The notes beneath the pieces were generated by a model. That model was given only the letters and a program-made list of their open reading frames with translations, searched no databases and was not told the DNA's origin. This document shows, in pieces, positions 1 to 64,000 of a stretch of DNA of 64,000 nt (the stretch's first letter is position 1; every line of letters starts with the position of its first letter). Both the position numbers and the translations under genes were made by a program. Source of the DNA: an uncultured archaeon. GTDB lineage: Archaea; Nanobdellota; Nanobdellia; Pacearchaeales; GW2011-AR1. The stretch spans positions 72,674 to 136,673 of the forward strand of contig CAIPOI010000008.1 in NCBI GenBank assembly GCA_903866625.1, given 5' to 3'.

Positions 1-146
1 CTCCTGAAGAACACGCTCAAAGAATTGAAAAAGTTAAAACAACTGTTAGTGCTAGTGTTATAACTTTGTTAGTTGCTTCTATAGTTTTGGTTTTGGCCAT
101 AATAATTTTGATTATTCTGAGGTTGAGAAAGTCAAATAATAATTAG
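1..146 (+). CDS. 3' end of a surface-protein gene that begins upstream of the window (C-terminal TM anchor plus basic tail); paralog of 12707..15622
   Basis: Frame 3 reads ..PEEHAQRIEKVKTTVSASVITLLVASIVLVLAIIILIILRLRKSNNN with stop TAG at 144-146. nt 1-101 match 15447-15547 with 2 mismatches by eye. Confidence 0.8.
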   Translation, partial: PEEHAQRIEKVKTTVSASVITLLVASIVLVLAIIILIILRLRKSNNN

Positions 147-195
147 AAATTCAAGAGTTAGTAACTCTTAAAAACTATCTTTTTCTAAGTTTAAT

Positions 196-912
196 ATGTT
201 ATACCTAATTGGTCTTGGACTTAATTTGAATGGAATAAGCAAAGAAGGGCTTAGTGCTATTGATAAATGTGATAAAGTTTATCTTGAAGCATATACTGTT
301 GAGTTCCCTTATACTCTAGAACAACTTTCTGAAAATCTCGGAAAGAAGATTGAAAAACTTGATAGAAACGAAGTAGAATCTGATAGATTAGTAAAAGAAG
401 CTAAAAAACAAAATATTGCTTTGTTGGTTTATGGTTGTCCTTTATTTGCTACGACTCATCAAACAATTTTAGAAGATGCTTCTAAGCAGAAAGTAAAGAT
501 TAAGGTTATTTATGCAGCAAGTGTATTCGACGCTATTGCTGAAACAGGTTTACAACTTTACAAATTTGGAAAGGTAACAAGTATGCCTGCTTGGAAAAAG
601 AATTTTAGTCCGGATAGTTTTCTCGAGATTGTAAAAGAAAATCAATCAATTAAGGCTCACTCTTTAATTCTCGTTGATATAGGCTTGGGTTTTAGCGATG
701 CTCTTAATCAACTTAAAATAAGCTTAAAGAATAAGAAGATGAATTTTGACAAGATTGTTATTTGTTCTAATCTTGGCGGGGAAAACTCTAAAATTATCTA
801 TAGTTTTTTAGAAAGTTTAGAAAAAAACAAAAAAATATCTGCACCCTATTGTTTTATTATTCCGGCAGAATTACATTTTGTTGAAAAAGAAGCTTTAAGC
901 AGGTTTGAATAG
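196..912 (+). CDS. dph5: Diphthine synthase (Dph5)
   Basis: N-terminus MLYLIGLGL, then ..YLEAYT.. and ..GCPLFATTH.., matching the tetrapyrrole-methylase-fold pattern of archaeal diphthine synthases. 238 aa. Confidence 0.85.
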   Translation: MLYLIGLGLNLNGISKEGLSAIDKCDKVYLEAYTVEFPYTLEQLSENLGKKIEKLDRNEVESDRLVKEAKKQNIALLVYGCPLFATTHQTILEDASKQKVKIKVIYAASVFDAIAETGLQLYKFGKVTSMPAWKKNFSPDSFLEIVKENQSIKAHSLILVDIGLGFSDALNQLKISLKNKKMNFDKIVICSNLGGENSKIIYSFLESLEKNKKISAPYCFIIPAELHFVEKEALSRFE

Positions 913-1122
913 TTTTGATTCAAAATATCCAAATTCTTTTAGTTCTCGGTAAAGAATAAGCTCTGCTTTTTCTGCTTCGAGGGTAGTATATCTTATTCCA
1001 TGAGTTTTACACCAAACTCTGTCATTTAAAACGTCTACTAATAATTTTGTAAGTTCTGCTCTTTTTTCAGGGTTTAATCTTCTAATCTCCTCTTCTAATA
1101 CTGCTTTTTGCAATTCTTGCAT
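895..1122 (-). CDS. Hypothetical small protein (75 aa), convergent with dph5 and overlapping its 3' end by 18 nt
   Basis: Intact ATG ORF in an AT-rich genome. TATA-like box in the 1123-1172 spacer. No motif recognised. Confidence 0.4.
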   Translation of the reverse strand: MQELQKAVLEEEIRRLNPEKRAELTKLLVDVLNDRVWCKTHGIRYTTLEAEKAELILYRELKEFGYFESKLFKPA

Positions 1123-1172
1123 TTATACTATAGTGTAAGAAAGTTTAAAAATACTCACACCTTGGATTTATT

Positions 1173-1253
1173 ATGGCAAAAGAAAGATTCGAAAGCATAA
1201 GAATTAACTTAGCCATAACTATAATTAGTATTATTACAATTATTATAGCCTAA
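1173..1253 (+). CDS. Possible 26-aa hydrophobic micro-ORF (MAKERFESIRINLAITIISIITIIIA)
   Basis: ATG lies about 25 nt downstream of the TATA-like AGTTTAAAAATAC (1142-1154), which is leaderless spacing. Charged N-terminus followed by one TM-length hydrophobic stretch. Below the ORF-track cutoff. Confidence 0.2.
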   Translation: MAKERFESIRINLAITIISIITIIIA

Positions 1254-1286
1254 GGCAAGCTGTTTTCTGGCTTGCTGAACTTTACA

Positions 1287-1715
1287 ATGAGTTTAGCTGC
1301 TGATACCTGTGTTGGAAGAGAAAGAGAGACTCTTTATAGAGAGTTATCTAGACTTTCAACTCGAGATGGTAAACCAGTTCTACCTTCTGCGAGAAGTGAT
1401 TCTGAAAAATTAGGGATATTTAAGATGTTTTTGGAGCATAGACTTTATACTGCTGCAAGATTTTATGCAGATTCGTTATTGTCCGAGGATTTTCCAGATG
1501 GAAAAAGAGTTCCAATTACCAGTATAAGATATCATGCTTTTGAATATTTTGATTCTTTGAGGCTGAATGGACATGCAAATGATAGAATAGAAATGGCTTT
1601 TTTATTTGAGGAACCTTATTTGTTTCATCTGTGGTTAGATAAAATTGAAGAAGCGGATTATTTAAATTTAAAAAGAACTCACCACAAGCTTAATAAACAA
1701 AAAAACCGAGGATAA
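1287..1715 (+). CDS. Hypothetical protein (142 aa from the first ATG; the track ORF starts at TTG 1272)
   Basis: Long ORF with atypical composition for this genome (R/L/D/E-rich, Lys/Asn-poor). No family recognised. Confidence 0.55.
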   Translation: MSLAADTCVGRERETLYRELSRLSTRDGKPVLPSARSDSEKLGIFKMFLEHRLYTAARFYADSLLSEDFPDGKRVPITSIRYHAFEYFDSLRLNGHANDRIEMAFLFEEPYLFHLWLDKIEEADYLNLKRTHHKLNKQKNRG

Positions 1716-1733
1716 AGCATAAAAGAGATAAAA

Positions 1734-4577
1734 ATGGCAACAATTGATGAGAACGAAAGGCAGATACTAGAATTTTGGAAGAAAAATAAAACTTTTCAAA
1801 AATCTCTTGATAAAACAAAAAAGTCAAAACCTTATATTTTTTATGATGGTCCCCCATTTGCTACTGGATTGCCTCACTATGGTCATTTACTTGGTTCTAT
1901 AACTAAGGATGTATTTGGTAGATTCTGGACTATGAATAATAGATATGTTCGAAGAGTTTGGGGTTGGGATTGTCATGGTTTACCTATTGAAAATATAGCT
2001 GAGAAGGGCTTGGGCATAAATTCTAAGGACGAGATTGAAAAAATGGGTGTAGCTAAATTTAATGCTTATTGTAGAAGTAAAGTTTTAGGTTATGTGGATG
2101 ATTGGAAAAAGGTTATTGAAAGAATTGGAAGATGGGTAGATATGGATAGTTCTTATAAGACTATGGATAATGAATACATTGAAAGCGTTTGGTGGGCATT
2201 TAAACAGCTTTATGATAAAGGTTATCTTTACGAAGGTGAAAAAATATTAATGTACTGTCCAAGATGTTCGACTCCTCTTGCTAAAGCCGAAGTTGCAATG
2301 GATAATTCTTATAAAAAGATTAAAGATGAAACTATTGTAGTTAAATTTAAACTGAAAAAACAAGACGGATTTATTTTAGCTTGGACTACTACACCCTGGA
2401 CTTTACCTTCTAATCTGGCTCTTGCTGTAAATCCAAGGCTAAAATATGTTTATGTAAAAGATAAAACTGATAAAAATATTTATATCCTCGCTAAAGACTT
2501 ACTTTCTAAATATTACAAAGATGTTTCTCAATATGAATTAAAGAAAGAAGTTTCTGGAAAAGAGTTGGAGGGTTTAGAATATGAACCCCTATTTCCTTAT
2601 TTTAAGGATAATAAGAATTCTTTTAAGATTCTTTTGGGAGATTTTGTAACTGAAGAAGATGGAACTGGAATAGTTCACATGGCTCCTGCTTTTGGAGAAG
2701 ATGATTATAATCTTTGTAAGAAATATAAGATTTCTATAGTTCAACCAGTAGACGAAAAAGGTTGTTTTACTAAGGAGATTAGTGATTTTTCAGGAAGATA
2801 TGTGCATGATGTAAATACAGATATAATAATATTTTTGAAGAAGCTTGGAAAAATTATCTCGGTTAAAAAAGTTGAGCATGAATACCCTTTTTGTTATCGT
2901 TGTGACACTAAATTAATTTATCGAGCTATTCCGGCATGGTTTGTTAATATTGAAAAGGTTAAACCTAAACTACTTAAGTTAAACGAGAAACTTAATTGGC
3001 ATCCAGACTTCTTAAAAGATGGTAGAGTTAAATACACTTTTGAAACTGCTCCTGATTGGAATATTTCTAGAAACAGATATTGGGCTACAGCAATGCCAAT
3101 CTGGAAATCCGTCGAAGGAGATTTATTAGTTGTTGGAAGCATTGAAGAACTAAAGAAATATGCTAAGAATCTTGGAAACAAACAAATAGACTTGCATAAA
3201 GATTTTCTTGATGAGATTGTTCTTGTTAAAAACAAAAAAGAATATAAAAGAATACCTGAAGTTTTAGATTGCTGGTTTGAATCTGGAAGCATGACTTTTG
3301 CTCAGTTTCACTATCCTTTTGAGAATAAAGATTTATTCAAAAAGAGTTTTCCAGCACAATTTGTTGCAGAATATATTGGACAGGTAAGAGCTTGGTTTTA
3401 TTATATGCTGGTTTTATCTACAATTTTATTTGAAGATATTCCTTTTGAAAATGTGGTTACAACCGGAACTATTCTTGCAGAAGATGGACAAAAAATGAGT
3501 AAAAGTAAGAATAATTTTACAGATCCTATGATTCTTATAAATAAATATGGAGTTGATGCTCTTAGGTTTTATTTAATGTCTAATCCTGTAATGAACGCAG
3601 ATAATGTTAACTTTTCAGATAAAAATGTTGATGAAATCTATAAGAAAGTTTTAGTTTTGCTTTACAATGTAAATAATTTTTATGGTTTGTATAAAAATAT
3701 TAAGTCAACTAAAAAAATAGAAAGTAAAAATTTATTGGATAAATGGATAATTTCTCAAGTTGAGCAGTTAAACAAAAATGTTGAGAAGTATCTTAAGGAA
3801 TACAATACCATTAAAGCCTGCGAAGAAATAAGGGTTTTTGTAGATGAACTTTCTACTTGGTATGTTAGAGCTAGCAGAGATAGATTTAATGAAGGAGATA
3901 AGGATGCGAAAACTACTTTAGAATATGTTTTAAAAAAGGTTTCGATTATAATCGCCCCAATAATTCCATTTGTAGCAGAAATTATTCATCAAAATGTTGT
4001 AGAACAAGGTTCGGTTCACTTAGAAGATTGGTCTAAGACTGAAACTAAATTTATTGATATTAAGCTAGAAGAAAAAATGAAACTAGTTAGAGATATAACT
4101 TCTTTGGCTTTAAAGGAAAGAGATAATGTAAAAATTGCTTTGAAACAACCTTTATCAAAACTCGAAGTAACTAATGCAGATATTCCTAAGGAACTTTTTG
4201 AACTTATCTCTCAAGAGACTAATGTAAAAAAAGTAGAATTAAAACCTTCAAAAGATAAAGAGAACAAAGAAATATTTGTTTGTTTAGATACAAAAATCAC
4301 TCCAGAACTTGAAGCAGAAGGTTTTGCACGTGAAATTTCAAGAAAAGTTCAAGGAATGAGAAAGGAGAAAGGTATGGTTAAGGAAGATATTATAGAACTT
4401 GTTATAGTCTCTGAAGATTTATTAAAGTCTCTGAATGATATGAAAAAGTTTATTCAAGAAAGAACTAATTCTAAATCTATAGAATTGCTTTCTAAAAAGC
4501 CAAATAAGAAATTTTTTGCAGAGTCTAAGGAAAAAATCAAAGATAAAGAAATAGAAATCTATTTTAATAAGTTGTAA
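1734..4577 (+). CDS. ileS: Isoleucyl-tRNA synthetase
   Basis: Class I HIGH-type motif (PHYGH), KMSKS, a CP1 editing-domain-sized insert, 947 aa. N-terminal pattern ..YDGPPFATGLPHYGHLL.. is typical of archaeal/eukaryotic IleRS. Confidence 0.97.
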   Translation: MATIDENERQILEFWKKNKTFQKSLDKTKKSKPYIFYDGPPFATGLPHYGHLLGSITKDVFGRFWTMNNRYVRRVWGWDCHGLPIENIAEKGLGINSKDEIEKMGVAKFNAYCRSKVLGYVDDWKKVIERIGRWVDMDSSYKTMDNEYIESVWWAFKQLYDKGYLYEGEKILMYCPRCSTPLAKAEVAMDNSYKKIKDETIVVKFKLKKQDGFILAWTTTPWTLPSNLALAVNPRLKYVYVKDKTDKNIYILAKDLLSKYYKDVSQYELKKEVSGKELEGLEYEPLFPYFKDNKNSFKILLGDFVTEEDGTGIVHMAPAFGEDDYNLCKKYKISIVQPVDEKGCFTKEISDFSGRYVHDVNTDIIIFLKKLGKIISVKKVEHEYPFCYRCDTKLIYRAIPAWFVNIEKVKPKLLKLNEKLNWHPDFLKDGRVKYTFETAPDWNISRNRYWATAMPIWKSVEGDLLVVGSIEELKKYAKNLGNKQIDLHKDFLDEIVLVKNKKEYKRIPEVLDCWFESGSMTFAQFHYPFENKDLFKKSFPAQFVAEYIGQVRAWFYYMLVLSTILFEDIPFENVVTTGTILAEDGQKMSKSKNNFTDPMILINKYGVDALRFYLMSNPVMNADNVNFSDKNVDEIYKKVLVLLYNVNNFYGLYKNIKSTKKIESKNLLDKWIISQVEQLNKNVEKYLKEYNTIKACEEIRVFVDELSTWYVRASRDRFNEGDKDAKTTLEYVLKKVSIIIAPIIPFVAEIIHQNVVEQGSVHLEDWSKTETKFIDIKLEEKMKLVRDITSLALKERDNVKIALKQPLSKLEVTNADIPKELFELISQETNVKKVELKPSKDKENKEIFVCLDTKITPELEAEGFAREISRKVQGMRKEKGMVKEDIIELVIVSEDLLKSLNDMKKFIQERTNSKSIELLSKKPNKKFFAESKEKIKDKEIEIYFNKL

Positions 4578-4759
4578 AATAAAGTAATAACCCTTTATCG
4601 TCTTTATGTTGTAAATTAAAGTAATTAATTTGTTTAGTGAATTTTTTCTTTTATAAATTTACCGACGATAAATTATTCAATGTATATTTACATTCATAAA
4701 AACATTTAAATACCCCGTCAACTTATAGAAATTAATAAAAAAGGTTGATAGACTAAACA

Positions 4760-5563
4760 ATGATAATAAGTGAGGAATTTTTAAGTAGGCTACGAAAGAT
4801 ATTTGATTTGAATTTATATGAAGTTAAAGTCTGGGCTGCTTTACTTTCTCGCGGAATTTCTACTGCAGGAGAATTAAGTAATATTTCTGATGTTCCTCGT
4901 TCAAGAACTTATGATATTCTTGAAAGTTTGGAAAAGAAAGGATTTATTGTAATGAAGCTTGGAAAACCTATCAAGTTTGTTGCTTTAAAACCTGAAGAGG
5001 TAGTTGAAAGAGTTAAAAAAAATCTTGTTAGAGATGCTGCAGAAAAATCAAAGAGACTTGAAAAACTTAAGGACGAAGATATACTTAGAGAGTTAACAGG
5101 ATTATTTTCAGAGGGAAGCAAATTTGTTGAACCCGGTGATTTATCTGGAAGCTTGAAGGGGAGACAGAATGTTTACAATCATTTAGATATGCTTTTAAGA
5201 GAAGCAGAAAAATCAGTAATTATCGTTACAACTGCTTCTGGACTTAATAGAAAATTTGAAAATCTTGAACCAAGTTTGGCAAAAGCCCGCAAGAGAGGAG
5301 TTAGAATACAAGTTGCTGCGCCTATAACTGCTGAGAACAAGAAAATAGCTAAAGAGATAAGCAAATATGCTGAAGTCAGAGATACTGATGGATTGAAAGC
5401 AAGATTTGTTATTGTTGATAGTGAACAGTTATTATTTATGGTTCTTGATGATGATAAAGTTCATCCAAACTATGATGTTGCCCTTTGGTTAAATGCATCT
5501 TTCTTTGCTCAGGCATTAGAACAAATGTTTGAGATTGCTTGGAATAAATTCAAGAAGATTTAA
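4760..5563 (+). CDS. TrmB-family transcriptional regulator
   Basis: N-terminal winged-helix signature ..YEVKVWAALLSRGISTAGELSNISDVPRSRTYDILESLEKKGF.. followed by a TrmB-type C-terminal domain. Paralog of 37770..38549. Confidence 0.85.
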   Translation: MIISEEFLSRLRKIFDLNLYEVKVWAALLSRGISTAGELSNISDVPRSRTYDILESLEKKGFIVMKLGKPIKFVALKPEEVVERVKKNLVRDAAEKSKRLEKLKDEDILRELTGLFSEGSKFVEPGDLSGSLKGRQNVYNHLDMLLREAEKSVIIVTTASGLNRKFENLEPSLAKARKRGVRIQVAAPITAENKKIAKEISKYAEVRDTDGLKARFVIVDSEQLLFMVLDDDKVHPNYDVALWLNASFFAQALEQMFEIAWNKFKKI

Positions 5564-5571
5564 TTCTCAAA

Positions 5572-6009
5572 ATGTTTTGGAAGGATAAACCTTTATTTTA
5601 TAAGATTTTTTTGATACTTTCTTTTATCTTTCTTGGATTTGGAATAGGGCTTATTATTTTAGAATCTATTTTCTGTTTAATTAATGTTTGTGAGTGGGGC
5701 TTATTTGCTTCAATAGTATTTGGTTTACCTGCTATGGGCATAGGGCTTTTGTTCTTTTTTATTAATCTATTTTTGCTTTGGATTAGAAACAAAAATTCTT
5801 TTTTTGGAAAATCTATTATAATATTTTTTCTGTTATTTTTTAGTTATTTTTTTATTATTTCTAGTTTAGGTATTCTTGAGATTTATCCTTATGCTGCTTG
5901 GAGAATTTTTGGAACTAATTATAATATCCTGATTGAATATTGGGCTCAGATTATAATTGAACTATTTCTGATTATTTTGACATTTATTGCTTGTAAAAAG
6001 TCTGATTAA
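5572..6009 (+). CDS. Polytopic membrane protein, unknown function
   Basis: About four hydrophobic TM-length segments. Starts 9 nt after the TrmB stop. Confidence 0.55.
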   Translation: MFWKDKPLFYKIFLILSFIFLGFGIGLIILESIFCLINVCEWGLFASIVFGLPAMGIGLLFFFINLFLLWIRNKNSFFGKSIIIFFLLFFSYFFIISSLGILEIYPYAAWRIFGTNYNILIEYWAQIIIELFLIILTFIACKKSD

Positions 6010-6015
6010 TAAGAA

Positions 6016-6174
6016 TTATCTCTTTTTTCTTTTAACAATATCTTCAATCGCCATGCGATTAAGAACTTCTTCAAGTTTTGCGATTCTTTTTAATGCAAAA
6101 GCCAACTCATTTTTAACACCTTCTACGTCTTCTTTGGCTCTTTTAAAACTATTGATAATTAATTCTTTGTTCAT
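6016..6174 (-). CDS. Possible small coiled-coil protein (52 aa, MNKELIINSFKRAKEDVEGVKNELAFALKRIAKLEEVLNRMAIEDIVKRKKR)
   Basis: Read by hand on the minus strand, below the track cutoff. Heptad-like charged sequence looks more protein-like than the low-complexity plus-strand ORF 5987..6214 that it overlaps. Confidence 0.35.
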   Translation of the reverse strand: MNKELIINSFKRAKEDVEGVKNELAFALKRIAKLEEVLNRMAIEDIVKRKKR

Positions 6175-6244
6175 GGTTTTTCATGCTTTTTTTAGTATAA
6201 AAGCATTATTGTAAATAAATGATATTATTGAAGGATAGAATATC

Positions 6245-6787
6245 TTATTCTAAAAAAACCGCCAAAGCAACTACGCTTGTCCAGAGACCTTCTTTATTGC
6301 CTTCGGCTGATTGGCTTATGTTGAGAGTTTTGAAAATTTGTCCAGAAGCTTTGTAGGCTTGCTCTCTTTCTTCCCAAGCAAGATTAGAATCAAAACTAAT
6401 CCCAAGAGTTGTTGCTAGCATTGTAGCTGCTAAATCTTCAGCATATTCTCCTGATTTTTCACCTTTTTCGCCAAATGCATGATGTTCTGAGAGATAACCA
6501 TAATTGTTTGCATCTTTGGGGGTTGCTAAACCTATTGAAGAAGAAATTAATCTATTTGGTTCGTTAGTTTCATTTCTTGCTAAAACACAAAAGGTTATCT
6601 GTCCAGCTTTTAGAATTTTTACTCCTTCATCCTTTGGAATTATTTTGCAATTTGGAGGTAAAATTGAAGAAACGGTTACTAAGTTGCATTTTTCAACACC
6701 AGCATCTCTTAATGCAAGTTCAAAAGACGCCAGTTTATCTTTATGAACACCTACTCCTTTTGTCAGAAATATTTTTGTTGCAATCAC
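6245..6787 (-). CDS. pdaD: Pyruvoyl-dependent arginine decarboxylase
   Basis: 180 aa. ..[31 protein letters not shown].. contains the Ser-Ser self-cleavage site typical of PdaD. Confidence 0.9.
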
Positions 6788-7009
6788 TTTGTGTTAATCT
6801 ATTTAGTTTGCTTTTCTTTTTAAATATTTGCGTTTTTTGGATTTTTTATTTTGATAATTATTTTTATAATTTTAATCTTCCCTTATTTTAATAATTGTTC
6901 TACTAATTGTTATTTTATTTACAATTGTATAGAGTAGTTTTGTTCAAGATTTGTATTACTTTTTCTATTCAACCTTTTTTCTTTAAATTTAAATACCAAC
7001 AAACTTTAT

Positions 7010-7630
7010 ATGTTTATGAGAGAATTTATTTTATTAGCACTAAAAGCACCAACATCTGAATTTGATATAAACAATTTAAAAGAAGCTGGAAGAATGGATA
7101 CAGTTTGCAGAACGATTAGTAATGCTATGTTTGTTTCTATGCATTTAAGAAATGATACGAATATTCATGTTTGTTTGAATGGGCCGAGTGATTCTCCAAA
7201 AATTGTAAGTTTCTATGGAGAAAGTTTGGTTGGTATGGATTTTGATGAAAAAGCTATAGCTGAAGTTATAAATAATGCACTTATCCTTGGAAAAAATCTT
7301 GCTCTTGGAGAAGAAAAAGAAGTTCAATTGGGAGTTAAGGTAAGCAAAAAAGCTTTTGAAACCTTAGTTAAAGAAAAATCTGAAGAAAAAAATACTATGC
7401 TTTTTTATTTAGATGAGAAAGGAGAGGATATAAGAGAATTTAGGTTTGGTTTAGGAAAAGATAAAAATAATGTGTTTATTCTTGGAGATTTTAAAGGAGT
7501 TCCAAAGAATACTGAAAAGCTTCTTAAGCGTCTTGAAGCAAAAAAACTTATCCTCGGGCCTGTTATGCTTTTTGCTTCTCATTGTCCGATTATTGTGCAT
7601 AATGAGTTGGATAGAAGAGAGTATGGGTGA
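7010..7630 (+). CDS. trmY: tRNA (pseudouridine54-N1)-methyltransferase TrmY (SPOUT, DUF358-type)
   Basis: MREFILLALKAPTS..DINNLKEAGRMDTVCRTISNAMFVS.. and C-terminal ..LGPVMLFASHCPIIVHNELD resemble the Mj1640/TrmY pattern from memory. True start may be the second ATG at 7016. Confidence 0.75.
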   Translation: MFMREFILLALKAPTSEFDINNLKEAGRMDTVCRTISNAMFVSMHLRNDTNIHVCLNGPSDSPKIVSFYGESLVGMDFDEKAIAEVINNALILGKNLALGEEKEVQLGVKVSKKAFETLVKEKSEEKNTMLFYLDEKGEDIREFRFGLGKDKNNVFILGDFKGVPKNTEKLLKRLEAKKLILGPVMLFASHCPIIVHNELDRREYG

Positions 7631-7634
7631 TTAT

Positions 7635-8942
7635 TTAATTCTTAACAATTTCACCAATCATACTATGAACACCTATTTGCTTAATCTTGACATCTAGTTC
7701 TTTACCAAGATTTTCTTTTGTTGTTGGAACAACAATTATATTGTAATTTTCATCTCTGGCTCGATAAAGTTGCTCTGATATTTTTTCATTAATGAAGACT
7801 TTAATTTCTTTTCCTAAAAATTTATTCTTGTTTTCTTTTGCTGTTATTTTGTGAGCTTCCATTAGTTCGCTTGCTCGCTTGTTTATTAGTTTTCCTGGCA
7901 AGACCTTTAATTTTCCAGCTTTAGTTTGTTTATGGCTGGAAAATTTACTTAGATTAAAGACATCTGGCTTAAACTTATTTATAAATTCCAGATTTTTTTT
8001 GTGATCCTCTTCTGTTTCGGTTGGATAACCTACAATAATATCAGTTGCAATCGTAATATCTGGAAAAACCTTTCTAAACTCAACTATTATTTTTTCAGTT
8101 TTTTCAATAGTATAAAAACGATTCATATCTTTCAATACTTTATTCGAGGCTGATTGAATTGGAATATGTAGGAATTTATACATCTTTTTATCTTTGTAGA
8201 TTTCAATAAGCTCTTTTAAGATAGGAAGGACATTATTTGGGTCCATCATTCCAAGCCTTAGTTTAAATTTATGCTTTAATTCTAAAATATTTTTTAAAAG
8301 TTCTGGAAGTTCGTGTTGCTTTTCCTTTTTATCCATACTATAGCTTGCGTTGTCTTGAGAGGTTATCCAAAGTTCTTTGGCTCCTGCTTGCAAATCACTT
8401 TCTATACTTTTTAGTATTTCTTCTTTAGTATAACTAACTAAATTCTTTTTAGCAAGTTTTGTTTTACAATAGGTACAATTGCCTAAACATCCTTCGGATA
8501 TTTGATGAATAGATATGAGTTTATTCTGAGGTATTTTTGGGAGATTTAGTTTTACTTCACCATTACAGGAAAGATAAGACTGTTGTTTTTTTTCGTCCAG
8601 TTTGTTTTCATTTATGTCTCGAATAATATTCTTTACATCCTTGAAATGATTTGTTCCAAGAAAAACTAAATCTCGCTTGATTTTTTTCAATTTTTTGAAA
8701 TCAGTTTCAGGCATGCATCCTGCAAGGATTATTTTTTTTGACTTAAGATCTTGGATTCTTCTTTTTATTTTTGATTCAGTCTTGCTTTTTACTACGCAAC
8801 TATTTATTATAATTAAATCAGCTAGGTCTATATTATTTGTTATTATGAAACCCGCTTGGCTTAGGATTCCTGCTAAAATTTCAGAATTATTTTGATTAGC
8901 CGAGCACCCGTATGTTTCAATATAAATTGTTTTTATTTCCAT
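7635..8942 (-). CDS. Archaeal MiaB-like methylthiotransferase (MtaB/CDKAL1 type, ms2t6A)
   Basis: N-terminal MTTase domain (IETYGCSANQ), radical-SAM cluster motif CLGNCTYC, C-terminal TRAM-like domain. 435 aa. Confidence 0.9.
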   Translation of the reverse strand: MEIKTIYIETYGCSANQNNSEILAGILSQAGFIITNNIDLADLIIINSCVVKSKTESKIKRRIQDLKSKKIILAGCMPETDFKKLKKIKRDLVFLGTNHFKDVKNIIRDINENKLDEKKQQSYLSCNGEVKLNLPKIPQNKLISIHQISEGCLGNCTYCKTKLAKKNLVSYTKEEILKSIESDLQAGAKELWITSQDNASYSMDKKEKQHELPELLKNILELKHKFKLRLGMMDPNNVLPILKELIEIYKDKKMYKFLHIPIQSASNKVLKDMNRFYTIEKTEKIIVEFRKVFPDITIATDIIVGYPTETEEDHKKNLEFINKFKPDVFNLSKFSSHKQTKAGKLKVLPGKLINKRASELMEAHKITAKENKNKFLGKEIKVFINEKISEQLYRARDENYNIIVVPTTKENLGKELDVKIKQIGVHSMIGEIVKN

Positions 8943-9021
8943 AGGATTATTTATTTTAGGGAGCTTATAAATATACTCTAGAATAGAAGAGTTTTTAAAA
9001 CCTAAATCTCTCTAAGAGGTT

Positions 9022-9756
9022 ATGGCTCCAGAAACTGGAGAGGTGATAGAAGCAGGAAATGTAGGGGAGGATTCTCCTCTTATCGAAAATGCCTGCAGTA
9101 TCTCCCCTATTATGGCTCTAAGCTTTTCTGATACCACACCTCATAGAGTAAAGGCTTCTGAAGAATTTTCTATAGGTATTAATCTTCGATTGGCAGGTAA
9201 CTATCATTTGACCGCTAGAGAACTTCTAAGAGATACTTTTATTTCTTGGGCTAATACTTTTTCAGAACAGCCCGACTATGCTAAATATTATATTGCTAAT
9301 TTAGATTTCGCAATTGCTACCGCAACCAATGGAAATCTGGCTGTATTTTCTAAAAAATTAAATCTTGGAAAACTTGCAGAGCACGGACTTTTTAGTGAAG
9401 GCGGTTATAGTTTGAATATAGTAGAATATGCTCCAGGTAAACTTGGGAGTTATCTTTTGCTTGCAAGATTAAGAAGAGAAGGCGAAGAGGGTAATAGTAT
9501 TTCTCGCAATTCTGATAGCACTGTTGCTAGCCCCTTAGAAATTTTAGCTAATCCTGCTTTATTTGCAAAGAGCGGTTCTAGTGCTAAAGGTTTAAGTTTG
9601 CTAGGTAGTCATGGAGCTTCTCCACCCGTAAATCTTCCTGCTAAATCTAATTCTCTTCCTACTTCTTCAAAAATTCCTGCAACTCCCCCACCCGCGAAAC
9701 AAAAGATTACACTTTCTGCAGATTACTTGGCAAGGTTTAAATTAAAAAAACATTAG
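9022..9756 (+). CDS. Hypothetical protein (244 aa), compositional outlier
   Basis: Long ORF with visibly higher GC than its neighbours. A/S/G/L/P-rich, with a Pro/Ser-rich tail (..PPVNLPAKSNSLPTSSKIPATPPPAKQK..). No family recognised. Confidence 0.5.
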   Translation: MAPETGEVIEAGNVGEDSPLIENACSISPIMALSFSDTTPHRVKASEEFSIGINLRLAGNYHLTARELLRDTFISWANTFSEQPDYAKYYIANLDFAIATATNGNLAVFSKKLNLGKLAEHGLFSEGGYSLNIVEYAPGKLGSYLLLARLRREGEEGNSISRNSDSTVASPLEILANPALFAKSGSSAKGLSLLGSHGASPPVNLPAKSNSLPTSSKIPATPPPAKQKITLSADYLARFKLKKH

Positions 9757-11463
9757 CTACATCTCTTCCATAACTTCAATTCCGAGAAGATATAAAGAAT
9801 TCTTTAAAACCGTTCTAAAAGCATCGACTAATTTTAATCTAAAAACTTCTGTTTCTTTTCCTTCTTCAGGATTTATAACTTTGCAAGAAGTGTAGAAACC
9901 ATTGAAAGCTTGAGATAGCTCAAAAGAATAGTTTGCAATTAAACTTGGATTTAATTTTTCTGCTGCTTCTTTCACTATTTTTGGAAAATCTAAAATCTTC
10001 TTTATGAGTTCTTTTTCTTTTTCATTAAGGTTTTTAGGAATTTTTATTTTTCTAGCTATTTTTTTTGCCTTGTTTATTATTGAACTTGCCCTAGCATAAG
10101 AGTATTGTAAATACGGACCAGTATTACCTTCAAAACTAAGTGCCTGATCCCATGAGAACTCAACATCTTTTTGAGGTTCGTTTTTTATTATAATATATTT
10201 TACTGCGCCAACTCCTATCTTTTCTTCATCTCCTTTTGTCTCTCTTTTTTTTATTTCTTCCTTAGCTTTCTCAACAGTTTTCTTTAGAACATCTTCAAGC
10301 AAGACTATTTTTCCTGCTCTTGAAGCTATAATCTCGTTTCCAAAGTTTACTGTTCCAAAAGGTACGTGATAACATTTATCTGAAAAATCATATCCAAACT
10401 TTTTTATTATCTCAAATAGTTGTTGAAAGTGCATCATCTGTCTATAATCTGTAACATAGATCATTTTTTCAAATTTGTATTTTTTATTTCTTTCAACTGC
10501 CGCAGCAATATCTTGAGTTATATATGAAGCAGTGCCGTTGCTTCTAAGAATAAATTTTTTCGGCAGTTTATCGAATTCTATATAGATGGCTCCTGTTTCT
10601 CTATCTGTTTTTGCAATTCCTTTTTTTGCAGCATTCATAACTATCTCTTTTCCTGCTTCTGAGAACTTACTTTGTCCTGTTACCTCATTAAACTCTACAT
10701 TTAGCATTTTGTAAACTCGGTCAAAACCTTTTCCAGAAGCTTTTCTTATTTCTTCCCAAATTTTATGTGCCTTTTCATCACCCATTTCTATGAGTTTTAG
10801 TTTTTCTTTAGCTTTATTGGTCCATTCATTATTTTCAAATTCTTGTTCATCTGTACCCTCTTGGACCTGAGATTTTTCTTTTTCACAGAATTTTACATAG
10901 AGTCTTAAAAGTTCTTTTACAGGGTCTTTTTTTAATTCATCTTTATTCAACCATAATTCCCAAGCAACTATTAATTTTCCTATGTGTAATCCTATGTCGC
11001 CCATGTAGTTTATTCCAAAGGGTTCGTAGCCAAGATAACTATAAATTCTCATAAGAGAGTCTCCAATTATTGTTGAACGAATATGGCCTATATGCATTGG
11101 CTTTCCAATGTTGGGTGAAGAAAAATCAATTACTATTTTCTTTTTATTTCCAAAATTATCTCTCCCATAATCTTTGTTAATATTCAGAACTTCTTCTACA
11201 AATATTTTCTTATCAATAAATATATTCAAATAAGGTCCTTGAGCTTTTATTTGAGAAATAGGGGATTTTAGTTTAATATTACTCGCTAGATTCTTTGCTA
11301 TTTCAACTGGGCTTTTTTTCATAATTCCTGCTAATTTAAAGCAAGGAAAAGCATAATCTCCAAGTTCAACTGATTTTGGAATTTCTAGAATAGTCTCGAT
11401 TTCTTCTTTTTTTAAACCAGTAGGCTTTGCCAGTTGTTTTGCTATTTCCTCTTTGTGTTGCAT
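9757..11463 (-). CDS. argS: Arginyl-tRNA synthetase
   Basis: ..SSPNIGKPMHIGHIRS.. (HIGH motif) and a DALR-type anticodon-binding C-terminus ending ..VMEEM. 568 aa. Confidence 0.95.
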   Translation of the reverse strand: MQHKEEIAKQLAKPTGLKKEEIETILEIPKSVELGDYAFPCFKLAGIMKKSPVEIAKNLASNIKLKSPISQIKAQGPYLNIFIDKKIFVEEVLNINKDYGRDNFGNKKKIVIDFSSPNIGKPMHIGHIRSTIIGDSLMRIYSYLGYEPFGINYMGDIGLHIGKLIVAWELWLNKDELKKDPVKELLRLYVKFCEKEKSQVQEGTDEQEFENNEWTNKAKEKLKLIEMGDEKAHKIWEEIRKASGKGFDRVYKMLNVEFNEVTGQSKFSEAGKEIVMNAAKKGIAKTDRETGAIYIEFDKLPKKFILRSNGTASYITQDIAAAVERNKKYKFEKMIYVTDYRQMMHFQQLFEIIKKFGYDFSDKCYHVPFGTVNFGNEIIASRAGKIVLLEDVLKKTVEKAKEEIKKRETKGDEEKIGVGAVKYIIIKNEPQKDVEFSWDQALSFEGNTGPYLQYSYARASSIINKAKKIARKIKIPKNLNEKEKELIKKILDFPKIVKEAAEKLNPSLIANYSFELSQAFNGFYTSCKVINPEEGKETEVFRLKLVDAFRTVLKNSLYLLGIEVMEEM

Positions 11464-11505
11464 GATTTATTTATGGTTGTTGGATTTATAAAATATACGC
11501 TCATT

Positions 11506-11530
11506 ACAAACCGGTACAAGTTCGGTTTGT
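11506..11530. promoter_or_regulatory. Perfect 8-bp stem hairpin/palindrome ACAAACCG-N9-CGGTTTGT between the zinc-ribbon gene and argS
   Basis: Seen directly. Lies just upstream of the argS TATA-like box (about 11484-11495) and about 100 nt downstream of the 11632 stop. Confidence 0.3.
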
Positions 11531-11631
11531 ACTTTTATCATTAATAATTGTAATACCTCAAAAATATGCTGGTTTAATTGTTAGATATTTTATCTTGCTA
11601 TCAGAAACATATAGGATTACCAACATAAAAT

Positions 11632-11916
11632 TTATTCTCTAACTTTTTTACCACAATTAGTACAGAATTTTTCACTATCACCCAAGCTGGATTGACAACC
11701 TGGACAATTTGTTAGAGGAACTTTCATTTCTCCACCACATTGGGGACAGAATTTTTGACCTTCATCTCCGCCTCTTCCACATTTAACGCATTTTGGGGGG
11801 ATTTTTTTTCTTTCTATAACTGCTTTATAACCTTTTTTTCCAGAAACTAGTAGAGAATAAGCATCTGCAATTGCATCTTGGTCTTGCAATTTTCTTAAGT
11901 CTAAACATGAACCCAT
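11632..11916 (-). CDS. Double zinc-ribbon protein
   Basis: Two CxxC..CxxC units: CVKCG..CPQCG and CPGCQ..CTNCG. 94 aa. Confidence 0.65.
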   Translation of the reverse strand: MGSCLDLRKLQDQDAIADAYSLLVSGKKGYKAVIERKKIPPKCVKCGRGGDEGQKFCPQCGGEMKVPLTNCPGCQSSLGDSEKFCTNCGKKVRE

Positions 11917-12063
11917 TTTTTATTTTTCTTTTCCTCTTTTTGATTTTCTCTTTAAAACTATTTTGATATTTCTCTTTTTAAATATTTCTGTACTATTCTT
12001 TAATTAAGAAAATTAAGAAAAATAAAATGAAAACTTTAAATATTCGGCTAACAAAATAATTTT

Positions 12064-12231
12064 ATGAAGAAGTGTTGTATATGTGATTCAGAAATTATTG
12101 AAGAAAACGGCAAGCTTTTAGGGACTATGCTAAAAGTTGTTGAAGACAAAAAGAAATCTTGGATTTATGCTTGTTCTTCTTGTCAGAAAGATGAGAAGTG
12201 GATTGAGAAGGCTAAGGTAAAGAGTGCTTAA
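12064..12231 (+). CDS. Possible small zinc-ribbon protein (55 aa, MKKCCICDSE..ACSSCQKDEKW..)
   Basis: Hand-read ORF below the track cutoff. CxxC..CxxC pair. TATA-like TTTAAATA about 28 nt upstream of the ATG. Confidence 0.45.
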   Translation: MKKCCICDSEIIEENGKLLGTMLKVVEDKKKSWIYACSSCQKDEKWIEKAKVKSA

Positions 12232-12256
12232 ACTTCTATTTTTAATAAAATTTAAA

Positions 12257-12481
12257 TTAAGGAAATAAAGGGATAATTGCAGGTAATCTAATATACTTGT
12301 TATCTTCTAATCTTGATTGAGAATATAGCTGGGCTGGAATTGAGGATTTTATAGATTCATCTGTAATTTGGAGACAAGTATCTAAATATTTTAATCCACT
12401 TAACAATAACACTGCTGCTAATCCTGCTGCACCAATTGTTGGACCAATACCTAATTCTAAATTAAATTTTCGGTGGCTCAT
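12257..12481 (-). CDS. Small membrane protein (74 aa from ATG; the track ORF begins at an upstream TTG)
   Basis: MSHRKFNLELGIGPTIGAAGLAAVLLLSG.. contains one TM segment. TATA-like TCTTTAAATAAC about 30 nt upstream on the minus strand. Confidence 0.4.
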   Translation of the reverse strand: MSHRKFNLELGIGPTIGAAGLAAVLLLSGLKYLDTCLQITDESIKSSIPAQLYSQSRLEDNKYIRLPAIIPLFP

Positions 12482-12527
12482 ATTTTTAAGATGCAACTTA
12501 GTTATTTAAAGATTTATATGATTTTCA

Positions 12528-12610
12528 TGCGGGAGGTAGGACTCGAACCTACGAAGGCATAAGCCACAGGATCTTAAGTCCTGCCCGTTTGACCACTCCG
12601 GAACCCCCGC
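12528..12610 (-). tRNA. tRNA-Leu (anticodon UAA), class II with long variable arm, no encoded CCA
   Basis: Reverse complement is GCGGGGGTTCCGGAGTGGTCAAACGGGCAGGACTTAAGATCCTGTGGCTTATGCCTTCGTAGGTTCGAGTCCTACCTCCCGCA. Folded by hand: 7-bp acceptor stem (one G-U), 3-bp D stem, anticodon stem CAGGA/TCCTG with loop CTTAAGA, long variable arm, T stem GTAGG/CCTAC with loop TTCGAGT. Confidence 0.95.
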
Positions 12611-12631
12611 ATAATAATATTGGTTTTATTT

Positions 12632-12644
12632 GACTTATAAAGTT
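12632..12644 (-). promoter_or_regulatory. TATA-like box for tRNA-Leu
   Basis: Minus strand reads AACTTTATAAGTC, centred about 28 nt upstream of tRNA position 1. Confidence 0.4.
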
Positions 12645-12706
12645 TTCTTATATCTTAATTTTTTTATTATCACTATCTTTTTAAACTTAAAAATCCTAAG
12701 TATTTT

Positions 12707-15622
12707 ATGAAAAAAGCAGGTAAGGGTCAGAAGGCTAAAGATATAAGAAAAGTTAGGAATTATGATTTTCTTCTTGCATTTTTCTTTTTGTTTATTGTTG
12801 CTTGTGTGGGTTTTTCTGGATATAATCAAGTTGGGATGACTGGGAATGTGATATATGATCCCGCCCCACAAAATTTGGTTGCTTATTATCCTCTTGATGG
12901 AAATTTGAGTGACTCTTCTGGAAATGGTAATGACGGAACTTGGGGGGGAGTAGTTAATTATAGCGCAGGGGTTTTTGGATCTTCTGCTTATTTTAATGGA
13001 GATTATAACAGTGCTGATGATTATCTCTCAATTCCCTATAGCTCTTCGTTAGATTATCTTTCAAGTGATGGATTTACGATATCTGTTTGGATAAAATCTG
13101 AGGATTTTTCATGCTTGACTGCAACTAGACAGGTAATTTTATCTAATTGGCCTTCTACCAATGATGTTTCTATTTATCTAGCCTCGGATTTAAACGGACA
13201 TTGTAGGCTTGAAGCATATGTTTCTAATATCGGTTCTATTGTTGGAAATAATGACCTATTCGGGTCTAACAATAATGGCATTAATGAATGGTTTCTAGTT
13301 ACTTTTGTAGGGAATTATACGGGTTCTAGTTATGAACTTAAATTGTATAAAGACGGAATTATGATTAATAGTTCTTCAATTGCTCAAATTAAATTAAATT
13401 CTATTGGTATGAGTGATTTTTTTATAGGAGATAGTGCTAATTTTTTTTATGCAAGGGAATTTTATGGTTCAATAGACGAAGTTCGTTTTTATAATCGGTC
13501 TCTTACTTCTCAAGAAATTCTTGATTATTATAATTCTGTTGGGTTAATTTTGGATAGTCACGCATGTAACTCTTCGATTCAATGTAAATCTGCGTTTTGT
13601 AGTTCTATAGGTATTTGCGGGAATCAGAGCCTTGAATCTAGTTGTGGTGTAGACTCAGATTGTAATTCTTTTCTTCAGTGTAATCTTACTTCTAATAAAT
13701 GTTCTAGTGTCCCAAATGGTTTTATTTGCACTTTAAACGATCAATGTCTATCAAATTATTGTAATCCTATTCATCTCTGTTCTTCGACTCTGAGCTCTAA
13801 TATGAGTGGTAATGGTTCTTTAATATCTCCCTACGTTATAACTGATTGCGTTCAATTACAGAGAGTAAAAGAATCATTGAAAGCATATTATGTTCTTGGT
13901 AATGATATTAACTGTTCGGATACGGTTCATTGGAATTTTAATAGGACTCGAGGAATATATGAAGGTTTTGAACCCATCGCCACGAGTAAAATTGGTTATT
14001 ATTTTGGAGGTTCTTTAGATGGTACAGGTCATACTATCTCAGATCTGTATTTTAATAGAACCGATATTTGTACGGGTTTATTTGGACTATTGAGTGGAAA
14101 TGTTACAAATTTGACTTTGTTAAATGTAAACTATAGTAGTAGTGCTCAGGAAGTTGGAGGCATAGCAGGATGTATTGGTTATTATGAAAATCCTTCAGTT
14201 AGTATAGATCATGTTTCTGTTATCGGAAAAATTGTTTGTATACAAGAATGCGGCGGTATAGCTGGAATTGTCTTGCAAACGAGTACTGCGATGAATGACT
14301 CCTCTATAACTATTGATTTTACAGAAGACAGTAATTTTGTTCATACAGGAGATATCGTTGGATCGGCTTATGGCGGTTCAAATATAAATAATACTGTAAA
14401 TGGGGTATTAATCTCTTGTCTAAATAGATCTAGGTCCAATGCAACCTATAATGGACTTTATGTTGTTGATTCTTATTCTGATTGCAGTAATGGAGGTATA
14501 ACTTATATTTCTAATAGGATAATTAATAAGTTTTCATTCAAATATCCTCAGGAATATATTTTTAGTAATGTTACTTTTACAAATTCTAATCTGAGCAATG
14601 GTCCAATAACCCTATTTAATGGTTCTGCTGCATTTAACACTAGATTTAATACTATAAACTATTCTGGAGTCTTTGATATAAACAGCTCAGTTATAAATAA
14701 TTCTACCATCTTTGATTCCCAATTCAATAACTTCAGAGATTCAATTATAGTTAACTCTAATTTGATTAATCTTACTAATTCTAATATTTATTCATCGAAT
14801 TTAACTAATGTGTCTCTTGAATGGTCTAATGGTCTTTCGAAGATTTTATTTTTTAATAATATTAATGCAACTAATCTTAATACTAGTAAGGATTTGATTC
14901 TAAACGATACTTTTGCATTTGTTAATTCAACAAATCAACCTGGCATGAATGTATCTGCAAATATAACTTTCAATTTAGGTAGTCTTGCAGTTTATGGTGG
15001 ATTAATTTTAAGAGACGGAATTCCTTGTGACGAAACGACTAATCCTAGTTGCTATAACTTTACTAGTCTTTCGGGTGTAAATCTAGTTAAGTTTAATGTT
15101 TCTTCTTGGAGTAATTACTCCCTAAATGGAACATTTCAACAACCATGCGGTAATAACATTTTAGAGCCTCAATATGGTGAGGTTTGTGATGGTCCTTCTT
15201 TTGGCGGTTTAACTTGTTCGACTTATAATTTTAATCAAGGTAGCTTGAGTTGTTATGCTAATTGTACAGTTGATAATTCTGGATGTTCTAATTCTACTTC
15301 TGTTTCTAATAATACAAACAACAATGGTAACGCTGGAACTGGCGGTTCTGGTGGCGGAGGCGGTGGTGGAGGAAGCAGCATACCTAAAAATACAGTTGTA
15401 ATTAATAATTCTGGGACAGGAAGTGGCAATGGTTTGATAAATGAGACTCCTGAAGAACACGCTCAAAGAATTGAAAAAGTTAAAACAACAGTTAGTGCTA
15501 GTGTTATAACTTTGTTAGTTGCTTCTATAGTTTTGGTTTTAGCCATAATTCTTCTTCTTATTCTTAGGCTTAGAAGAGCAAATAGCATTGGAGAAGCTCA
15601 AAAGCTAGTTAGTAACTCTTAA
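12707..15622 (+). CDS. Large surface protein: signal/TM, LamG-like (concanavalin-A-type) domain, Cys-rich repeats, GLUG-like GGIAG motifs, Asn-rich sequon region, Cys-rich CGNN..E..GE.CD module, poly-Gly, C-terminal TM anchor
   Basis: ..YYPLDGNLSDSSGNGNDGTWGG..AGVFGSSAYFNG..GSIDEVRFYNRSLTSQEI is the Laminin_G_3-type pattern. Three C-x5-C-x4-C-x5-C units. VGGIAGC/CGGIAGI. CGNNILEPQYGEVCDG. GGSGGGGGGGGSS. Final TM plus RLRR tail. Confidence 0.85.
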   Translation: MKKAGKGQKAKDIRKVRNYDFLLAFFFLFIVACVGFSGYNQVGMTGNVIYDPAPQNLVAYYPLDGNLSDSSGNGNDGTWGGVVNYSAGVFGSSAYFNGDYNSADDYLSIPYSSSLDYLSSDGFTISVWIKSEDFSCLTATRQVILSNWPSTNDVSIYLASDLNGHCRLEAYVSNIGSIVGNNDLFGSNNNGINEWFLVTFVGNYTGSSYELKLYKDGIMINSSSIAQIKLNSIGMSDFFIGDSANFFYAREFYGSIDEVRFYNRSLTSQEILDYYNSVGLILDSHACNSSIQCKSAFCSSIGICGNQSLESSCGVDSDCNSFLQCNLTSNKCSSVPNGFICTLNDQCLSNYCNPIHLCSSTLSSNMSGNGSLISPYVITDCVQLQRVKESLKAYYVLGNDINCSDTVHWNFNRTRGIYEGFEPIATSKIGYYFGGSLDGTGHTISDLYFNRTDICTGLFGLLSGNVTNLTLLNVNYSSSAQEVGGIAGCIGYYENPSVSIDHVSVIGKIVCIQECGGIAGIVLQTSTAMNDSSITIDFTEDSNFVHTGDIVGSAYGGSNINNTVNGVLISCLNRSRSNATYNGLYVVDSYSDCSNGGITYISNRIINKFSFKYPQEYIFSNVTFTNSNLSNGPITLFNGSAAFNTRFNTINYSGVFDINSSVINNSTIFDSQFNNFRDSIIVNSNLINLTNSNIYSSNLTNVSLEWSNGLSKILFFNNINATNLNTSKDLILNDTFAFVNSTNQPGMNVSANITFNLGSLAVYGGLILRDGIPCDETTNPSCYNFTSLSGVNLVKFNVSSWSNYSLNGTFQQPCGNNILEPQYGEVCDGPSFGGLTCSTYNFNQGSLSCYANCTVDNSGCSNSTSVSNNTNNNGNAGTGGSGGGGGGGGSSIPKNTVVINNSGTGSGNGLINETPEEHAQRIEKVKTTVSASVITLLVASIVLVLAIILLLILRLRRANSIGEAQKLVSNS

Positions 15623-15627
15623 AATTT
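15447..15627. repeat. Dispersed repeat: 3' end of 12707..15622 duplicated at window positions 1-175
   Basis: First about 100 nt nearly identical (2 mismatches), followed by diverged but alignable sequence ending in the shared GTTAGTAACTCTTAAAA. Confidence 0.85.
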
Positions 15628-15751
15628 GTGTAATTTCTAAGTAGTCACAAAACAAAAGCTTTATATACTCTTTTTAATTCTATTTTTTATCCTATTGGGA
15701 AAGAGTTCTGGTGTGTTAATTTAAAATATAATCAAAAGAAAAAACACAAAA

Positions 15752-16015
15752 ATGATTTGCGATTTGGTTAATGTTGGAGTAGGAATTTATACTGGTGTTA
15801 TGCATGGTCTGGGTCATAATATCAATCCCCGAAATGCTAGTTTAACTCTTGGTGGTTTGGCAGTTGTTACTGGTTTAATTGGGGCCATAGAAGATAAAAA
15901 TGTCGAAACTTTTCCAGAGCATCTATATGCTACGAGCATATATTCATTCGAGGGCGCTGTGGAAATTGGTTTGGGCTACGGATTAGGGAGGGGCTTAGTA
16001 GCTATGTTCAATTAA
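15752..16015 (+). CDS. Small Gly-rich membrane protein (87 aa)
   Basis: Two hydrophobic Gly-rich segments. Stop is 1 nt before the next gene's ATG, indicating coupling. Confidence 0.5.
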   Translation: MICDLVNVGVGIYTGVMHGLGHNINPRNASLTLGGLAVVTGLIGAIEDKNVETFPEHLYATSIYSFEGAVEIGLGYGLGRGLVAMFN

Positions 16016-16016
16016 A

Positions 16017-17519
16017 ATGAAAACTCAACTCCTAACACTAAGCGTCTTTGCAATTTTACTATTAAGTTTAGCTTCAGTTTCAGCAATATATTATGTTAAT
16101 GAGCCTACTGCTGCTGGAGCTCCTGGCTATTGGGTTTGTGATAGTGTTTATCAAAACTGTGAGTTCGGAGTTATAACTCCTTGTGCTTGTGGTACTATAA
16201 ATTGTGATAGAGTAAATACTTGTGAAAGCGTTCAATCTGGAAAAGTTTCAGATACTGGGCTTGTTGGTCCTGCTGGATATCCTTTCTTTTTAACTAATGG
16301 TTATTGCCAGAGTGGTTTTCAATATAATTCTGTTGGTGGACAATCTAATAATTGTGCGATTCCAGTAATTAGTGCTCCAATCGTTTCAATTATAAGTCCT
16401 ACTAATATCACTTACAATAACAATCTTATTTTAGTTAATGTAACTTCTAATCAAGTAATTTCAACTTGGAAATATTCTCTTAATAGCGGAGCAAATGTTA
16501 GTTTTTCAAATCCTCTTTGGTTGACTGTTCCTTTTGGGATAAATACTCTAAAGATATACGGAACAAATTCAAATGGGACTGGAAGTGCAAATGTAACTTT
16601 TTTTGTTGAAAATGTTCCTGTAATCCCAACTGCTCCGATTGTTACAATAGTTAGTCCAGCAAATACTACTTATTCAACAAATGCTCTTACCCTAAATGTT
16701 TCTTCAAATCAAGCAATAACCACTTGGAAATATTCTTTAAATGGAAATAGTAATGTTACATTTACAAATCCCCTAACAATCAATGCTCTTAATGGTACTA
16801 ATTCCATTAAGGTTTATGGAACAAATGCAAATGGAACTGGAAGTGCTAGTGTAATCTTTTACGTAAATAGTTCAAATGGAAACAATAATCAATCAAATTC
16901 AACTATTCCCTCAATAGACGTAACTAATCCTAAGAACGGTTATACTTATAATACTACTAATTTAACTTTGAATGGAACTTCTAATCAGATAGTTAATTGG
17001 AGCTATAAACTTAATAATGGTGTTAATACAAGTTTTATTCCTGGAAATAGCTATAATCTATCTTTAGTTAATGGAACTAATACTATTATCTTTTATGTAA
17101 ACAATTCTAATGGAACTAATAGTCAAACAATAACTTTTACCTATAACTCCAGTTCAAATAACAATAATGTTTGTATACCTAATTGGCTTGCAGGTTCTTG
17201 GAGTTCTTGTCATAATGGTAAGAAAACAAGAAGTTATTTTGATTCTAATCACTGCAATAATAATAGTGGAAAACCTGATGACGAGAAAAAATCTTGCTCT
17301 ACTGGAAATGATAACGGAGATTGTTTAAATGTTAGTGATAATAACTTTGTTTCCCTTGTAGGAGTTTCTGGAGAAACAATTGCTTTGGGCAATAGTACTC
17401 AAGCTTTGAATTCAGATTCTAAAACCTTTAATCCTCTTTGGATTGTTTATTGGGGAATTGTTATTATTCTTTTACTATTAATCGCGATAATCTTAGTTTA
17501 TATAGTTAAATTTATTTAA
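16017..17519 (+). CDS. Secreted, C-terminally anchored surface protein with three tandem ~80-aa Ig-like modules and a TSP1-like W..WS.C module
   Basis: Signal peptide MKTQLLTLSVFAILLLSLASVSA. The repeat unit ..P.NTTY..N.L.LNV.SNQ.I..WKYSLNG..NV.F.....G.N.IK.YGTN.NGTGSA.V.F.V occurs three times. CIPNWLAGSWSSCHNGKKTR..C. Terminal TM. Confidence 0.8.
   Translation: MKTQLLTLSVFAILLLSLASVSAIYYVNEPTAAGAPGYWVCDSVYQNCEFGVITPCACGTINCDRVNTCESVQSGKVSDTGLVGPAGYPFFLTNGYCQSGFQYNSVGGQSNNCAIPVISAPIVSIISPTNITYNNNLILVNVTSNQVISTWKYSLNSGANVSFSNPLWLTVPFGINTLKIYGTNSNGTGSANVTFFVENVPVIPTAPIVTIVSPANTTYSTNALTLNVSSNQAITTWKYSLNGNSNVTFTNPLTINALNGTNSIKVYGTNANGTGSASVIFYVNSSNGNNNQSNSTIPSIDVTNPKNGYTYNTTNLTLNGTSNQIVNWSYKLNNGVNTSFIPGNSYNLSLVNGTNTIIFYVNNSNGTNSQTITFTYNSSSNNNNVCIPNWLAGSWSSCHNGKKTRSYFDSNHCNNNSGKPDDEKKSCSTGNDNGDCLNVSDNNFVSLVGVSGETIALGNSTQALNSDSKTFNPLWIVYWGIVIILLLLIAIILVYIVKFI
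16374..17150 (+). repeat. Three diverged tandem coding repeats (~240 nt each) inside 16017..17519
   Basis: Protein-level repeat is obvious. Nucleotide identity is roughly two-thirds by eye. Boundaries approximate. Confidence 0.7.
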
Positions 17520-17525
17520 TAAGAT

Positions 17526-17870
17526 ATGGCAAATCCAAAATTAAAAAAAATAAAAAATAGGGTAATCGGTTTAGCTGCTTTGGCTGCTGTTTTATATCCT
17601 TCTTACAGTTATTTTGTTCCTGAGACAATTAAAACTAGAATAACTGATGCTTCAATGGTGAAGGTTGATGGAAAATATATGATTGCAACCGAAAATGAAC
17701 CCTTTCAAAATTATGATGCTTTCTATCGTGGAAAGTTTAGTTCTGGTTCAGTTCAAAATGAAGCAATTCGTTTGAAAGGAAAACAAGTAGAGCTTAGAGT
17801 TTATGGTTGGAGAAATTCTTTATTTTCTTGGTACAGAAATGTTAGAAATCTAAATGAAGTGAAGCAGTAA
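17526..17870 (+). CDS. Small N-terminally anchored protein (114 aa)
   Basis: One TM (VIGLAALAAVLYPSY) followed by a beta-rich domain ending ..RVYGWRNSLFSWYRNV... Vaguely reminiscent of DUF1523-type proteins (from memory, unverified). Confidence 0.5.
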   Translation: MANPKLKKIKNRVIGLAALAAVLYPSYSYFVPETIKTRITDASMVKVDGKYMIATENEPFQNYDAFYRGKFSSGSVQNEAIRLKGKQVELRVYGWRNSLFSWYRNVRNLNEVKQ

Positions 17871-17873
17871 ACC

Positions 17874-17889
17874 AAAACTCTTAAATATC
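17874..17889 (+). promoter_or_regulatory. TATA-like box (CTCTTAAATATCC) for the SRP RNA
   Basis: Centred about 25 nt upstream of the first base of the terminal helix, G at 17909. Confidence 0.5.
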
Positions 17890-17908
17890 CTTATCACTTA
17901 TCATATTC

Positions 17909-18170
17909 GTGCAGACTAGACGGCAGGTTAGCTCTCTGCCATTTGCTAGTGAGCTTTAAGCAAGTCGCAAGAAGGCAAGTGAGATTTGGGTTAAAAAGTC
18001 CTTGAATCAACGTTGAAGTTTTGTCTTCCTTGATCTTGCTTTTGCGAAATGGGTCAGATCTTGATCGAAGCAGCCCTAAACAAGAGCGTAGGTGCTTGGA
18101 AGGTAGCAGAACTGAGAAGATTTTTGGATCAACTTTTTAATTTACTTCAGGCAAACCTTTGAGTCTGCAC
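17909..18170 (+). ncRNA. Signal recognition particle RNA (7S RNA), compact ~262 nt form
   Basis: GC-enriched non-coding island. Terminal helix GUGCAGACU / AGUCUGCAC. Two adjacent hairpins: GGCAG-N9-CUGCC (17922-17940) and UUGCU-N11-AGCAA (17943-17963). Their loops are complementary (AGCUC vs GAGCU), as in Alu-domain helices 3/4. Helix-8-like GGGUCAGAUCUUGAUCGAAGCAGCCC (18051-18076) resembles E. coli 4.5S GGUCAGGUCCGGAAGGAAGCAGCC. Long complementary arms (UUAAAAAGU / ACUUUUUAA) fit helix 5. Confidence 0.7.
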
Positions 18171-18180
18171 ATTATTTTTT
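18171..18180 (+). terminator. Oligo-T tract after the SRP RNA
   Basis: ATTATTTTTT follows the closing helix directly. Archaeal RNA polymerase terminates at oligo-T. Confidence 0.4.
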
Positions 18181-18370
18181 AAATTTGCATTAGAATAATA
18201 AATAACTAAACTCATTGAATTTTTCGATTAACCTATTCTTTCTGAATATTATTAATAATTAATAGTAATAACTGAACCTGTGCAGATTATTTGGTCTTGT
18301 AATTGGTAGTAATTATTTTAGTTTAAAGTTTACTTAATATTCATAACTAATTTATGTCTTTTTCCCTTTT

Positions 18371-18898
18371 TTAAGTACAGTTTTCTAAATCAATCGTGGC
18401 AATATTTTCACAAAGATATAATTTCTTGTTTACTATTTGATAGGGTTGAATCTGTAGCTTTTCTATAGTATTCATCGCAGGATAGATAAAATTAAATTCT
18501 CCGGAGGTTCCTACTATAAATTCTTGGGTTGCTGAAAATTCATATCTTCCTTCAATTCCAGGTATAGAACCTTGTCCTTGTATACTCAGAGTATTATTAC
18601 TGGCTAATCCTATTGTTGGTTGTTTTGTAGAGTCATTAGATACTCTTAAGAAAAATCCATTAACATTAAAAAATCCAGAATTTTGTATTTCAAGAGTTAT
18701 TACTTTATTATCGCAGCTATATTTTTTTATAGTTAGTGCGGTATCACTTGGGCAGTTATATTCATTCTGAGAGGGCAGATAGTGTTTTACCCAAGCATAA
18801 ACCCCTGTTGCTAATCCCAGTGCAATTACTATCAATAGAACATATCCAACTAATTCGCTTATGCCTTTTTTATTCTTGTTTTGGATTATGTTTCTCAT
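18371..18898 (-). CDS. Archaeal type IV pilin-like protein (class III signal peptide)
   Basis: MRNIIQNKNKKG/ISELVGYVLLIVIALGLATGVYAWV: basic leader, KG cleavage-type site, hydrophobic helix. Confidence 0.8.
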   Translation of the reverse strand: MRNIIQNKNKKGISELVGYVLLIVIALGLATGVYAWVKHYLPSQNEYNCPSDTALTIKKYSCDNKVITLEIQNSGFFNVNGFFLRVSNDSTKQPTIGLASNNTLSIQGQGSIPGIEGRYEFSATQEFIVGTSGEFNFIYPAMNTIEKLQIQPYQIVNKKLYLCENIATIDLENCT

Positions 18899-18928
18899 AT
18901 TAATTTTTTGTTTTTATAGTATTTATAA

Positions 18929-19495
18929 TTAATCATTTAAGTTAGTAAGAACATAATTGTTTAAACCCTCTTGAGTTATCATTATAGACATAAAGTTATT
19001 ATCCTCAAGCACCGGTGCTTTGTAAACTATTCCATTAATTGTTACATCTACAGTTATTATTCCTGTAATTGGGTCTGGAGGATTTACTGTATTAGTTTTA
19101 GTTATTTCAGTTATTTGTCCAGAGGTAGGTAAACACATGTTTCCTGTAGAAACACAACCTCCACTTGTTCTTGAATAGGTTATAGATTTTATTTTGTCCG
19201 AGTTTATATCTCCATAAAAAATAGTTAACTCAAAATTTTCTAAAGTATTGTCCTTCAAATAATTTGAAAAAATTTGTGAAATTTCTAAGATACAAGATTC
19301 TGTTGAAACTTTGTTTTTAATGCAGTAGTCCATCGCATTTAAAACTTCATTATTAAAATCTCCGAAAGTTTGAATTCCTTTTTTAGATATCTCTCGAGTT
19401 ATAACATAGTTCGAAACATTAGCTAGGCTTAGTATTAACGAGGCGATGATAACTGCAGCAATAATATAAAATTGTCCTTTTTTTCCCCTTTTCAT
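18929..19495 (-). CDS. Archaeal type IV pilin-like protein
   Basis: MKRGKKG/QFYIIAAVIIASLILSLANV class III signal-peptide pattern. Confidence 0.7.
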   Translation of the reverse strand: MKRGKKGQFYIIAAVIIASLILSLANVSNYVITREISKKGIQTFGDFNNEVLNAMDYCIKNKVSTESCILEISQIFSNYLKDNTLENFELTIFYGDINSDKIKSITYSRTSGGCVSTGNMCLPTSGQITEITKTNTVNPPDPITGIITVDVTINGIVYKAPVLEDNNFMSIMITQEGLNNYVLTNLND

Positions 19496-19615
19496 AATTA
19501 GCTTAAATGATTTGCATATTTAAAGTTTCTCCTCGTAAATATCGTCAATTGAAAATATTTATAAACCACATTAGACTTCAATAGCTATAAGTCTTTTAGA
19601 CTGTTAAAGAGGAAA

Positions 19616-20059
19616 ATGATAAAATTGAATTTAAAAACTAAAAAGGGGTTAAGCCCGATAATTATTACAATTCTTTTAGTTTTATTAACTATAATTGTTG
19701 CTTCAATTATTTATGTTTGGTTAACCAGTTTTTTAAAGGAAGGTTTAACAAAATCGGATCAACCAATTGAGCGTTCTTGTGATAATATTAACTTAGAAGT
19801 TTCTTCTTCTAATGGTATTCTGTATGTAACCAATAATGGCAATGTCGCAATTTATATGCTTAAACTTTCAACTATTAATTCTGGAACTTCTGAACTTAAG
19901 GATTTAGACTCTTTAGGAATAGGTCAATCAAAATCTTTTGATATTTCTGGAGTGGATATTGCCTCTGCAAAAATTGTTTCTGTTCTGCTTGGAAATTCTA
20001 AAAATAATGAAGTAAATGAATTTCAGTGCCCTAAAACCACTTGGAAAAGTATTGCTTAA
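19616..20059 (+). CDS. Archaeal type IV pilin (DUF361-type N-terminus)
   Basis: MIKLNLKTKKG/LSPIIITILLVLLTIIVASIIYVWL. SD-like GAGGA upstream. Confidence 0.85.
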   Translation: MIKLNLKTKKGLSPIIITILLVLLTIIVASIIYVWLTSFLKEGLTKSDQPIERSCDNINLEVSSSNGILYVTNNGNVAIYMLKLSTINSGTSELKDLDSLGIGQSKSFDISGVDIASAKIVSVLLGNSKNNEVNEFQCPKTTWKSIA

Positions 20060-20068
20060 TGAACTACT

Positions 20069-20599
20069 ATGGTTGCTAAAAATAAAAAATCTCAAAGTGA
20101 AGTAATAACTACGGTTTTACTTATCTTAGTTGGAATAGCGGCGGTTGCAGTTGTTTCTACTTTTGTGATTAATATGGTTAGAAATAATCTTCAAGGAACA
20201 GAATGTTTTGATGCAGTAGGTCAGTTGGAAATTAACGTTGATGGCGGATATACTTTTTATAACTATTCAAGTAAATTACTTTATGTTAATGTTGTTCGAG
20301 CTGAAAAAGATTTTAATCTCACTGGATTAGTTTTTATCGTTGGTTCAGATATTGAAAAGAAACCAATAACTATTCATGATGGAATAAATTCTGGAGTTTA
20401 TCCTGCTGCTAATTTGCCAAATCCTCTTGCTCCAACTGCAGTATCTCTTCCTGTTGCAAGCCAGACTTATACTTATGTTTTAGATATGAATACTCTTTAT
20501 TCAACTCTTATGGGAAATATAACTCGGGTTTCTATCGCACCAATAATCATAAAACAATGTAAAGAAGAAGCTAGCAAAACTATTCCTGTTTATGTTTAA
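20069..20599 (+). CDS. Archaeal type IV pilin-like protein
   Basis: MVAKNKKSQ/SEVITTVLLILVGIAAVAVV. Confidence 0.75.
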   Translation: MVAKNKKSQSEVITTVLLILVGIAAVAVVSTFVINMVRNNLQGTECFDAVGQLEINVDGGYTFYNYSSKLLYVNVVRAEKDFNLTGLVFIVGSDIEKKPITIHDGINSGVYPAANLPNPLAPTAVSLPVASQTYTYVLDMNTLYSTLMGNITRVSIAPIIIKQCKEEASKTIPVYV

Positions 20600-20631
20600 T
20601 CATTAGTTTATGTTTTGTTAAAATTTGCAAA

Positions 20632-21156
20632 ATGCTAAAAAAAAGAGGTCAGGTTTGGATTGAAACAGTAATTTATACTCTAATAGGTTTGACTATAATT
20701 GGGATTCTTTTATCGATTGTAGTTCCCAAGATAAATCAAATGTCTGATAAAGCTATAATAGAGCAATCTTTGAATACTTTAAACATTATTGATCAGAAGA
20801 TTTCTGAGATTAGCATTACTTCTGGAAATTCTAGAGAAATTGATATTTTTTCAAAGAAGGGCGATTTTATTCTTGATGGAAGTAGTGGTAAGTTTTATTA
20901 CATCCTGAAAAATACGCCAGTAATCTATAGTCAACCCGATCAAACTCTAAAAAGGGGAAATGCAAATATTTTAACCACAAAAAAAGGAGATAGCTATAGT
21001 TTTATTGCTTATTTAGATTATAGCTCTTTGAATTTAACCTATGGTGGTGAAAATATTAATAGGACCTTTTCAGTTGCTCCTGCGGGATATAATTTAGTGA
21101 TTGAAAATCTTGGTGTGATAGGTGAAAAAATAAATGTAAATGTAAGACAAGTTTAA
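20632..21156 (+). CDS. Archaeal type IV pilin-like protein
   Basis: MLKKRG/QVWIETVIYTLIGLTIIGILLSIV. Confidence 0.75.
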   Translation: MLKKRGQVWIETVIYTLIGLTIIGILLSIVVPKINQMSDKAIIEQSLNTLNIIDQKISEISITSGNSREIDIFSKKGDFILDGSSGKFYYILKNTPVIYSQPDQTLKRGNANILTTKKGDSYSFIAYLDYSSLNLTYGGENINRTFSVAPAGYNLVIENLGVIGEKINVNVRQV

Positions 21157-21157
21157 A

Positions 21158-22690
21158 ATGCAAGAAATAAAAATAAATCCTACCCCAATAGTTCCCCCAT
21201 TGCCAACTGTAGCTGATAAAACTAAGATTGATGTAAGATATGCTTTAATTTCCCCTTATGTTTCGGTTCATGTTTATTGGGATAATTCTCTTAGAGAATT
21301 AAGATACGATGTAGAAGAACCTCGATTAAATGATTTTCAGAAGAGTTCTTTGGATAAACTTGAGCAAGCACTATTAGAAGTAATAAATATTAATAGTGTA
21401 GTTGAAAATACTCCTGAAGCAATTACTCACTATATTCATCAAACTGCTAAAATGCTTATGGATGAAATAGGATTAAATCTTACAGATGAAGACTACACAA
21501 AAATATTTTATTATTTATACAGGGATTTCGTGGGTTTAAATGAGATTGAACCTCTTATTAGAGATTATTTTATTGAGGATATAGAATGCAATGGGATAGA
21601 TACGCCATTATACATTGTTCATAGAGTTTATAAAAATATTAAAACCAATATTCAGTTTAACTCTATCGAGAAGTTATCCAGTTTTGTTGAGAAGTTAGCT
21701 CAAAGATGCGGTAAGTATATTTCTTATGCTTCGCCAATAGTTGATGGTTCTCTTCCAGATGGTTCGAGAGTTAATGCTACTTATACTAAGGAGATAAGTT
21801 CAAGAGGACCAACTTTTACTATCCGTAAATTTACTAAAGTGCCTTGGACTCCGACTCAATTGGTTAGTTTTGGAACTCTTAGTCCTGAGATGTTAGCTTA
21901 TCTTTGGATGCTTATTCAGTATAAATCTAATATTCTTATTTCTGGAGGTACAGCTTCTGGAAAAACAACTCTATTAAATGCTATCGCCTTTTTTATTCCC
22001 CCTGAGGCGAGAGTAGTAAGTATTGAAGATACAAGAGAACTAAGTTTGTCTAGAGAAAACTGGCTTCCAAGTGTTTCTCGTTCTTCAAGTGGATTGAGTA
22101 ATGTTGGGGAGGTTAGCTTATTTAACTTATTGAAGAGCTCGTTCAGACAGAATCCAGATTATGTAATTGTAGGAGAAGTTAGAGGTGAAGAAGCCAGTGT
22201 TCTTTTTCAGGGAATGGCTTCTGGACATTCTTCTTTAAGCACAATTCATGCAGATTCAGTAGATACCTTAGTAAAAAGATTAGAAACTCCTCCGATAAAT
22301 CTTTCACCCACCCTGATTAACACGATTGATTGTGTAGCTATCATGACTCATGCAGTAGTTGGCAAGCAAGAAACTCGTAAATTAAGAGAGCTTGTGGAAG
22401 TTGTTAGTGTTAGTCCTGAGGGCATAGCCGTTACTAACACGCCTTTTGTTTGGAATCCTCGAGATAATATTTTTTATTTTAAGAAGCTTAGTCAGTCTTT
22501 TAAAAAAATTGAATCCCGATTTGGAATAAACCAAACAGAACTTGAAGCTGAATTTAAATTAAGAACTATGTTGCTTAATGAATTAGTAAAAAGGAAAATT
22601 TTTAACTATCATGAAGTTCAAGATGTAGTTAATCATTATTATAAAAATCCTACTTCAGTTCTAAAGGCTTTTGGTATAAATAGTCAATAG
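21158..22690 (+). CDS. Type IV pilus assembly ATPase (FlaI/PilB/TadA, VirB11 superfamily)
   Basis: Walker A GGTASGKTTLLNA, Walker B region PDYVIVGEVRGEEA, His-box-like ..GHSSLSTIHA. 510 aa. ATG is 2 nt after the preceding pilin stop. Confidence 0.93.
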   Translation: MQEIKINPTPIVPPLPTVADKTKIDVRYALISPYVSVHVYWDNSLRELRYDVEEPRLNDFQKSSLDKLEQALLEVININSVVENTPEAITHYIHQTAKMLMDEIGLNLTDEDYTKIFYYLYRDFVGLNEIEPLIRDYFIEDIECNGIDTPLYIVHRVYKNIKTNIQFNSIEKLSSFVEKLAQRCGKYISYASPIVDGSLPDGSRVNATYTKEISSRGPTFTIRKFTKVPWTPTQLVSFGTLSPEMLAYLWMLIQYKSNILISGGTASGKTTLLNAIAFFIPPEARVVSIEDTRELSLSRENWLPSVSRSSSGLSNVGEVSLFNLLKSSFRQNPDYVIVGEVRGEEASVLFQGMASGHSSLSTIHADSVDTLVKRLETPPINLSPTLINTIDCVAIMTHAVVGKQETRKLRELVEVVSVSPEGIAVTNTPFVWNPRDNIFYFKKLSQSFKKIESRFGINQTELEAEFKLRTMLLNELVKRKIFNYHEVQDVVNHYYKNPTSVLKAFGINSQ

Positions 22691-22740
22691 AGTTTTTCTT
22701 GGTTTTTGTTTGTTTCTCGGGTTGTTGCTTTTGTTTTTAT
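22691..22740 (+). terminator. T-rich tract after the ATPase gene
   Basis: AGTTTTTCTTGGTTTTTGTTTGTTTCTCGGGTTGTTGCTTTTGTTTTT, followed by the TATA-like ATTTATAAAC. Confidence 0.35.
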
Positions 22741-22801
22741 TAAGATTTATAAACAAAAGTTTCTTCTATAAATTGAGGGATTAAAAAGAGGAAATCAGAG
22801 A

Positions 22802-22972
22802 ATGGAAAATAATGACTTGCTTTTGCTTATGCAACTTATTAAGAGTTTAGAAGCACATGTTAATAATTTTGAACGAGCTTATCAAGATATGGATAAGGAG
22901 AAGTTTGAAAAATACAAAAAGGCAATTCTTGAGTTTCAAAATAAAATAGGTTTTTTACTGAAAAATGCATGA
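22802..22972 (+). CDS. Possible small helical protein (56 aa, MENNDLLLLMQLIKSLEAHVNNFERAYQDMDKEKFEKYKKAILEFQNKIGFLLKNA)
   Basis: Hand-read ORF below the cutoff. SD-like GAGGAAA upstream. Its stop overlaps the start of 22965..24179 by 8 nt. Confidence 0.4.
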   Translation: MENNDLLLLMQLIKSLEAHVNNFERAYQDMDKEKFEKYKKAILEFQNKIGFLLKNA

Positions 22973-24179
22973 TAGTCTGCTTAAAAATAATGTTTTGATA
23001 GAAAAAGATATTATAAAAAAGCTTTTAGCCTTGGACAAAAAAGATGATAACTCTAAAAAACTTTCTAAATCTTTGATTAGTGAATTGAAAATAATAAATG
23101 ATTCAATTCCTAAATTGATTGAAAGCGTAGACTTTTATAAGAAAATTAAAGAAAATAAAGAATCAAAAAATAATAAGGATTTGATAGGCGTAAAATATTC
23201 TGATTCTGGAAAAAATACAAAAAATATTGCACTTAATAAAAAGGATGAAAATAAGTTTATTAGTGCAATACAAAAAGAAAAGGATTCTCTAAAATCTCTT
23301 TCAGATAAAAATGAGTTTGATTTTTCTAGTTCTTATACTCGAATGGCAGGTTCTTTATTTAGAGCTACTGCTATAAATCTTTCCAAAAGTTCTTTATTTT
23401 TGGATACAAAGAGTGATTTAAAGAAAATTGGTTCAACGATGGTGGTGGAGAGCTATATTTCTATAGCTTTATTTAGTATTATGCTTTCGGCAATTTTTGC
23501 TGTAGTATTATCATTAATTATGTTTTTTGTAATTGGATTTATGGCCTTAATATTAATCTTACTTATTCCATTAATCGTGGCAGCGAGTTTTTATTTGTAT
23601 CCTTCTTCTTCAGTTAAAAGTTATGCTAAGAAGATAGATAGAGAACTCCCTTTTGTTACTATTTATCTCTCTGCTATATCCACTTCTGGAATAGAACCAA
23701 GCAAAATCTTTTCAATTATTCTATCTTCTCCGGATTATCCTGCTACTTCCAGAGAGATAAAAAAATTAAGTAATTACATTAATCTTTATGGTGCAGATTT
23801 AGTTAGTGCTCTGAGATATGTTTCTAAAAACAATCCTTCAGAGAAATTGGGTTTATTGTTTGATGGTTTGGCTACAACTATAACCTCTGGTGGAGAAATC
23901 ACTTTATTTTTGAAAAAGCATTCTGAAACTCTTTTATTTGATTATAGACTTGAAAGGGAAAAATATACTCAGCTTGCAGAAACTTTTATGAATATCTACA
24001 TTAGCGTTGTAATCGCTGCACCTCTGATGCTCATGGTTTTATTAGTCCTTATGAGCAGAACAGGATTTGCAAGTGGTTCGCTTAATTCTTTTACTCTAAG
24101 TTTTATTTCTATTTTAGTAATCTCTCTATTAAATATGGGTTTTCTACTTTTTTTAAGTATGAAACAACCAAAGTTCTAA
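22965..24179 (+). CDS. Pilus platform membrane protein, first half (single T2SSF/FlaJ/TadC-type domain with ~150-aa hydrophilic N-extension)
   Basis: ..RELPFVTIYLSAISTSGIEPSKIFSII..YGADLVSALRYVS..LFDGLATTITSGGEI.. flanked by TM segments. Confidence 0.85.
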   Translation: MHDSLLKNNVLIEKDIIKKLLALDKKDDNSKKLSKSLISELKIINDSIPKLIESVDFYKKIKENKESKNNKDLIGVKYSDSGKNTKNIALNKKDENKFISAIQKEKDSLKSLSDKNEFDFSSSYTRMAGSLFRATAINLSKSSLFLDTKSDLKKIGSTMVVESYISIALFSIMLSAIFAVVLSLIMFFVIGFMALILILLIPLIVAASFYLYPSSSVKSYAKKIDRELPFVTIYLSAISTSGIEPSKIFSIILSSPDYPATSREIKKLSNYINLYGADLVSALRYVSKNNPSEKLGLLFDGLATTITSGGEITLFLKKHSETLLFDYRLEREKYTQLAETFMNIYISVVIAAPLMLMVLLVLMSRTGFASGSLNSFTLSFISILVISLLNMGFLLFLSMKQPKF

Positions 24180-24180
24180 A

Positions 24181-25080
24181 ATGGCAGATAAAAAATTGAA
24201 TAGATCTCATTGGGTTGGAATAATCGCAGGAATTATTTTAATTTTAATCTCAATTATTTTATATAAGACTGGTTTTGGTTTTTCTAGTAAACCCTTGATG
24301 GATTCTAAAATGCTTTCTTTTGTACTTGGAATTTCTTTTGCTATAATTGGTTTGCCATTTTTCATAAATCTCATAATTGAGGGAAGAAGAGAAAATAATG
24401 TAGAGCAGATGTTTTTAGAATTTGTAAGGGATTTAGTTGAGGGCGTTCGTTCTGGAACTCCTATAAATAAGACTATTATAAATCTACAAAATAAAGATTA
24501 TGGTAGTCTGAATGTTTATATTTCTAAGTTGGGAAATCAAATTGCAATGGGTATACCTGTTAAGGAGGCTTTAGATATTTTCGCAAAAGATATTAATAAC
24601 TCTGTTATAAGTCGGTCAGTTAGTCTTATTCGTGAAGCCGAGAGGTCTGGTGGAGAAATTGAATCAATATTAGATTCAGTTACTTTTTCAGTAAATCAGA
24701 TTGAAAAACTAAAAAAAGAAAGAGCAGCCGCAATATATAGTTTAACGGTTCAAGGATATATTATTTTCATGATTTTTATAGTGATTATGTTGGTGTTAGA
24801 ATTCCAGATTTTGCCAATGGCTGCTAAGTTGGGTAGTTCTTCTGATTTTTCAACTGATGGACTTAGTGCGATTGGAGCTTCTTCTACTGCATTAAATTCA
24901 AGTCCGGCAGATTTTACAAAACCTTTTTTCTTTTTATTATTAACTCAGGGATTATTTGCAGGGTTGATTATAGGTAAAATTTCTGAAGGTACTGTTAGAG
25001 CGGGATATAAGCATTCTTTTGTGCTTGTTCTTTTGGCTTGGCTTATTTCTTCGGGTGCAGAGAAGTTTATTGGAGGATAG
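24181..25080 (+). CDS. Pilus platform membrane protein, second half (single T2SSF/TadB/C-type domain)
   Basis: ..FLEFVRDLVEGVRSGTPINKTI..IAMGIPVKEALDIFAKD..SLIREAERSGGEIESILD.. plus TM segments. ATG is 2 nt after the previous stop. Confidence 0.85.
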   Translation: MADKKLNRSHWVGIIAGIILILISIILYKTGFGFSSKPLMDSKMLSFVLGISFAIIGLPFFINLIIEGRRENNVEQMFLEFVRDLVEGVRSGTPINKTIINLQNKDYGSLNVYISKLGNQIAMGIPVKEALDIFAKDINNSVISRSVSLIREAERSGGEIESILDSVTFSVNQIEKLKKERAAAIYSLTVQGYIIFMIFIVIMLVLEFQILPMAAKLGSSSDFSTDGLSAIGASSTALNSSPADFTKPFFFLLLTQGLFAGLIIGKISEGTVRAGYKHSFVLVLLAWLISSGAEKFIGG

Positions 25081-25081
25081 T

Positions 25082-25867
25082 ATGATAAAAATAAATCTTT
25101 TGAATAAAAATAAGGGCAAAAGAGCTCAAGGGCATGTAGAATTAGTTTTATCTTTTGTATTATTTGTTGGTTTTGTGTTGTTTATTCTGCTTTTTTTAAA
25201 TCCTCTTAATCAAAAAGAAGTTTCTAATTCCTTGCTTGATAAATCTTGGGGGATTATTGAAAAAAATATTTCTATTGATTATTACTTAGTTTCTTTAATA
25301 ATTCAAAATCCTTCTTTATTAGATAATTCTGGAAAATCCTGTTTTATTTTGGAGAACGTGCCTTTTGATTTAAGTTTAGTTAGAGTTACAGATTCTTTGG
25401 GTAATCCTGTTAGTTCTTCTATATCCAGTAGCGGAAAAAAGAATAAATTAAGTATATCTATAGTTCCGGAGGAGCAGCTTTATAAAATTTATAGTTCTCA
25501 AAGTTTTTTAAGTTCATCAGCAACTCTTAACTCTTGTTATAGTGATTTATCGAAAAAAACTTCAGATAAAACTAAAACAAATTATTCTTTTGGAGTAGTT
25601 GAAAAAAATAGCATCATATTTTATGATAGTATTTCTAAGCTTAATGCAAGTTATGCTTTAGATTATACTTCTTTAAAGAATTATTTAGGTATAACTGGAG
25701 ACTTTGGATTTATTGTTTATGATGATTCGAGAAAAGTTATTTTTGATACTCTGAGTGGTCCTGGAATTATAAAATCTTCTAATGTTCTATCTCGAGAAAT
25801 TCCTATTATCGTAATGAAAAACGATGGTTCTAAAATTAAAATGATATTTAATCTTCAAGTTTGGTAA
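25082..25867 (+). CDS. Pilin-like protein (minor pilin candidate)
   Basis: Start moved to ATG 25082, directly after GGAGGA. MIKINLLNKNKGKRAQG/HVELVLSFVLFVGFVLFILLFL. The longer track ORF (25019) would overlap the platform gene. Confidence 0.65.
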   Translation: MIKINLLNKNKGKRAQGHVELVLSFVLFVGFVLFILLFLNPLNQKEVSNSLLDKSWGIIEKNISIDYYLVSLIIQNPSLLDNSGKSCFILENVPFDLSLVRVTDSLGNPVSSSISSSGKKNKLSISIVPEEQLYKIYSSQSFLSSSATLNSCYSDLSKKTSDKTKTNYSFGVVEKNSIIFYDSISKLNASYALDYTSLKNYLGITGDFGFIVYDDSRKVIFDTLSGPGIIKSSNVLSREIPIIVMKNDGSKIKMIFNLQVW

Positions 25868-25879
25868 ACTTTTATACTA

Positions 25880-26299
25880 ATGAAAAAATTTAAAAAAAAT
25901 AATAAAAAAGCATGGCTTAGAATTTTTGAGGCTTCTATAGCTATCCTTCTGTTATTAGGGGTCATCATGATTGTTTTAAATAAATCTAACACGCAAAATA
26001 CTAACTCTGAAATTCCTACTTTAGAAAGAAATATTCTTGTTTCAATAAGTCAAGATCAAAATTTAAGAAATCAAGTTTTAGCTGGAAATAAAGTAAGTCT
26101 TGAAGGTTATGTTTCTAATTTAAAACCTCGTGGATTGGATTATAGTGTGAACATTTGTTCTGTAGAAGATATTTGTCCACTTCAAGTAAGCTCTGAGATA
26201 ATTATTAATAGGGATATTTATGCAGATAGTATTATAATCGCTTCTAATTCTACTACTTATGAAGAAAAGCAATTAAAAATTTTCTTTTGGAGGGTTTAA
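25880..26299 (+). CDS. Pilin-like protein (minor pilin candidate)
   Basis: MKKFKKNNKKA/WLRIFEASIAILLLLGVIMIVL. Confidence 0.6.
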   Translation: MKKFKKNNKKAWLRIFEASIAILLLLGVIMIVLNKSNTQNTNSEIPTLERNILVSISQDQNLRNQVLAGNKVSLEGYVSNLKPRGLDYSVNICSVEDICPLQVSSEIIINRDIYADSIIIASNSTTYEEKQLKIFFWRV

Positions 26300-26302
26300 T
26301 TT

Positions 26303-26716
26303 ATGGGATATAAATTTTTGAAACACACCGGAGATATTAAGATAAGAGTAAATGAAAAGAATATTGAATTAGCTTTTATTAGTTCAGCTTTTGCTCTCTC
26401 TCAAATTATCACTGATAAAACTAAAATTAATTCAAAGATTTCTAAGAAAATAAAAGTTTCTGGTAATGATATGTCTTCTTTGCTTTATAATTTTCTTGAA
26501 GAGTTTTTGTTTTTGCTTGATGCTAAGGGTTTTATTCTTTCAGAAATAATTAATTTTAAGATAGACAAGAAAAAGTTTTTGATTATATGCGAGGTTTTAG
26601 GAGATAAATCTAAAAATTATAAATTTACTAATGATGTTAAAGCTATAACTTATCATGAGATGAAGATTGAGCAGAAAAATAATTATTCAGTTATAGAGTT
26701 TGTATTGGATGTTTGA
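26303..26716 (+). CDS. Archease (RtcB activator)
   Basis: 137 aa. N-terminal ..FLKHTGDIKIRV.. (HT[AG]D motif) and C-terminal ..AITYHEMKIE..  Immediately upstream of rtcB. Confidence 0.85.
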   Translation: MGYKFLKHTGDIKIRVNEKNIELAFISSAFALSQIITDKTKINSKISKKIKVSGNDMSSLLYNFLEEFLFLLDAKGFILSEIINFKIDKKKFLIICEVLGDKSKNYKFTNDVKAITYHEMKIEQKNNYSVIEFVLDV

Positions 26717-26761
26717 TTGGTGTTTAGATAGAATTTTAAATCAAGTTTTCTTAGGTTTTTT

Positions 26762-28135
26762 ATGGGAATAAAAAAAATTTCAGAATTTGAATGGGAGATT
26801 CCTAAGCAAGGAAAGATGAAAGTACCTGGAAGGATTTTTGCTAGCGAAAAATTGCTTAAAGACATTCAAAGAGATAAAACTTTAGAGCAGGTTAAAAATG
26901 TCGCTTGTCTTCCGGGAATAATTGGCTCAAGTATGGCTATGATGGATAGTCATCAGGGCTATGGTTTCCCAATAGGTGGAGTTGCTGCTTTTGATTTAGA
27001 TTCAGGAGTTATTTCTCCCGGTGGAGTAGGTTATGATATTAATTGTTCAGTTAGACTTCTTAGAACTAATTTAACTTTAAAAGATATTGAAAAGAAAAAG
27101 AAAGAAGTAATTCAAAAACTTTTTCAACAGGTGCCTTCGGGCGTTGGTGAAGAGGGAAGGATAAAACTTTCTAAACAAGAACTTGATGAGGTTCTTAAGT
27201 TGGGTGCTAAATGGGCGGTTGATAAGGGTTATGGGAAGAAAAATGATTTAACTAACACCGAAGAAGGGGGTTGTATGAAAGATGCAAATCCTAATTATGT
27301 AAGCCAGAGAGCAAAATCGAGAGGTATTCCTCAATTAGGTAGTCTTGGGGCTGGAAATCATTTCTTAGAAATTCAGATGGTTGATTCTGTTTATGACGAA
27401 AAAATGGCTAAGGAATTTGGATTAGAAAAAGGTATGATAACTATTATGATTCACTGCGGTTCGAGAGGATTAGGACATCAGGTAGCTTCTGATTATATTA
27501 AACTGATGGAAAAAGAATATGGTTTTCCTGAAGAAGATAGAGAATTAGTTAATGCCCCAATAAATTCTGAACTTGGCAAAAAATATTTTTCTGCTATGAG
27601 TTGTGCTGCTAATTTTGCTTTTGCTAATAAACAACTAATTACTCATTGGGTAAGAGAGACTATGAAAAGTATTTTTTCTAATTTTTCTGCAGAAGTAGTT
27701 TATGATATCTGTCATAATATTGCGAAGAAAGAAAAACATACTATTGACGGAAAAGAAAAAGATATTCTTGTAATGAGAAAAGGAGCAACTAGGGCTTTTG
27801 ATAAACAACCAGTTATTATTCCTGGAAGTATGGGTAGTGCTAGTTATGTTTTAGTTGGAACTAAAAAAGCCGAAGAAATTAGTTTTTCAAGTACAGCTCA
27901 TGGTGCTGGAAGAGTTGAGAGTAGAACTCAAGCAAATAAAGAACTAAGTCCTGAAAAGATTATTGAGCAGTTGAATAAAAAAGGAATTGATATTGTTTCT
28001 GGAAGTAGAAAAGGTATTGTTGAAGAAGCTCCAGAAGTTTACAAAGATATTGACGAAGTTGTAAGAACAAGTGATAAGCTAGGAATAGCAAAGTTAGTTG
28101 CTAAGGTTATTCCTCTTGCGGTTATGAAGGGATAA
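26762..28135 (+). CDS. rtcB: RNA-splicing ligase RtcB
   Basis: ..GYDINCSVR.., ..GAGNHFLEIQ.., ..HCGSRGLGHQV.., ..STAHGAGR.. are conserved RtcB metal/GTP-site motifs. No intein-sized insert. Confidence 0.95.
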   Translation: MGIKKISEFEWEIPKQGKMKVPGRIFASEKLLKDIQRDKTLEQVKNVACLPGIIGSSMAMMDSHQGYGFPIGGVAAFDLDSGVISPGGVGYDINCSVRLLRTNLTLKDIEKKKKEVIQKLFQQVPSGVGEEGRIKLSKQELDEVLKLGAKWAVDKGYGKKNDLTNTEEGGCMKDANPNYVSQRAKSRGIPQLGSLGAGNHFLEIQMVDSVYDEKMAKEFGLEKGMITIMIHCGSRGLGHQVASDYIKLMEKEYGFPEEDRELVNAPINSELGKKYFSAMSCAANFAFANKQLITHWVRETMKSIFSNFSAEVVYDICHNIAKKEKHTIDGKEKDILVMRKGATRAFDKQPVIIPGSMGSASYVLVGTKKAEEISFSSTAHGAGRVESRTQANKELSPEKIIEQLNKKGIDIVSGSRKGIVEEAPEVYKDIDEVVRTSDKLGIAKLVAKVIPLAVMKG

Positions 28136-28244
28136 AAAATAAATCACAAAATAAAAAAGGTTTATAAACGCTTTTATCCTTGATAAAATATGAAAATTGA
28201 CAACAATTTTCAATTACTCATTTAAAGAGGTTAAATTTCGTAAG

Positions 28245-30530
28245 ATGAAAAAGAAAGGTGTGATGTTAGGATTTTTTATTTTAATTAGTCTTATAATTTT
28301 TAGCAGTAGTTTTGGTTTTGTGAGTGCTTGGACAAATACTGGCGGGGGGGATCATAGTGGCCAGAATTGGATTATTTCTTCAAATACGTTTGTTGCTGGA
28401 GTTCATACTAATGTTGGGAATTTTACAATTCCTTCGGGAATAATAGTTTCGGTTAAACCCTATGATGGAACTACTTATGGTTCTTTTGAAGTTCATGCGA
28501 GTAATATTACTGTGGCTGGAACTTTAAATGCATCTGGCGCAGGTTATGGTGGCGGCGGAGGTGGCGGAGGCGGTGCAAGTGGTTGTAATTGTGTGATTTC
28601 GGGTTCAAGTTCAGGAGGTTATGGTTTTGCTGATGGTTCTAATGGTAATAGTGGTGGAGGTAGTAGATTTCAACAGGGTTGTAGTGAAAATGGAAATACT
28701 AATATTTGTGGTGGAGCTACAGCGGGTGCTGGAGGAGCGGGGGGAGGTCCTTCTGGTGGTTTTGGAGGAGCAGGTGGAACTCCCAAGAATAATTGTATAA
28801 CTACTAATGCTAATTCTCCTTGGTATGGGTCTTTGGGAGGGGATGGAAGTTCTGGAAGATATTGTAATACTTCTTCTTCAAATATAACTTCTTTATGTGA
28901 TAGTTCTAGTGATGAAACATTAAGAATGGGCTCTGGTGGTGGAGGAGCAGGCGGAGGGGGTGGCGGTCAAACTTGGTCTGGAAATATTTATAGTGGTGGA
29001 GGGGGTGGAGCTGGAAATGCAGGAGGGGGAATAATCAAACTTTATGCAGATAATAATATTTCAGTGATTGGAAATATTTATTCTTTTGGTAATAATGCGG
29101 GCAGTGGTAATGGTGCTACTGGTCGTAATGGTAATTTAGAATCTGGAGGTCAATATCAATCTAGACCTGGGGGGGCAGGAGGAAATGCTTCATATTCTGG
29201 TTCTAGTTCAGGAGGTTATGGGCAGGGTTCTGGAGGTTCTGGGGGTCCTGGAGCAGGCGGAGGAATTTTATTAAAGGCTCAAGTTGTAAAAATTACTGGA
29301 ACAATAAATAATGCTGGAAGAACAACTTCTGCTAAAGATTATGGCGGAACTTTTAAGGTATTTACTTGCCCTAATGAATTTAATCTTGCTCTGTCAGGAA
29401 CTAATTATGTTCAAACAGGTAGAAATTATACTAGCACATTTACTTGTACAGCTCCTGTTGTTCCAACGATAGTTAGTTCTTCTTGGAATGCCTCTGCAAT
29501 TACTTTGATTGATAGTGTTAAACTTACTGCTGTTGGAAGCGACTTAAGTGGAAATTTTAAATTTGATATTTTTAATCTTGAAAAAACTCTTATTAATACT
29601 AATACCTTGCAAGCATTTAATAGCACTCAAGCAAATATGACTTGGAGTCCTACTACTATTGGAACTTATTTCTTTAATGTCACTTTAATTTCTTCAGGAC
29701 AGGTTTTAACTTCAGGACAACTTATCGTTTCTTTGGCAACAAGAACACAAAATTGCGATCTTTCTAGCGTGGATAATTCTTTACCTGCTAATGCAGTTTG
29801 GAATGATTACAGTAATGGAGTGTTTACTCAAACTTATGATTCAAGTAATGTTTGGACTCCAACAACTTACTCTGCAAACTATAACTTAACTCAGGGGATA
29901 TGTAATTTTAAATGTAAAAATTCTAGTTATGAATGGAATGGTTCTGCTTGTAATTTAGTTCAGAAATATATTAACTTTTGCTGGGATTTAACTACTCAAA
30001 AGAGTTGTGAAGATGCTTCTCAAAAGATTGCTAAAAATAGTATTGGCGGAGTTTTGGGTAGTTATTGTGGAAAGACCGATATAAAGCTAGATAATTGTTA
30101 CTATAGTGCTTCTTGTAGTTGTGTTTGGATTATTAATGAAAGCAATTCTAATGGTGGAACTTGTACTAATGAGTCTATTTATTATACTAAAAATAGTGGT
30201 CAAACTTCTTGTAGTGCCGAAAATTTCTTATGTAAAATTTCCTCAAATGTAGATAATAGTGGTTGTAGTTCTAATTTAGATACTATCACTGTTAATCAAA
30301 ATGCTTTGTGGTCTGGAAGTTCTTCGATAGCAGAACAGGCCGCATGTAAAACCTCAACTCAAACTTTTGCTTGTCCTGCTAGTTATAAACTTAGTTTTAG
30401 TTCAGATATTGGTTTGATTCTTCTTGTGCTTGTAATTATTTTTATTTACATATTTGCTCTTAAAAAGAAAAATAAAGTTTCAGAAGAGATTTTAAAGATT
30501 GGACACCTAAAAAAAATTAAGAAAAAATAG
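28245..30530 (+). CDS. Glycine-rich surface protein with C-terminal TM anchor (putative beta-helical adhesin)
   Basis: Signal peptide MKKKGVMLGFFILISLIIFSSSFGFVSA (start chosen at the first ATG; the track ORF starts at TTG 28197). About 350 aa of GGxGG tracts are interrupted by short beta-strand-like segments (ITVAGTLNASG, GGIIKLYADNNISVIGNIYSFG, GGILLKAQVVKITGTINNAG). Cys-rich C-terminal half, TM, Lys-rich tail. Confidence 0.75.
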   Translation: MKKKGVMLGFFILISLIIFSSSFGFVSAWTNTGGGDHSGQNWIISSNTFVAGVHTNVGNFTIPSGIIVSVKPYDGTTYGSFEVHASNITVAGTLNASGAGYGGGGGGGGGASGCNCVISGSSSGGYGFADGSNGNSGGGSRFQQGCSENGNTNICGGATAGAGGAGGGPSGGFGGAGGTPKNNCITTNANSPWYGSLGGDGSSGRYCNTSSSNITSLCDSSSDETLRMGSGGGGAGGGGGGQTWSGNIYSGGGGGAGNAGGGIIKLYADNNISVIGNIYSFGNNAGSGNGATGRNGNLESGGQYQSRPGGAGGNASYSGSSSGGYGQGSGGSGGPGAGGGILLKAQVVKITGTINNAGRTTSAKDYGGTFKVFTCPNEFNLALSGTNYVQTGRNYTSTFTCTAPVVPTIVSSSWNASAITLIDSVKLTAVGSDLSGNFKFDIFNLEKTLINTNTLQAFNSTQANMTWSPTTIGTYFFNVTLISSGQVLTSGQLIVSLATRTQNCDLSSVDNSLPANAVWNDYSNGVFTQTYDSSNVWTPTTYSANYNLTQGICNFKCKNSSYEWNGSACNLVQKYINFCWDLTTQKSCEDASQKIAKNSIGGVLGSYCGKTDIKLDNCYYSASCSCVWIINESNSNGGTCTNESIYYTKNSGQTSCSAENFLCKISSNVDNSGCSSNLDTITVNQNALWSGSSSIAEQAACKTSTQTFACPASYKLSFSSDIGLILLVLVIIFIYIFALKKKNKVSEEILKIGHLKKIKKK
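28540..29270 (+). repeat. Low-complexity GGN-codon tracts (coding poly-Gly), local GC spike
   Basis: Runs such as GGTGGCGGCGGAGGTGGCGGAGGCGGT. In frame within the CDS. Confidence 0.8.
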
Positions 30531-30577
30531 TTTAATTATCACTTCATTATCATCTATAAAAGAGGAAAAAAGAGATT

Positions 30578-33355
30578 ATGCCTAATATGAGAACTCGATT
30601 GAATTTTATTTCATTAGTTTTTGTATTCTTAATTCTATTATTTATTTTTTCTTTTTCTTTAGTTTCTGCTTTTTCTAGTAACAATGTTGGAAAGATAGAT
30701 AATATGAGTTTTTCGAGCTATGTACCAAACCAAACAGATTATTCCCCTGGAGAGAATATTAAGGGCAGTGTTAATATAAGTCTTAATTCCGAATCTTCAA
30801 ATTCTTCTATAGATTTTTATTCTGGCACAAAAAAACTTAGTTCAATGAATTTATTAGATTTTTTAGTCAATTCAGGTTTATCAACTGGTTCAGGTATATA
30901 TTTTTGTAACCCCTCTAGTTGCGAGGATAGTTATTCTAGTTCAGATAGCGGAGAAACTATCAAAAGTTTTTCCTTAACTAGCGGAAAAAACCTAACTTTA
31001 GGTATTAAACTTACCTCAAATCCCAAGACAGGAGTTACAGGAATAAATAATTTTACAATAAATATTTCTTCTGATGCTGTGGAAAGTTGTTCGGTTCCAT
31101 TAAAAATAGAAATCCCTGAAGGGGGATTATCGTTTATGCCCTCTACAGTTGGAAATAGTTATTGCACTCCAGAGAATTATGCTTGTTTTGGGTTCACTAA
31201 CTCTCAGCAGATAAATATTTTATCGGATGCAAAATACTGCTCAATTATTTCAGTAAACTCTGGGGCGGCTATTGATGTTGGCGCAGATTTGGTAGGGGAT
31301 GGTGCAGCACAGTTTCAGTTTAGCATAGATAGTAAATCTTGTTTAGCTAATTTTACCTCTTCTCAAACAGGTCAAGCTAAGGCAATTTGTAGAATTGATA
31401 AAGCCATAGTTGAGCCAACAAATTTAACTCTTTGTATGACTAAAAAAAGTGGAGGAACTTATAATATTTTTTATAGAGATAGTGATGATTGTGCTTCTAT
31501 TCAAAGGCCTTCTGAGGAAGCAACTCTCGGAGGATTATCTTTATTTATCAAACCCTTAAATTATGCTTCTCCAGGGGCATTAATAATTAATTCAACTTCA
31601 AATCCTTCTATACTTAGTGGAATTAAAAGTTATTTATCTGATAATTATGATTCTAATTGTTCGCTTGGATGTTTTGTTCCTATTAAATTTTCTTCTAATA
31701 GTGTTCAAAATTTACAACTATCTAAGTTTAATTTAAGTTATAATGCAGGTACTTCAAATGCAAATCTTATTTATGAACTCAAGAAAGTGAATCCTACTAT
31801 TACTATGAATTTTACTAAATTTAATCTTGATAGTTCTGGTTTTATTGTTCCTTCCACACCAGGGAATTATACTTTATATCTCAAGTTAAATGGAGTTAAT
31901 TTTTATAAGAATACCCTAAATGTTTTAGATGTTCCTTCTGTAGTAGATATTTTTCCTAAAGAGGTTCCAGCTGGTGTAAAATTCAAAATAAATGTTCTAA
32001 GTAATAATAGCGAAGGGATTGTAGAAAAATATGTTTTTAATTTTAGTGATGGTAATAGCTCATTTGAAACTTCTGTTCCTTATGTAGAACATACTTTTAA
32101 AACAACAGGTAGCTATGCAGTTAGTATCTATGCAATTAGCACAATAGGGCAGTCTGCTTTGAAAACATTTAGTATTGTTGCTTCTTCCCCTGGAGATTAT
32201 ATTAATTCTACACTTAAAACTGAAAAATTAAAACTTGAGACACTTAAATCTAAATTAAATCTTCTTCCAGCAGTTGTTAAATCTGCTCTGGAAACTAAAC
32301 TTAATATCACTGCTGTTTCTGATCAACTTACTTCCTTAGGTATAGATTATAACACCTCATCAGGTAGTGATGAAGAAGAAATAAGAATAGCTGGAGAATT
32401 AAGTGCTATAACTTTGCCTGATTCAATTAATATCACTAAAAGTGCTAGTGGAAAATTCTTGTTTGATAGTAAGAAGATAACTTTAGAAGATTTAAATGCC
32501 GCTTCAGGAGAAGATTTTGGAACTAATCTTGGAATGGTTCAAAATGCAATCTTTGGTTGGTATATTGAAAATTTAAATAGCGATGCAAACATTGAGGAAT
32601 ACTCAGCAATTTATGATAAAACTAGTATGATCCTCGGATCTTATGTTAATCTTAAACTAACTCCTAAAAGTGATATCAATGATTTATTTGGGGTTATAAA
32701 TTCTTTATCCATGCAAGGAATATTGGATACAAAACCAACTTCTGCAGGAAAAAGTTTTTCCTTATCCCCTTTATCTGCGAATTCTGTTAAGAATATAGAG
32801 TTTTTTATAAATGAACAAACTGATTTAATTAACCTTCCAATATACTTTTTTCCAGCTAAGAGTCAACTTGTTTTAGTTGATAAAATAGGGATTTGTAATT
32901 ATAATAGTATTTGTGAATCTTCTCGCGGAGAAAACAATAGTAACTGCAATTATGATTGTAAACCCTGGAGTAAAATAATTTTGGCTTGGATTATAGTTCT
33001 CATTGTTTTTTTTATTGTTTACATAGTTGCTCAAGAATGGTATAAACGTCATTATGAGGGTAGTTTATTTAAGAATAGTGATGATTTGTACAATATGATT
33101 AATTTTATTGATAATGCTACTAAGCAGAATTTAGATAAATCTAAGATTTTTACAAATTTAAAGGAAAAATCTTGGAGCTCTGAGCAAATAGAATATGCTT
33201 ATAGAAAATATCTCGGAAAAAGAACTGGGATGTTTGAAATACCTTTATTCAAATTTTTTGAGAATCGTAAAGTCGAGAAAGAAATTGGTTTGAGGAAATA
33301 CGTTCCTAACCAAAATATTGCACCCAAGCCGTCAATAAACTTTTCAAATAGCTAA
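30578..33355 (+). CDS. Large surface protein with PKD-like domain, single TM and ~130-aa cytoplasmic tail
   Basis: Signal peptide ..ILLFIFSFSLVSA. PKD-like ..YVFNFSDGNSSFETSVPYVEHTFKTTGSYAVSIYAIS... Cys-rich stalk CNYNSICESS..CNYDC. TM WIIVLIVFFIVYIV, then a helical tail. Confidence 0.8.
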   Translation: MPNMRTRLNFISLVFVFLILLFIFSFSLVSAFSSNNVGKIDNMSFSSYVPNQTDYSPGENIKGSVNISLNSESSNSSIDFYSGTKKLSSMNLLDFLVNSGLSTGSGIYFCNPSSCEDSYSSSDSGETIKSFSLTSGKNLTLGIKLTSNPKTGVTGINNFTINISSDAVESCSVPLKIEIPEGGLSFMPSTVGNSYCTPENYACFGFTNSQQINILSDAKYCSIISVNSGAAIDVGADLVGDGAAQFQFSIDSKSCLANFTSSQTGQAKAICRIDKAIVEPTNLTLCMTKKSGGTYNIFYRDSDDCASIQRPSEEATLGGLSLFIKPLNYASPGALIINSTSNPSILSGIKSYLSDNYDSNCSLGCFVPIKFSSNSVQNLQLSKFNLSYNAGTSNANLIYELKKVNPTITMNFTKFNLDSSGFIVPSTPGNYTLYLKLNGVNFYKNTLNVLDVPSVVDIFPKEVPAGVKFKINVLSNNSEGIVEKYVFNFSDGNSSFETSVPYVEHTFKTTGSYAVSIYAISTIGQSALKTFSIVASSPGDYINSTLKTEKLKLETLKSKLNLLPAVVKSALETKLNITAVSDQLTSLGIDYNTSSGSDEEEIRIAGELSAITLPDSINITKSASGKFLFDSKKITLEDLNAASGEDFGTNLGMVQNAIFGWYIENLNSDANIEEYSAIYDKTSMILGSYVNLKLTPKSDINDLFGVINSLSMQGILDTKPTSAGKSFSLSPLSANSVKNIEFFINEQTDLINLPIYFFPAKSQLVLVDKIGICNYNSICESSRGENNSNCNYDCKPWSKIILAWIIVLIVFFIVYIVAQEWYKRHYEGSLFKNSDDLYNMINFIDNATKQNLDKSKIFTNLKEKSWSSEQIEYAYRKYLGKRTGMFEIPLFKFFENRKVEKEIGLRKYVPNQNIAPKPSINFSNS

Positions 33356-33446
33356 AATACTATAGTCTTAACAAAATAAAGATTTAAAAACAATAAAAAT
33401 AAACTAATATTAAGCTAAATCAAGGCTAAAACAAAAACGAGGCAAA

Positions 33447-34094
33447 ATGGTGTTAAAAATTTTAACTAATTTTTTTAAGAGAATATTTTCTGAGATGTTT
33501 AAAGGAAAAACCAATATTAGTATTGGTTTCTATGGTCCGCCTAATGCTGGTAAAACTAGCTTAGCAAATCGAATATGCAAAGATTGGACTGGTGAAGAGA
33601 TTGGGACTGTTTCAAGAGTTCCTCATGAAACCAGAAAAGTTCAGTTTAGAGAAAAAGTAGATATTAAATACAAAGAGAATCAACTTACCTTTAAACTTGT
33701 CGATACTCCAGGAATTGCTACTAAGATTGATTACGAAGATTTTATGAAGTTTAAGATGAAAAAGAAAGAAGCACAGAGTAGAGCTAAAGAAGCTACACAA
33801 GGAATTATAGAATCTATTAAATGGTTAGATGATGTTGATGCGGTAGTCGTGGTTGTAGATTCAACAGAAAATCCTTATTCTCAAGTAAATGTTACGATTA
33901 TTGGTAATTTGGTTGCTAGAAAAATACCAGTTCTAATTGTGGCTAATAAAATTGATTCTAGAAAGTCAGATATTAAAAAATGCGAAGATGCTTTTCCAGA
34001 ATATGATGTTGTAGGAATATCTGCTAAATATGGAACAAACATGGAAGAATTTTACGAGTCTTTATTTAAATTAGCTAAGAAAGTTAAAAAATAA
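33447..34094 (+). CDS. Small GTP-binding protein (TRAFAC-class)
   Basis: G1 GPPNAGKTS, G3 DTPG, G4 NKID, G5 SAK. 215 aa. Confidence 0.85.
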   Translation: MVLKILTNFFKRIFSEMFKGKTNISIGFYGPPNAGKTSLANRICKDWTGEEIGTVSRVPHETRKVQFREKVDIKYKENQLTFKLVDTPGIATKIDYEDFMKFKMKKKEAQSRAKEATQGIIESIKWLDDVDAVVVVVDSTENPYSQVNVTIIGNLVARKIPVLIVANKIDSRKSDIKKCEDAFPEYDVVGISAKYGTNMEEFYESLFKLAKKVKK

Positions 34095-34127
34095 ATAACG
34101 ATATAAAAAAGGGAGGAAAAGAACAAT

Positions 34128-34337
34128 ATGAAAAGTTGGTTGAAGGGGGGAATTATTGGGTTGATAATCTCAATAGTTTTATCTGCTCTAATTATGTTTA
34201 CTCCTATGTTGGGTTCAGATTATCGTTATGGCTATCAGATCTCATTTATTCCATTTATTATCCTAGTATTTGTCGTTTTTGGATTAATCATTGGTGCGGT
34301 AGTTGGTAAAATTAAATCTAGAAATGATGCAAACTAA
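34128..34337 (+). CDS. Small two-TM membrane protein (69 aa)
   Basis: Two hydrophobic helices. GGAGG-like sequence upstream (AAGGGAGGAAAAG). Confidence 0.5.
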   Translation: MKSWLKGGIIGLIISIVLSALIMFTPMLGSDYRYGYQISFIPFIILVFVVFGLIIGAVVGKIKSRNDAN

Positions 34338-34341
34338 AAAA

Positions 34342-34749
34342 ATGAGCAAGAATAAAAATAAATCTAAGCATGAAGCATTAACCCTGCAGTTTATACCATT
34401 TTCAGAGATTGAAAAATTGGATTCTACTGCAAGAATAAGAAAATTATTGGAAATCGTTCTTAATAATAAAATCATCGTTATACAGGGAAAGTTAAGGGCA
34501 GAAGAAGAAACAAGGCTTATTGAGGATACTATGGTTATGGTTGGTAAGGTTAAAGGGTTTAGGGGTATAGAGCTTGCGGTTGTAAGCCCTAATGCTAAAG
34601 AAAGAGATTTTATGAGTAAGGTAAAGCATGGTATTGCTAATGCTCTTGTTGGACAAACAGACTCGCTTACCATAATTGGTCCGGCTGCTATTATTAAGGA
34701 TATGAAGCGAGATCCTAGAAAGCTTGAAGTTATGATGAGTGGAAGATAA
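34342..34749 (+). CDS. Conserved archaeal protein, DUF2073-like (start uncertain: 34303/34324/34342)
   Basis: ..LTLQFIPFSEIEKLDSTARIRKLLEIVLNNKIIVIQGKLRAEEETRLIEDTM.. matches my memory of the DUF2073 family, which accompanies a GTPase and a Zn-ribbon protein in archaea. Unverified. Confidence 0.55.
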   Translation: MSKNKNKSKHEALTLQFIPFSEIEKLDSTARIRKLLEIVLNNKIIVIQGKLRAEEETRLIEDTMVMVGKVKGFRGIELAVVSPNAKERDFMSKVKHGIANALVGQTDSLTIIGPAAIIKDMKRDPRKLEVMMSGR

Positions 34750-35096
34750 ATTTATATAAGATATAACAACACTCGCCTCACTAAAGTTCGGCTCGCTTAT
34801 TACCTGCTCACTTAACTGCACAAGTTCGTTAAGTTCGCTAATTCTTCTTGATAATTGATATCCTCTAATTGCGAAACAGCTATTTAGATAGTTATTTTAT
34901 TCTTTCTCGTAAAGTTTTATAAACTTGGCTTTTCTTGAGATAGTATAAAAATAGGTTAATATCTATGGGGCAATAACATTCCAATGAAATTCCGAAAAAT
35001 AAATACGAGGTATACTATTAATTAGTATTTTTCAAAATTCTGATGTCATCCCCCAATTCATATATAAGAATTAAATTAATCATGCTAAATTGAAAG

Positions 35097-35603
35097 ATGC
35101 CACACCAATGCGTACACTGTTCGAAATTATATCCTGATGCTGCTAAAGAATTGTTGATTGGATGCACTTGTGGCAGCCATTTCTTTTATTATATTAAAAA
35201 AGAATATTATGACAAACTTAATAGCCAAATTTTAAACGAAGTTAAGAATGGCGTAGATAAAGATGTTGATTTAGCTGAAATACAAGAAATCCAAAAGAAA
35301 ATCCATCAAATCGATAAAATGGATAAACTTAAAATAGAAAAGGATGTTCGTGAAATTATTGGCATAGGTGAGAAAGAAGATATCCCAGTTATACTTGATT
35401 TAGAATCTATAAGGGTATTGAAACCAGGCAAATTTGAGATTGATGTTGTAAATCTTTTTAGTAAGAAAAGACCTCTGATATACAAACTTGAGGAAGGCAG
35501 GTACATAATTGATTTAGCTAGTACACTTAGGGTTAATGCCCATGAATTAGAAAGCAAAATAAGAGATCCAGAACAATTAAAGAAGCGAAAAAGAAAGAGA
35601 TAA
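35097..35603 (+). CDS. Zn-ribbon protein, DUF2072-like
   Basis: MPHQCVHCSKLYPDAAKELLIGCTCGSHFFYY.. N-terminal zinc ribbon followed by a charged helical region. TATA-like TATATAAG about 32 nt upstream. Confidence 0.6.
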   Translation: MPHQCVHCSKLYPDAAKELLIGCTCGSHFFYYIKKEYYDKLNSQILNEVKNGVDKDVDLAEIQEIQKKIHQIDKMDKLKIEKDVREIIGIGEKEDIPVILDLESIRVLKPGKFEIDVVNLFSKKRPLIYKLEEGRYIIDLASTLRVNAHELESKIRDPEQLKKRKRKR

Positions 35604-35608
35604 TCTCT

Positions 35609-36880
35609 ATGAATAAATTAACTTCTTTATTAAATCTTGAATTGAATAAGATAAGTCTTACTAAAGAGGAAAATCTTATCTTAAAGAAAGAAACCGCTTT
35701 GCTGATTAAAGAATTAAATAACAGTATTAAAAGAGTCAAGATAAAAGCTCAAGTTTTTGTTGGGGGAAGTTTTGCTAAAAATACAATTATAAAAAAAGAT
35801 AAGTATGATATAGATTTATTTGTTAGGTTTAATTCAAGTTATGATGAAGAGCAGATATCAAAACTTATAGCTAAAATTATTCCAAAAAAAGCTCAAAGAG
35901 TGCATGGTTCTAGGGATTATTTTGTTCTAAAATCTAATAATCAAGAGATTAATCTCGAATTTGAGATTATCCCTGTTTTGAGTATTAAAAAACCTGAGCA
36001 AGCTAGAAATATAACTGATTTAAGTTACTTTCATGTAAAATATGTTGTTAATAAAATAAAAAAGATTCCTAGACTTGCTGAAGAGATAAAGTTAACAAAG
36101 GCTTTTTTGCATTTTCAGGAGTGTTATGGTGCTGAAAGTTATATTAGGGGTATTTCAGGATATGCGGTGGAATTATTAATTATAAATTTTGGTAGTTTTG
36201 AAAAATTTCTTAAGGGAATTATTAAAACTAAACAAGATAAAAAATTGATTATTGATAGTGAAAGATTATATTCTAAAGGGCAAGTTTTAAGAGAATTAAA
36301 TGAAGCTAAGCTGCAATCTCCAATAATCCTCATAGATCCAACTTTTAAAGATAGGAATGCTCTTGCTTCTTTATCTCAACAAACTTTTGATAAACTGAGA
36401 GATTCTGCCCAAAAGTTTCTAAAAAATCCTAGCGAAGATTTTTTTGTTAAGAAAGATAAGGAAAGAGATTTTGAAGGAAGTAATAATAATATTGTTAAAC
36501 TTGAAATAAAAACAGATAGACAAGCAGGAGATATAGCTGGAACTAAGCTAAAGAAGTTTTATAAGTTTTTTATAGATGAAAGTTCAAGATTTTTAGATAT
36601 GAGCGGTAGTGAATTTATTTATGATGAAAAACATAATTTTGCCAAAATTTTAATAAATCCTAGTTCGAAAAAGGAAATATTTTTTCAAGGTCCACCCCTA
36701 ATTATGAAAGAGGCATTTGAAAAATTTAAAAAAGAGCATAAAAATATTCAGATAAAAGATGGAAAGAGTTTTGCTTATGAAAAAGGATTTTCAAGTTTTA
36801 AGGAATTTTTAAGTTTCTTTAAGAACAATAATTCTAATAAAATAAAGAGTATGGGTATAGTTAGTTTTGAGTTGGTCTAG
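35609..36880 (+). CDS. cca: CCA-adding tRNA nucleotidyltransferase (archaeal class I)
   Basis: ..VFVGGSFAKNTIIKKDKYDIDLFVRF.. (GS..DxD catalytic motif) and ..RGISGYAVELLI... 423 aa. Consistent with the tRNA-Leu lacking an encoded CCA. Confidence 0.9.
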   Translation: MNKLTSLLNLELNKISLTKEENLILKKETALLIKELNNSIKRVKIKAQVFVGGSFAKNTIIKKDKYDIDLFVRFNSSYDEEQISKLIAKIIPKKAQRVHGSRDYFVLKSNNQEINLEFEIIPVLSIKKPEQARNITDLSYFHVKYVVNKIKKIPRLAEEIKLTKAFLHFQECYGAESYIRGISGYAVELLIINFGSFEKFLKGIIKTKQDKKLIIDSERLYSKGQVLRELNEAKLQSPIILIDPTFKDRNALASLSQQTFDKLRDSAQKFLKNPSEDFFVKKDKERDFEGSNNNIVKLEIKTDRQAGDIAGTKLKKFYKFFIDESSRFLDMSGSEFIYDEKHNFAKILINPSSKKEIFFQGPPLIMKEAFEKFKKEHKNIQIKDGKSFAYEKGFSSFKEFLSFFKNNNSNKIKSMGIVSFELV

Positions 36881-37535
36881 GACAGATGCTTTTTATTGGT
36901 CCGGTCAAAATATTTGTTTGGCCTGTTAACTGATACTGTTCTTTTGTAAATACTACAAATAGTCTTTTATTTATTGTTGGAGGTAATCCCATTCTTTCTA
37001 TTAATTTTATTGTTTCCTCTATATTTTTTAATTCCTGTACTGCTTTTATTGTTCCTTTAGCTTCTGATGGTATGCCTGCCAAAGCCAAAACTTTAAAACC
37101 CTCGTAATCAGGGTTGCCATGAAAAATATATTCATTTTCACCTGTTTGCTTATTTAATTCTGGTAAGACCATATACTTTTTATCCGAAGTACTTGTTTCA
37201 AAAACTAAACCACTAACCTCCTGTAGATTAAATGGATCAAAAGCTAAGACTATTTTATCAAGCCCAACTGGGCTTGCGTTTAGATTTGCAGTTTTAGAAC
37301 CAAGATTAGTTGCTACTTGAAACTTTGCCCTATTACTCATATATAGCGAGCCTTGTTCATGATCCAGAAAATCAACATAACCCCTGGCCCGGGATTTATC
37401 TGTTAATTTTAAATTAAGTCTTTGAAATTCAAATCTCTTTGGTTGAACGTGTATCAGAGAACTTAAAACAGGTATTACTGTACTTTTTTCAAAAGGAATT
37501 TGTACAAGAGATTCGAAAAGTGTATTATAACTCAT
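36861..37535 (-). CDS. Hypothetical protein G (224 aa from ATG MSYNTLFESL..)
   Basis: The longer track ORF would overlap the upstream gene. ATG 37535 is 1 nt after the upstream stop. 3' end overlaps the cca 3' end by 20 nt. No motif recognised. Confidence 0.55.
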   Translation of the reverse strand: MSYNTLFESLVQIPFEKSTVIPVLSSLIHVQPKRFEFQRLNLKLTDKSRARGYVDFLDHEQGSLYMSNRAKFQVATNLGSKTANLNASPVGLDKIVLAFDPFNLQEVSGLVFETSTSDKKYMVLPELNKQTGENEYIFHGNPDYEGFKVLALAGIPSEAKGTIKAVQELKNIEETIKLIERMGLPPTINKRLFVVFTKEQYQLTGQTNILTGPIKSICPRPTQN

Positions 37536-37536
37536 T

Positions 37537-37767
37537 TTAGAATCCTTCTTGATAATTTTTATTAGTATAGATTGGTAAAATATTCCCTTTTGAATCTGTT
37601 TGGGGTCCAAGAGTTGTTTGTTCGAGTTTAGATTGATTAAGTTTTTCTCTGATGAATTCACAACTTGTAATTCCAATTCCTGCTAAAAATGTTCCGGCAA
37701 GCAAAGCAATACCTGCTATTTTAAATGCTTCTCTCATCGTAGAATAATTTATAGAAACTTCTGGCAT
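37537..37767 (-). CDS. Small single-pass membrane protein F (76 aa, MPEVSINYSTMREAFKIAGIALLAGTFLAGIGI..)
   Basis: One TM. ATG is 2 nt after the TrmB-like stop. Confidence 0.5.
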   Translation of the reverse strand: MPEVSINYSTMREAFKIAGIALLAGTFLAGIGITSCEFIREKLNQSKLEQTTLGPQTDSKGNILPIYTNKNYQEGF

Positions 37768-37769
37768 TT

Positions 37770-38549
37770 TTAATCCTCCCAAATTTGATTGAATAAATAA
37801 ACTAAAGCATTTGTAAAGAAAGGGGTGTTTAACCAGATTGCAGTTTCTTCTTCTGAACCATTTCCTTCTGCGAGCATAAACATTATTTGCTCTTGGTCTA
37901 CTATAAAGAACTTTGTATTAATCTCTATTTGTTTTATTTTTTCTTTTATTTTTATGCTAAGCTTTTTTATATCGCTTTCATTTCCAGAAAGAGCAATTCT
38001 AACTTTTATTCCATGTTTTTTTACTTTTTCAATTAAACCGGTGAATAATCTCAGCTTTTCTGTGAAATCCTTTGCTGATGTACAGATTATAATTTCTTTT
38101 CTTGCATTTTCCATAACCTCTCTTATATGGTTGTAAATCATAGATCTTCCTTTTATTGCTCCTGATAAATCCTCGTGTTTAACAGGTTTTATTCCTGTAT
38201 TATAAAGTCCTTCTATTTCAGAATATTCTGGAGAATCTCTTAATTTTGAGAGAACTTTTACTTTTTCTTCTGCTTCTTTAACCATGTTATTTTTAAGCTT
38301 TTCAAGTATAACTGAAGGTTTTACTGCTATATATTTTGCAGGTTTGCCTATTTTTGAGATTGTGAAGCCTTGTTTTTCTAAGCTTTCAAGAACATCATAA
38401 GTTCTGCTTCTTGGAACTCCAGATATTTCTGCAATTTCTCCTGCACTTGCAACTCCCTTTCCAAGCAAAGCTATCCAAACTTTTGTTTCATAAATATTAA
38501 GGTTAAAGTAATCCTTAATTTTTTTAACGAGTTCTGGTTTTATGATCAT
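37770..38549 (-). CDS. TrmB-family transcriptional regulator (second copy)
   Basis: ..YETKVWIALLGKGVASAGEIAEISGVPRSRTYDVLESLEKQGF... Roughly half the residues are identical to 4760..5563 over the N-terminal domain by eye. Confidence 0.85.
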   Translation of the reverse strand: MIIKPELVKKIKDYFNLNIYETKVWIALLGKGVASAGEIAEISGVPRSRTYDVLESLEKQGFTISKIGKPAKYIAVKPSVILEKLKNNMVKEAEEKVKVLSKLRDSPEYSEIEGLYNTGIKPVKHEDLSGAIKGRSMIYNHIREVMENARKEIIICTSAKDFTEKLRLFTGLIEKVKKHGIKVRIALSGNESDIKKLSIKIKEKIKQIEINTKFFIVDQEQIMFMLAEGNGSEEETAIWLNTPFFTNALVYLFNQIWED

Positions 38550-38552
38550 GTT

Positions 38553-39170
38553 TTATTGTGTTCCTTCTGATTTACTTTTAACTCTTATTGCGTCTTGTAA
38601 TCCGATTATTTGTAATTCCAATATTGTTTTTTCTAAATCCTTGGGATTTCCTGTCCATAAGCTTACATCAACCGTCGCATTCATTTTAAGATGAGGATTC
38701 TTTGTTCTATCTAAATCTTTCGCTTTTGGAATTTCTATGAATCTATAAGTTGGCCCGAATCTTACTCCATCTTCTTCATGGAAATTAACATAACTTCTCG
38801 CTCTTAGTTCATTAGTTACAAACGCGTATTCTGGGTGATTAGGTGAATTACTTATTTTTAGTGGGCTTCTTCCATCGGCTGCTTTTTCTAATACTCTTGA
38901 AAGTTCTGTTATTCCCTTTTGACTTTTTCCTCTTATTAAAATGTCTAAATCATTATAATCTTGAATTCCATCGAAAATCCAGCTTTTTGGGGCCGAACCT
39001 CCAAGATAACCTCTAAAGGCAGCTCCGTTTACAGCTAAATATTCACAAACTTTCTCAAAGAAAGGAAGGTCTCCTTGTTTTACCATGTGGCTTATTGGAC
39101 TTAAACTTGTTAAACAGAATTGCATCAAAGGGGAATATTTTCCTTCAATTATTAATGAGTTTCTTTCCAT
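38553..39170 (-). CDS. Pol-beta-superfamily nucleotidyltransferase-like protein D (205 aa from MERNSL..)
   Basis: ..RGYLGGSAPKSWIFDGIQDYNDLDILIRGK.. fits the hG[GS]-x(9-14)-DhDh motif. A later ..NATVDVSLW.. could supply the third carboxylate. No database comparison was possible. Confidence 0.45.
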   Translation of the reverse strand: MERNSLIIEGKYSPLMQFCLTSLSPISHMVKQGDLPFFEKVCEYLAVNGAAFRGYLGGSAPKSWIFDGIQDYNDLDILIRGKSQKGITELSRVLEKAADGRSPLKISNSPNHPEYAFVTNELRARSYVNFHEEDGVRFGPTYRFIEIPKAKDLDRTKNPHLKMNATVDVSLWTGNPKDLEKTILELQIIGLQDAIRVKSKSEGTQ

Positions 39171-39174
39171 GTTA

Positions 39175-39534
39175 TTATTGTGCTCCTGATTGTTCTGCTT
39201 TTTCCCAAGATGGATTTTCAATTCTTATTCCATCTTTTGTTATTTCTGGTCCAGATATATATCTAACTTTTGGAGAATATGCCCAAGTATTTGTAGTTCC
39301 ATTATTGTAGATAATTCTAACATCGTTTGATTTTGGATTATTGCTGAAATTTCCTACTTCTACACTTCTAATTTGTCTGGCCTTTTCAGATTCTTCTTTA
39401 GCTTTTCCGATTAAATATCCAATTCCGCCACTTGCTGCTAAAACTAAACTAAGTACGACTGCTATACTCCCGTACATATTATCCTTTATTTTTAATGGTG
39501 GTGAATAGGGCGGTAATTGTTTCATTTTAAGCAT
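39175..39534 (-). CDS. Small single-pass membrane protein C (119 aa; alternative start 39525)
   Basis: ..MYGSIAVVLSLVLAASGGIGYLIG.. TM followed by a ~75-aa beta-rich domain. Confidence 0.5.
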   Translation of the reverse strand: MLKMKQLPPYSPPLKIKDNMYGSIAVVLSLVLAASGGIGYLIGKAKEESEKARQIRSVEVGNFSNNPKSNDVRIIYNNGTTNTWAYSPKVRYISGPEITKDGIRIENPSWEKAEQSGAQ

Positions 39535-40054
39535 TCACTGGTTTTCTTTGTTTAATTTCAATGGGTTTTAGAATCATGCCGAGTTCTGCTAGTTGAAATA
39601 GATGTAATTTTTCTGTGGCTTCATTATATGTTGAGCAGTTACCGATGGTAGCATTTAGATGTTTTGAAGTTATAACTGTTTGTAATGCTCCAAATATTCT
39701 TTCTTGCTTAATTTTTGTGTTTGTCCATAATTCCTCGTCTAAGCAACTATCTAATAGATTTTTAAAAGTATATCTGGAAAGAATAGCTTTTAATTTTTCT
39801 GATTCTTCGTCCTGAGTAAGATATCTATCTAATGGTCTTGGTGAAGTTGAACCTAATCCTGAAACTAATAGCATTCTGTAAAGTGTAGGTCTTGTTCTTG
39901 CTGAGAAACTTGATTTTAAACCCTTCTCAGGATTATAATCCTCTACTGGTGCACTTAAAGAAGTTAATTCTGTATGTGCAAATGAACCTGGAACTAGCTT
40001 TTCTAATTGATATACTACTCTTGTTATTGTTCTGGGTTGTGTTTGTTTTGTCAT
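39527..40054 (-). CDS. Hypothetical protein B (175 aa)
   Basis: Intact ORF, 9 nt after the upstream stop. No motif recognised. Weak resemblance to 1287..1715 (TLYR..SEKL..DS[LC]L). Confidence 0.55.
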   Translation of the reverse strand: MTKQTQPRTITRVVYQLEKLVPGSFAHTELTSLSAPVEDYNPEKGLKSSFSARTRPTLYRMLLVSGLGSTSPRPLDRYLTQDEESEKLKAILSRYTFKNLLDSCLDEELWTNTKIKQERIFGALQTVITSKHLNATIGNCSTYNEATEKLHLFQLAELGMILKPIEIKQRKPVNA

Positions 40055-40063
40055 GTTATTATT

Positions 40064-40408
40064 TTATTTTTTGCAATTTAGATTTAATTCAAAGGAATCT
40101 ACGTTTCCTCTTAGGATTCCGCCAATGTTATCATAAAGTAATCTAAGTTCTCCATCAACATCTGTTCTAGCCAGAACTAATGCTCTATAGGCTTCATCAG
40201 ATTTTATTCTTAGAGAAGTATCAATTAATCTTGATTGTAAGCTTGAGTTTACCCAACGAACAACTGATTCTACTCTTGCTTGAGATTGGGAATTTTTAGT
40301 TTGTTCATTAACTCCGCCGTTATGATATCCTTGCATGTAAGATAGCACGCCTACTGCAACTACTGCAAGAAATCTTGGCATATTTTTTATTTTTATTAGT
40401 TCTTTCAT
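40064..40408 (-). CDS. Small signal/TM-anchored protein A (114 aa from MKELIKIKNMPRFLAVVAVGVLS..)
   Basis: Start chosen downstream of the TATA-like CATTTATAAACC (minus strand, 40441-40452). The longer track ORF would run through the divergent promoter region and into 40525..40881. Confidence 0.5.
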   Translation of the reverse strand: MKELIKIKNMPRFLAVVAVGVLSYMQGYHNGGVNEQTKNSQSQARVESVVRWVNSSLQSRLIDTSLRIKSDEAYRALVLARTDVDGELRLLYDNIGGILRGNVDSFELNLNCKK

Positions 40409-40440
40409 GGTGATTTTTACTACTTCTCTTAGATTAAGGG

Positions 40441-40503
40441 GTTTATAAATGTTTCTTTTTTGTTGTATCTTGATAGTGACAACTAAACCAGAAGGTTTAA
40501 ATA
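40441..40503. promoter_or_regulatory. Divergent promoter region: two TATA-like boxes
   Basis: GTTTATAAAT (40441-40450, read on the minus strand) and TTTAAATA (40496-40503, 25 nt before ATG 40525). Confidence 0.45.
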
Positions 40504-40524
40504 ACCTCTTTAATAGAGTATGGT

Positions 40525-40881
40525 ATGGCAAATGAAAATGAAAATCAACAAGGAGAGCCTGATCAAGGTTTTCGTTGGCAAGGTTATGTTGGCAAGGAGA
40601 TAACACTAAATTTTAGAGATTCTAGTCATTCAGGAGTTATGGGTGCTCCAAATTTTAAAGGAAGATATATTGATTTAAAACCCTGTGTTATGTACGAATT
40701 CGATGGCGAAACTGCTTATCTATCTCAGCAACCCCTGAGAATTTCCTTTGATTTAATCCAGGGCGATAGAGTTACTATCTTGGCTCATAAGGAAGGGTAT
40801 CTTGAAGCAAGAGTTAAAGTAGCAAATGAACTTGTTGCTAAGAGAAAACAAAATAAACTTGGATTTAACCCCTCTAGCTAA
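40525..40881 (+). CDS. Hypothetical protein H (118 aa), possibly a small beta-barrel
   Basis: ..VGKEITLNFRDSSHSGVMGAP..YIDLKPCVMYEF..RISFDLIQGDRVTIL.. is loosely Sm-like. Very tentative. Confidence 0.5.
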   Translation: MANENENQQGEPDQGFRWQGYVGKEITLNFRDSSHSGVMGAPNFKGRYIDLKPCVMYEFDGETAYLSQQPLRISFDLIQGDRVTILAHKEGYLEARVKVANELVAKRKQNKLGFNPSS

Positions 40882-40888
40882 TAATAAC

Positions 40889-41080
40889 ATGCTAACTCAA
40901 ATGGACTTTGATATGACCTCAAAACCTAGAATATATACTAGTAAAACTCCTCGAGCAGATTATTTTATAATGAGTTCTCCTTGTCCTTTTATTCCTTTAG
41001 TAGTTAATCCTCGTTTTACTAAACCTGCTTTTGATACATTACATGGAAAGGAAATAACTGATGTAGGAGTTTGGAAATGA
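40889..41080 (+). CDS. Hypothetical protein I (63 aa from ATG)
   Basis: ATG is 8 nt after the H stop. Its stop overlaps the next ATG (ATGA). Confidence 0.4.
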   Translation: MLTQMDFDMTSKPRIYTSKTPRADYFIMSSPCPFIPLVVNPRFTKPAFDTLHGKEITDVGVWK

Positions 41081-41439
41081 TATTTTCTGGAAGATCTACT
41101 CCCAATAATTTTAAAGTTTTATTTTTAGAGGATTTAACTTCTAAAGAGAGAAGAAGAACTCCTAATACTTGCTGTGATATGGGTAATATAAGAATTGATA
41201 TGACCACTATGGATTATGCTTCTGTGCAAGATGTTTTAGCTAGTTTGCCTGAAGGCAGTTTTTGGGATGATAAGCAAGAAAAATTTCTGAAAATGAAGGT
41301 TAAAGATTATCAACCTCCAGTTAGAATTCCTTTTATTCCTCCAAAAGTTGAATCTCCAGTTAGTTCTGGAGTTAAACTTCCACCACCTCTTCCTAAAACT
41401 TATCCTACTAAAGGTAAGCCTTATTTCTTAGGATTATAA
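41077..41439 (+). CDS. Hypothetical protein J (120 aa) with Pro-rich tail
   Basis: ATGA overlap with I. C-terminus ..YQPPVRIPFIPPKVESPVSSGVKLPPPLPKTYPTKGKP... Confidence 0.45.
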   Translation: MIFSGRSTPNNFKVLFLEDLTSKERRRTPNTCCDMGNIRIDMTTMDYASVQDVLASLPEGSFWDDKQEKFLKMKVKDYQPPVRIPFIPPKVESPVSSGVKLPPPLPKTYPTKGKPYFLGL

Positions 41440-41442
41440 TTT

Positions 41443-42321
41443 TTATATTAAAAATATTTTAGAAATAGCCATCCCTATTAAAATTCCTGTTGTTAGATAG
41501 GGCATAGCAGGATAAGATTTATTCTTTTTTCCAAAAGTATACAAATATAATAGGGCTAGTGAAGCAAATAAGATTACTACTAAACTTCCTACGAAGCTTT
41601 GATAGGTTTTCAAGAAAACACCTGCGGCGATAATTGAGAATACAATGTCTCCTCCGCCCAGAATAGCTAATTGTATTTTTATCTTGTTCTTTTTTAAGAT
41701 CTTATCTGGAATATTATTTTTATATTTCTGCTTTAATAATCTTATTTTTTCTTTTATTTTTTTGTTTGCATGAGCTATTAAAAATCCTCCAAAAATTCCT
41801 AAGGTATTAATTTGATATTTTGCCATTTTTACCATAATCTTTGATTTCCAAACTGCCCACATATCATAAACAGAGATAATCAATAGAAGGATTATTGTTA
41901 TCTTTATATTTAACATCGTTACAAATAGTGCGGCAATTCCTGGATAGACCATCACTTCAGTAATATTATGAATTAATATGTTCATTCTAAAAATTTTAAA
42001 ATAAGAAAAAATAACCCCTATTATTAATGCGATTATTGTTGGAGCAATTATAAACGAGTATATTGATAACATTGCATTCATAGAGACTGCAATAGCTAAA
42101 CTGACTACGACAAAGAACCACAACTTCATAAAAAATTCAGATCGAATTTTCATAAGCATGAGAATAATTACTACTGTTATAATGAATGAGAATATCAACT
42201 GAATTAAGAAACTTGCTGGCTGGATTGTTTTTGAACTATCAAATCCGTATGGAAGAATATGATTTGGATTTAGATAAAAATTAACTACAGCTAAACCAAG
42301 TAATTGAGTTAAAATAAACAT
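41443..42321 (-). CDS. Presenilin/signal-peptide-peptidase homolog (A22 GxGD intramembrane aspartyl protease)
   Basis: Polytopic. YD motif (..ISVYDMWAVW..), GxGD motif (..LAILGGGDIVFS..), PAL-like motif (..YPAMPYL..), with a basic loop between the two Asp helices. Start set at ATG 42321; the track uses TTG 42327. Confidence 0.75.
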   Translation of the reverse strand: MFILTQLLGLAVVNFYLNPNHILPYGFDSSKTIQPASFLIQLIFSFIITVVIILMLMKIRSEFFMKLWFFVVVSLAIAVSMNAMLSIYSFIIAPTIIALIIGVIFSYFKIFRMNILIHNITEVMVYPGIAALFVTMLNIKITIILLLIISVYDMWAVWKSKIMVKMAKYQINTLGIFGGFLIAHANKKIKEKIRLLKQKYKNNIPDKILKKNKIKIQLAILGGGDIVFSIIAAGVFLKTYQSFVGSLVVILFASLALLYLYTFGKKNKSYPAMPYLTTGILIGMAISKIFLI

Positions 42322-42521
42322 TCCCAAGAGAATTCCGGTTACTTTTATATTGTTTTTAATATTATTTTTCCCTCTTTGATTATTATATTGTTTTTAGGGT
42401 TTTAAAACTATTCTTTTGGATTTGTATTTTATAATCTATAGATTTTACTTAATTTGCACTTCGTGTTATTCTTATTAATATTCAAGAACTAAAAATCTGT
42501 TGGATGGTTGAGAATTCCGCT

Positions 42522-43220
42522 TTATCTTTTTAATTTTTGTTTAGCTTGATCAACCAAACATTGTAAAACAACTTCTATAGAATTAAAAGTGTGTTTTATA
42601 GGTGATATTTTACTTTTTCTTCCAGGAATATAAACTGTAGAGATATCTACCCAACCAATTTTCGTTTCTTCTAGTAAAAGTTTCATTAACATTTCAGATT
42701 CATAAGAAAATCCTCGTGTAGTTGTTAAACCCACTAATTTTGGAAGCATCTCTTTCTGAAAAGCTCTATATCCACATTCGGGATCATAAACTGGCTTTTT
42801 GCTTATACTAGATAAAACTCTTGCATAAAGCGTATTAGAAAATCTTCTAACTTTTGGAACACATGATTCTTGAAAATTTCTTTTACCTATAACAACATTG
42901 TTTCCTTGATCTAAGCTTTCTAGAAAACTTGGTATTTCTTCAGGTAGGTGTTGTAGATCTGCATCAAGAGTTATTACTCTTTCACAACCCATTGAATTTA
43001 ACCATGCAAACCCATTTTTTAGTGCTTGTCCTTTACCCAGATTAGTCTCATGATTATAAACTGTGGCTCCTGCTTTTTTTGCGAGTTCTGCTGTATTATC
43101 TGTAGAACCATCATTTACAACTAAAACTCTTCTTACTTGTTTTAGTGTTCTTTGGACAACCTCTGCTATAGTTCCATGTTCATTATAGGCACATATAAGG
43201 GCATAGGTTTTATCTCCCAT
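42522..43220 (-). CDS. Family 2 glycosyltransferase (dolichyl-phosphate sugar synthase-like)
   Basis: ..ALICAYNE..VVNDGSTDNT..ITLDADLQH.. GT-A fold with DxD motif. 232 aa. Confidence 0.85.
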   Translation of the reverse strand: MGDKTYALICAYNEHGTIAEVVQRTLKQVRRVLVVNDGSTDNTAELAKKAGATVYNHETNLGKGQALKNGFAWLNSMGCERVITLDADLQHLPEEIPSFLESLDQGNNVVIGKRNFQESCVPKVRRFSNTLYARVLSSISKKPVYDPECGYRAFQKEMLPKLVGLTTTRGFSYESEMLMKLLLEETKIGWVDISTVYIPGRKSKISPIKHTFNSIEVVLQCLVDQAKQKLKR

Positions 43221-43382
43221 ACTAAAACCTAAAAATTGAGCTTTATATAGTATTATATACTCGAGTTTTTGAGCAAATTTGCTTAGTATTCCTAATAAGT
43301 CTTAATAATTGTTGTAATAGCTAAACAGGCTAGGAATAATCATGAGGATGAGTTTGCTTAAAAATAATTTTGATAGTTTATG

Positions 43383-45275
43383 CTATCTCATTCTAATTGT
43401 TTCAAGATTTCTTGGAGTATTTGTTTCAGAATGAGTTAATTTGTATAGTGTTGAAGCTAAATCTAAACATTTAGAAACTTCTCCATGATTGATAATTATT
43501 CTTTTTGGCTTTGGATTACATCTATTTATGAATGCTAAAAGCTCGTTTCTTCCGGCATGAGCGCTGAATCCCTTTAATGTAACAACCTCCAGGTTTATTT
43601 TAACTGATTCTTCAACTCCCTCATAAGTCATACGAGTTTCTTTTAATCCCTCTTGCACCTGTCTACCTAAAGAACCCGAACCTTGGTAACAAACAAAAAC
43701 TACTGCATTATCTTTATTTGGTGCAAATTCTCTGAAATATTCTACTGACGCTCCACCCATAAGCATACCTGATGTTGCAAGAACAATACAAGGGCCGCCT
43801 TCAAATACTAATTTTCTTTCTTGTGCAGAACCCACTCTTTTGAATATATCTGAAACAAAAGGATTTTCTCCTTGGAATACTTGTTGTCGTATCGCAGAAT
43901 TTAAAAAGTCAGGATAAGCAGTATGAATTGCATTAATATCCCAAATCATTCCATCTATGTATATAGGAACTTTGGGTAATAAATCCTTTTTCATGGCATC
44001 ATCTAAAATTAACATAGTTTCCTGAGCTCTTCCTAATCCTAATTCAGGTATCAGAACTTTTCCACCTCGTTCTATAACATTTTTAATAGAATCTACCAGT
44101 GCTTTTTCAGCTTCTTCTCTTGTTGGTAAAACATCATCTTTGCTACCATAAGTTGCTTCAATTATTGCAGTTTCTAATCTTGGGAAGATTGTATTTGCCG
44201 GGTTTAATAATCTGGTTTTTCCAAACTTAAAATCTCCTGTATAAAGAAGATTATGCAAACCATTCCCAATGTTTAAGTGAATCATTCCGCCACCAAGTGC
44301 GTGTCCGGAGTTGTATAAAGTTATTCTAACATCGGGAGCAATATCTGTAACCTCGTTGAAATTTAAACAAATAGTATGCTTGACCATTTCTTTAATATCT
44401 GTTGAAGAGAATAATGGCTTTTCTGCTTGTTTATAGGCTACTCCTATAAAATCTAACGCAAGTAAGGAAGAAATATCTCGAGTGGGAGCAGTCATATAAA
44501 CTGGGCCTGAATATCCCATTTTGAATAAATAAGGCAATAATCCTGAATGATCTAGGTGGGCGTGACTTAGAATAATAGCATCTACTTCTTCAAGCTTGAA
44601 TTCTGCAACATCTAAGTAGGGAAATTTATCTTCATTTCTGGATGAAGCTGGGTCTATTCCACAGTCTAATAATATTTTTGTTTGAGGTGTTGAGAGTAAT
44701 ATGCAACTTCTTCCTACCTGTCTTCCACCGCCTAAGAAAGTCACTCTAACCCATTCCTCTATTTTTTCAGGATTCCATTCTGCATAAATCTTTTTTCCTA
44801 TATCGTTCAAGAATTTTTTTCTTTGGTTATTATTTTCATATAATACTGCTCTAATATTTTCTGTAATTTTGCTATCAATTGCAGGAGATCTTTGAACAAT
44901 AGGTATCCAGAAAGTTTTTTGTTTTATCTCTCTTAATAAGCTACCATCCCGGCCTATTACTAAACCTGGTTTTTTTGATTCTATTACTACTATAGATCTT
45001 TGAGCATCAAAAAGTATGGCTGTAATTTCTGCTTCTTCAGGGATTGTTTCTCTTATAATTTTTTCTGTTTTTTCTTGAGTTTCTAGTAGTTTTGGGTCTG
45101 CTCTTAATTCTACTCTCTTTTTTATTTTATTAACAATTTCTTTTATTTGGGATTCTGCTTCACTGAAAAAGTTTGGAGAATCTGTGTATAAAACTATGTT
45201 TGCTCCTTCAAAGTTCGCACTAGAAACAACATTTCTTGGTAAATCTTTTTGTATATCTTTAAGGATGTCTGCCAT
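43383..45275 (-). CDS. fttA: aCPSF1 (KH + metallo-beta-lactamase/beta-CASP RNase; archaeal termination factor FttA type)
   Basis: 630 aa. N-terminal KH-like region (..VIGRDGSLLREIK..), ..LSHAHLDHSGLLP.., beta-CASP C-terminus ..GFSAHAGRNEL... Confidence 0.9.
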   Translation of the reverse strand: MADILKDIQKDLPRNVVSSANFEGANIVLYTDSPNFFSEAESQIKEIVNKIKKRVELRADPKLLETQEKTEKIIRETIPEEAEITAILFDAQRSIVVIESKKPGLVIGRDGSLLREIKQKTFWIPIVQRSPAIDSKITENIRAVLYENNNQRKKFLNDIGKKIYAEWNPEKIEEWVRVTFLGGGRQVGRSCILLSTPQTKILLDCGIDPASSRNEDKFPYLDVAEFKLEEVDAIILSHAHLDHSGLLPYLFKMGYSGPVYMTAPTRDISSLLALDFIGVAYKQAEKPLFSSTDIKEMVKHTICLNFNEVTDIAPDVRITLYNSGHALGGGMIHLNIGNGLHNLLYTGDFKFGKTRLLNPANTIFPRLETAIIEATYGSKDDVLPTREEAEKALVDSIKNVIERGGKVLIPELGLGRAQETMLILDDAMKKDLLPKVPIYIDGMIWDINAIHTAYPDFLNSAIRQQVFQGENPFVSDIFKRVGSAQERKLVFEGGPCIVLATSGMLMGGASVEYFREFAPNKDNAVVFVCYQGSGSLGRQVQEGLKETRMTYEGVEESVKINLEVVTLKGFSAHAGRNELLAFINRCNPKPKRIIINHGEVSKCLDLASTLYKLTHSETNTPRNLETIRMR

Positions 45276-45365
45276 TTTTAGTTTTCTCTTTATAATTTTT
45301 TTACTAAAAGCTTCTTTTCTAAAGAAACTTTATCTATACTCCTTTCAAGAAGTATTTTATGATTA

Positions 45366-46019
45366 TTATCTAAGTTCTGAAACAATTTCTTTTTCTACAA
45401 CTTTTGTAATCCCGTCCTTAGTAATTGTAAATATGTCCATTCCGTTTCCAGAAGCATTGTCTCTTTGAGTAGAAGATTTTAGAGCTTCTACTGCTAATTC
45501 AACACCTTGATTGATAGTTAAATCTTTTTTGTATTGTCTTTCTAATAATCCTAATATGAATGGCATACCGCTTGAGAAGTTTGCATCATAGTCCTTTACT
45601 TTTAGAACACTTCCTGCGGGCTCTATAGTATATAATTCTGTTGAGCCATTTTCATTAAATCCGCCAACCAAAGTTCCAGCTATAAAAGGAATCATAGAAG
45701 GTTGTCTTATATTTCTATATGCGATATTTGAAACTAAATTGGCGGCTTCCTTAATTGTAGGTCTGCTTTTGGTTTTTAGTTCTTTTAATCTTAATTCAGC
45801 ACTAACTAATCTAGAAAGCATTTGAGCATCAGATAATCCTCCTGTCCAGGATAGTACAATATAATCGTTTAGTTTAATGGCTTTATTATAGTCTTTTGAT
45901 ACAATGAGGTTTCCAGCAGTAACTCTTCTATCCGCTGCCATAACAACTCCGTCTTTGCAAACTATGCCCAGGATACTTGTTCCTGTTTTCAGAATGTTTT
46001 TCTTTATGTCATCATCCAT
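45366..46019 (-). CDS. psmB: Proteasome beta subunit
   Basis: ..LKTGTSILGIVCKDGVVMAADRRVT.. Short propeptide followed by an N-terminal Thr. Confidence 0.9.
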   Translation of the reverse strand: MDDDIKKNILKTGTSILGIVCKDGVVMAADRRVTAGNLIVSKDYNKAIKLNDYIVLSWTGGLSDAQMLSRLVSAELRLKELKTKSRPTIKEAANLVSNIAYRNIRQPSMIPFIAGTLVGGFNENGSTELYTIEPAGSVLKVKDYDANFSSGMPFILGLLERQYKKDLTINQGVELAVEALKSSTQRDNASGNGMDIFTITKDGITKVVEKEIVSELR

Positions 46020-46155
46020 TTTGTAGTTTTATTAAATTTAACTTATTTTATGTTCTTAATTTACTTATTTTTATTAAGTATACTTGAAAAATATACAACT
46101 CCTTCAGAACCGATAAATAATTATGTGATGGGTTATTTATAAATCTTGCGATTTG

Positions 46156-46455
46156 TTAAAACTCTGCAGCAGATACTATTAATTTCTGAAGCGATTCAGA
46201 GTAGGTAGCACAGGCAACCCTATGATTTTTACCCTGTAAGTCTTGAAATGTTAATTCGCCCAATCCATTCATTCTTGTAAATCCATGATTTGCAAAGTAT
46301 TTGGTTATCAGTTCATTTAACTCTTGAGAATTTGGTTCTTTTTTTACACCTATAAGATATGCTGCCAGATACTTCTCAGATGGAATCCCCCACTGACATT
46401 CTACCCTCCCTCCAAATCTTGCTTGTAATCTTTCGGCTAATGTTAAATTTGCCAT
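46156..46455 (-). CDS. Hypothetical protein (99 aa)
   Basis: Own TATA-like AGTTATAAACC about 28 nt upstream. Lys-poor composition. No motif recognised. Confidence 0.5.
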   Translation of the reverse strand: MANLTLAERLQARFGGRVECQWGIPSEKYLAAYLIGVKKEPNSQELNELITKYFANHGFTRMNGLGELTFQDLQGKNHRVACATYSESLQKLIVSAAEF

Positions 46456-46499
46456 TTTATTTTTAATTTTTTTTGGTTTATAACTATTATGGTGTTATT

Positions 46500-48563
46500 T
46501 TACTCTTCACTACTCTTATCTATCTGAGTAATTCCATCAACTTTCTTGAAACGAATTATGTTATCAACAAAACCTTCTACTTTTTGTTCATGGCTGACTA
46601 TTATTAATTGGCGAACTTTAAGCTGTATCAAAATATCTCTTATCTTGTCAAGTTGGGCTTCTGAAAATCCATCCGTAGGCTCATCAAGAATAACTAAATC
46701 TCTGGTTTTTATCTTGCTCAATAGGGAATTTATAACTTGATTTAGAGCAAGCCTATATGCTAAAGCTACTGCGGTTCTCTCTCCGCCAGATAAAAATGCA
46801 TAATCTAACTCATAATCATTCTGCTGAATAATTGGAGAAAAAGATTCATCGAGTCTTACTGTTAAATTATCTGCTACTAGTATGGAGAACCAGTTTGAGA
46901 ATAGCTTTGAAAAGTCTTCCCTTAGCTTAAGCATAACATTTTTTTCAGTATATAAAACAAATTCAATAAATTTATTATTCAACCAGTATTCCATTTCCTT
47001 GAGATAGTTTAATTTTAAAGTTAATTCTTCTATCTTCTTTATTTCCTTTTGAATATCTTTTATCTGTATCTCTAAAAATTGTATTTCTTTATTAGTTTCA
47101 GCTTTTCTTATTATAATTATTCTTTCTTTGTTGCTTATCTCATTAAATTCTTTTAGTTTATCTTCGTAGAATTTATCATAAATTTTGTATTCTTCGGTCA
47201 TTTTATCTAATTCTTCTATATGCTTCTTTATCATGTCTATATCTACTAAAATAGTTTCTTTTTGTTTCATTAAAAGTTGTGCTCTTTTTTCTTTTTCATT
47301 CATAGTTTCCAAGCGAATCTTCATTATTTGTAATTCTGAAAGAGAATTTTTTAGAACATCAATTTGTTTTTTTGTTTGTTCTAATTTAATTGATAACTCT
47401 TCTTTATCTTTTTTCAATATTTTTGTTTCCTTTTCTATTTCTTCGCCTTCAGATTGGGCTTTTATTACTATGTTATTTTTATAGTCGTTATTTACTATCT
47501 GAAGACAGGTTGGGCACTTATCTATAGCTGATATTTTTTCAACAAGTTTTTTTATGTCTTTAAATCTTGAATCATTATTCTGTAGTTTAGTCATCGCGAT
47601 TATATACTGGTCATTAAGATCCTTGTATATCTGCTCCTGAGATTTTATCCTTGTTTTTTGTAATTCTACCTCATTATCGTTAAATTTTATTCTATCTTTA
47701 TCCTTTATCTGTTCTTGAATAAGTCTGATTTCTCGATCATAGTTGAAAGTGAGGTCTTTTTTGCTGTTTAAAGTTAGCTCAGATTTTTCTTTTTCATTTT
47801 CCAACTTGTTTTTTTCATTCATTTTTAGTTTTAGGGCGTCTAATTCTGCTTGTTTGTCCAGTTTTAACCTTTGTATGTCTTGAGATTGTTTTTCTACTTC
47901 TACTAATTTTAACTTTTCACTTTCTAAGAGCAGGTTTTTTTCACTTAGAGACTGTTTTTTTTGTTCAACGTTTCCCATTTCCATTTCCTTAAGTTTTATT
48001 TCTTGCCTTAATTTTATGGTTAAGAGGTCTAAGTTCTCTTCTATCCTCTTATATTTATCAATCCCAAAGACATGTCTTAGTGTATTTAGCCGAACGTCAT
48101 TAGATTCCATTATGATCTGTTTCATTTCTTCTTGGGGGGTATAAACTGTAAATTTGTATAGATCATTTGTTTTTTTTGCAAACTCTTGGGGGTAACTTAA
48201 AATTTCAAGAATTTTTGTTTTTACTTCTGTAACACTTCCCTCAAATCTTTCGTTATTTATCGTTATTGCACAATCAGTTTGAGCTACAGACTTACCTGAT
48301 TTTTTTAAGCCTCGTTCTATAATTATTTTAGAATCTTCAATTTCTATTTCAAGAATAACTTGAGCTTCTGTTTCATTATTTCTAAGTATAGAGTTGGCTT
48401 TTTGGCTGGGTTGTAATCCAAATAGTGCGAATTCAATTGCGAGTAGAACAGAGGTTTTTCCCGAGCCTATATCACCCATAAGAAGTGTTGAGCCTTCTGG
48501 AAACTCTATTTCTCCTTCTTTATAACTTCTTATGTTTTTTATTTTTAGTTTTTTTATGAGCAT
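46500..48563 (-). CDS. rad50: Rad50 ATPase (short coiled-coil form, 687 aa)
   Basis: Walker A GDIGSGKTS, zinc hook ..DKCPTCLQ.., signature LSGGERTAVALA, Walker B LVILDEPTDG. Confidence 0.93.
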   Translation of the reverse strand: MLIKKLKIKNIRSYKEGEIEFPEGSTLLMGDIGSGKTSVLLAIEFALFGLQPSQKANSILRNNETEAQVILEIEIEDSKIIIERGLKKSGKSVAQTDCAITINNERFEGSVTEVKTKILEILSYPQEFAKKTNDLYKFTVYTPQEEMKQIIMESNDVRLNTLRHVFGIDKYKRIEENLDLLTIKLRQEIKLKEMEMGNVEQKKQSLSEKNLLLESEKLKLVEVEKQSQDIQRLKLDKQAELDALKLKMNEKNKLENEKEKSELTLNSKKDLTFNYDREIRLIQEQIKDKDRIKFNDNEVELQKTRIKSQEQIYKDLNDQYIIAMTKLQNNDSRFKDIKKLVEKISAIDKCPTCLQIVNNDYKNNIVIKAQSEGEEIEKETKILKKDKEELSIKLEQTKKQIDVLKNSLSELQIMKIRLETMNEKEKRAQLLMKQKETILVDIDMIKKHIEELDKMTEEYKIYDKFYEDKLKEFNEISNKERIIIIRKAETNKEIQFLEIQIKDIQKEIKKIEELTLKLNYLKEMEYWLNNKFIEFVLYTEKNVMLKLREDFSKLFSNWFSILVADNLTVRLDESFSPIIQQNDYELDYAFLSGGERTAVALAYRLALNQVINSLLSKIKTRDLVILDEPTDGFSEAQLDKIRDILIQLKVRQLIIVSHEQKVEGFVDNIIRFKKVDGITQIDKSSEE

Positions 48564-48566
48564 GTT

Positions 48567-49760
48567 TTATTTCAACTCCAACCCCAAAATTTTATTTAAA
48601 TCTGCAAATAATCTTGTTTCATATATGACACTTTTTTCATCCTCTTGTTTTTGAAGTTCGAGTGCATGAAGCAATGGAACTATTAACTGATTAAATTTAT
48701 CTGGATTTTCTTTTTTATATTCGTCAATTAAAACTTCTTCAACTTTATTCATTTCACTTGAATTTATCTTTACTTCTATCTGCTCACTTTTGGATTCTAA
48801 TTTGTTTGTATTTTTTAAGAAGCTATAAACCCCTCTTTCTTTTAGATAATCGCTTATTCTTTTGTTATCTATATCTGCATTTGTACCTTGTTCTATTGTT
48901 CCATACAGTCTTAAAAGAAGAATTTTGTCTCTTAAGTCGTGTTTTTCAAGTTCATCAATTATTTTTTGAGTAGCTGTTAAAGCATTATTGAGTTGTATAC
49001 GAATTGCTATAACTGGCTTTATTATTATTTCGTGTTTTTTGTATTCCCAGAAACCCTCTACCCTATTTATATAAAATCTGCCGTATGCTAAATCTTCTAA
49101 CTCCTGAAAACTATTTGGAAAAATTGGACCTGAATAAATTATGGGTTTTTCTTTAACTTTCTCTTCAAAATTAATATGAAGATGTCCTAGTGCATAATAA
49201 TCTGCTCTCGGCAATTGTTTCATACTTATAGATTCTATTGGTAAATCTCCTACTGCTTCTGTAAGAGTTGTGTGGAGCATTAGTATTCTGAAGTTATTAT
49301 TGTCTGGCGGGAGTATTATTTTTTTTAGATCTTGAATTTCTAATCCTGATTTTTTTCCAGGATAACCAAAGATTTCAAAATTTTTATATTTTAATGGTTG
49401 AAGATAGATTGCTTCTGGTTTTTCATCGTATTTGCATATCTCACAAAATCCTCCCTTTTCTAAGACATCTAAAAAGGTTTTTCCTGAAACTGAATAATCA
49501 TGAGAACCTGCAATCATAAAGCATTTGATTCCTGCATCTTTTAGTTTTCTGAACTCTGCAAAAGCTCTTTTGAGTATTTCTATTGGCGGATAAGCTGAAT
49601 CAAATAAATCTCCTGCAATTAATACAAAATCTACTTTTTCGTTTATAGAAATTTCTATAGCTTTTTGAAAACTTTGAAAGTTTAATTCTTGTAATTCTGG
49701 TTGTCTCCATCCGCCTAGATGACAGTCTCCTAAGTGACTAAACTTGATATTTACCCCCAA
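48567..49760 (-). CDS. mre11: Mre11 nuclease
   Basis: Phosphoesterase motifs GDCHLG, GDLFD, GSHD, ..LHTT.., GHLH. Apparent TTG start preceded by AAGGAG. Confidence 0.9.
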   Translation of the reverse strand: MGVNIKFSHLGDCHLGGWRQPELQELNFQSFQKAIEISINEKVDFVLIAGDLFDSAYPPIEILKRAFAEFRKLKDAGIKCFMIAGSHDYSVSGKTFLDVLEKGGFCEICKYDEKPEAIYLQPLKYKNFEIFGYPGKKSGLEIQDLKKIILPPDNNNFRILMLHTTLTEAVGDLPIESISMKQLPRADYYALGHLHINFEEKVKEKPIIYSGPIFPNSFQELEDLAYGRFYINRVEGFWEYKKHEIIIKPVIAIRIQLNNALTATQKIIDELEKHDLRDKILLLRLYGTIEQGTNADIDNKRISDYLKERGVYSFLKNTNKLESKSEQIEVKINSSEMNKVEEVLIDEYKKENPDKFNQLIVPLLHALELQKQEDEKSVIYETRLFADLNKILGLELK

Positions 49761-49859
49761 AGCTCTCGCTCCTTCTTTTTTCTCGTTTTTTCATATAAAT
49801 TTACCAGAAAGATTATATTTAAAGATATAGACAATAAAAGAGATATTTTAGGTTTTGAG

Positions 49860-50489
49860 TTATTTTCTTGCTCTTAAGTATGCTTGCCAATCTTTCTTCG
49901 AATATAATCCGGTGCCTGACGCATCAAAAACAAAAAATCCTTCTGGTTTTAATTTTACTTCTAATCTAGTAACTATTGTATCAAATAATTCTCTTCTTAT
50001 TCCCAAACTTGGAGAATCAAATAAGCCCCAGGCACAAGCAAGATCTAAAGAGTGATTTGGAAATCTTTCAGTATGTTCACTAAATCTATAAAGATGGCCC
50101 TGAATATGAGTATAACTTTCATTTGGAGATTCTCCCCCATCTATGCCAAAAGTTTTTGCTCCGAAAAATTGTAATACTCTGCATAGCCAAGGATCATAAT
50201 ATCTTCTTTCTTTTCCGATTTTACATAAATCATAATCCCAAGATTGTTTTGCTCCGCAACCAATATCTAAAACAGTTTTTCCTTTTACATCACCCATTAA
50301 CGAAGTTATTAATTTTAATCTATACATAATGGTTAGTTCGGTAACCGTACCATTCATCTTATATTTTTTTAATACTTGATTAACTTGGTTCTCTATCCTT
50401 TCTTCTTGTTCTACTTCTAGAATCCATGCTGCTTTTGTTTTTGGCATTTGTGGCTGCCGTTTTAATACAGATTCATTTATTAGTTTCAT
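49860..50489 (-). CDS. Class I SAM-dependent methyltransferase, substrate unknown
   Basis: Motif I ..GKTVLDIGCGA.. and ..LKPEGFFVFD... Start set at ATG MKLINES... Confidence 0.6.
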   Translation of the reverse strand: MKLINESVLKRQPQMPKTKAAWILEVEQEERIENQVNQVLKKYKMNGTVTELTIMYRLKLITSLMGDVKGKTVLDIGCGAKQSWDYDLCKIGKERRYYDPWLCRVLQFFGAKTFGIDGGESPNESYTHIQGHLYRFSEHTERFPNHSLDLACAWGLFDSPSLGIRRELFDTIVTRLEVKLKPEGFFVFDASGTGLYSKKDWQAYLRARK

Positions 50490-50563
50490 TTTTAATCTGC
50501 TCAGAAATCGCTGAGTGTCGAAACACCACAAAATATTATCTTATTTTTAATTTAAAAATCTAT

Positions 50564-51127
50564 CTAATCTACCAAAAACTCATAGACAAAAAGCTTTTCA
50601 AAGAAAAGCTTTTGCTCTGCTAACTTTTTATATTTGTAACCTAATTGTTTTGCTTCTTTTAAAATTACTCTGGGTTTGCTTAGATTGGAAAATAAAAGAA
50701 GAATCTTCCCTTCTTTGTTTAAATGCTGTTTGGCTTGTTCTAAAAACTTTATTATGATTTCAAAACCTTTTTTTCCTGCTGTGGTATCTAAAACTTTGCC
50801 ATACTTTTTTTCATCTTTATCTTCAGGCAGATAAGGAGCATTGAAGATAATGAGATTAAATTTATCTTTTATATTTGAAAATAGGTTTGATTGAACTGCT
50901 TGAAGTTTTTGTTTTTTTAAAAAATCTATAACTTCTTCATCAATATCTACGCATAGCACATTACTCATTTTTATTCCGGATTTTATGCTGGCTTGAGCTT
51001 GTATTCCTGAACCTGAGCCCATATCCAAAACTTTTATTTTGTCTAGTTCTTTGTTTTTTAGTTTAGAAATTAAACTTTTGACTTCTTTTTCAAGCAAGTA
51101 AGAATCTTCTGCAGGTTGATATACCAT
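50564..51127 (-). CDS. HemK/Mtq2-type N5-glutamine methyltransferase
   Basis: ..YQPAEDSYLL.., ..VLDMGSGSGIQA.., ..IIFNAPYLP.. (NPPY-type motif). 187 aa. Confidence 0.8.
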   Translation of the reverse strand: MVYQPAEDSYLLEKEVKSLISKLKNKELDKIKVLDMGSGSGIQAQASIKSGIKMSNVLCVDIDEEVIDFLKKQKLQAVQSNLFSNIKDKFNLIIFNAPYLPEDKDEKKYGKVLDTTAGKKGFEIIIKFLEQAKQHLNKEGKILLLFSNLSKPRVILKEAKQLGYKYKKLAEQKLFFEKLFVYEFLVD

Positions 51128-51147
51128 AACTAAAATACTAATTAAGA

Positions 51148-51576
51148 TTATTTAAATAGTGCACTAAGAATCTTTTCTCCAAAAATCATAAAAAAACCCA
51201 ATCCAAGTATTAAAACTACTAAGATAATTATAGGAATCAATAGTGCCTTGGACATTTTCTTTTTTTGTCCCTGAGTTTGATCTTTGTTTGTCGAAGTTGT
51301 TGGAGCTACTCCTATTGTTGGAAGTTTTTTATAACCGCTTTCTGTAACCTCAAGATTATTACTCTCTTTATTTGGCTCTGGATTGTAAATCTCTTCTTGA
51401 TCTGGCTGGTTGTCTGTTGGTAAATTATGTAAAATACTTGTGTCTACATACTTTGAAGCTTCTTGAACTTCTTTAGAATCATATCCTGCAGAAATTAAAC
51501 TTCTTAGAGCTTTTTCTAAACTCTCTCCGCCGTCTATTGCGTTCTTTAATGCAGCTACTAATTCTTCTCTTACCAT
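51148..51576 (-). CDS. Tail-anchored protein, unknown function (142 aa)
   Basis: N-terminal helical module ..LEKALRSLISAGYDSKEVQEASKYV.., low-complexity linker, C-terminal TM. Confidence 0.5.
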   Translation of the reverse strand: MVREELVAALKNAIDGGESLEKALRSLISAGYDSKEVQEASKYVDTSILHNLPTDNQPDQEEIYNPEPNKESNNLEVTESGYKKLPTIGVAPTTSTNKDQTQGQKKKMSKALLIPIIILVVLILGLGFFMIFGEKILSALFK

Positions 51577-51584
51577 TTTAAATT

Positions 51585-52919
51585 CTAAACAACTAATTCT
51601 GCTCCGTTAGACATTAGATGAACATTTTTATCTTTCTTATATCCTAACTCTTGGCATAGTTCTACCATGGGTTCTATTTTTTCATGATCTCCGTGAGCAG
51701 GGATTATATGTTCTGCATTCATCATATTTACAAAATCTCTTAAATCTTCTCTACCCGCATGACCTGAAACATGAACATTGCTAAAAAGTCTTACGCCTTT
51801 TTTCTTTAGTCTTTCATCAAGAACCTTTCTATTTTCTATATTTACTGGGGTGGGAATAACTGAAGATGAAAATATAACATGGTCTTCATGATTAAAATTA
51901 AATGGCAATTGTGCCCTTGAGATTCTGTCTAATATACTTCCTGGTTCGCCTTGATGCCCCGTAGATACGATTACATAGTTTGTCCTATCTTTATTTATTC
52001 GCTTAAGCATTTTTTCCACTTGATTTCTGAATCTTGCTGTTTTTATTTCTTTTGCGAAAGGACATTGATTGATACGCATAGCCGCACCTACATATTTGTT
52101 AAGACTTCTTCCGACAAAGACTGGTTGACGATTTAATTTTTTTGAGAAGTCAACTATGCTTTTGAGTCTGGCAATATGACTTGAGAAAGTTGTAACGAGT
52201 AATGCAGATTTTTCATTTCTGGTAGTAAGCATGGTGTCTTCTAATAACCCTCTTGCAATTTTTTCACTAGCAGTTTTTCTTTCATCTTTGCTATACAAAG
52301 AATCTACGACCATTGCTTTTACGCCCTCTTTAGCTAATTTTTCAAGTAGTTCATAATTTGGTTCTTTTCCGACTATAGGATTATTATCAAATTTAAAATC
52401 GTTGGCGTAAAGAAATACTCCTTCATCGGTATGAAGTGCAACCATTGAGGTTTGAAGAGTTGAATGAGTGATATTAACAAAGTCTATTTGATATTTTTTA
52501 TGCTTACCTTGAATAAAGTAACTTGCGTTTGGTTGAACTGCTACTAGTTTATTTTTATAGGGGATATTATTATCTTCATAAAGTGTTTTTAAGACTTCTA
52601 TGGTGTAGGGTGTGCCTATTATTTCTGCTTTGTATCTTTGAGCGATATAGGGTATGGCTCCAATATGGTCTAGGTGAGCATGACTTGGAATTATTGCCCT
52701 AACTTTATCTTTTAGCCCTTTTTTATCTAAGAAAAAATCATTAGGTAGTGCACCTATAGTTCTTAATACTTTTTCATTCATTGCTTTTTCTCTTTCTTCT
52801 AGTTGAACAATGGGTGGAAGAAATAATCCACAATCAAAAATAAAAGCATCTTCGCCAAGATCTACTACAGTCATATTTTTTCCTACTTCATTAAATCCGC
52901 CTATAGTAATTATTCGCAT
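51585..52919 (-). CDS. rnj: Archaeal RNase J (beta-CASP metallo-beta-lactamase)
   Basis: MRIITIGGFNEVGKNM.., ..IPSHAHLDHIGAIP.., ..HVSGHAGREDL... 444 aa. Confidence 0.9.
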   Translation of the reverse strand: MRIITIGGFNEVGKNMTVVDLGEDAFIFDCGLFLPPIVQLEEREKAMNEKVLRTIGALPNDFFLDKKGLKDKVRAIIPSHAHLDHIGAIPYIAQRYKAEIIGTPYTIEVLKTLYEDNNIPYKNKLVAVQPNASYFIQGKHKKYQIDFVNITHSTLQTSMVALHTDEGVFLYANDFKFDNNPIVGKEPNYELLEKLAKEGVKAMVVDSLYSKDERKTASEKIARGLLEDTMLTTRNEKSALLVTTFSSHIARLKSIVDFSKKLNRQPVFVGRSLNKYVGAAMRINQCPFAKEIKTARFRNQVEKMLKRINKDRTNYVIVSTGHQGEPGSILDRISRAQLPFNFNHEDHVIFSSSVIPTPVNIENRKVLDERLKKKGVRLFSNVHVSGHAGREDLRDFVNMMNAEHIIPAHGDHEKIEPMVELCQELGYKKDKNVHLMSNGAELVV

Positions 52920-52980
52920 CTCTTATTTTCCTCTTTTTTCTTTTTCAATTATATTAGATAAAAGGCATTTATATAGGTTT

Positions 52981-53337
52981 TCACTTTCCTTCAACAGCTC
53001 TTCTATAGTCTCTTTCATAAGCATTTGAAGCTCTTTTATTGAGACTCCAATAATAAAAATTAAGTTTTCTGAATTCTTTTTGCCCAATACCCAGCATTGC
53101 GTAGTCTAAAAGAGTATCGAGTATTCTTCCTATTTGCATTTCATCTTTTTCTTGATTTACAATTATCTCGTTTAATGACTCTCTTATTAATGGTAGATTG
53201 TTTTTTGCTATTCTTTGAACATGTCTTATTAATCCACTTATGGATTCTGTTAATCTATCTAAGGCCTTTTCATTTAGTGTTAATTGCTCTTCAAAACTTT
53301 TTCTAGGATCTTTTTTGGATTTTTGTTTTCTAGCCAT
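52981..53337 (-). CDS. Hypothetical helical protein (118 aa)
   Basis: Intact ORF. No motif recognised. Confidence 0.45.
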   Translation of the reverse strand: MARKQKSKKDPRKSFEEQLTLNEKALDRLTESISGLIRHVQRIAKNNLPLIRESLNEIIVNQEKDEMQIGRILDTLLDYAMLGIGQKEFRKLNFYYWSLNKRASNAYERDYRRAVEGK

Positions 53338-53386
53338 AAAAGTTCTAATGCATAAGATTTAATAATACTTTCTGTATGGTTTTATT

Positions 53387-53728
53387 ATGAAAATAGAGAG
53401 AAAAAAAGAGTTTAAAGCTGTAAAAATAACGCATAACCAAAGATTGCTTTGGATTATTGGATTTCTAGTTATTTTGCTTTTTGTTCTGATTCATTTTATT
53501 AGGGTAGAACAATCTAAACAGAATAATCCAAATAATTCTGAGAGTTGTTTGATAGATAATGATTGTATTCCTGCGACTTGTTGTCATCCAACTTCTTGTG
53601 TAAATAAAAATCTCGCACCTAACTGTTCTGGAGTTGCATGTACAATGGATTGTAAACTCGGGACACTTGATTGCGGCCAGGCTAGTTGTGGGTGTGTTAA
53701 TAAAAGATGTCAAGTAATTCAAAATTAA
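53387..53728 (+). CDS. Small membrane-anchored Cys-rich protein (113 aa, 12 Cys in the last ~60 aa)
   Basis: TM LLWIIGFLVILLFVLIHFI, then CLIDNDCIPATCCHPTSCVNKNLAPNCSGVACTMDCKLGTLDCGQASCGCVNKRC. Overlaps the subtilase start by 22 nt. Confidence 0.6.
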   Translation: MKIERKKEFKAVKITHNQRLLWIIGFLVILLFVLIHFIRVEQSKQNNPNNSESCLIDNDCIPATCCHPTSCVNKNLAPNCSGVACTMDCKLGTLDCGQASCGCVNKRCQVIQN

Positions 53729-56082
53729 TTAGTTTACCTGTTTTTTTAGTTTCTTTTATTTTTCTTTTTATGAACCTTGCTTTTATTTGTGCTAGTCCTG
53801 AAATAAGTTCAGCAGTTACTCAAGATTTAGCCGCCAATGGCTCTTCTTTTGTTTTTATTAATAATTACTCTAGTGATAGTATTGTATCTGTTGAAATAAA
53901 TTCCTTAGAATTTAAATCTCTTGTAAAAAATCCTGATGTTGAAAGTATTATTCCTGTTGGAGTTAAGCATCTGGTATTACAAGATGCGATAAAGAATATT
54001 TCTGCAAACTCTTCTTGGTTGCTTCAACAAAATTCACTTAATCTTAGTGGAATTCATCAAACTGTTTGTGTTATTGATACTGGAGTTAATGCTTCTCATC
54101 CGGATTTATCTTCTAAGATAGTCGCTCAACACTGTTATTGTAGCGCTAATATTTACAGAGATTTTAATTGTTGCCCTAATGGTTTGGCTGAAGATAGTAA
54201 TGCTGAAGATGAAGATGGGCATGGAACTCATGTTTCGGGGATTGTGGCTGCTTCAGGTTTTATAAATGGGGTGGCGAAGGGCGCTAATCTTGCAGTAGTT
54301 AGAGTTTTTGATAACCAAACAGAAGCTGAAGCTTATGATAATGACATCTTAGATGCTATGCAATGGTGCATTGATAATTCTGGTAGTTATAATATCTCAG
54401 TCATAACTATGAGTCTTGGCGGCAATTATAATTATTCTAACTATTGTGATAGTAATGATAGTTTTGAAAGTAATAGTCTTTATGCTGCTAAAATAAACTC
54501 TGCTTTTCTGAAAAATATTTCTGTAACAATTGCTTCTGGAAATAGTGCTAATTATACTCATATTTCTTCTCCTGCTTGTGTTCAAAATGCAACTCCTGTT
54601 AGTTCTTCAACTAAATCGGATACAATATCCGGCTTTTCGAATCGTAATTGGATGGTTAAGCTATTTGCTCCTGGTGGCGATGGAACTCTTGGAGGAGCTA
54701 TAAATTCTACTTGTATTTCAGGAGATGATTATTATGTTGCGGGCTATTGTAGGAAACAAGGAACAAGCATGGCTACACCCATGGTTGCTGGGGCAATAGC
54801 TATCTTAAACGAATATCTTAATTTAACTAATCAGAAAAAAACTCCTAGTGATATAGAAAATATTTTGTGGCAGACTGGAAAAAATATTGTGGATTCTCAG
54901 AATGCTAGTCAGAATTTCTCAAGAATAAATATTTATTCTGCTCTTATGAATTTAGACAACCAGGCCCCATTGATTAGTTTGGTTTCTCCAGCTAATGATT
55001 CTATAGACGAGAATCAAAGCCAAACTTTTATATGTAATGCGAGCGATTGGCAACTTTATAATTTAAGTTTTTACCTCTGGAATTCTACTAATGATTTGGT
55101 TTATAATGAAACTAAAAGTTTATCTGGAACTTTTAATGAATCTTCTTTTTCAGTAAATAATCTTGATGGGAGCTATAAATGGGCATGTGAATCTTATGAT
55201 GTTCAAGGTAACAGAAATATTTCTGCAAATAATAGCCTCACTATTGCTTTTATAACTACAACTCTTAATTTTCCACAGAACAATACTAGTCAGACTAGTG
55301 CAGAATTTGAATTTAATTGTAGTTTTTCTACAAGTTTAAAATATAATCTTGTAAATTCAACCTTTTACCTTTGGAATTCCACTAATGACTTAATATATAG
55401 TGAAACTAAAAATATTTCTGGAGCCTCTAACTCTTCTTTTTTTAGTTATAATCTTTCTAACCGCGATAGCTATTTTTGGAATTGTCAAAGTTTTAATAAT
55501 AATACTAATTCTTCTTGGGCAAGTAAGAACTATTCTTTAACTTATGCTAGTCAAACAATAACTCATAGTTCTGGTGGCGGCGGTGGAGGAAGCTCTTTGC
55601 CCGCAACCATAAGCTTGGATAATGCTTCTTATTCTTTAGGGTATACAAAATCTCTTTATCGCGGAAGCAGTATTAAATTTAGCTTGGAAAATCAGAATCA
55701 TACTTTAAGTGTTAATAATGTTTCTTCAAATTTTGTCAATATTACTCTTTCAAGCGAGCCCATTAACTTTGCTCTTTTGGTGGGTCAAGAGAAAAAAATT
55801 AATCTAACTAACTCTGAATATTATGATTTAATTGTTAAGCTTAATTCTATAACTTATGGGCAGGCGAATATTACCCTGGAGAAAATTAATGAGCCTATTG
55901 TTAAAACTAGTTTGAACAGCAGTTCTCTTTATAATGTTAGTAATGGCTCGCCTAAAATTACCTTCGAAGCTAAGAACAAAAACAATTATATAGGGGTTTT
56001 AACTATTGTTATTATCCTCTTTTTAATAGTTATTTTAAAATTTAAAAAAAGAAAAGATAAAAGATATAAAAAATACAGATAA
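53707..56082 (+). CDS. Subtilisin-like serine protease (S8) with two Ig-like modules and C-terminal TM anchor
   Basis: Catalytic triad contexts VCVIDTGV (Asp), HGTHVSGIVAA (His), GTSMATPMVAGAIA (Ser). Signal peptide present. Two ~95-aa repeats (..LWNSTNDL.Y.ETK..SG..). GGGGGS tract. TM plus basic tail. Confidence 0.92.
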   Translation: MSSNSKLISLPVFLVSFIFLFMNLAFICASPEISSAVTQDLAANGSSFVFINNYSSDSIVSVEINSLEFKSLVKNPDVESIIPVGVKHLVLQDAIKNISANSSWLLQQNSLNLSGIHQTVCVIDTGVNASHPDLSSKIVAQHCYCSANIYRDFNCCPNGLAEDSNAEDEDGHGTHVSGIVAASGFINGVAKGANLAVVRVFDNQTEAEAYDNDILDAMQWCIDNSGSYNISVITMSLGGNYNYSNYCDSNDSFESNSLYAAKINSAFLKNISVTIASGNSANYTHISSPACVQNATPVSSSTKSDTISGFSNRNWMVKLFAPGGDGTLGGAINSTCISGDDYYVAGYCRKQGTSMATPMVAGAIAILNEYLNLTNQKKTPSDIENILWQTGKNIVDSQNASQNFSRINIYSALMNLDNQAPLISLVSPANDSIDENQSQTFICNASDWQLYNLSFYLWNSTNDLVYNETKSLSGTFNESSFSVNNLDGSYKWACESYDVQGNRNISANNSLTIAFITTTLNFPQNNTSQTSAEFEFNCSFSTSLKYNLVNSTFYLWNSTNDLIYSETKNISGASNSSFFSYNLSNRDSYFWNCQSFNNNTNSSWASKNYSLTYASQTITHSSGGGGGGSSLPATISLDNASYSLGYTKSLYRGSSIKFSLENQNHTLSVNNVSSNFVNITLSSEPINFALLVGQEKKINLTNSEYYDLIVKLNSITYGQANITLEKINEPIVKTSLNSSSLYNVSNGSPKITFEAKNKNNYIGVLTIVIILFLIVILKFKKRKDKRYKKYR

Positions 56083-56366
56083 TGAAACCATTAAAACCAA
56101 GTCATAGAGAGCATAAAAGATATTTATTAATTAGTGGAAGCGATGCAAATTCCTCTGCTGTAGATGAAGCCATACTAAGATTTGTGGGTATTCTCGGATA
56201 TGCTAAAGCTTCTCCTCAGATTGTTAAAGATGCTTATGGTAAGCATGGAAAGAAAATTATACTTTCTATAAATCGTTCTGAACTTGAAAAAGTTCGGGCT
56301 GCTTTGGTTTTTTCTGGAAAAGATTTCGTTGTTGAAAGTGTTTCAGGGATAATTGGGAAGCTGTAA
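56082..56366 (+). CDS. RNase P protein component Pop5 (Rpp14)
   Basis: MKPLKPSHREHKRYLLISG.. and size (94 aa) fit archaeal Pop5. The ATG shares one base with the subtilase stop (TAATG). Confidence 0.65.
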   Translation: MKPLKPSHREHKRYLLISGSDANSSAVDEAILRFVGILGYAKASPQIVKDAYGKHGKKIILSINRSELEKVRAALVFSGKDFVVESVSGIIGKL

Positions 56367-56410
56367 TTTAGACTAATTAACCTTAAATATAACCTTTCTT
56401 TTGAGTTAAT

Positions 56411-56710
56411 ATGAAAAAATTATCTTCCCTCTATTTATTGATTGGGAGCTTAGCTTTTTTTGGTTGCGATAATCTTTTTAACAAACCTCCAAAATCTTGT
56501 GAAGATGATCATTTTGTTTATTATATGAATAGGTATCATTGTGGTATAAATAAGAGCTTTTTTGGTAAACTTCCATTAAAAGATATTGATGGTGATGGTA
56601 CTAATGATTTTTATGTTGTAGCTAATGATGGTGTTATTGCGGCTCGGCTAACTTCTAAACGAGATGGACGTTGGTATTGCCTGGGAACTAATGGGGTCTT
56701 GAGAAGATAG
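56411..56710 (+). CDS. Small lipoprotein-like secreted protein with FG-GAP/Ca-binding-like DxDxDG motif
   Basis: ..LIGSLAFFGC.. lipobox-like Cys. ..DIDGDGTNDFYV... Confidence 0.5.
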   Translation: MKKLSSLYLLIGSLAFFGCDNLFNKPPKSCEDDHFVYYMNRYHCGINKSFFGKLPLKDIDGDGTNDFYVVANDGVIAARLTSKRDGRWYCLGTNGVLRR

Positions 56711-56859
56711 GGAAAAGTTTAAAAACTTCAAGATATACTAAATTTTGGAAAGGAAAATAAAAAATAAACTGATTATTCAGTTTTCTAGATATACTTTACA
56801 TAAATAAGAAGGAAAATAATTAATTAAATAATTCAACTAAATAAAAAGGTAAAGAAAAA

Positions 56860-57582
56860 ATGGAACAAGAAGCACAAAATCAAGCAATGGGTTATGATAG
56901 GGCTGCAACTATGTTTTCTCCAGAAGGGCATATACTCCAAGTAGAATATGCTGAGAAGACCGTTAGATTGGGTTCTGCGAGTATAGGCTTTGTTTGTTCT
57001 GATGGAGTTGTTATATTGGCTGATAAAAGGATAAATGATTCTTTAATTGTGCCCGAATCTGCAAATAAGATTTTTGAAATTGATAATAATATTATTGGAA
57101 CCGCTGCAGGAATTTTAAGCGATGCTCGAGTCCTTATAGACAGAGCCCAACTTTTAGCTCAGCAACATAGAGTTACTTATGATTCTCCTATAGATGTGGT
57201 TTCTGCAATAAAAGATTTAGCAGATGTAAAACAGCAATTTACCCAACACCCAGGAGTAAGACCTTTTGGAGTTTCATTAATGGTTGCAGGAGTGGATAAA
57301 AGAAACAAACTTTTTGTTTCAGATATAACGGGTAATTATTTTGAATACTTTGCTTCAGCTATTGGGGAAAATGATGATAAACTTAAGGAGCTTTTAAGGA
57401 AGGATTATAAAAAAGAAATGAAAATAGAAGAAGCTTTAAAGCTTGGATTAAGTATATTTAAAGAAATAAAAGGAAAAAACTTTAATGTTGAAAGTTTCGA
57501 TGCTGCTTATATCTCAAGCGAAGAGAAAGAGCATAAGGTCATAAGACTTAATACAGAAAAGTTGAAGAAATATTTGAAATAA
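56860..57582 (+). CDS. psmA: Proteasome alpha subunit
   Basis: ..GYDRAATMFSPEGHILQVEYA.. canonical alpha-subunit N-terminus. Confidence 0.95.
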   Translation: MEQEAQNQAMGYDRAATMFSPEGHILQVEYAEKTVRLGSASIGFVCSDGVVILADKRINDSLIVPESANKIFEIDNNIIGTAAGILSDARVLIDRAQLLAQQHRVTYDSPIDVVSAIKDLADVKQQFTQHPGVRPFGVSLMVAGVDKRNKLFVSDITGNYFEYFASAIGENDDKLKELLRKDYKKEMKIEEALKLGLSIFKEIKGKNFNVESFDAAYISSEEKEHKVIRLNTEKLKKYLK

Positions 57583-57594
57583 GGTTGAATTAAT

Positions 57595-57819
57595 ATGAAA
57601 AAAAAGAATATCGTTTCGTTAATATTAATCATGCTGGGTGTTCTTTTAGCAGCATATTTAATCTATGGTCCCTGTCCATTTCAAGATTATGCAAGTTGTG
57701 GTATGCGCGGTTTATTTATAATTTGGATTAGCTTTCCCCTAATTATCTTAGGAATTTTGATTTTTATAATTGGCTCAATAGTTCAAAAAGTTAAATCTAA
57801 AAACCCTGAAAATAAATAA
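57595..57819 (+). CDS. Small two-TM membrane protein (74 aa)
   Basis: Two hydrophobic helices. Similar architecture to 34128..34337 (..GSIVQKVKSKN vs ..GAVVGKIKSRN near the C-termini). Confidence 0.45.
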   Translation: MKKKNIVSLILIMLGVLLAAYLIYGPCPFQDYASCGMRGLFIIWISFPLIILGILIFIIGSIVQKVKSKNPENK

Positions 57820-57842
57820 TATTTATTAATAAAACAAAAAAA

Positions 57843-58535
57843 ATGCCAACAAAAATTGTTCCTGCAAAACTTAAAGTAGCTAATAAATTCTTTGAGATTC
57901 TTGTAGATGTCGAAGCTGCTGTTAAAATGAGAAAAGGCCTGCCTGTAAACATCCAAAATGTTCTTGCTGCTGATGGAGTTTTTACAAATGCAAAAACAGG
58001 AGCAAAACCTTCTGTGGCTGATATGACTGCGGCTTTTGGAACAACAGATATTTATGTAATTGCTGAGAGAATTGTAAAAAAAGGAGATATAGAAATACCT
58101 CAAGAGTTTAGAGACCAAGAACAAGAGAATAAAAGAAAGAAAGTTGTTGATTTTTTTGTTAGAAATGCTGTTGATGCTCGTTCTGGCAGACCTTTTACAC
58201 CCCAAATGATAGAGAATGCTATAAACCAAAAGGGCATAAATATTGATAATAAACCCTTAGATCAGCAGATTTCTGGTATAACAGAAGCTTTAAAAACTAT
58301 CCTTCCACTTAAAATTGAGACAAAAAAACTTATAATCACTCTTCCTGCAATATACACAGGAAAAGCCTACGGAGTCTTTAACGAATATAAGGAAAAAGAA
58401 GACTGGCTTTCAAATGGAGATTTGAAGGTTACAATAAATATTCCGGTTGGGTTACAATCAGAGTTTTATGATAAGTTAAACGCTATAACGCACGGAGCTG
58501 CGTTAAGTGAAGAAGTAAAAGAAATAAAAAAATAA
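57843..58535 (+). CDS. SBDS/Sdo1 ribosome maturation protein
   Basis: ..ANKFFEILVDVEAAVKMRKG.. FYSH-domain pattern. 230 aa. Conserved position upstream of rrp4. Confidence 0.85.
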   Translation: MPTKIVPAKLKVANKFFEILVDVEAAVKMRKGLPVNIQNVLAADGVFTNAKTGAKPSVADMTAAFGTTDIYVIAERIVKKGDIEIPQEFRDQEQENKRKKVVDFFVRNAVDARSGRPFTPQMIENAINQKGINIDNKPLDQQISGITEALKTILPLKIETKKLIITLPAIYTGKAYGVFNEYKEKEDWLSNGDLKVTINIPVGLQSEFYDKLNAITHGAALSEEVKEIKK

Positions 58536-58564
58536 AATCATATTCAAAATATTATAAATAAAAA

Positions 58565-59251
58565 ATGACAGAAAAAAAAGAAAAACGAGAAATTGTTATT
58601 CCTGGCGAGATTATCGCTAGCGAAGAGTTTTTGCCTGGAGATTGGACTATGAAACAAGGCAAGAATATTATCTCTACTAGATTAGGAATTGTTGAAAAAT
58701 CTGATAAACTTGTAAAAGTTATTCCTCTTTCTGGAGTATATATACCTCGATATGGTAATGTTGTTATTGGAGAAGTTAAAGATATTACAACTGCAGGATG
58801 GGTAGTAGATGTAAAAGGTCCTTATCAAGCATTTTTACCTCTTAGAGAGTGTCCGGGATTTGTTGAAGTTTCAGAAATGGAAAATGTTTATGGTATTGGA
58901 GACTTATTAGTTACAAAAATCTTTAATGTTGGAAGAACAAGCGTGGATTTAACTATGAAATCAAGAGATAGAAGCTTAAACAAAATAAGAGAAGGAACAA
59001 TTGTAACAGTTAATCCTCATAGAGTCCCAAGAGTAATTGGAAAAGAAGGAAGCATGATTACTTTAATAAAAAATGCAACAAAAACAAATATTACTGTTGG
59101 TCAAAATGGTTTAATTTGGGTTAGTGGAGAAAAAGTTGAAAGTGAACTTGCTGCTAAAAAGATTATAGAGTTTATTGTAGAAAATACCACCGCAGATGGA
59201 TTAACTGAGAAAGTTGAAAAATTTATAAAAGATTTGGAGGATAAAAAATAA
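58565..59251 (+). CDS. rrp4: Exosome cap subunit Rrp4 (S1 + KH)
   Basis: ..VIPGEIIASEEFLPG.., S1-like core, KH GxxG (..IGKEGSMITLIK..). Confidence 0.88.
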   Translation: MTEKKEKREIVIPGEIIASEEFLPGDWTMKQGKNIISTRLGIVEKSDKLVKVIPLSGVYIPRYGNVVIGEVKDITTAGWVVDVKGPYQAFLPLRECPGFVEVSEMENVYGIGDLLVTKIFNVGRTSVDLTMKSRDRSLNKIREGTIVTVNPHRVPRVIGKEGSMITLIKNATKTNITVGQNGLIWVSGEKVESELAAKKIIEFIVENTTADGLTEKVEKFIKDLEDKK

Positions 59252-59952
59252 TGGCATACACGAAAAGGTTTGATGGAAGAAAAACTGATGAGCTTAGAGA
59301 AACTTCTGCAAAAGTTGGCGTAGTTCCAAATGCAGATGGAAGCGCTATCTTTCAACAAGGTGATACAATTGCTATTGCTGCGGTTTATGGTCCAAAAATT
59401 TTGCATCCTAAAAATCAACAAAATCCTGAAAAAGGAGTGCTTAGAGTTCACTATAACATGTTATCTTTCTCTGTTGGAGAGAGAATAAAACCTGGAGTTT
59501 CAAGAAGAAGCCAAGAAATTTCAAAAGTTACTGAATGGGCTTTAGCACCAGTAGTGATGTTAGAAGAATTACCAGGAACAGTTATCGATGTTCATATAAA
59601 TATCTTACAAGCAAATGCAGGAACAAGATGTGCAGGAATTAATGCTGCTGCGATGGCTCTTGCTCACGCCGGAGTTCCTATGAAAGAAATGATTTCTGCT
59701 GTTGCTATCGGGCAAATGGGAACAACAATTGTTAGTGATGTTACCAAGGAAGAGGAAGATTATGAAGAAGATGGAGAAAAAGCCGCTACAGATATTCCAA
59801 TTGCAATGCTTTCAAATTCAGAAAAAATAACTTTACTTCAATTAGATGGACAATTACCTGTTAAGAAGATGAAAGAAGTTTTAGAAGCTGGAAGAGATGC
59901 TTGTAAAAAACTTCACGAAATTCAAAAAAATGCATTAAAGGAGTATAAATAA
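59251..59952 (+). CDS. rrp41: Exosome RNase PH subunit Rrp41
   Basis: ..RFDGRKTDELRE..ADGSA.. RNase PH fold. ATG overlaps the rrp4 stop. Confidence 0.92.
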   Translation: MAYTKRFDGRKTDELRETSAKVGVVPNADGSAIFQQGDTIAIAAVYGPKILHPKNQQNPEKGVLRVHYNMLSFSVGERIKPGVSRRSQEISKVTEWALAPVVMLEELPGTVIDVHINILQANAGTRCAGINAAAMALAHAGVPMKEMISAVAIGQMGTTIVSDVTKEEEDYEEDGEKAATDIPIAMLSNSEKITLLQLDGQLPVKKMKEVLEAGRDACKKLHEIQKNALKEYK

Positions 59953-59953
59953 A

Positions 59954-60799
59954 ATGACCTATAAAATAACTAAAAAAAGCGCATTGAAGATTCTTGCTGC
60001 TGGAAAAAGATTTGATAGTAGAGGAATGTTTGAGAACAGAAACATCGAGGTAAAATTTGGAGTTTCAAATAAAGCTGAAGGAAGTGTTATGGTTAAGATG
60101 GGTAATACTCAGGTTGCTTGTGGAATAAAAATGGGAGTTTCAACACCTTACACAGATCATGAAAACGAAGGAACAATGATGACTTCTATGGAATTATTGC
60201 CTCTAGCTTCACCTAATTTTGAGTATGGCCAACCTTCAATAGAAAGTGTTGAATCTGCAAGAATTATTGATAGAGGAATTCGTGAAAGCGGATTTATAGA
60301 TTTCAAAAAACTTTGTATTAAAGAAGGTGAAAAAGTTTGGAGCATTTTTGTTGATATTGCTGTAATCAACGACGATGGAAACTTGATTGATGCTGGTTCT
60401 TTAGCTGCTTTGTTAGCTTTGCTTACTGCTCGAAAACCTGTTTATGATGAAAAAACAGAAAAAATAAGCTTTGGAGAATTTACGGATGATGCTTTACCTT
60501 TGAATAAAGATAAAATGCCGGTTACAATGACTTTTTTTAAAGTTGATGATCATATGTTGGTAGATCCTACTCGTGAAGAAGAAGATGTTTGTGATGGTAG
60601 ACTCACTGTTGAAATTTCAAAGCCTGGCAAAGAAGAGATTATTAATGCTATGCAGAAGGGTGGAGAAGCAACATTTAGTGTAGAAGAAGTTGAGAACATT
60701 GTAAATGAAGGAACAAAAATCTTTAAAAAACTAAATTCCCTTATTGAAACTGAAGTAGAAAAGTTTGAAAAAGAGGGAAAAAAGAAATCAAAGAAATAA
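59954..60799 (+). CDS. rrp42: Exosome RNase PH subunit Rrp42
   Basis: ..GKRFDSRGMFENR..AEGS.. Second RNase PH-like subunit, 281 aa. Confidence 0.9.
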   Translation: MTYKITKKSALKILAAGKRFDSRGMFENRNIEVKFGVSNKAEGSVMVKMGNTQVACGIKMGVSTPYTDHENEGTMMTSMELLPLASPNFEYGQPSIESVESARIIDRGIRESGFIDFKKLCIKEGEKVWSIFVDIAVINDDGNLIDAGSLAALLALLTARKPVYDEKTEKISFGEFTDDALPLNKDKMPVTMTFFKVDDHMLVDPTREEEDVCDGRLTVEISKPGKEEIINAMQKGGEATFSVEEVENIVNEGTKIFKKLNSLIETEVEKFEKEGKKKSKK

Positions 60800-60800
60800 A

Positions 60801-61307
60801 ATGTTAGAACAATTAGAAGAAAAGTTTTCAAAATATGAAATTGCAAGAATAGTTGGAGCAAGAGCATTGCAAATTGCTATGGACGCGCCTTTACTTTTGA
60901 AAGTTCCTGAGAAAGAATTAGAAGAAATAAACTATAATCCTATTGAATTAGCTAAAAGAGAGTTAAGCGCGGGGGTTTTACCTATTACTGTAAATAGACC
61001 CTTACCTAAGAAAAAAGATTCTAAGATTAAGAAGCTCACTCAAGAAGAAGTTGAAGAATTAAGAAAGAGAGAAGAAGCCAAGAAGATTGAAGCCGAAAAA
61101 TTAAAGAAAGAAGCTGAAAAGAAAGCAGAAAAAGAAATTAAAGAAGTAAAGGTTGAAGCTGAAGAAGTTAAAGAAAAAGCAGAAACCGAAGAGTCTGAAG
61201 CTGTTGAAGTTGAGAAAGAAGGAGAAGAAGATGAGATTATGGAACTTGCTACTCCTGAAGATGAAGTTGAAGAGTCAAGTTCTAGTTCTGAAGACGAGGG
61301 CGTTTAA
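60801..61307 (+). CDS. rpoK: RNA polymerase subunit K (Rpo6) with ~100-aa Lys/Glu-rich C-terminal extension
   Basis: ..FSKYEIARIVGARALQIAMDAPLL..PIELAKRELSAGVLPITV.. is the Rpo6/omega core. Start set at ATG 60801, 1 nt after the rrp42 stop. The tail is KE-repeats ending in an acidic/Ser cluster. Confidence 0.85.
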   Translation: MLEQLEEKFSKYEIARIVGARALQIAMDAPLLLKVPEKELEEINYNPIELAKRELSAGVLPITVNRPLPKKKDSKIKKLTQEEVEELRKREEAKKIEAEKLKKEAEKKAEKEIKEVKVEAEEVKEKAETEESEAVEVEKEGEEDEIMELATPEDEVEESSSSSEDEGV

Positions 61308-61389
61308 TTCTTTTATAGAGTTTTATTCTAAACTTTTAAATACTGAAATTTCTTAATACTCCTATGATTCAAAACAGGTGTAGCTTCAC

Positions 61390-62565
61390 ATGAAATTAAA
61401 AGAGGTTAGTGCAAGAGTTATAAAAGATTCTAGAGGGGAGAAAACTATTCTTGTTAGTGTTAATGGCTGTTTGAGCTCTTCTCCTAGTGGAAAATCTACT
61501 GGAAAATATGAAGCAAAACCTTATCGCCATGGTGTAGAGCATGATGTTGCTTTTATTAATAATATGAGATTTTCTAGAGAAATAAATAAGTTTGAGGATT
61601 TGGAATTTTTAGAAAATTATGTAGCTAAACAGATTGGCGCAAACACCATGTTTGCTCTCGAAGCTTCAGTTTTAAAGGCTTTAGCTAAATCTCAAGGCAA
61701 AGAGTTATGGCAACTGCTTAATCCGGCTATAAATCCGAAAAAAGCAAAATTCCCACGTATCCTAAGTAATACTATTGGTGGTGGAGCACATTCTAATAAC
61801 ATTAGGCATCCTGATTTTCAAGAGTTTTTAATAACTTCAAATAATAATCCTACTAAATCAAAGGAAATAAACGAAAATGCTTATTGTCAAGCCAAAACAA
61901 TTTTAAAAAATCTTGAGCAGAAAGAAATAGAAAAAAATGATGAAAATGCTTTACAGACTTCTTTTGAAAACGAAAAGGTTTTAGAAGTTATGAAGGATTT
62001 GCAAGAAGATATTCATGATGAAAAATCCGTACATATTGATATTGGTTTAGATGTTGCCAGCTCACAGTTTTTTATTAATGGGAAATATGGTTATAAAAAT
62101 CCTAAGAAAAACTTAACTCGCGAACAACAGATTGATTATATTGCTGAACTTATAAAAAAATATAATATTTTTTATGTTGAAGATGCACTTGATGAAGAAG
62201 ATTTTGAAGGTTTTGCAGAACTACTAAAGAAAACTAAGGGTGAATGTTTGATTTGTGGAGATGATTTAACAACAACAAATCTTGAGCGAGTCAAGATTGC
62301 TATAAAGAAGAAAGCAATAAACGCAATTATTGTTAAACCCAATCAGATAGGAAGTTTACTCGAGGTTAAAAAAGTTATTGAACTCGCAAAGAAAAATGGG
62401 TTATTTGTAATTATTTCTCATCGTTCTGGTGAGACTATTGATAATACTATTGGAGATTTGGCCTTTGCTTGGGGTGCAGATTTTATTAAAACTCCTGTTA
62501 TTGGTGTCGAGAGATTGGCTAAGGTTGATAGGCTGATTGAGATAGAGAAGAGTTTAGGGAGATAA
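61390..62565 (+). CDS. eno: Enolase (short form, 391 aa)
   Basis: ..ARVIKDSRGEKT.., ..DVASSQF.., ..VEDALDEEDFEGF.., ..VKPNQIGSL.., ..SHRSGET... Confidence 0.9.
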   Translation: MKLKEVSARVIKDSRGEKTILVSVNGCLSSSPSGKSTGKYEAKPYRHGVEHDVAFINNMRFSREINKFEDLEFLENYVAKQIGANTMFALEASVLKALAKSQGKELWQLLNPAINPKKAKFPRILSNTIGGGAHSNNIRHPDFQEFLITSNNNPTKSKEINENAYCQAKTILKNLEQKEIEKNDENALQTSFENEKVLEVMKDLQEDIHDEKSVHIDIGLDVASSQFFINGKYGYKNPKKNLTREQQIDYIAELIKKYNIFYVEDALDEEDFEGFAELLKKTKGECLICGDDLTTTNLERVKIAIKKKAINAIIVKPNQIGSLLEVKKVIELAKKNGLFVIISHRSGETIDNTIGDLAFAWGADFIKTPVIGVERLAKVDRLIEIEKSLGR

Positions 62566-62603
62566 TTCGAAATCTTTAATAAGCCTTGTTCTAAAAGAAT
62601 TTT

Positions 62604-62882
62604 ATGAAACTAAAAGATTATCTTGCTGAAAGGTTCCATGAAGTTGGACTCAGGGTTACATATCGGAGGTTCAAGCATCAAGCGCAACTTTATGATTGGA
62701 GAAGGGGAATAGTAGATCTTATGGCTCATAGAAATCTCAAAAAAGCTGTAAGATTGGGTTTGAGATATGTTTTAGATGCTCCTACTGTTTCTGATAGTGA
62801 TAAAAAACTCTTGGAAAAGTTAATAATGGATTTAAATAATCAAAATCTTAGCAGTATTCTCTCTGAAATAAGGACTTATTAA
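62604..62882 (+). CDS. Hypothetical protein (92 aa)
   Basis: Intact ORF, Arg-rich helical. No motif recognised. Confidence 0.45.
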   Translation: MKLKDYLAERFHEVGLRVTYRRFKHQAQLYDWRRGIVDLMAHRNLKKAVRLGLRYVLDAPTVSDSDKKLLEKLIMDLNNQNLSSILSEIRTY

Positions 62883-62940
62883 TCTTAAAACTTTATTCCA
62901 TAAACTTTAAAAATAGGTTCTATATTAATTGTTTTGTAAA

Positions 62941-63807
62941 ATGGAAAAAAAGATGATACTTGGTTTAACTTTATTTTTTTTAGGGTTAACTTTATCTTTT
63001 ACATCTGCTTTAGATAATTCTACAGGTAACTATAGCGAAAATAACTCCATGATTAATGATGCAGTGAATGTTTCTAGTTTAAATTTAGAACCCTTGGTGC
63101 TAAAAAACATCTTTCCAACTGAAATAAAATTAGGGGACAGTCAATTAAATCTTGAATTTTTAAATAATGGTTCTGGAGCTATTGAGAATATTATTGCCCT
63201 CATTAGTGGTGAAGGTTATTCTACTTATAATGTTATTCCTATTGATTCTCTTTCTCCTGGAGAGAAATCTTATGTTATTTTAAGCTCAAGATTTTCAAAA
63301 ACAGGAGATATTAATCTGACTATAAAAGCTAATAATCAAATTTTTTATAGAACTATCAAGGTTTATTCAGAGTCTTCAGTTAATATGACTGAAAAGATTA
63401 ATACTCTTACTGTTGGCTTGAATGAATTAAAGGATAAATACACTATTTTAGAAGAAGAAAAATCTCAAAAAGGCTCTGAAAATTATGATGTTTCTCAGAT
63501 TAGTTTAAGTGATCTAAAGAGTTTGATAAGACAGGCTCAAGAAGCTCTCTTAGAGGGAGATTATAATTCTGCTAATGCAAAATACAACCTTGCATTGGAC
63601 GAATATGCAGGTGTTAACGAAAAACTTACTAATGTTAAGAAGATATCTTTTGCTTCAACTTTAAAAAATAACTCCATTATTTTTTCTACAATTGCTGGTG
63701 CTCTTATTGCTTTTTTTACTCTCTATGAAATCTTAAAGAAGAAAAACCAAGTACTTAAGGAAAAACTTGGCGAGATGAAGATTAAAGAGAAAATTCTCAA
63801 AAAATGA
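62941..63807 (+). CDS. Surface protein with CARDB-like domain, coiled-coil stalk and C-terminal TM
   Basis: Signal peptide MEKKMILGLTLFFLGLTLSFTSA. ..LGDSQLNLEFLNNGSGAIENIIALI..IDSLSPGEKSYVIL..GDINLTIKA.. resembles the CARDB pattern. TM near the C-terminus. Confidence 0.6.
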   Translation: MEKKMILGLTLFFLGLTLSFTSALDNSTGNYSENNSMINDAVNVSSLNLEPLVLKNIFPTEIKLGDSQLNLEFLNNGSGAIENIIALISGEGYSTYNVIPIDSLSPGEKSYVILSSRFSKTGDINLTIKANNQIFYRTIKVYSESSVNMTEKINTLTVGLNELKDKYTILEEEKSQKGSENYDVSQISLSDLKSLIRQAQEALLEGDYNSANAKYNLALDEYAGVNEKLTNVKKISFASTLKNNSIIFSTIAGALIAFFTLYEILKKKNQVLKEKLGEMKIKEKILKK

Positions 63808-64000
63808 TAAGTTTAATTCCTTCTTTAGATAATTTTATCCAAGGAACAAATCTATACGCTCCTTGTACTTGTACTCCTTATCCCATAAGAGCTGAAGAGA
63901 TAATAGTTACTCCTGTTGGCAGAACTTTTGAAGGTTTTAGACCTGCTTTATTTGTTAATAGTCAACGAGTTAAACCACTTAAGGGTATTAATGGTTTAGT
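63804..64000 (+). CDS. 5' part of an unknown gene running off the window (MISLIPSLDNFIQGTNLYAPCTCTPYPIRAEE..)
   Basis: ATGA overlap with the preceding stop. Open to the window end. Confidence 0.4.
   Translation, partial: MISLIPSLDNFIQGTNLYAPCTCTPYPIRAEEIIVTPVGRTFEGFRPALFVNSQRVKPLKGINGL

Follow-up and report, generated by a model that had tools for sequence, protein, structure and literature searches.

The 64-kb stretch of archaeal DNA analyzed here (hereafter, the window) contains, between the cca gene and a presenilin homolog, a block of ten tightly packed genes, A to J, arranged in two divergent sets. The preliminary description of this block proposed that the ten genes make up a single system, not described before and possibly acting in signalling or defence. 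The question raised by the locus is whether the block is indeed such a system.

Ten coding regions and one recognizable protein

The block and its flanks consist of the following features (coordinates are those of the window).

35609..36880, plus strand: cca, CCA-adding tRNA nucleotidyltransferase (Pfam tRNA_NucTransf2 and NTP_transf_2); left anchor
36861..37535, minus strand: G, 224 aa, soluble; clade-restricted family found downstream of E orthologs on the same strand
37537..37767, minus strand: F, 76 aa, orphan with one predicted membrane helix (residues ~15-37; hydropathy 1.89, coding score)
37770..38549, minus strand: E, 259 aa, TrmBL2-like DNA-binding protein, core gene (Pfam and TrmBL2 structures)
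38553..39170, minus strand: D, 205 aa, orphan, soluble, with an LGGS-x14-DLDI motif (residues 56-77) read in the sequence
39175..39534, minus strand: C, 119 aa (or 100 aa from Met20), orphan with a strong predicted membrane helix (residues 24-42; hydropathy 2.24)
39527..40054, minus strand: B, 175 aa, orphan, soluble, basic (pI 9.2; sequence, coding score)
40064..40408, minus strand: A, 114 aa (or 105 aa from Met10), orphan with an N-terminal hydrophobic stretch (hydropathy)
40409..40524, no strand: predicted bidirectional promoter of the E operon and H (33-locus alignment, box positions)
40525..40881, plus strand: H, 118 aa, soluble; clade-restricted family divergent from the E operon
40889..41080, plus strand: I, 63 aa (84 aa from 40826 according to gene callers), orphan; the least certain gene
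41077..41439, plus strand: J, 120 aa, orphan, with a proline-rich C-terminal third; ATGA overlap with I
41443..42327, minus strand: SPP, presenilin/signal-peptide-peptidase homolog (Pfam SPP, weak match); right anchor

All ten ORFs are found where they had been described, each with an ATG start. The packing of the minus-strand genes agrees with the reported range, from the 8-nt overlap of B and C, through gaps of 1 nt (F/G), 2 nt (E/F), 3 nt (D/E) and 4 nt (C/D), to the 9-nt gap between A and B; on the plus strand, H and I are 7 nt apart, and the ATGA overlap of I and J is readily seen. The 3' end of cca is convergent with G and overlaps it by 20 nt, and the start of F is preceded by GGAGGA. 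For each of the ten ORFs, the codon-usage score is positive in the annotated frame only, and GC3 lies within 0.13-0.23, compared with 0.197 +/- 0.024 for the 33 long genes of the window; A to J are, therefore, genuine coding sequences that are native in composition. The reported paucity of Lys, Asn and Ile relative to the surrounding proteins is correct in direction but modest in size (K, 7.9 vs 9.1%; N, 5.5 vs 7.1%; I, 6.3 vs 8.8%), and Pro (5.9 vs 3.1%), Arg (5.0 vs 3.0%) and Gln are more abundant in the block. All public copies of the locus are 100% identical. One public contig (L001) diverges from the window sequence within gene C, possibly a structural variant.

The block is, as first described, almost unrecognizable. 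Nine of the ten proteins, including A, B, C, D, F, I and J, show no match in any of the profile libraries scanned (Pfam, NCBIfam, PADLOC and PHROGs); the profile searches that had been suggested earlier assign a Pfam family to E alone. The proteins B, D, G and H were additionally searched against other collections. Of the three proposed single-pass membrane proteins, C and F are clear cases but A is weak (maximum 19-residue Kyte-Doolittle hydropathy of 2.24, 1.89 and 1.46, respectively, the last in LIKIKNMPRFLAVVAVGVL), so that the N-terminal stretch of A may be a signal peptide or a weak anchor rather than a membrane helix. A, C and F are likely to be small envelope-anchored or secreted proteins.

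A TrmBL2-like gene in a conserved setting

The only recognizable protein, E, matches the Pfam TrmB family (2e-17) and the N-terminal family of the TrmB effector domain (2e-12), and aligns end to end with the TrmBL2 structures 5BPD, 5BQT and 5BOX (2e-22, residues 4-258 against 3-259). It had been described as the second TrmB of the window, which is borne out by a 41%-identical paralog at 4760-5563. The TrmBL2 of Thermococcales (TK0471/PF0496) resembles E in length (264 vs 259 aa) and in domain order, with a winged helix followed by a truncated TrmB effector domain, but differs in that the genome of E carries the second copy and in that E scores 86 bits, compared with the NCBIfam TrmBL2 equivalog cut-off of 530; E is, therefore, a distant relative of TrmBL2, not an ortholog by the NCBIfam standard. 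TrmBL2 has been described as a chromosomal protein and a global transcriptional repressor (PMC3031468).

Orthologs of E, with 41-94% identity, are found in 62 related loci with cca and SPP flanking. The three genes occur together in ~50 loci of Pacearchaeota and Woesearchaeota (tblastn); cca orthologs (41-63% identity) adjoin E in ~40 loci, and SPP orthologs (37-68% identity) lie beside E in ~40 loci. E is up to ~85% identical over the full length in relatives whose cca is 55-63% and whose SPP is 68% identical. The earlier view of E as an embedded local regulator thus gives way to that of a conserved TrmBL2-like gene, the place of which between cca and SPP is kept across the order. By these comparisons, E is a vertically inherited, strongly conserved backbone gene, not a system-specific regulator.

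The 116-bp spacer between the divergent sets (40409-40524) indeed carries two archaeal TATA-like boxes, in support of two tight, divergent operons. The box of H, TTTAAATA (40496-40503), starts 29 nt before the H ATG, and the palindromic box of the E operon, TTTATAAA (40442-40449), starts 41 nt before the A ATG; other genes in the window carry similar boxes at similar distances. On the minus strand, the spacer further contains an operator-like element, GTCACT-N8-ACAAC (40462-40480), between the two TATA boxes, and a leader, AGTAGTAAA (40416-40424), each of which occurs once in the 64-kb window. A promoter module of ~100 nt is common to 33 loci, with the consensus tTTtAAA..GTtgTCAcT....Aaa.AcAACAaAA..TTTATAAA..(about 17 nt)..AGTAGTAAA. 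On this alignment, the A/H spacer is best read as an ancestral promoter, kept order-wide, that serves both the E operon and H in opposite directions.

In ~15 of the 33 loci, the ATG of E lies 29-82 nt past the TATA box, with no gene between the leader and E, and in ~18, inserted genes (245-1900 nt) precede E. The window carries the largest load, with A to D (1.9 kb) between the leader and E. The leader of A, AGTAGTAAAAATCACC-ATG, is nearly the same as the own leader of E in another locus (L046), ATTAGTAAAAATCACC-ATG. No TATA box is seen in the 45 nt before the E ATG, so E probably needs read-through across A to D.

Variable slots around E

The distance between cca and E varies among the related loci from 13 to 3594 bp (895 bp in the window), and that between E and SPP from 75 to 3671 bp (2896 bp in the window). 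These gaps hold different small genes in each relative, most of them without Pfam matches: only ~5 of the 93 slot proteins of at least 95 aa contain a Pfam domain. In many relatives, E is preceded by 1-4 and followed by 1-12 small co-directional genes, some of which encode small membrane proteins. Some small families (clusters 3 and 17) differ between genomes in lying upstream or downstream of E, a pattern compatible with shuffling of the slot genes.

Among the 71 related loci, neither the order A to G, which a functional system had been expected to conserve, nor the ten-gene set recurs; the only recurring linkages are those of E with G and of H with the E operon. When 1.84 billion representatives are scanned exhaustively with HMMER, only three true relatives of G emerge, each encoded between an upstream 259-aa TrmB gene and a convergent cca. 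The G family has ~10 members, including those from this unbiased scan, all downstream of an E ortholog, with 14-27% identity; G shows no Pfam or PDB match, and its AlphaFold model has a pLDDT of 44.7. Homologs of H (20-36% identity) are found in five loci (L004, L029, L038, L040 and L043) with position and orientation conserved, and an H-like tblastn match lies just upstream of E in L069; ORF clustering puts the family in 6 loci, in each case divergent from the E operon and between it and SPP. There is no Pfam match for H, and its only PDB matches are weak ones to gamma-adaptin ear domains (E ~0.008). Given the conserved position relative to E, G and H are likely to be accessory partners or targets of E.

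For the other seven proteins (A, B, C, D, F, I and J), no homologs are detected in the 71 loci. Their 90%-identity clusters include only their own population (that of F has one member), B matches nothing in PDB or viral collections, and D finds only itself in an index of 5.8 billion proteins. One could suppose that A-D, F, I and J descend from ancestral E-operon genes by very rapid divergence and form an ancient, no longer recognizable accessory set of the TrmBL2-like protein. Short proteins could lose detectable likeness, G, a true family here, has drifted far, and the small genes, membrane proteins included, that surround E in many relatives could be the counterparts of such a set. The junction AATAATAAC-ATG, which is repeated where E, genes upstream of E, and window genes B, D and I begin, points in the same direction, with modest enrichment (p ~0.02). 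This scenario is nevertheless improbable: the ~15 loci noted above have no gene at all between the leader and E, gene numbers and lengths vary freely among relatives, those with ~85% identical E share nothing detectable with A-D, and profile iteration on the pooled neighbors of relatives links none of them to the window orphans.

A nucleotidyltransferase-like motif in D

D had been described earlier as fitting a Pol-beta-type nucleotidyltransferase. The motif itself is present (GGS at residues 57-59, 14 residues in between, DLD at 74-76, and a later VDV at 166-168), but the fold finds no confirmation in profiles or structures: D has no match in Pfam, NCBIfam, PDB sequences, PADLOC or viral collections, nor to the SMODS (CD-NTase) family, and its AlphaFold model, with a pLDDT of 38, is unusable. 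In ~210,000 ORF residues, the pattern hGGS-x14-DhDh retrieves, besides D and the cca proteins, just a 161-aa MNT-like ORF and one probable false positive, so by this count the motif is real and fairly specific; hhalign sets it in register with the cca active site (D53-99 on cca 49-93, P = 0.019, 2.4% probability). As in minimal nucleotidyltransferases (MNT, Pfam NTP_transf_2), hGGS is followed by a spacer and DhDh, with a long predicted helix before DhDh in D, and ~200 aa falls within the size range of small nucleotidyltransferases. Spacers of this type usually measure ~9-13 residues. The 14 residues of D differ from the 11 found in every cca of the data set and, unlike MNT, D lacks profile and PDB matches, its third carboxylate is not located, and no HEPN partner gene was recognized on reading the sequences. 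D may be a minimal nucleotidyltransferase.

If so, the block could be a new defence or signalling module in which D makes or transfers a nucleotide signal, A, C and F act as effectors or sensors, B and G are partners, and E is the local regulator. Apart from the near exclusivity of the motif of D to true nucleotidyltransferases and its register with cca, the alternation of membrane and soluble genes fits this proposal, and fast-evolving, strain-specific genes are expected from an arms race. The proposal is still unlikely: PADLOC matches none of the 9 proteins, E is a conserved core gene, there is no paralogy among A, C and F or among B, D and G, and, because the gene set recurs in no genome, there is no sign that the block genes work together.

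A virus, plasmid or other mobile element that integrated beside E and left these genes as a remnant would account for short, tight, strain-specific orphans, which are typical of archaeal viral and plasmid cargo, as well as for the slight amino-acid shift (P, R and Q up; K, N and I down) and, if it is a structural variant, for the departure of the L001 contig within gene C. Such an origin is very unlikely, given that there is no integrase, replication or capsid gene, no PHROGs match below E = 0.001, no relative of B, D or the H family in viral contigs or phage records, no flanking direct repeats and no tRNA target; GC3 and codon usage are native, and the orphans occupy three slots of a conserved operon frame, not one contiguous insert.

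A probable gene-turnover hot spot in a conserved operon

The block is, most probably, a conserved regulator-operon backbone with lineage-specific passenger genes, i.e. a gene-turnover hot spot and not a ten-gene machine; 'hot spot' is a relative term here, as gene content between anchors varies elsewhere, too, in genomes this divergent. The backbone would comprise cca facing the block, E on the opposite strand, the bidirectional promoter and SPP, vertically inherited across Pacearchaeota/Woesearchaeota-type DPANN archaea. Three slots, namely the intervals from leader to E, from E to cca and from the divergent gene to SPP, would be filled, lineage by lineage, with short, tightly packed genes, nearly all of them domain-less: in this genome, A-D in the first, F and G in the second, and I and J, after H, in the third. 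The passengers would be newcomers that replaced earlier genes or were inserted between conserved flanks, rather than diverged ancestral genes; relatives whose E is ~85% identical over the full length (up to 94% over partial matches) have genes unrelated to them, or no such genes at all.

Hot spots of this kind are already known. Flexible genomic islets bounded by core genes are a general concept of prokaryotic pangenomics; such hypervariable regions similarly combine conserved flanks (here, cca, E, the promoter and SPP) with lineage-specific, mostly unannotated content, and need no mobility genes if homologous flanks serve for exchange. The present slots differ in being very small (0-3.7 kb), in lying inside or directly after a conserved regulator operon, even between leader and start codon, and in their native composition. 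Integron-type gene-cassette platforms also have a fixed promoter and leader followed by variable captured genes, the newest presumably promoter-proximal, and the short junction repeated at several gene starts here is reminiscent of these, but the likeness is architectural only, as the locus has no integrase and no attC-like structured repeats. To our knowledge, a conserved own-promoter module with variable co-transcribed passenger genes has not been described for TrmBL2.

Under this reading, A-B-C-D-E-F-G would be a single transcript starting near 40424, so that expression of the passengers would go along with that of E. TrmB-family proteins commonly repress their own promoters and, by analogy, E may do so via the operator-like element.

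Layout and coding status of the block

The ten genes A–J that lie between cca and the presenilin-like gene SPP probably comprise a conserved operon of a TrmBL2-like regulator (gene E) with an order-wide promoter, the linked, clade-specific genes G and H, and seven strain-specific orphans (proteins without a recognised family) in gene-turnover slots, i.e. variable stretches beside E.

Features of the block and its anchors
35609–36880 (+): cca, left anchor
36861–37535 (-): gene G
37537–37767 (-): gene F
37770–38549 (-): gene E, TrmB family
38553–39170 (-): gene D
39175–39534 (-): gene C
39527–40054 (-): gene B
40064–40408 (-): gene A
40409–40524: A/H spacer, promoter region of the E operon and of H
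40525–40881 (+): gene H
40889–41080 (+): gene I
41077–41439 (+): gene J
41443–42327 (-): SPP, right anchor

All ten open reading frames start with ATG, and their arrangement is as originally described: the minus-strand genes are tightly packed, their junctions spanning the range between the 8-nt overlap of B/C and the 9-nt gap of A/B, while I and J share an ATGA overlap and the 116-bp A/H spacer carries two TATA boxes. A codon-usage log-odds score trained on 33 long genes of the window is positive for each of the ten in the annotated frame only, and their GC3 values (0.13–0.23, compared with 0.197 +/- 0.024 for the training genes) are native. With a genomic G+C content of 31% and about 0.078 stops per random codon, we estimate the chance of 175 open codons at about 7e-7, and chance open frames of 114–224 codons are very unlikely at this composition. 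The weakest call of the ten is gene I (63 amino acids), for which gene callers prefer an 84-amino acid version.

The reported deficit of Lys, Asn and Ile in the block proteins is real, though small. The proteins A, C and F had been taken for small membrane proteins, each paired with a soluble partner; C and F have clear helices, and A has only a short hydrophobic stretch that may be a signal peptide. The pairs are not duplicated modules: no significant paralogy was detected among A, C and F or among B, D and G (D–G, E-value 0.16).

Conservation of the neighbourhood and recurrence of the block genes

A scan of the GTDB representative genomes with cca yielded 28 loci (cca identity at most 52%), nearly all of which carry the label Pacearchaeota, Woesearchaeota or Nanoarchaeota. 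Metagenomes scanned with E gave 43 loci, with E identity of 41–94%. By tblastn, the order and orientation of cca, E and SPP are constant in about 50 loci, with gaps that range from 13 to 3594 bp between cca and E and from 75 to 3671 bp between E and SPP; in several genomes (L015, L016 and L061), the three genes are immediately adjacent. Gene E is the best conserved gene of the neighbourhood, with about 85% full-length identity where cca shows 55–63% and SPP 68%.

Clustering of the open reading frames from both slots and from the co-directional chains around E across the related loci separates the block genes into two classes. The G family has 10 members, every one of them encoded on the strand of E and downstream of it; they include P0005 and P0006, which were identified independently of their gene context, and the three real, distant relatives that an exhaustive HMMER search of 1.84 billion representatives found. 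The H family is present in six loci and is invariably divergent from the E operon. In the clustering, A, B, C, D, F and J each stand alone, no homolog of A, B, C, D, F, I or J was detected in 71 related loci, and a search of 5.8 billion indexed proteins with D retrieves D alone. At 90% identity, the ten proteins fall into clusters of no more than two members, and a second member, where there is one, is a fragment of the same sequence or a version with another start codon; the window itself is 100% identical to contigs of three public assemblies. The preliminary description had treated the ten genes as one undescribed system, a reading that is not borne out, given that the set does not recur and that, among the related loci, only the E–G and H/E linkages do.

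The orphan positions are highly variable. Where relatives have an E about 85% identical over the full length (up to 94% in partial matches), these positions are empty or hold unrelated genes. Among 93 slot proteins of the relatives that are 95 amino acids or longer, only about 5 contain any Pfam domain, and some small families change sides, preceding E in one genome and following it in another. The orphans could be ancestral accessory genes that have diverged in the extreme, an explanation that keeps some weight for proteins this short; the many genomes that lack any gene at the orphan positions fit poorly with it, and we rate it as improbable. Similarly improbable is an origin from a mobile element or provirus: integrase or mobility genes, bounding repeats, foreign composition and viral homologs were all looked for and not found, and the orphans are distributed over three slots.

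The most loaded slot seen (L026 11116–14645, minus strand) holds twelve tightly packed small genes of 55–202 amino acids between cca and the E ortholog; two are G-family paralogs, and four of the products have a hydrophobic segment at the N-terminus. The position of H, in the E–SPP slot and opposite to E, is taken in twelve other loci by a protein family that is missing from the window, about 160 amino acids long and with an N-terminal hydrophobic segment (L005, L006, L010, L018, L029, L037, L041, L048, L053–L055 and L074). The 3-kb contig L001 (assembly ERZ18643896) is identical at positions 1–121 to window positions 39402–39522 and departs from the window inside gene C, directly past the membrane helix, and the unrelated sequence beyond the breakpoint continues the reading frame of C without a stop (KSSYELLNAQEFGRKTTIVLGPHSGYHGVMSRAKELGIEI...). 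Either the slot has a structural variant here or the assembly is chimeric.

Upstream of cca (window 34284–35603) lie genes with products that match OapB and OapC of Pfam; the OapC–cca adjacency is kept in most relatives. Beyond them (28197–33355), two very large proteins of about 760–780 and 925 amino acids are encoded, the latter with weak PKD-domain matches; both are probably surface proteins. Elsewhere in the window, at 17911–18168 (+), the SRP RNA is matched by the large SRP model for bacteria (62.5 bits against a cut-off of 60) and not by an archaeal one, in a genome that is archaeal by its relatives.

Database matches and the case for a defence system

In searches of Pfam, NCBIfam, PADLOC and PHROGs, significant matches were obtained for E alone among the ten block proteins. 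That the block is a defence or signalling system appears unlikely: the gene set does not recur, there is no PADLOC match and no dedicated regulator. The proposed defence module was not recovered with PADLOC-DB v2, in which the nine orphans have no match below an E-value of 0.007 and E matches only through a generic helix-turn-helix (CasR/Csa3 models, 2e-5). CBASS-like signalling was considered and rejected: D does not match SMODS (PF18144), and the sole weak SMODS flag in the region falls on the housekeeping cca.

The G-family profile has no match in PDB, and that of the H family gives weak matches to the gamma-adaptin ear (E-value about 0.008) that are probably due to chance. An AlphaFold model of G built with six family members has a pLDDT of 44.7, and with this low-confidence model Foldseek gives no match below an E-value of 0.6. 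Our search of the literature on genomic islands of Pacearchaeota yielded nothing relevant.

The assignment of E to the TrmB family is upheld by the winged-helix domain PF01978 (E-value 2.1e-17; 63 bits, cut-off 25.6; residues 15–78). The TrmB effector domain PF11495 is matched in its N-terminal half only (2.4e-12; profile positions 5–130 of 233), and E is collinear over its full length with the TrmBL2 structure PDB 5BPD (2e-22; residues 4–258 against 3–259 of 264). TrmBL2 has been described as a chromosomal protein that is also a global repressor (PMC3031468). The score of E lies far below the NCBIfam TrmBL2 equivalog cut-off (86.3 versus 530 bits), so we denote it TrmBL2-like rather than TrmBL2. 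A further TrmB gene had been noted in the window, and it is indeed a TrmBL2-like paralog (4760–5563, plus strand; 267 amino acids), 41% identical to E over the full length.

The promoter module of the E operon

A perfect archaeal TATA consensus, TTTAAATA, begins 29 nt before the ATG of H, and the palindromic TTTATAAA begins 41 nt before that of A; such boxes precede other window genes at similar distances. The A/H spacer is not peculiar to this genome: it carries a promoter module of about 100 nt that is common to 33 loci.

Elements of the promoter module, in order
1: TATA box for the divergent gene
2: GTtgTCAcT, a few bases, AcAACAaAA; window 40462–40480 (-)
3: TATA box TTTATAAA
4: spacer of about 17 nt
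5: AGTAGTAAA

The second element is partly palindromic (TTGT...ACAA) and lies between the divergent TATA boxes, at an aligned position in the 33 loci; it is a candidate operator of E. This element and the leader each occur once in the 64-kb window. In about 15 loci, the ATG of E lies 29–82 nt past the TATA box, behind the leader, and in about 18, at least one gene is interposed between leader and E, the largest load being that of the window (four genes, 1900 nt). The leader of A (AGTAGTAAAAATCACC followed by ATG) nearly equals that before E itself in L046. These features suggest that A–D were inserted between the ancestral leader and E, which would now be expressed by read-through because no TATA box is seen in the 45 nt upstream of its ATG. 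Flexible regions between conserved genes are well known, and this one is of the same kind, albeit small; its distinguishing trait is that genes have settled behind a conserved leader and ahead of a regulator gene that is itself conserved. A scan for promoters and terminators with bacterial models, uninformative for an archaeon, gave counts equal to those of shuffled sequences. A derivation of the first nine codons of A from the 5' end of E was rejected, the alignment score ranking only 9th of 50 gene starts.

The 12-mer AATAATAACATG has exactly three copies in the window, each at a start codon, and none of the 42 other window genes has TAAC before its ATG. The 11-mer ATAATAACATG has 7 copies in 684 kb of related loci, and each of the 7 marks a gene start: that of E, of E's immediate upstream neighbour, or of B, D or I in the window.

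Copies of the start-codon junction motif
39168–39179 (-): AATAATAACATG, gene D
40052–40063 (-): AATAATAACATG, gene B
40880–40891 (+): AATAATAACATG, gene I
L004, about 5729: ATAATAACATG
L040, about 5788: ATAATAACATG
L043, about 1436 and about 1671: ATAATAACATG

The motif resembles the stretch with which the leader of the E operon ends at its 3' side (AGTAGTAATAATAAC followed by ATG in L040 and L043). Across the loci, it is only modestly enriched at slot genes (p = 0.02–0.03) and the pairwise similarity of the junctions borderline, and it is kept here as an observation and not as the signature of a cassette mechanism. The sequences before the ATG of D (GGAGCACAATAATAAC; window 38553–39221) and of E (GGAACACAATAAAAC; 38549–38600) are also alike, so that C and D end similarly (SGAQ* and EGTQ*); this likeness, statistically borderline, could be the footprint of the insertion of D.

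Gene D as a possible nucleotidyltransferase

The Pol-beta-type signature proposed for D is present (LGGS-x14-DLDI, residues 56–77), without a significant match to any nucleotidyltransferase profile. It resembles the active site of the neighbouring cca (VGGS-x11-DIDL), with a spacer of 14 residues that exceeds the 11 residues of the cca proteins examined. Across about 210,000 residues of open reading frames, the signature retrieves all cca proteins, one 161-amino acid MNT-like frame, one probable false positive and D. No match to D was found in Pfam, NCBIfam or PADLOC at E-value <= 1, or among PDB sequences at E-value <= 10. In hhalign comparison with an alignment of 16 cca sequences, the motif segment of D falls in the right register (P = 0.019, probability 2.4%; controls B and G, P 0.25–0.29). 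The single-sequence AlphaFold model has a pLDDT of 38, at which the acidic candidates for the third carboxylate (E114, E121, E146 and D167) are not assignable to positions in the fold, and Foldseek with this low-confidence model returns nothing below an E-value of 0.7. We regard the Pol-beta assignment as tentative, somewhat short of an even chance.

Implications

A more far-reaching scenario, which we consider a long shot, would make the TrmBL2-like operon a dedicated platform for gene capture and expression in host-dependent archaea, and A, C, D and F an envelope, host-interaction or defence module. New genes would be inserted between the fixed promoter and leader and the regulator gene, each retaining a leader-derived junction (AATAATAAC followed by ATG) and so coming under the control of the regulator; the captured set would be fast-evolving and would include a possible minimal nucleotidyltransferase (D) together with A, C and F as small membrane proteins.

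As a practical consequence, a false lead is withdrawn, and we advise against mining the ten genes as one system of defence or signalling. Gene D may encode a minimal nucleotidyltransferase that has diverged very far, and the G and H families are distinguished by a fixed linkage to an E-type regulator, their sole known property. The locus provides a defined promoter and an operator-like element for a DPANN regulator, as well as a natural series of genomes with 0–4 genes between leader and regulator that lends itself to the study of gene gain and expression. Under the favoured reading of a conserved TrmBL2-like operon flanked by turnover slots, the lineage-specific 'dark' genes of these very small DPANN genomes would accumulate in and around this operon, behind an order-wide promoter.
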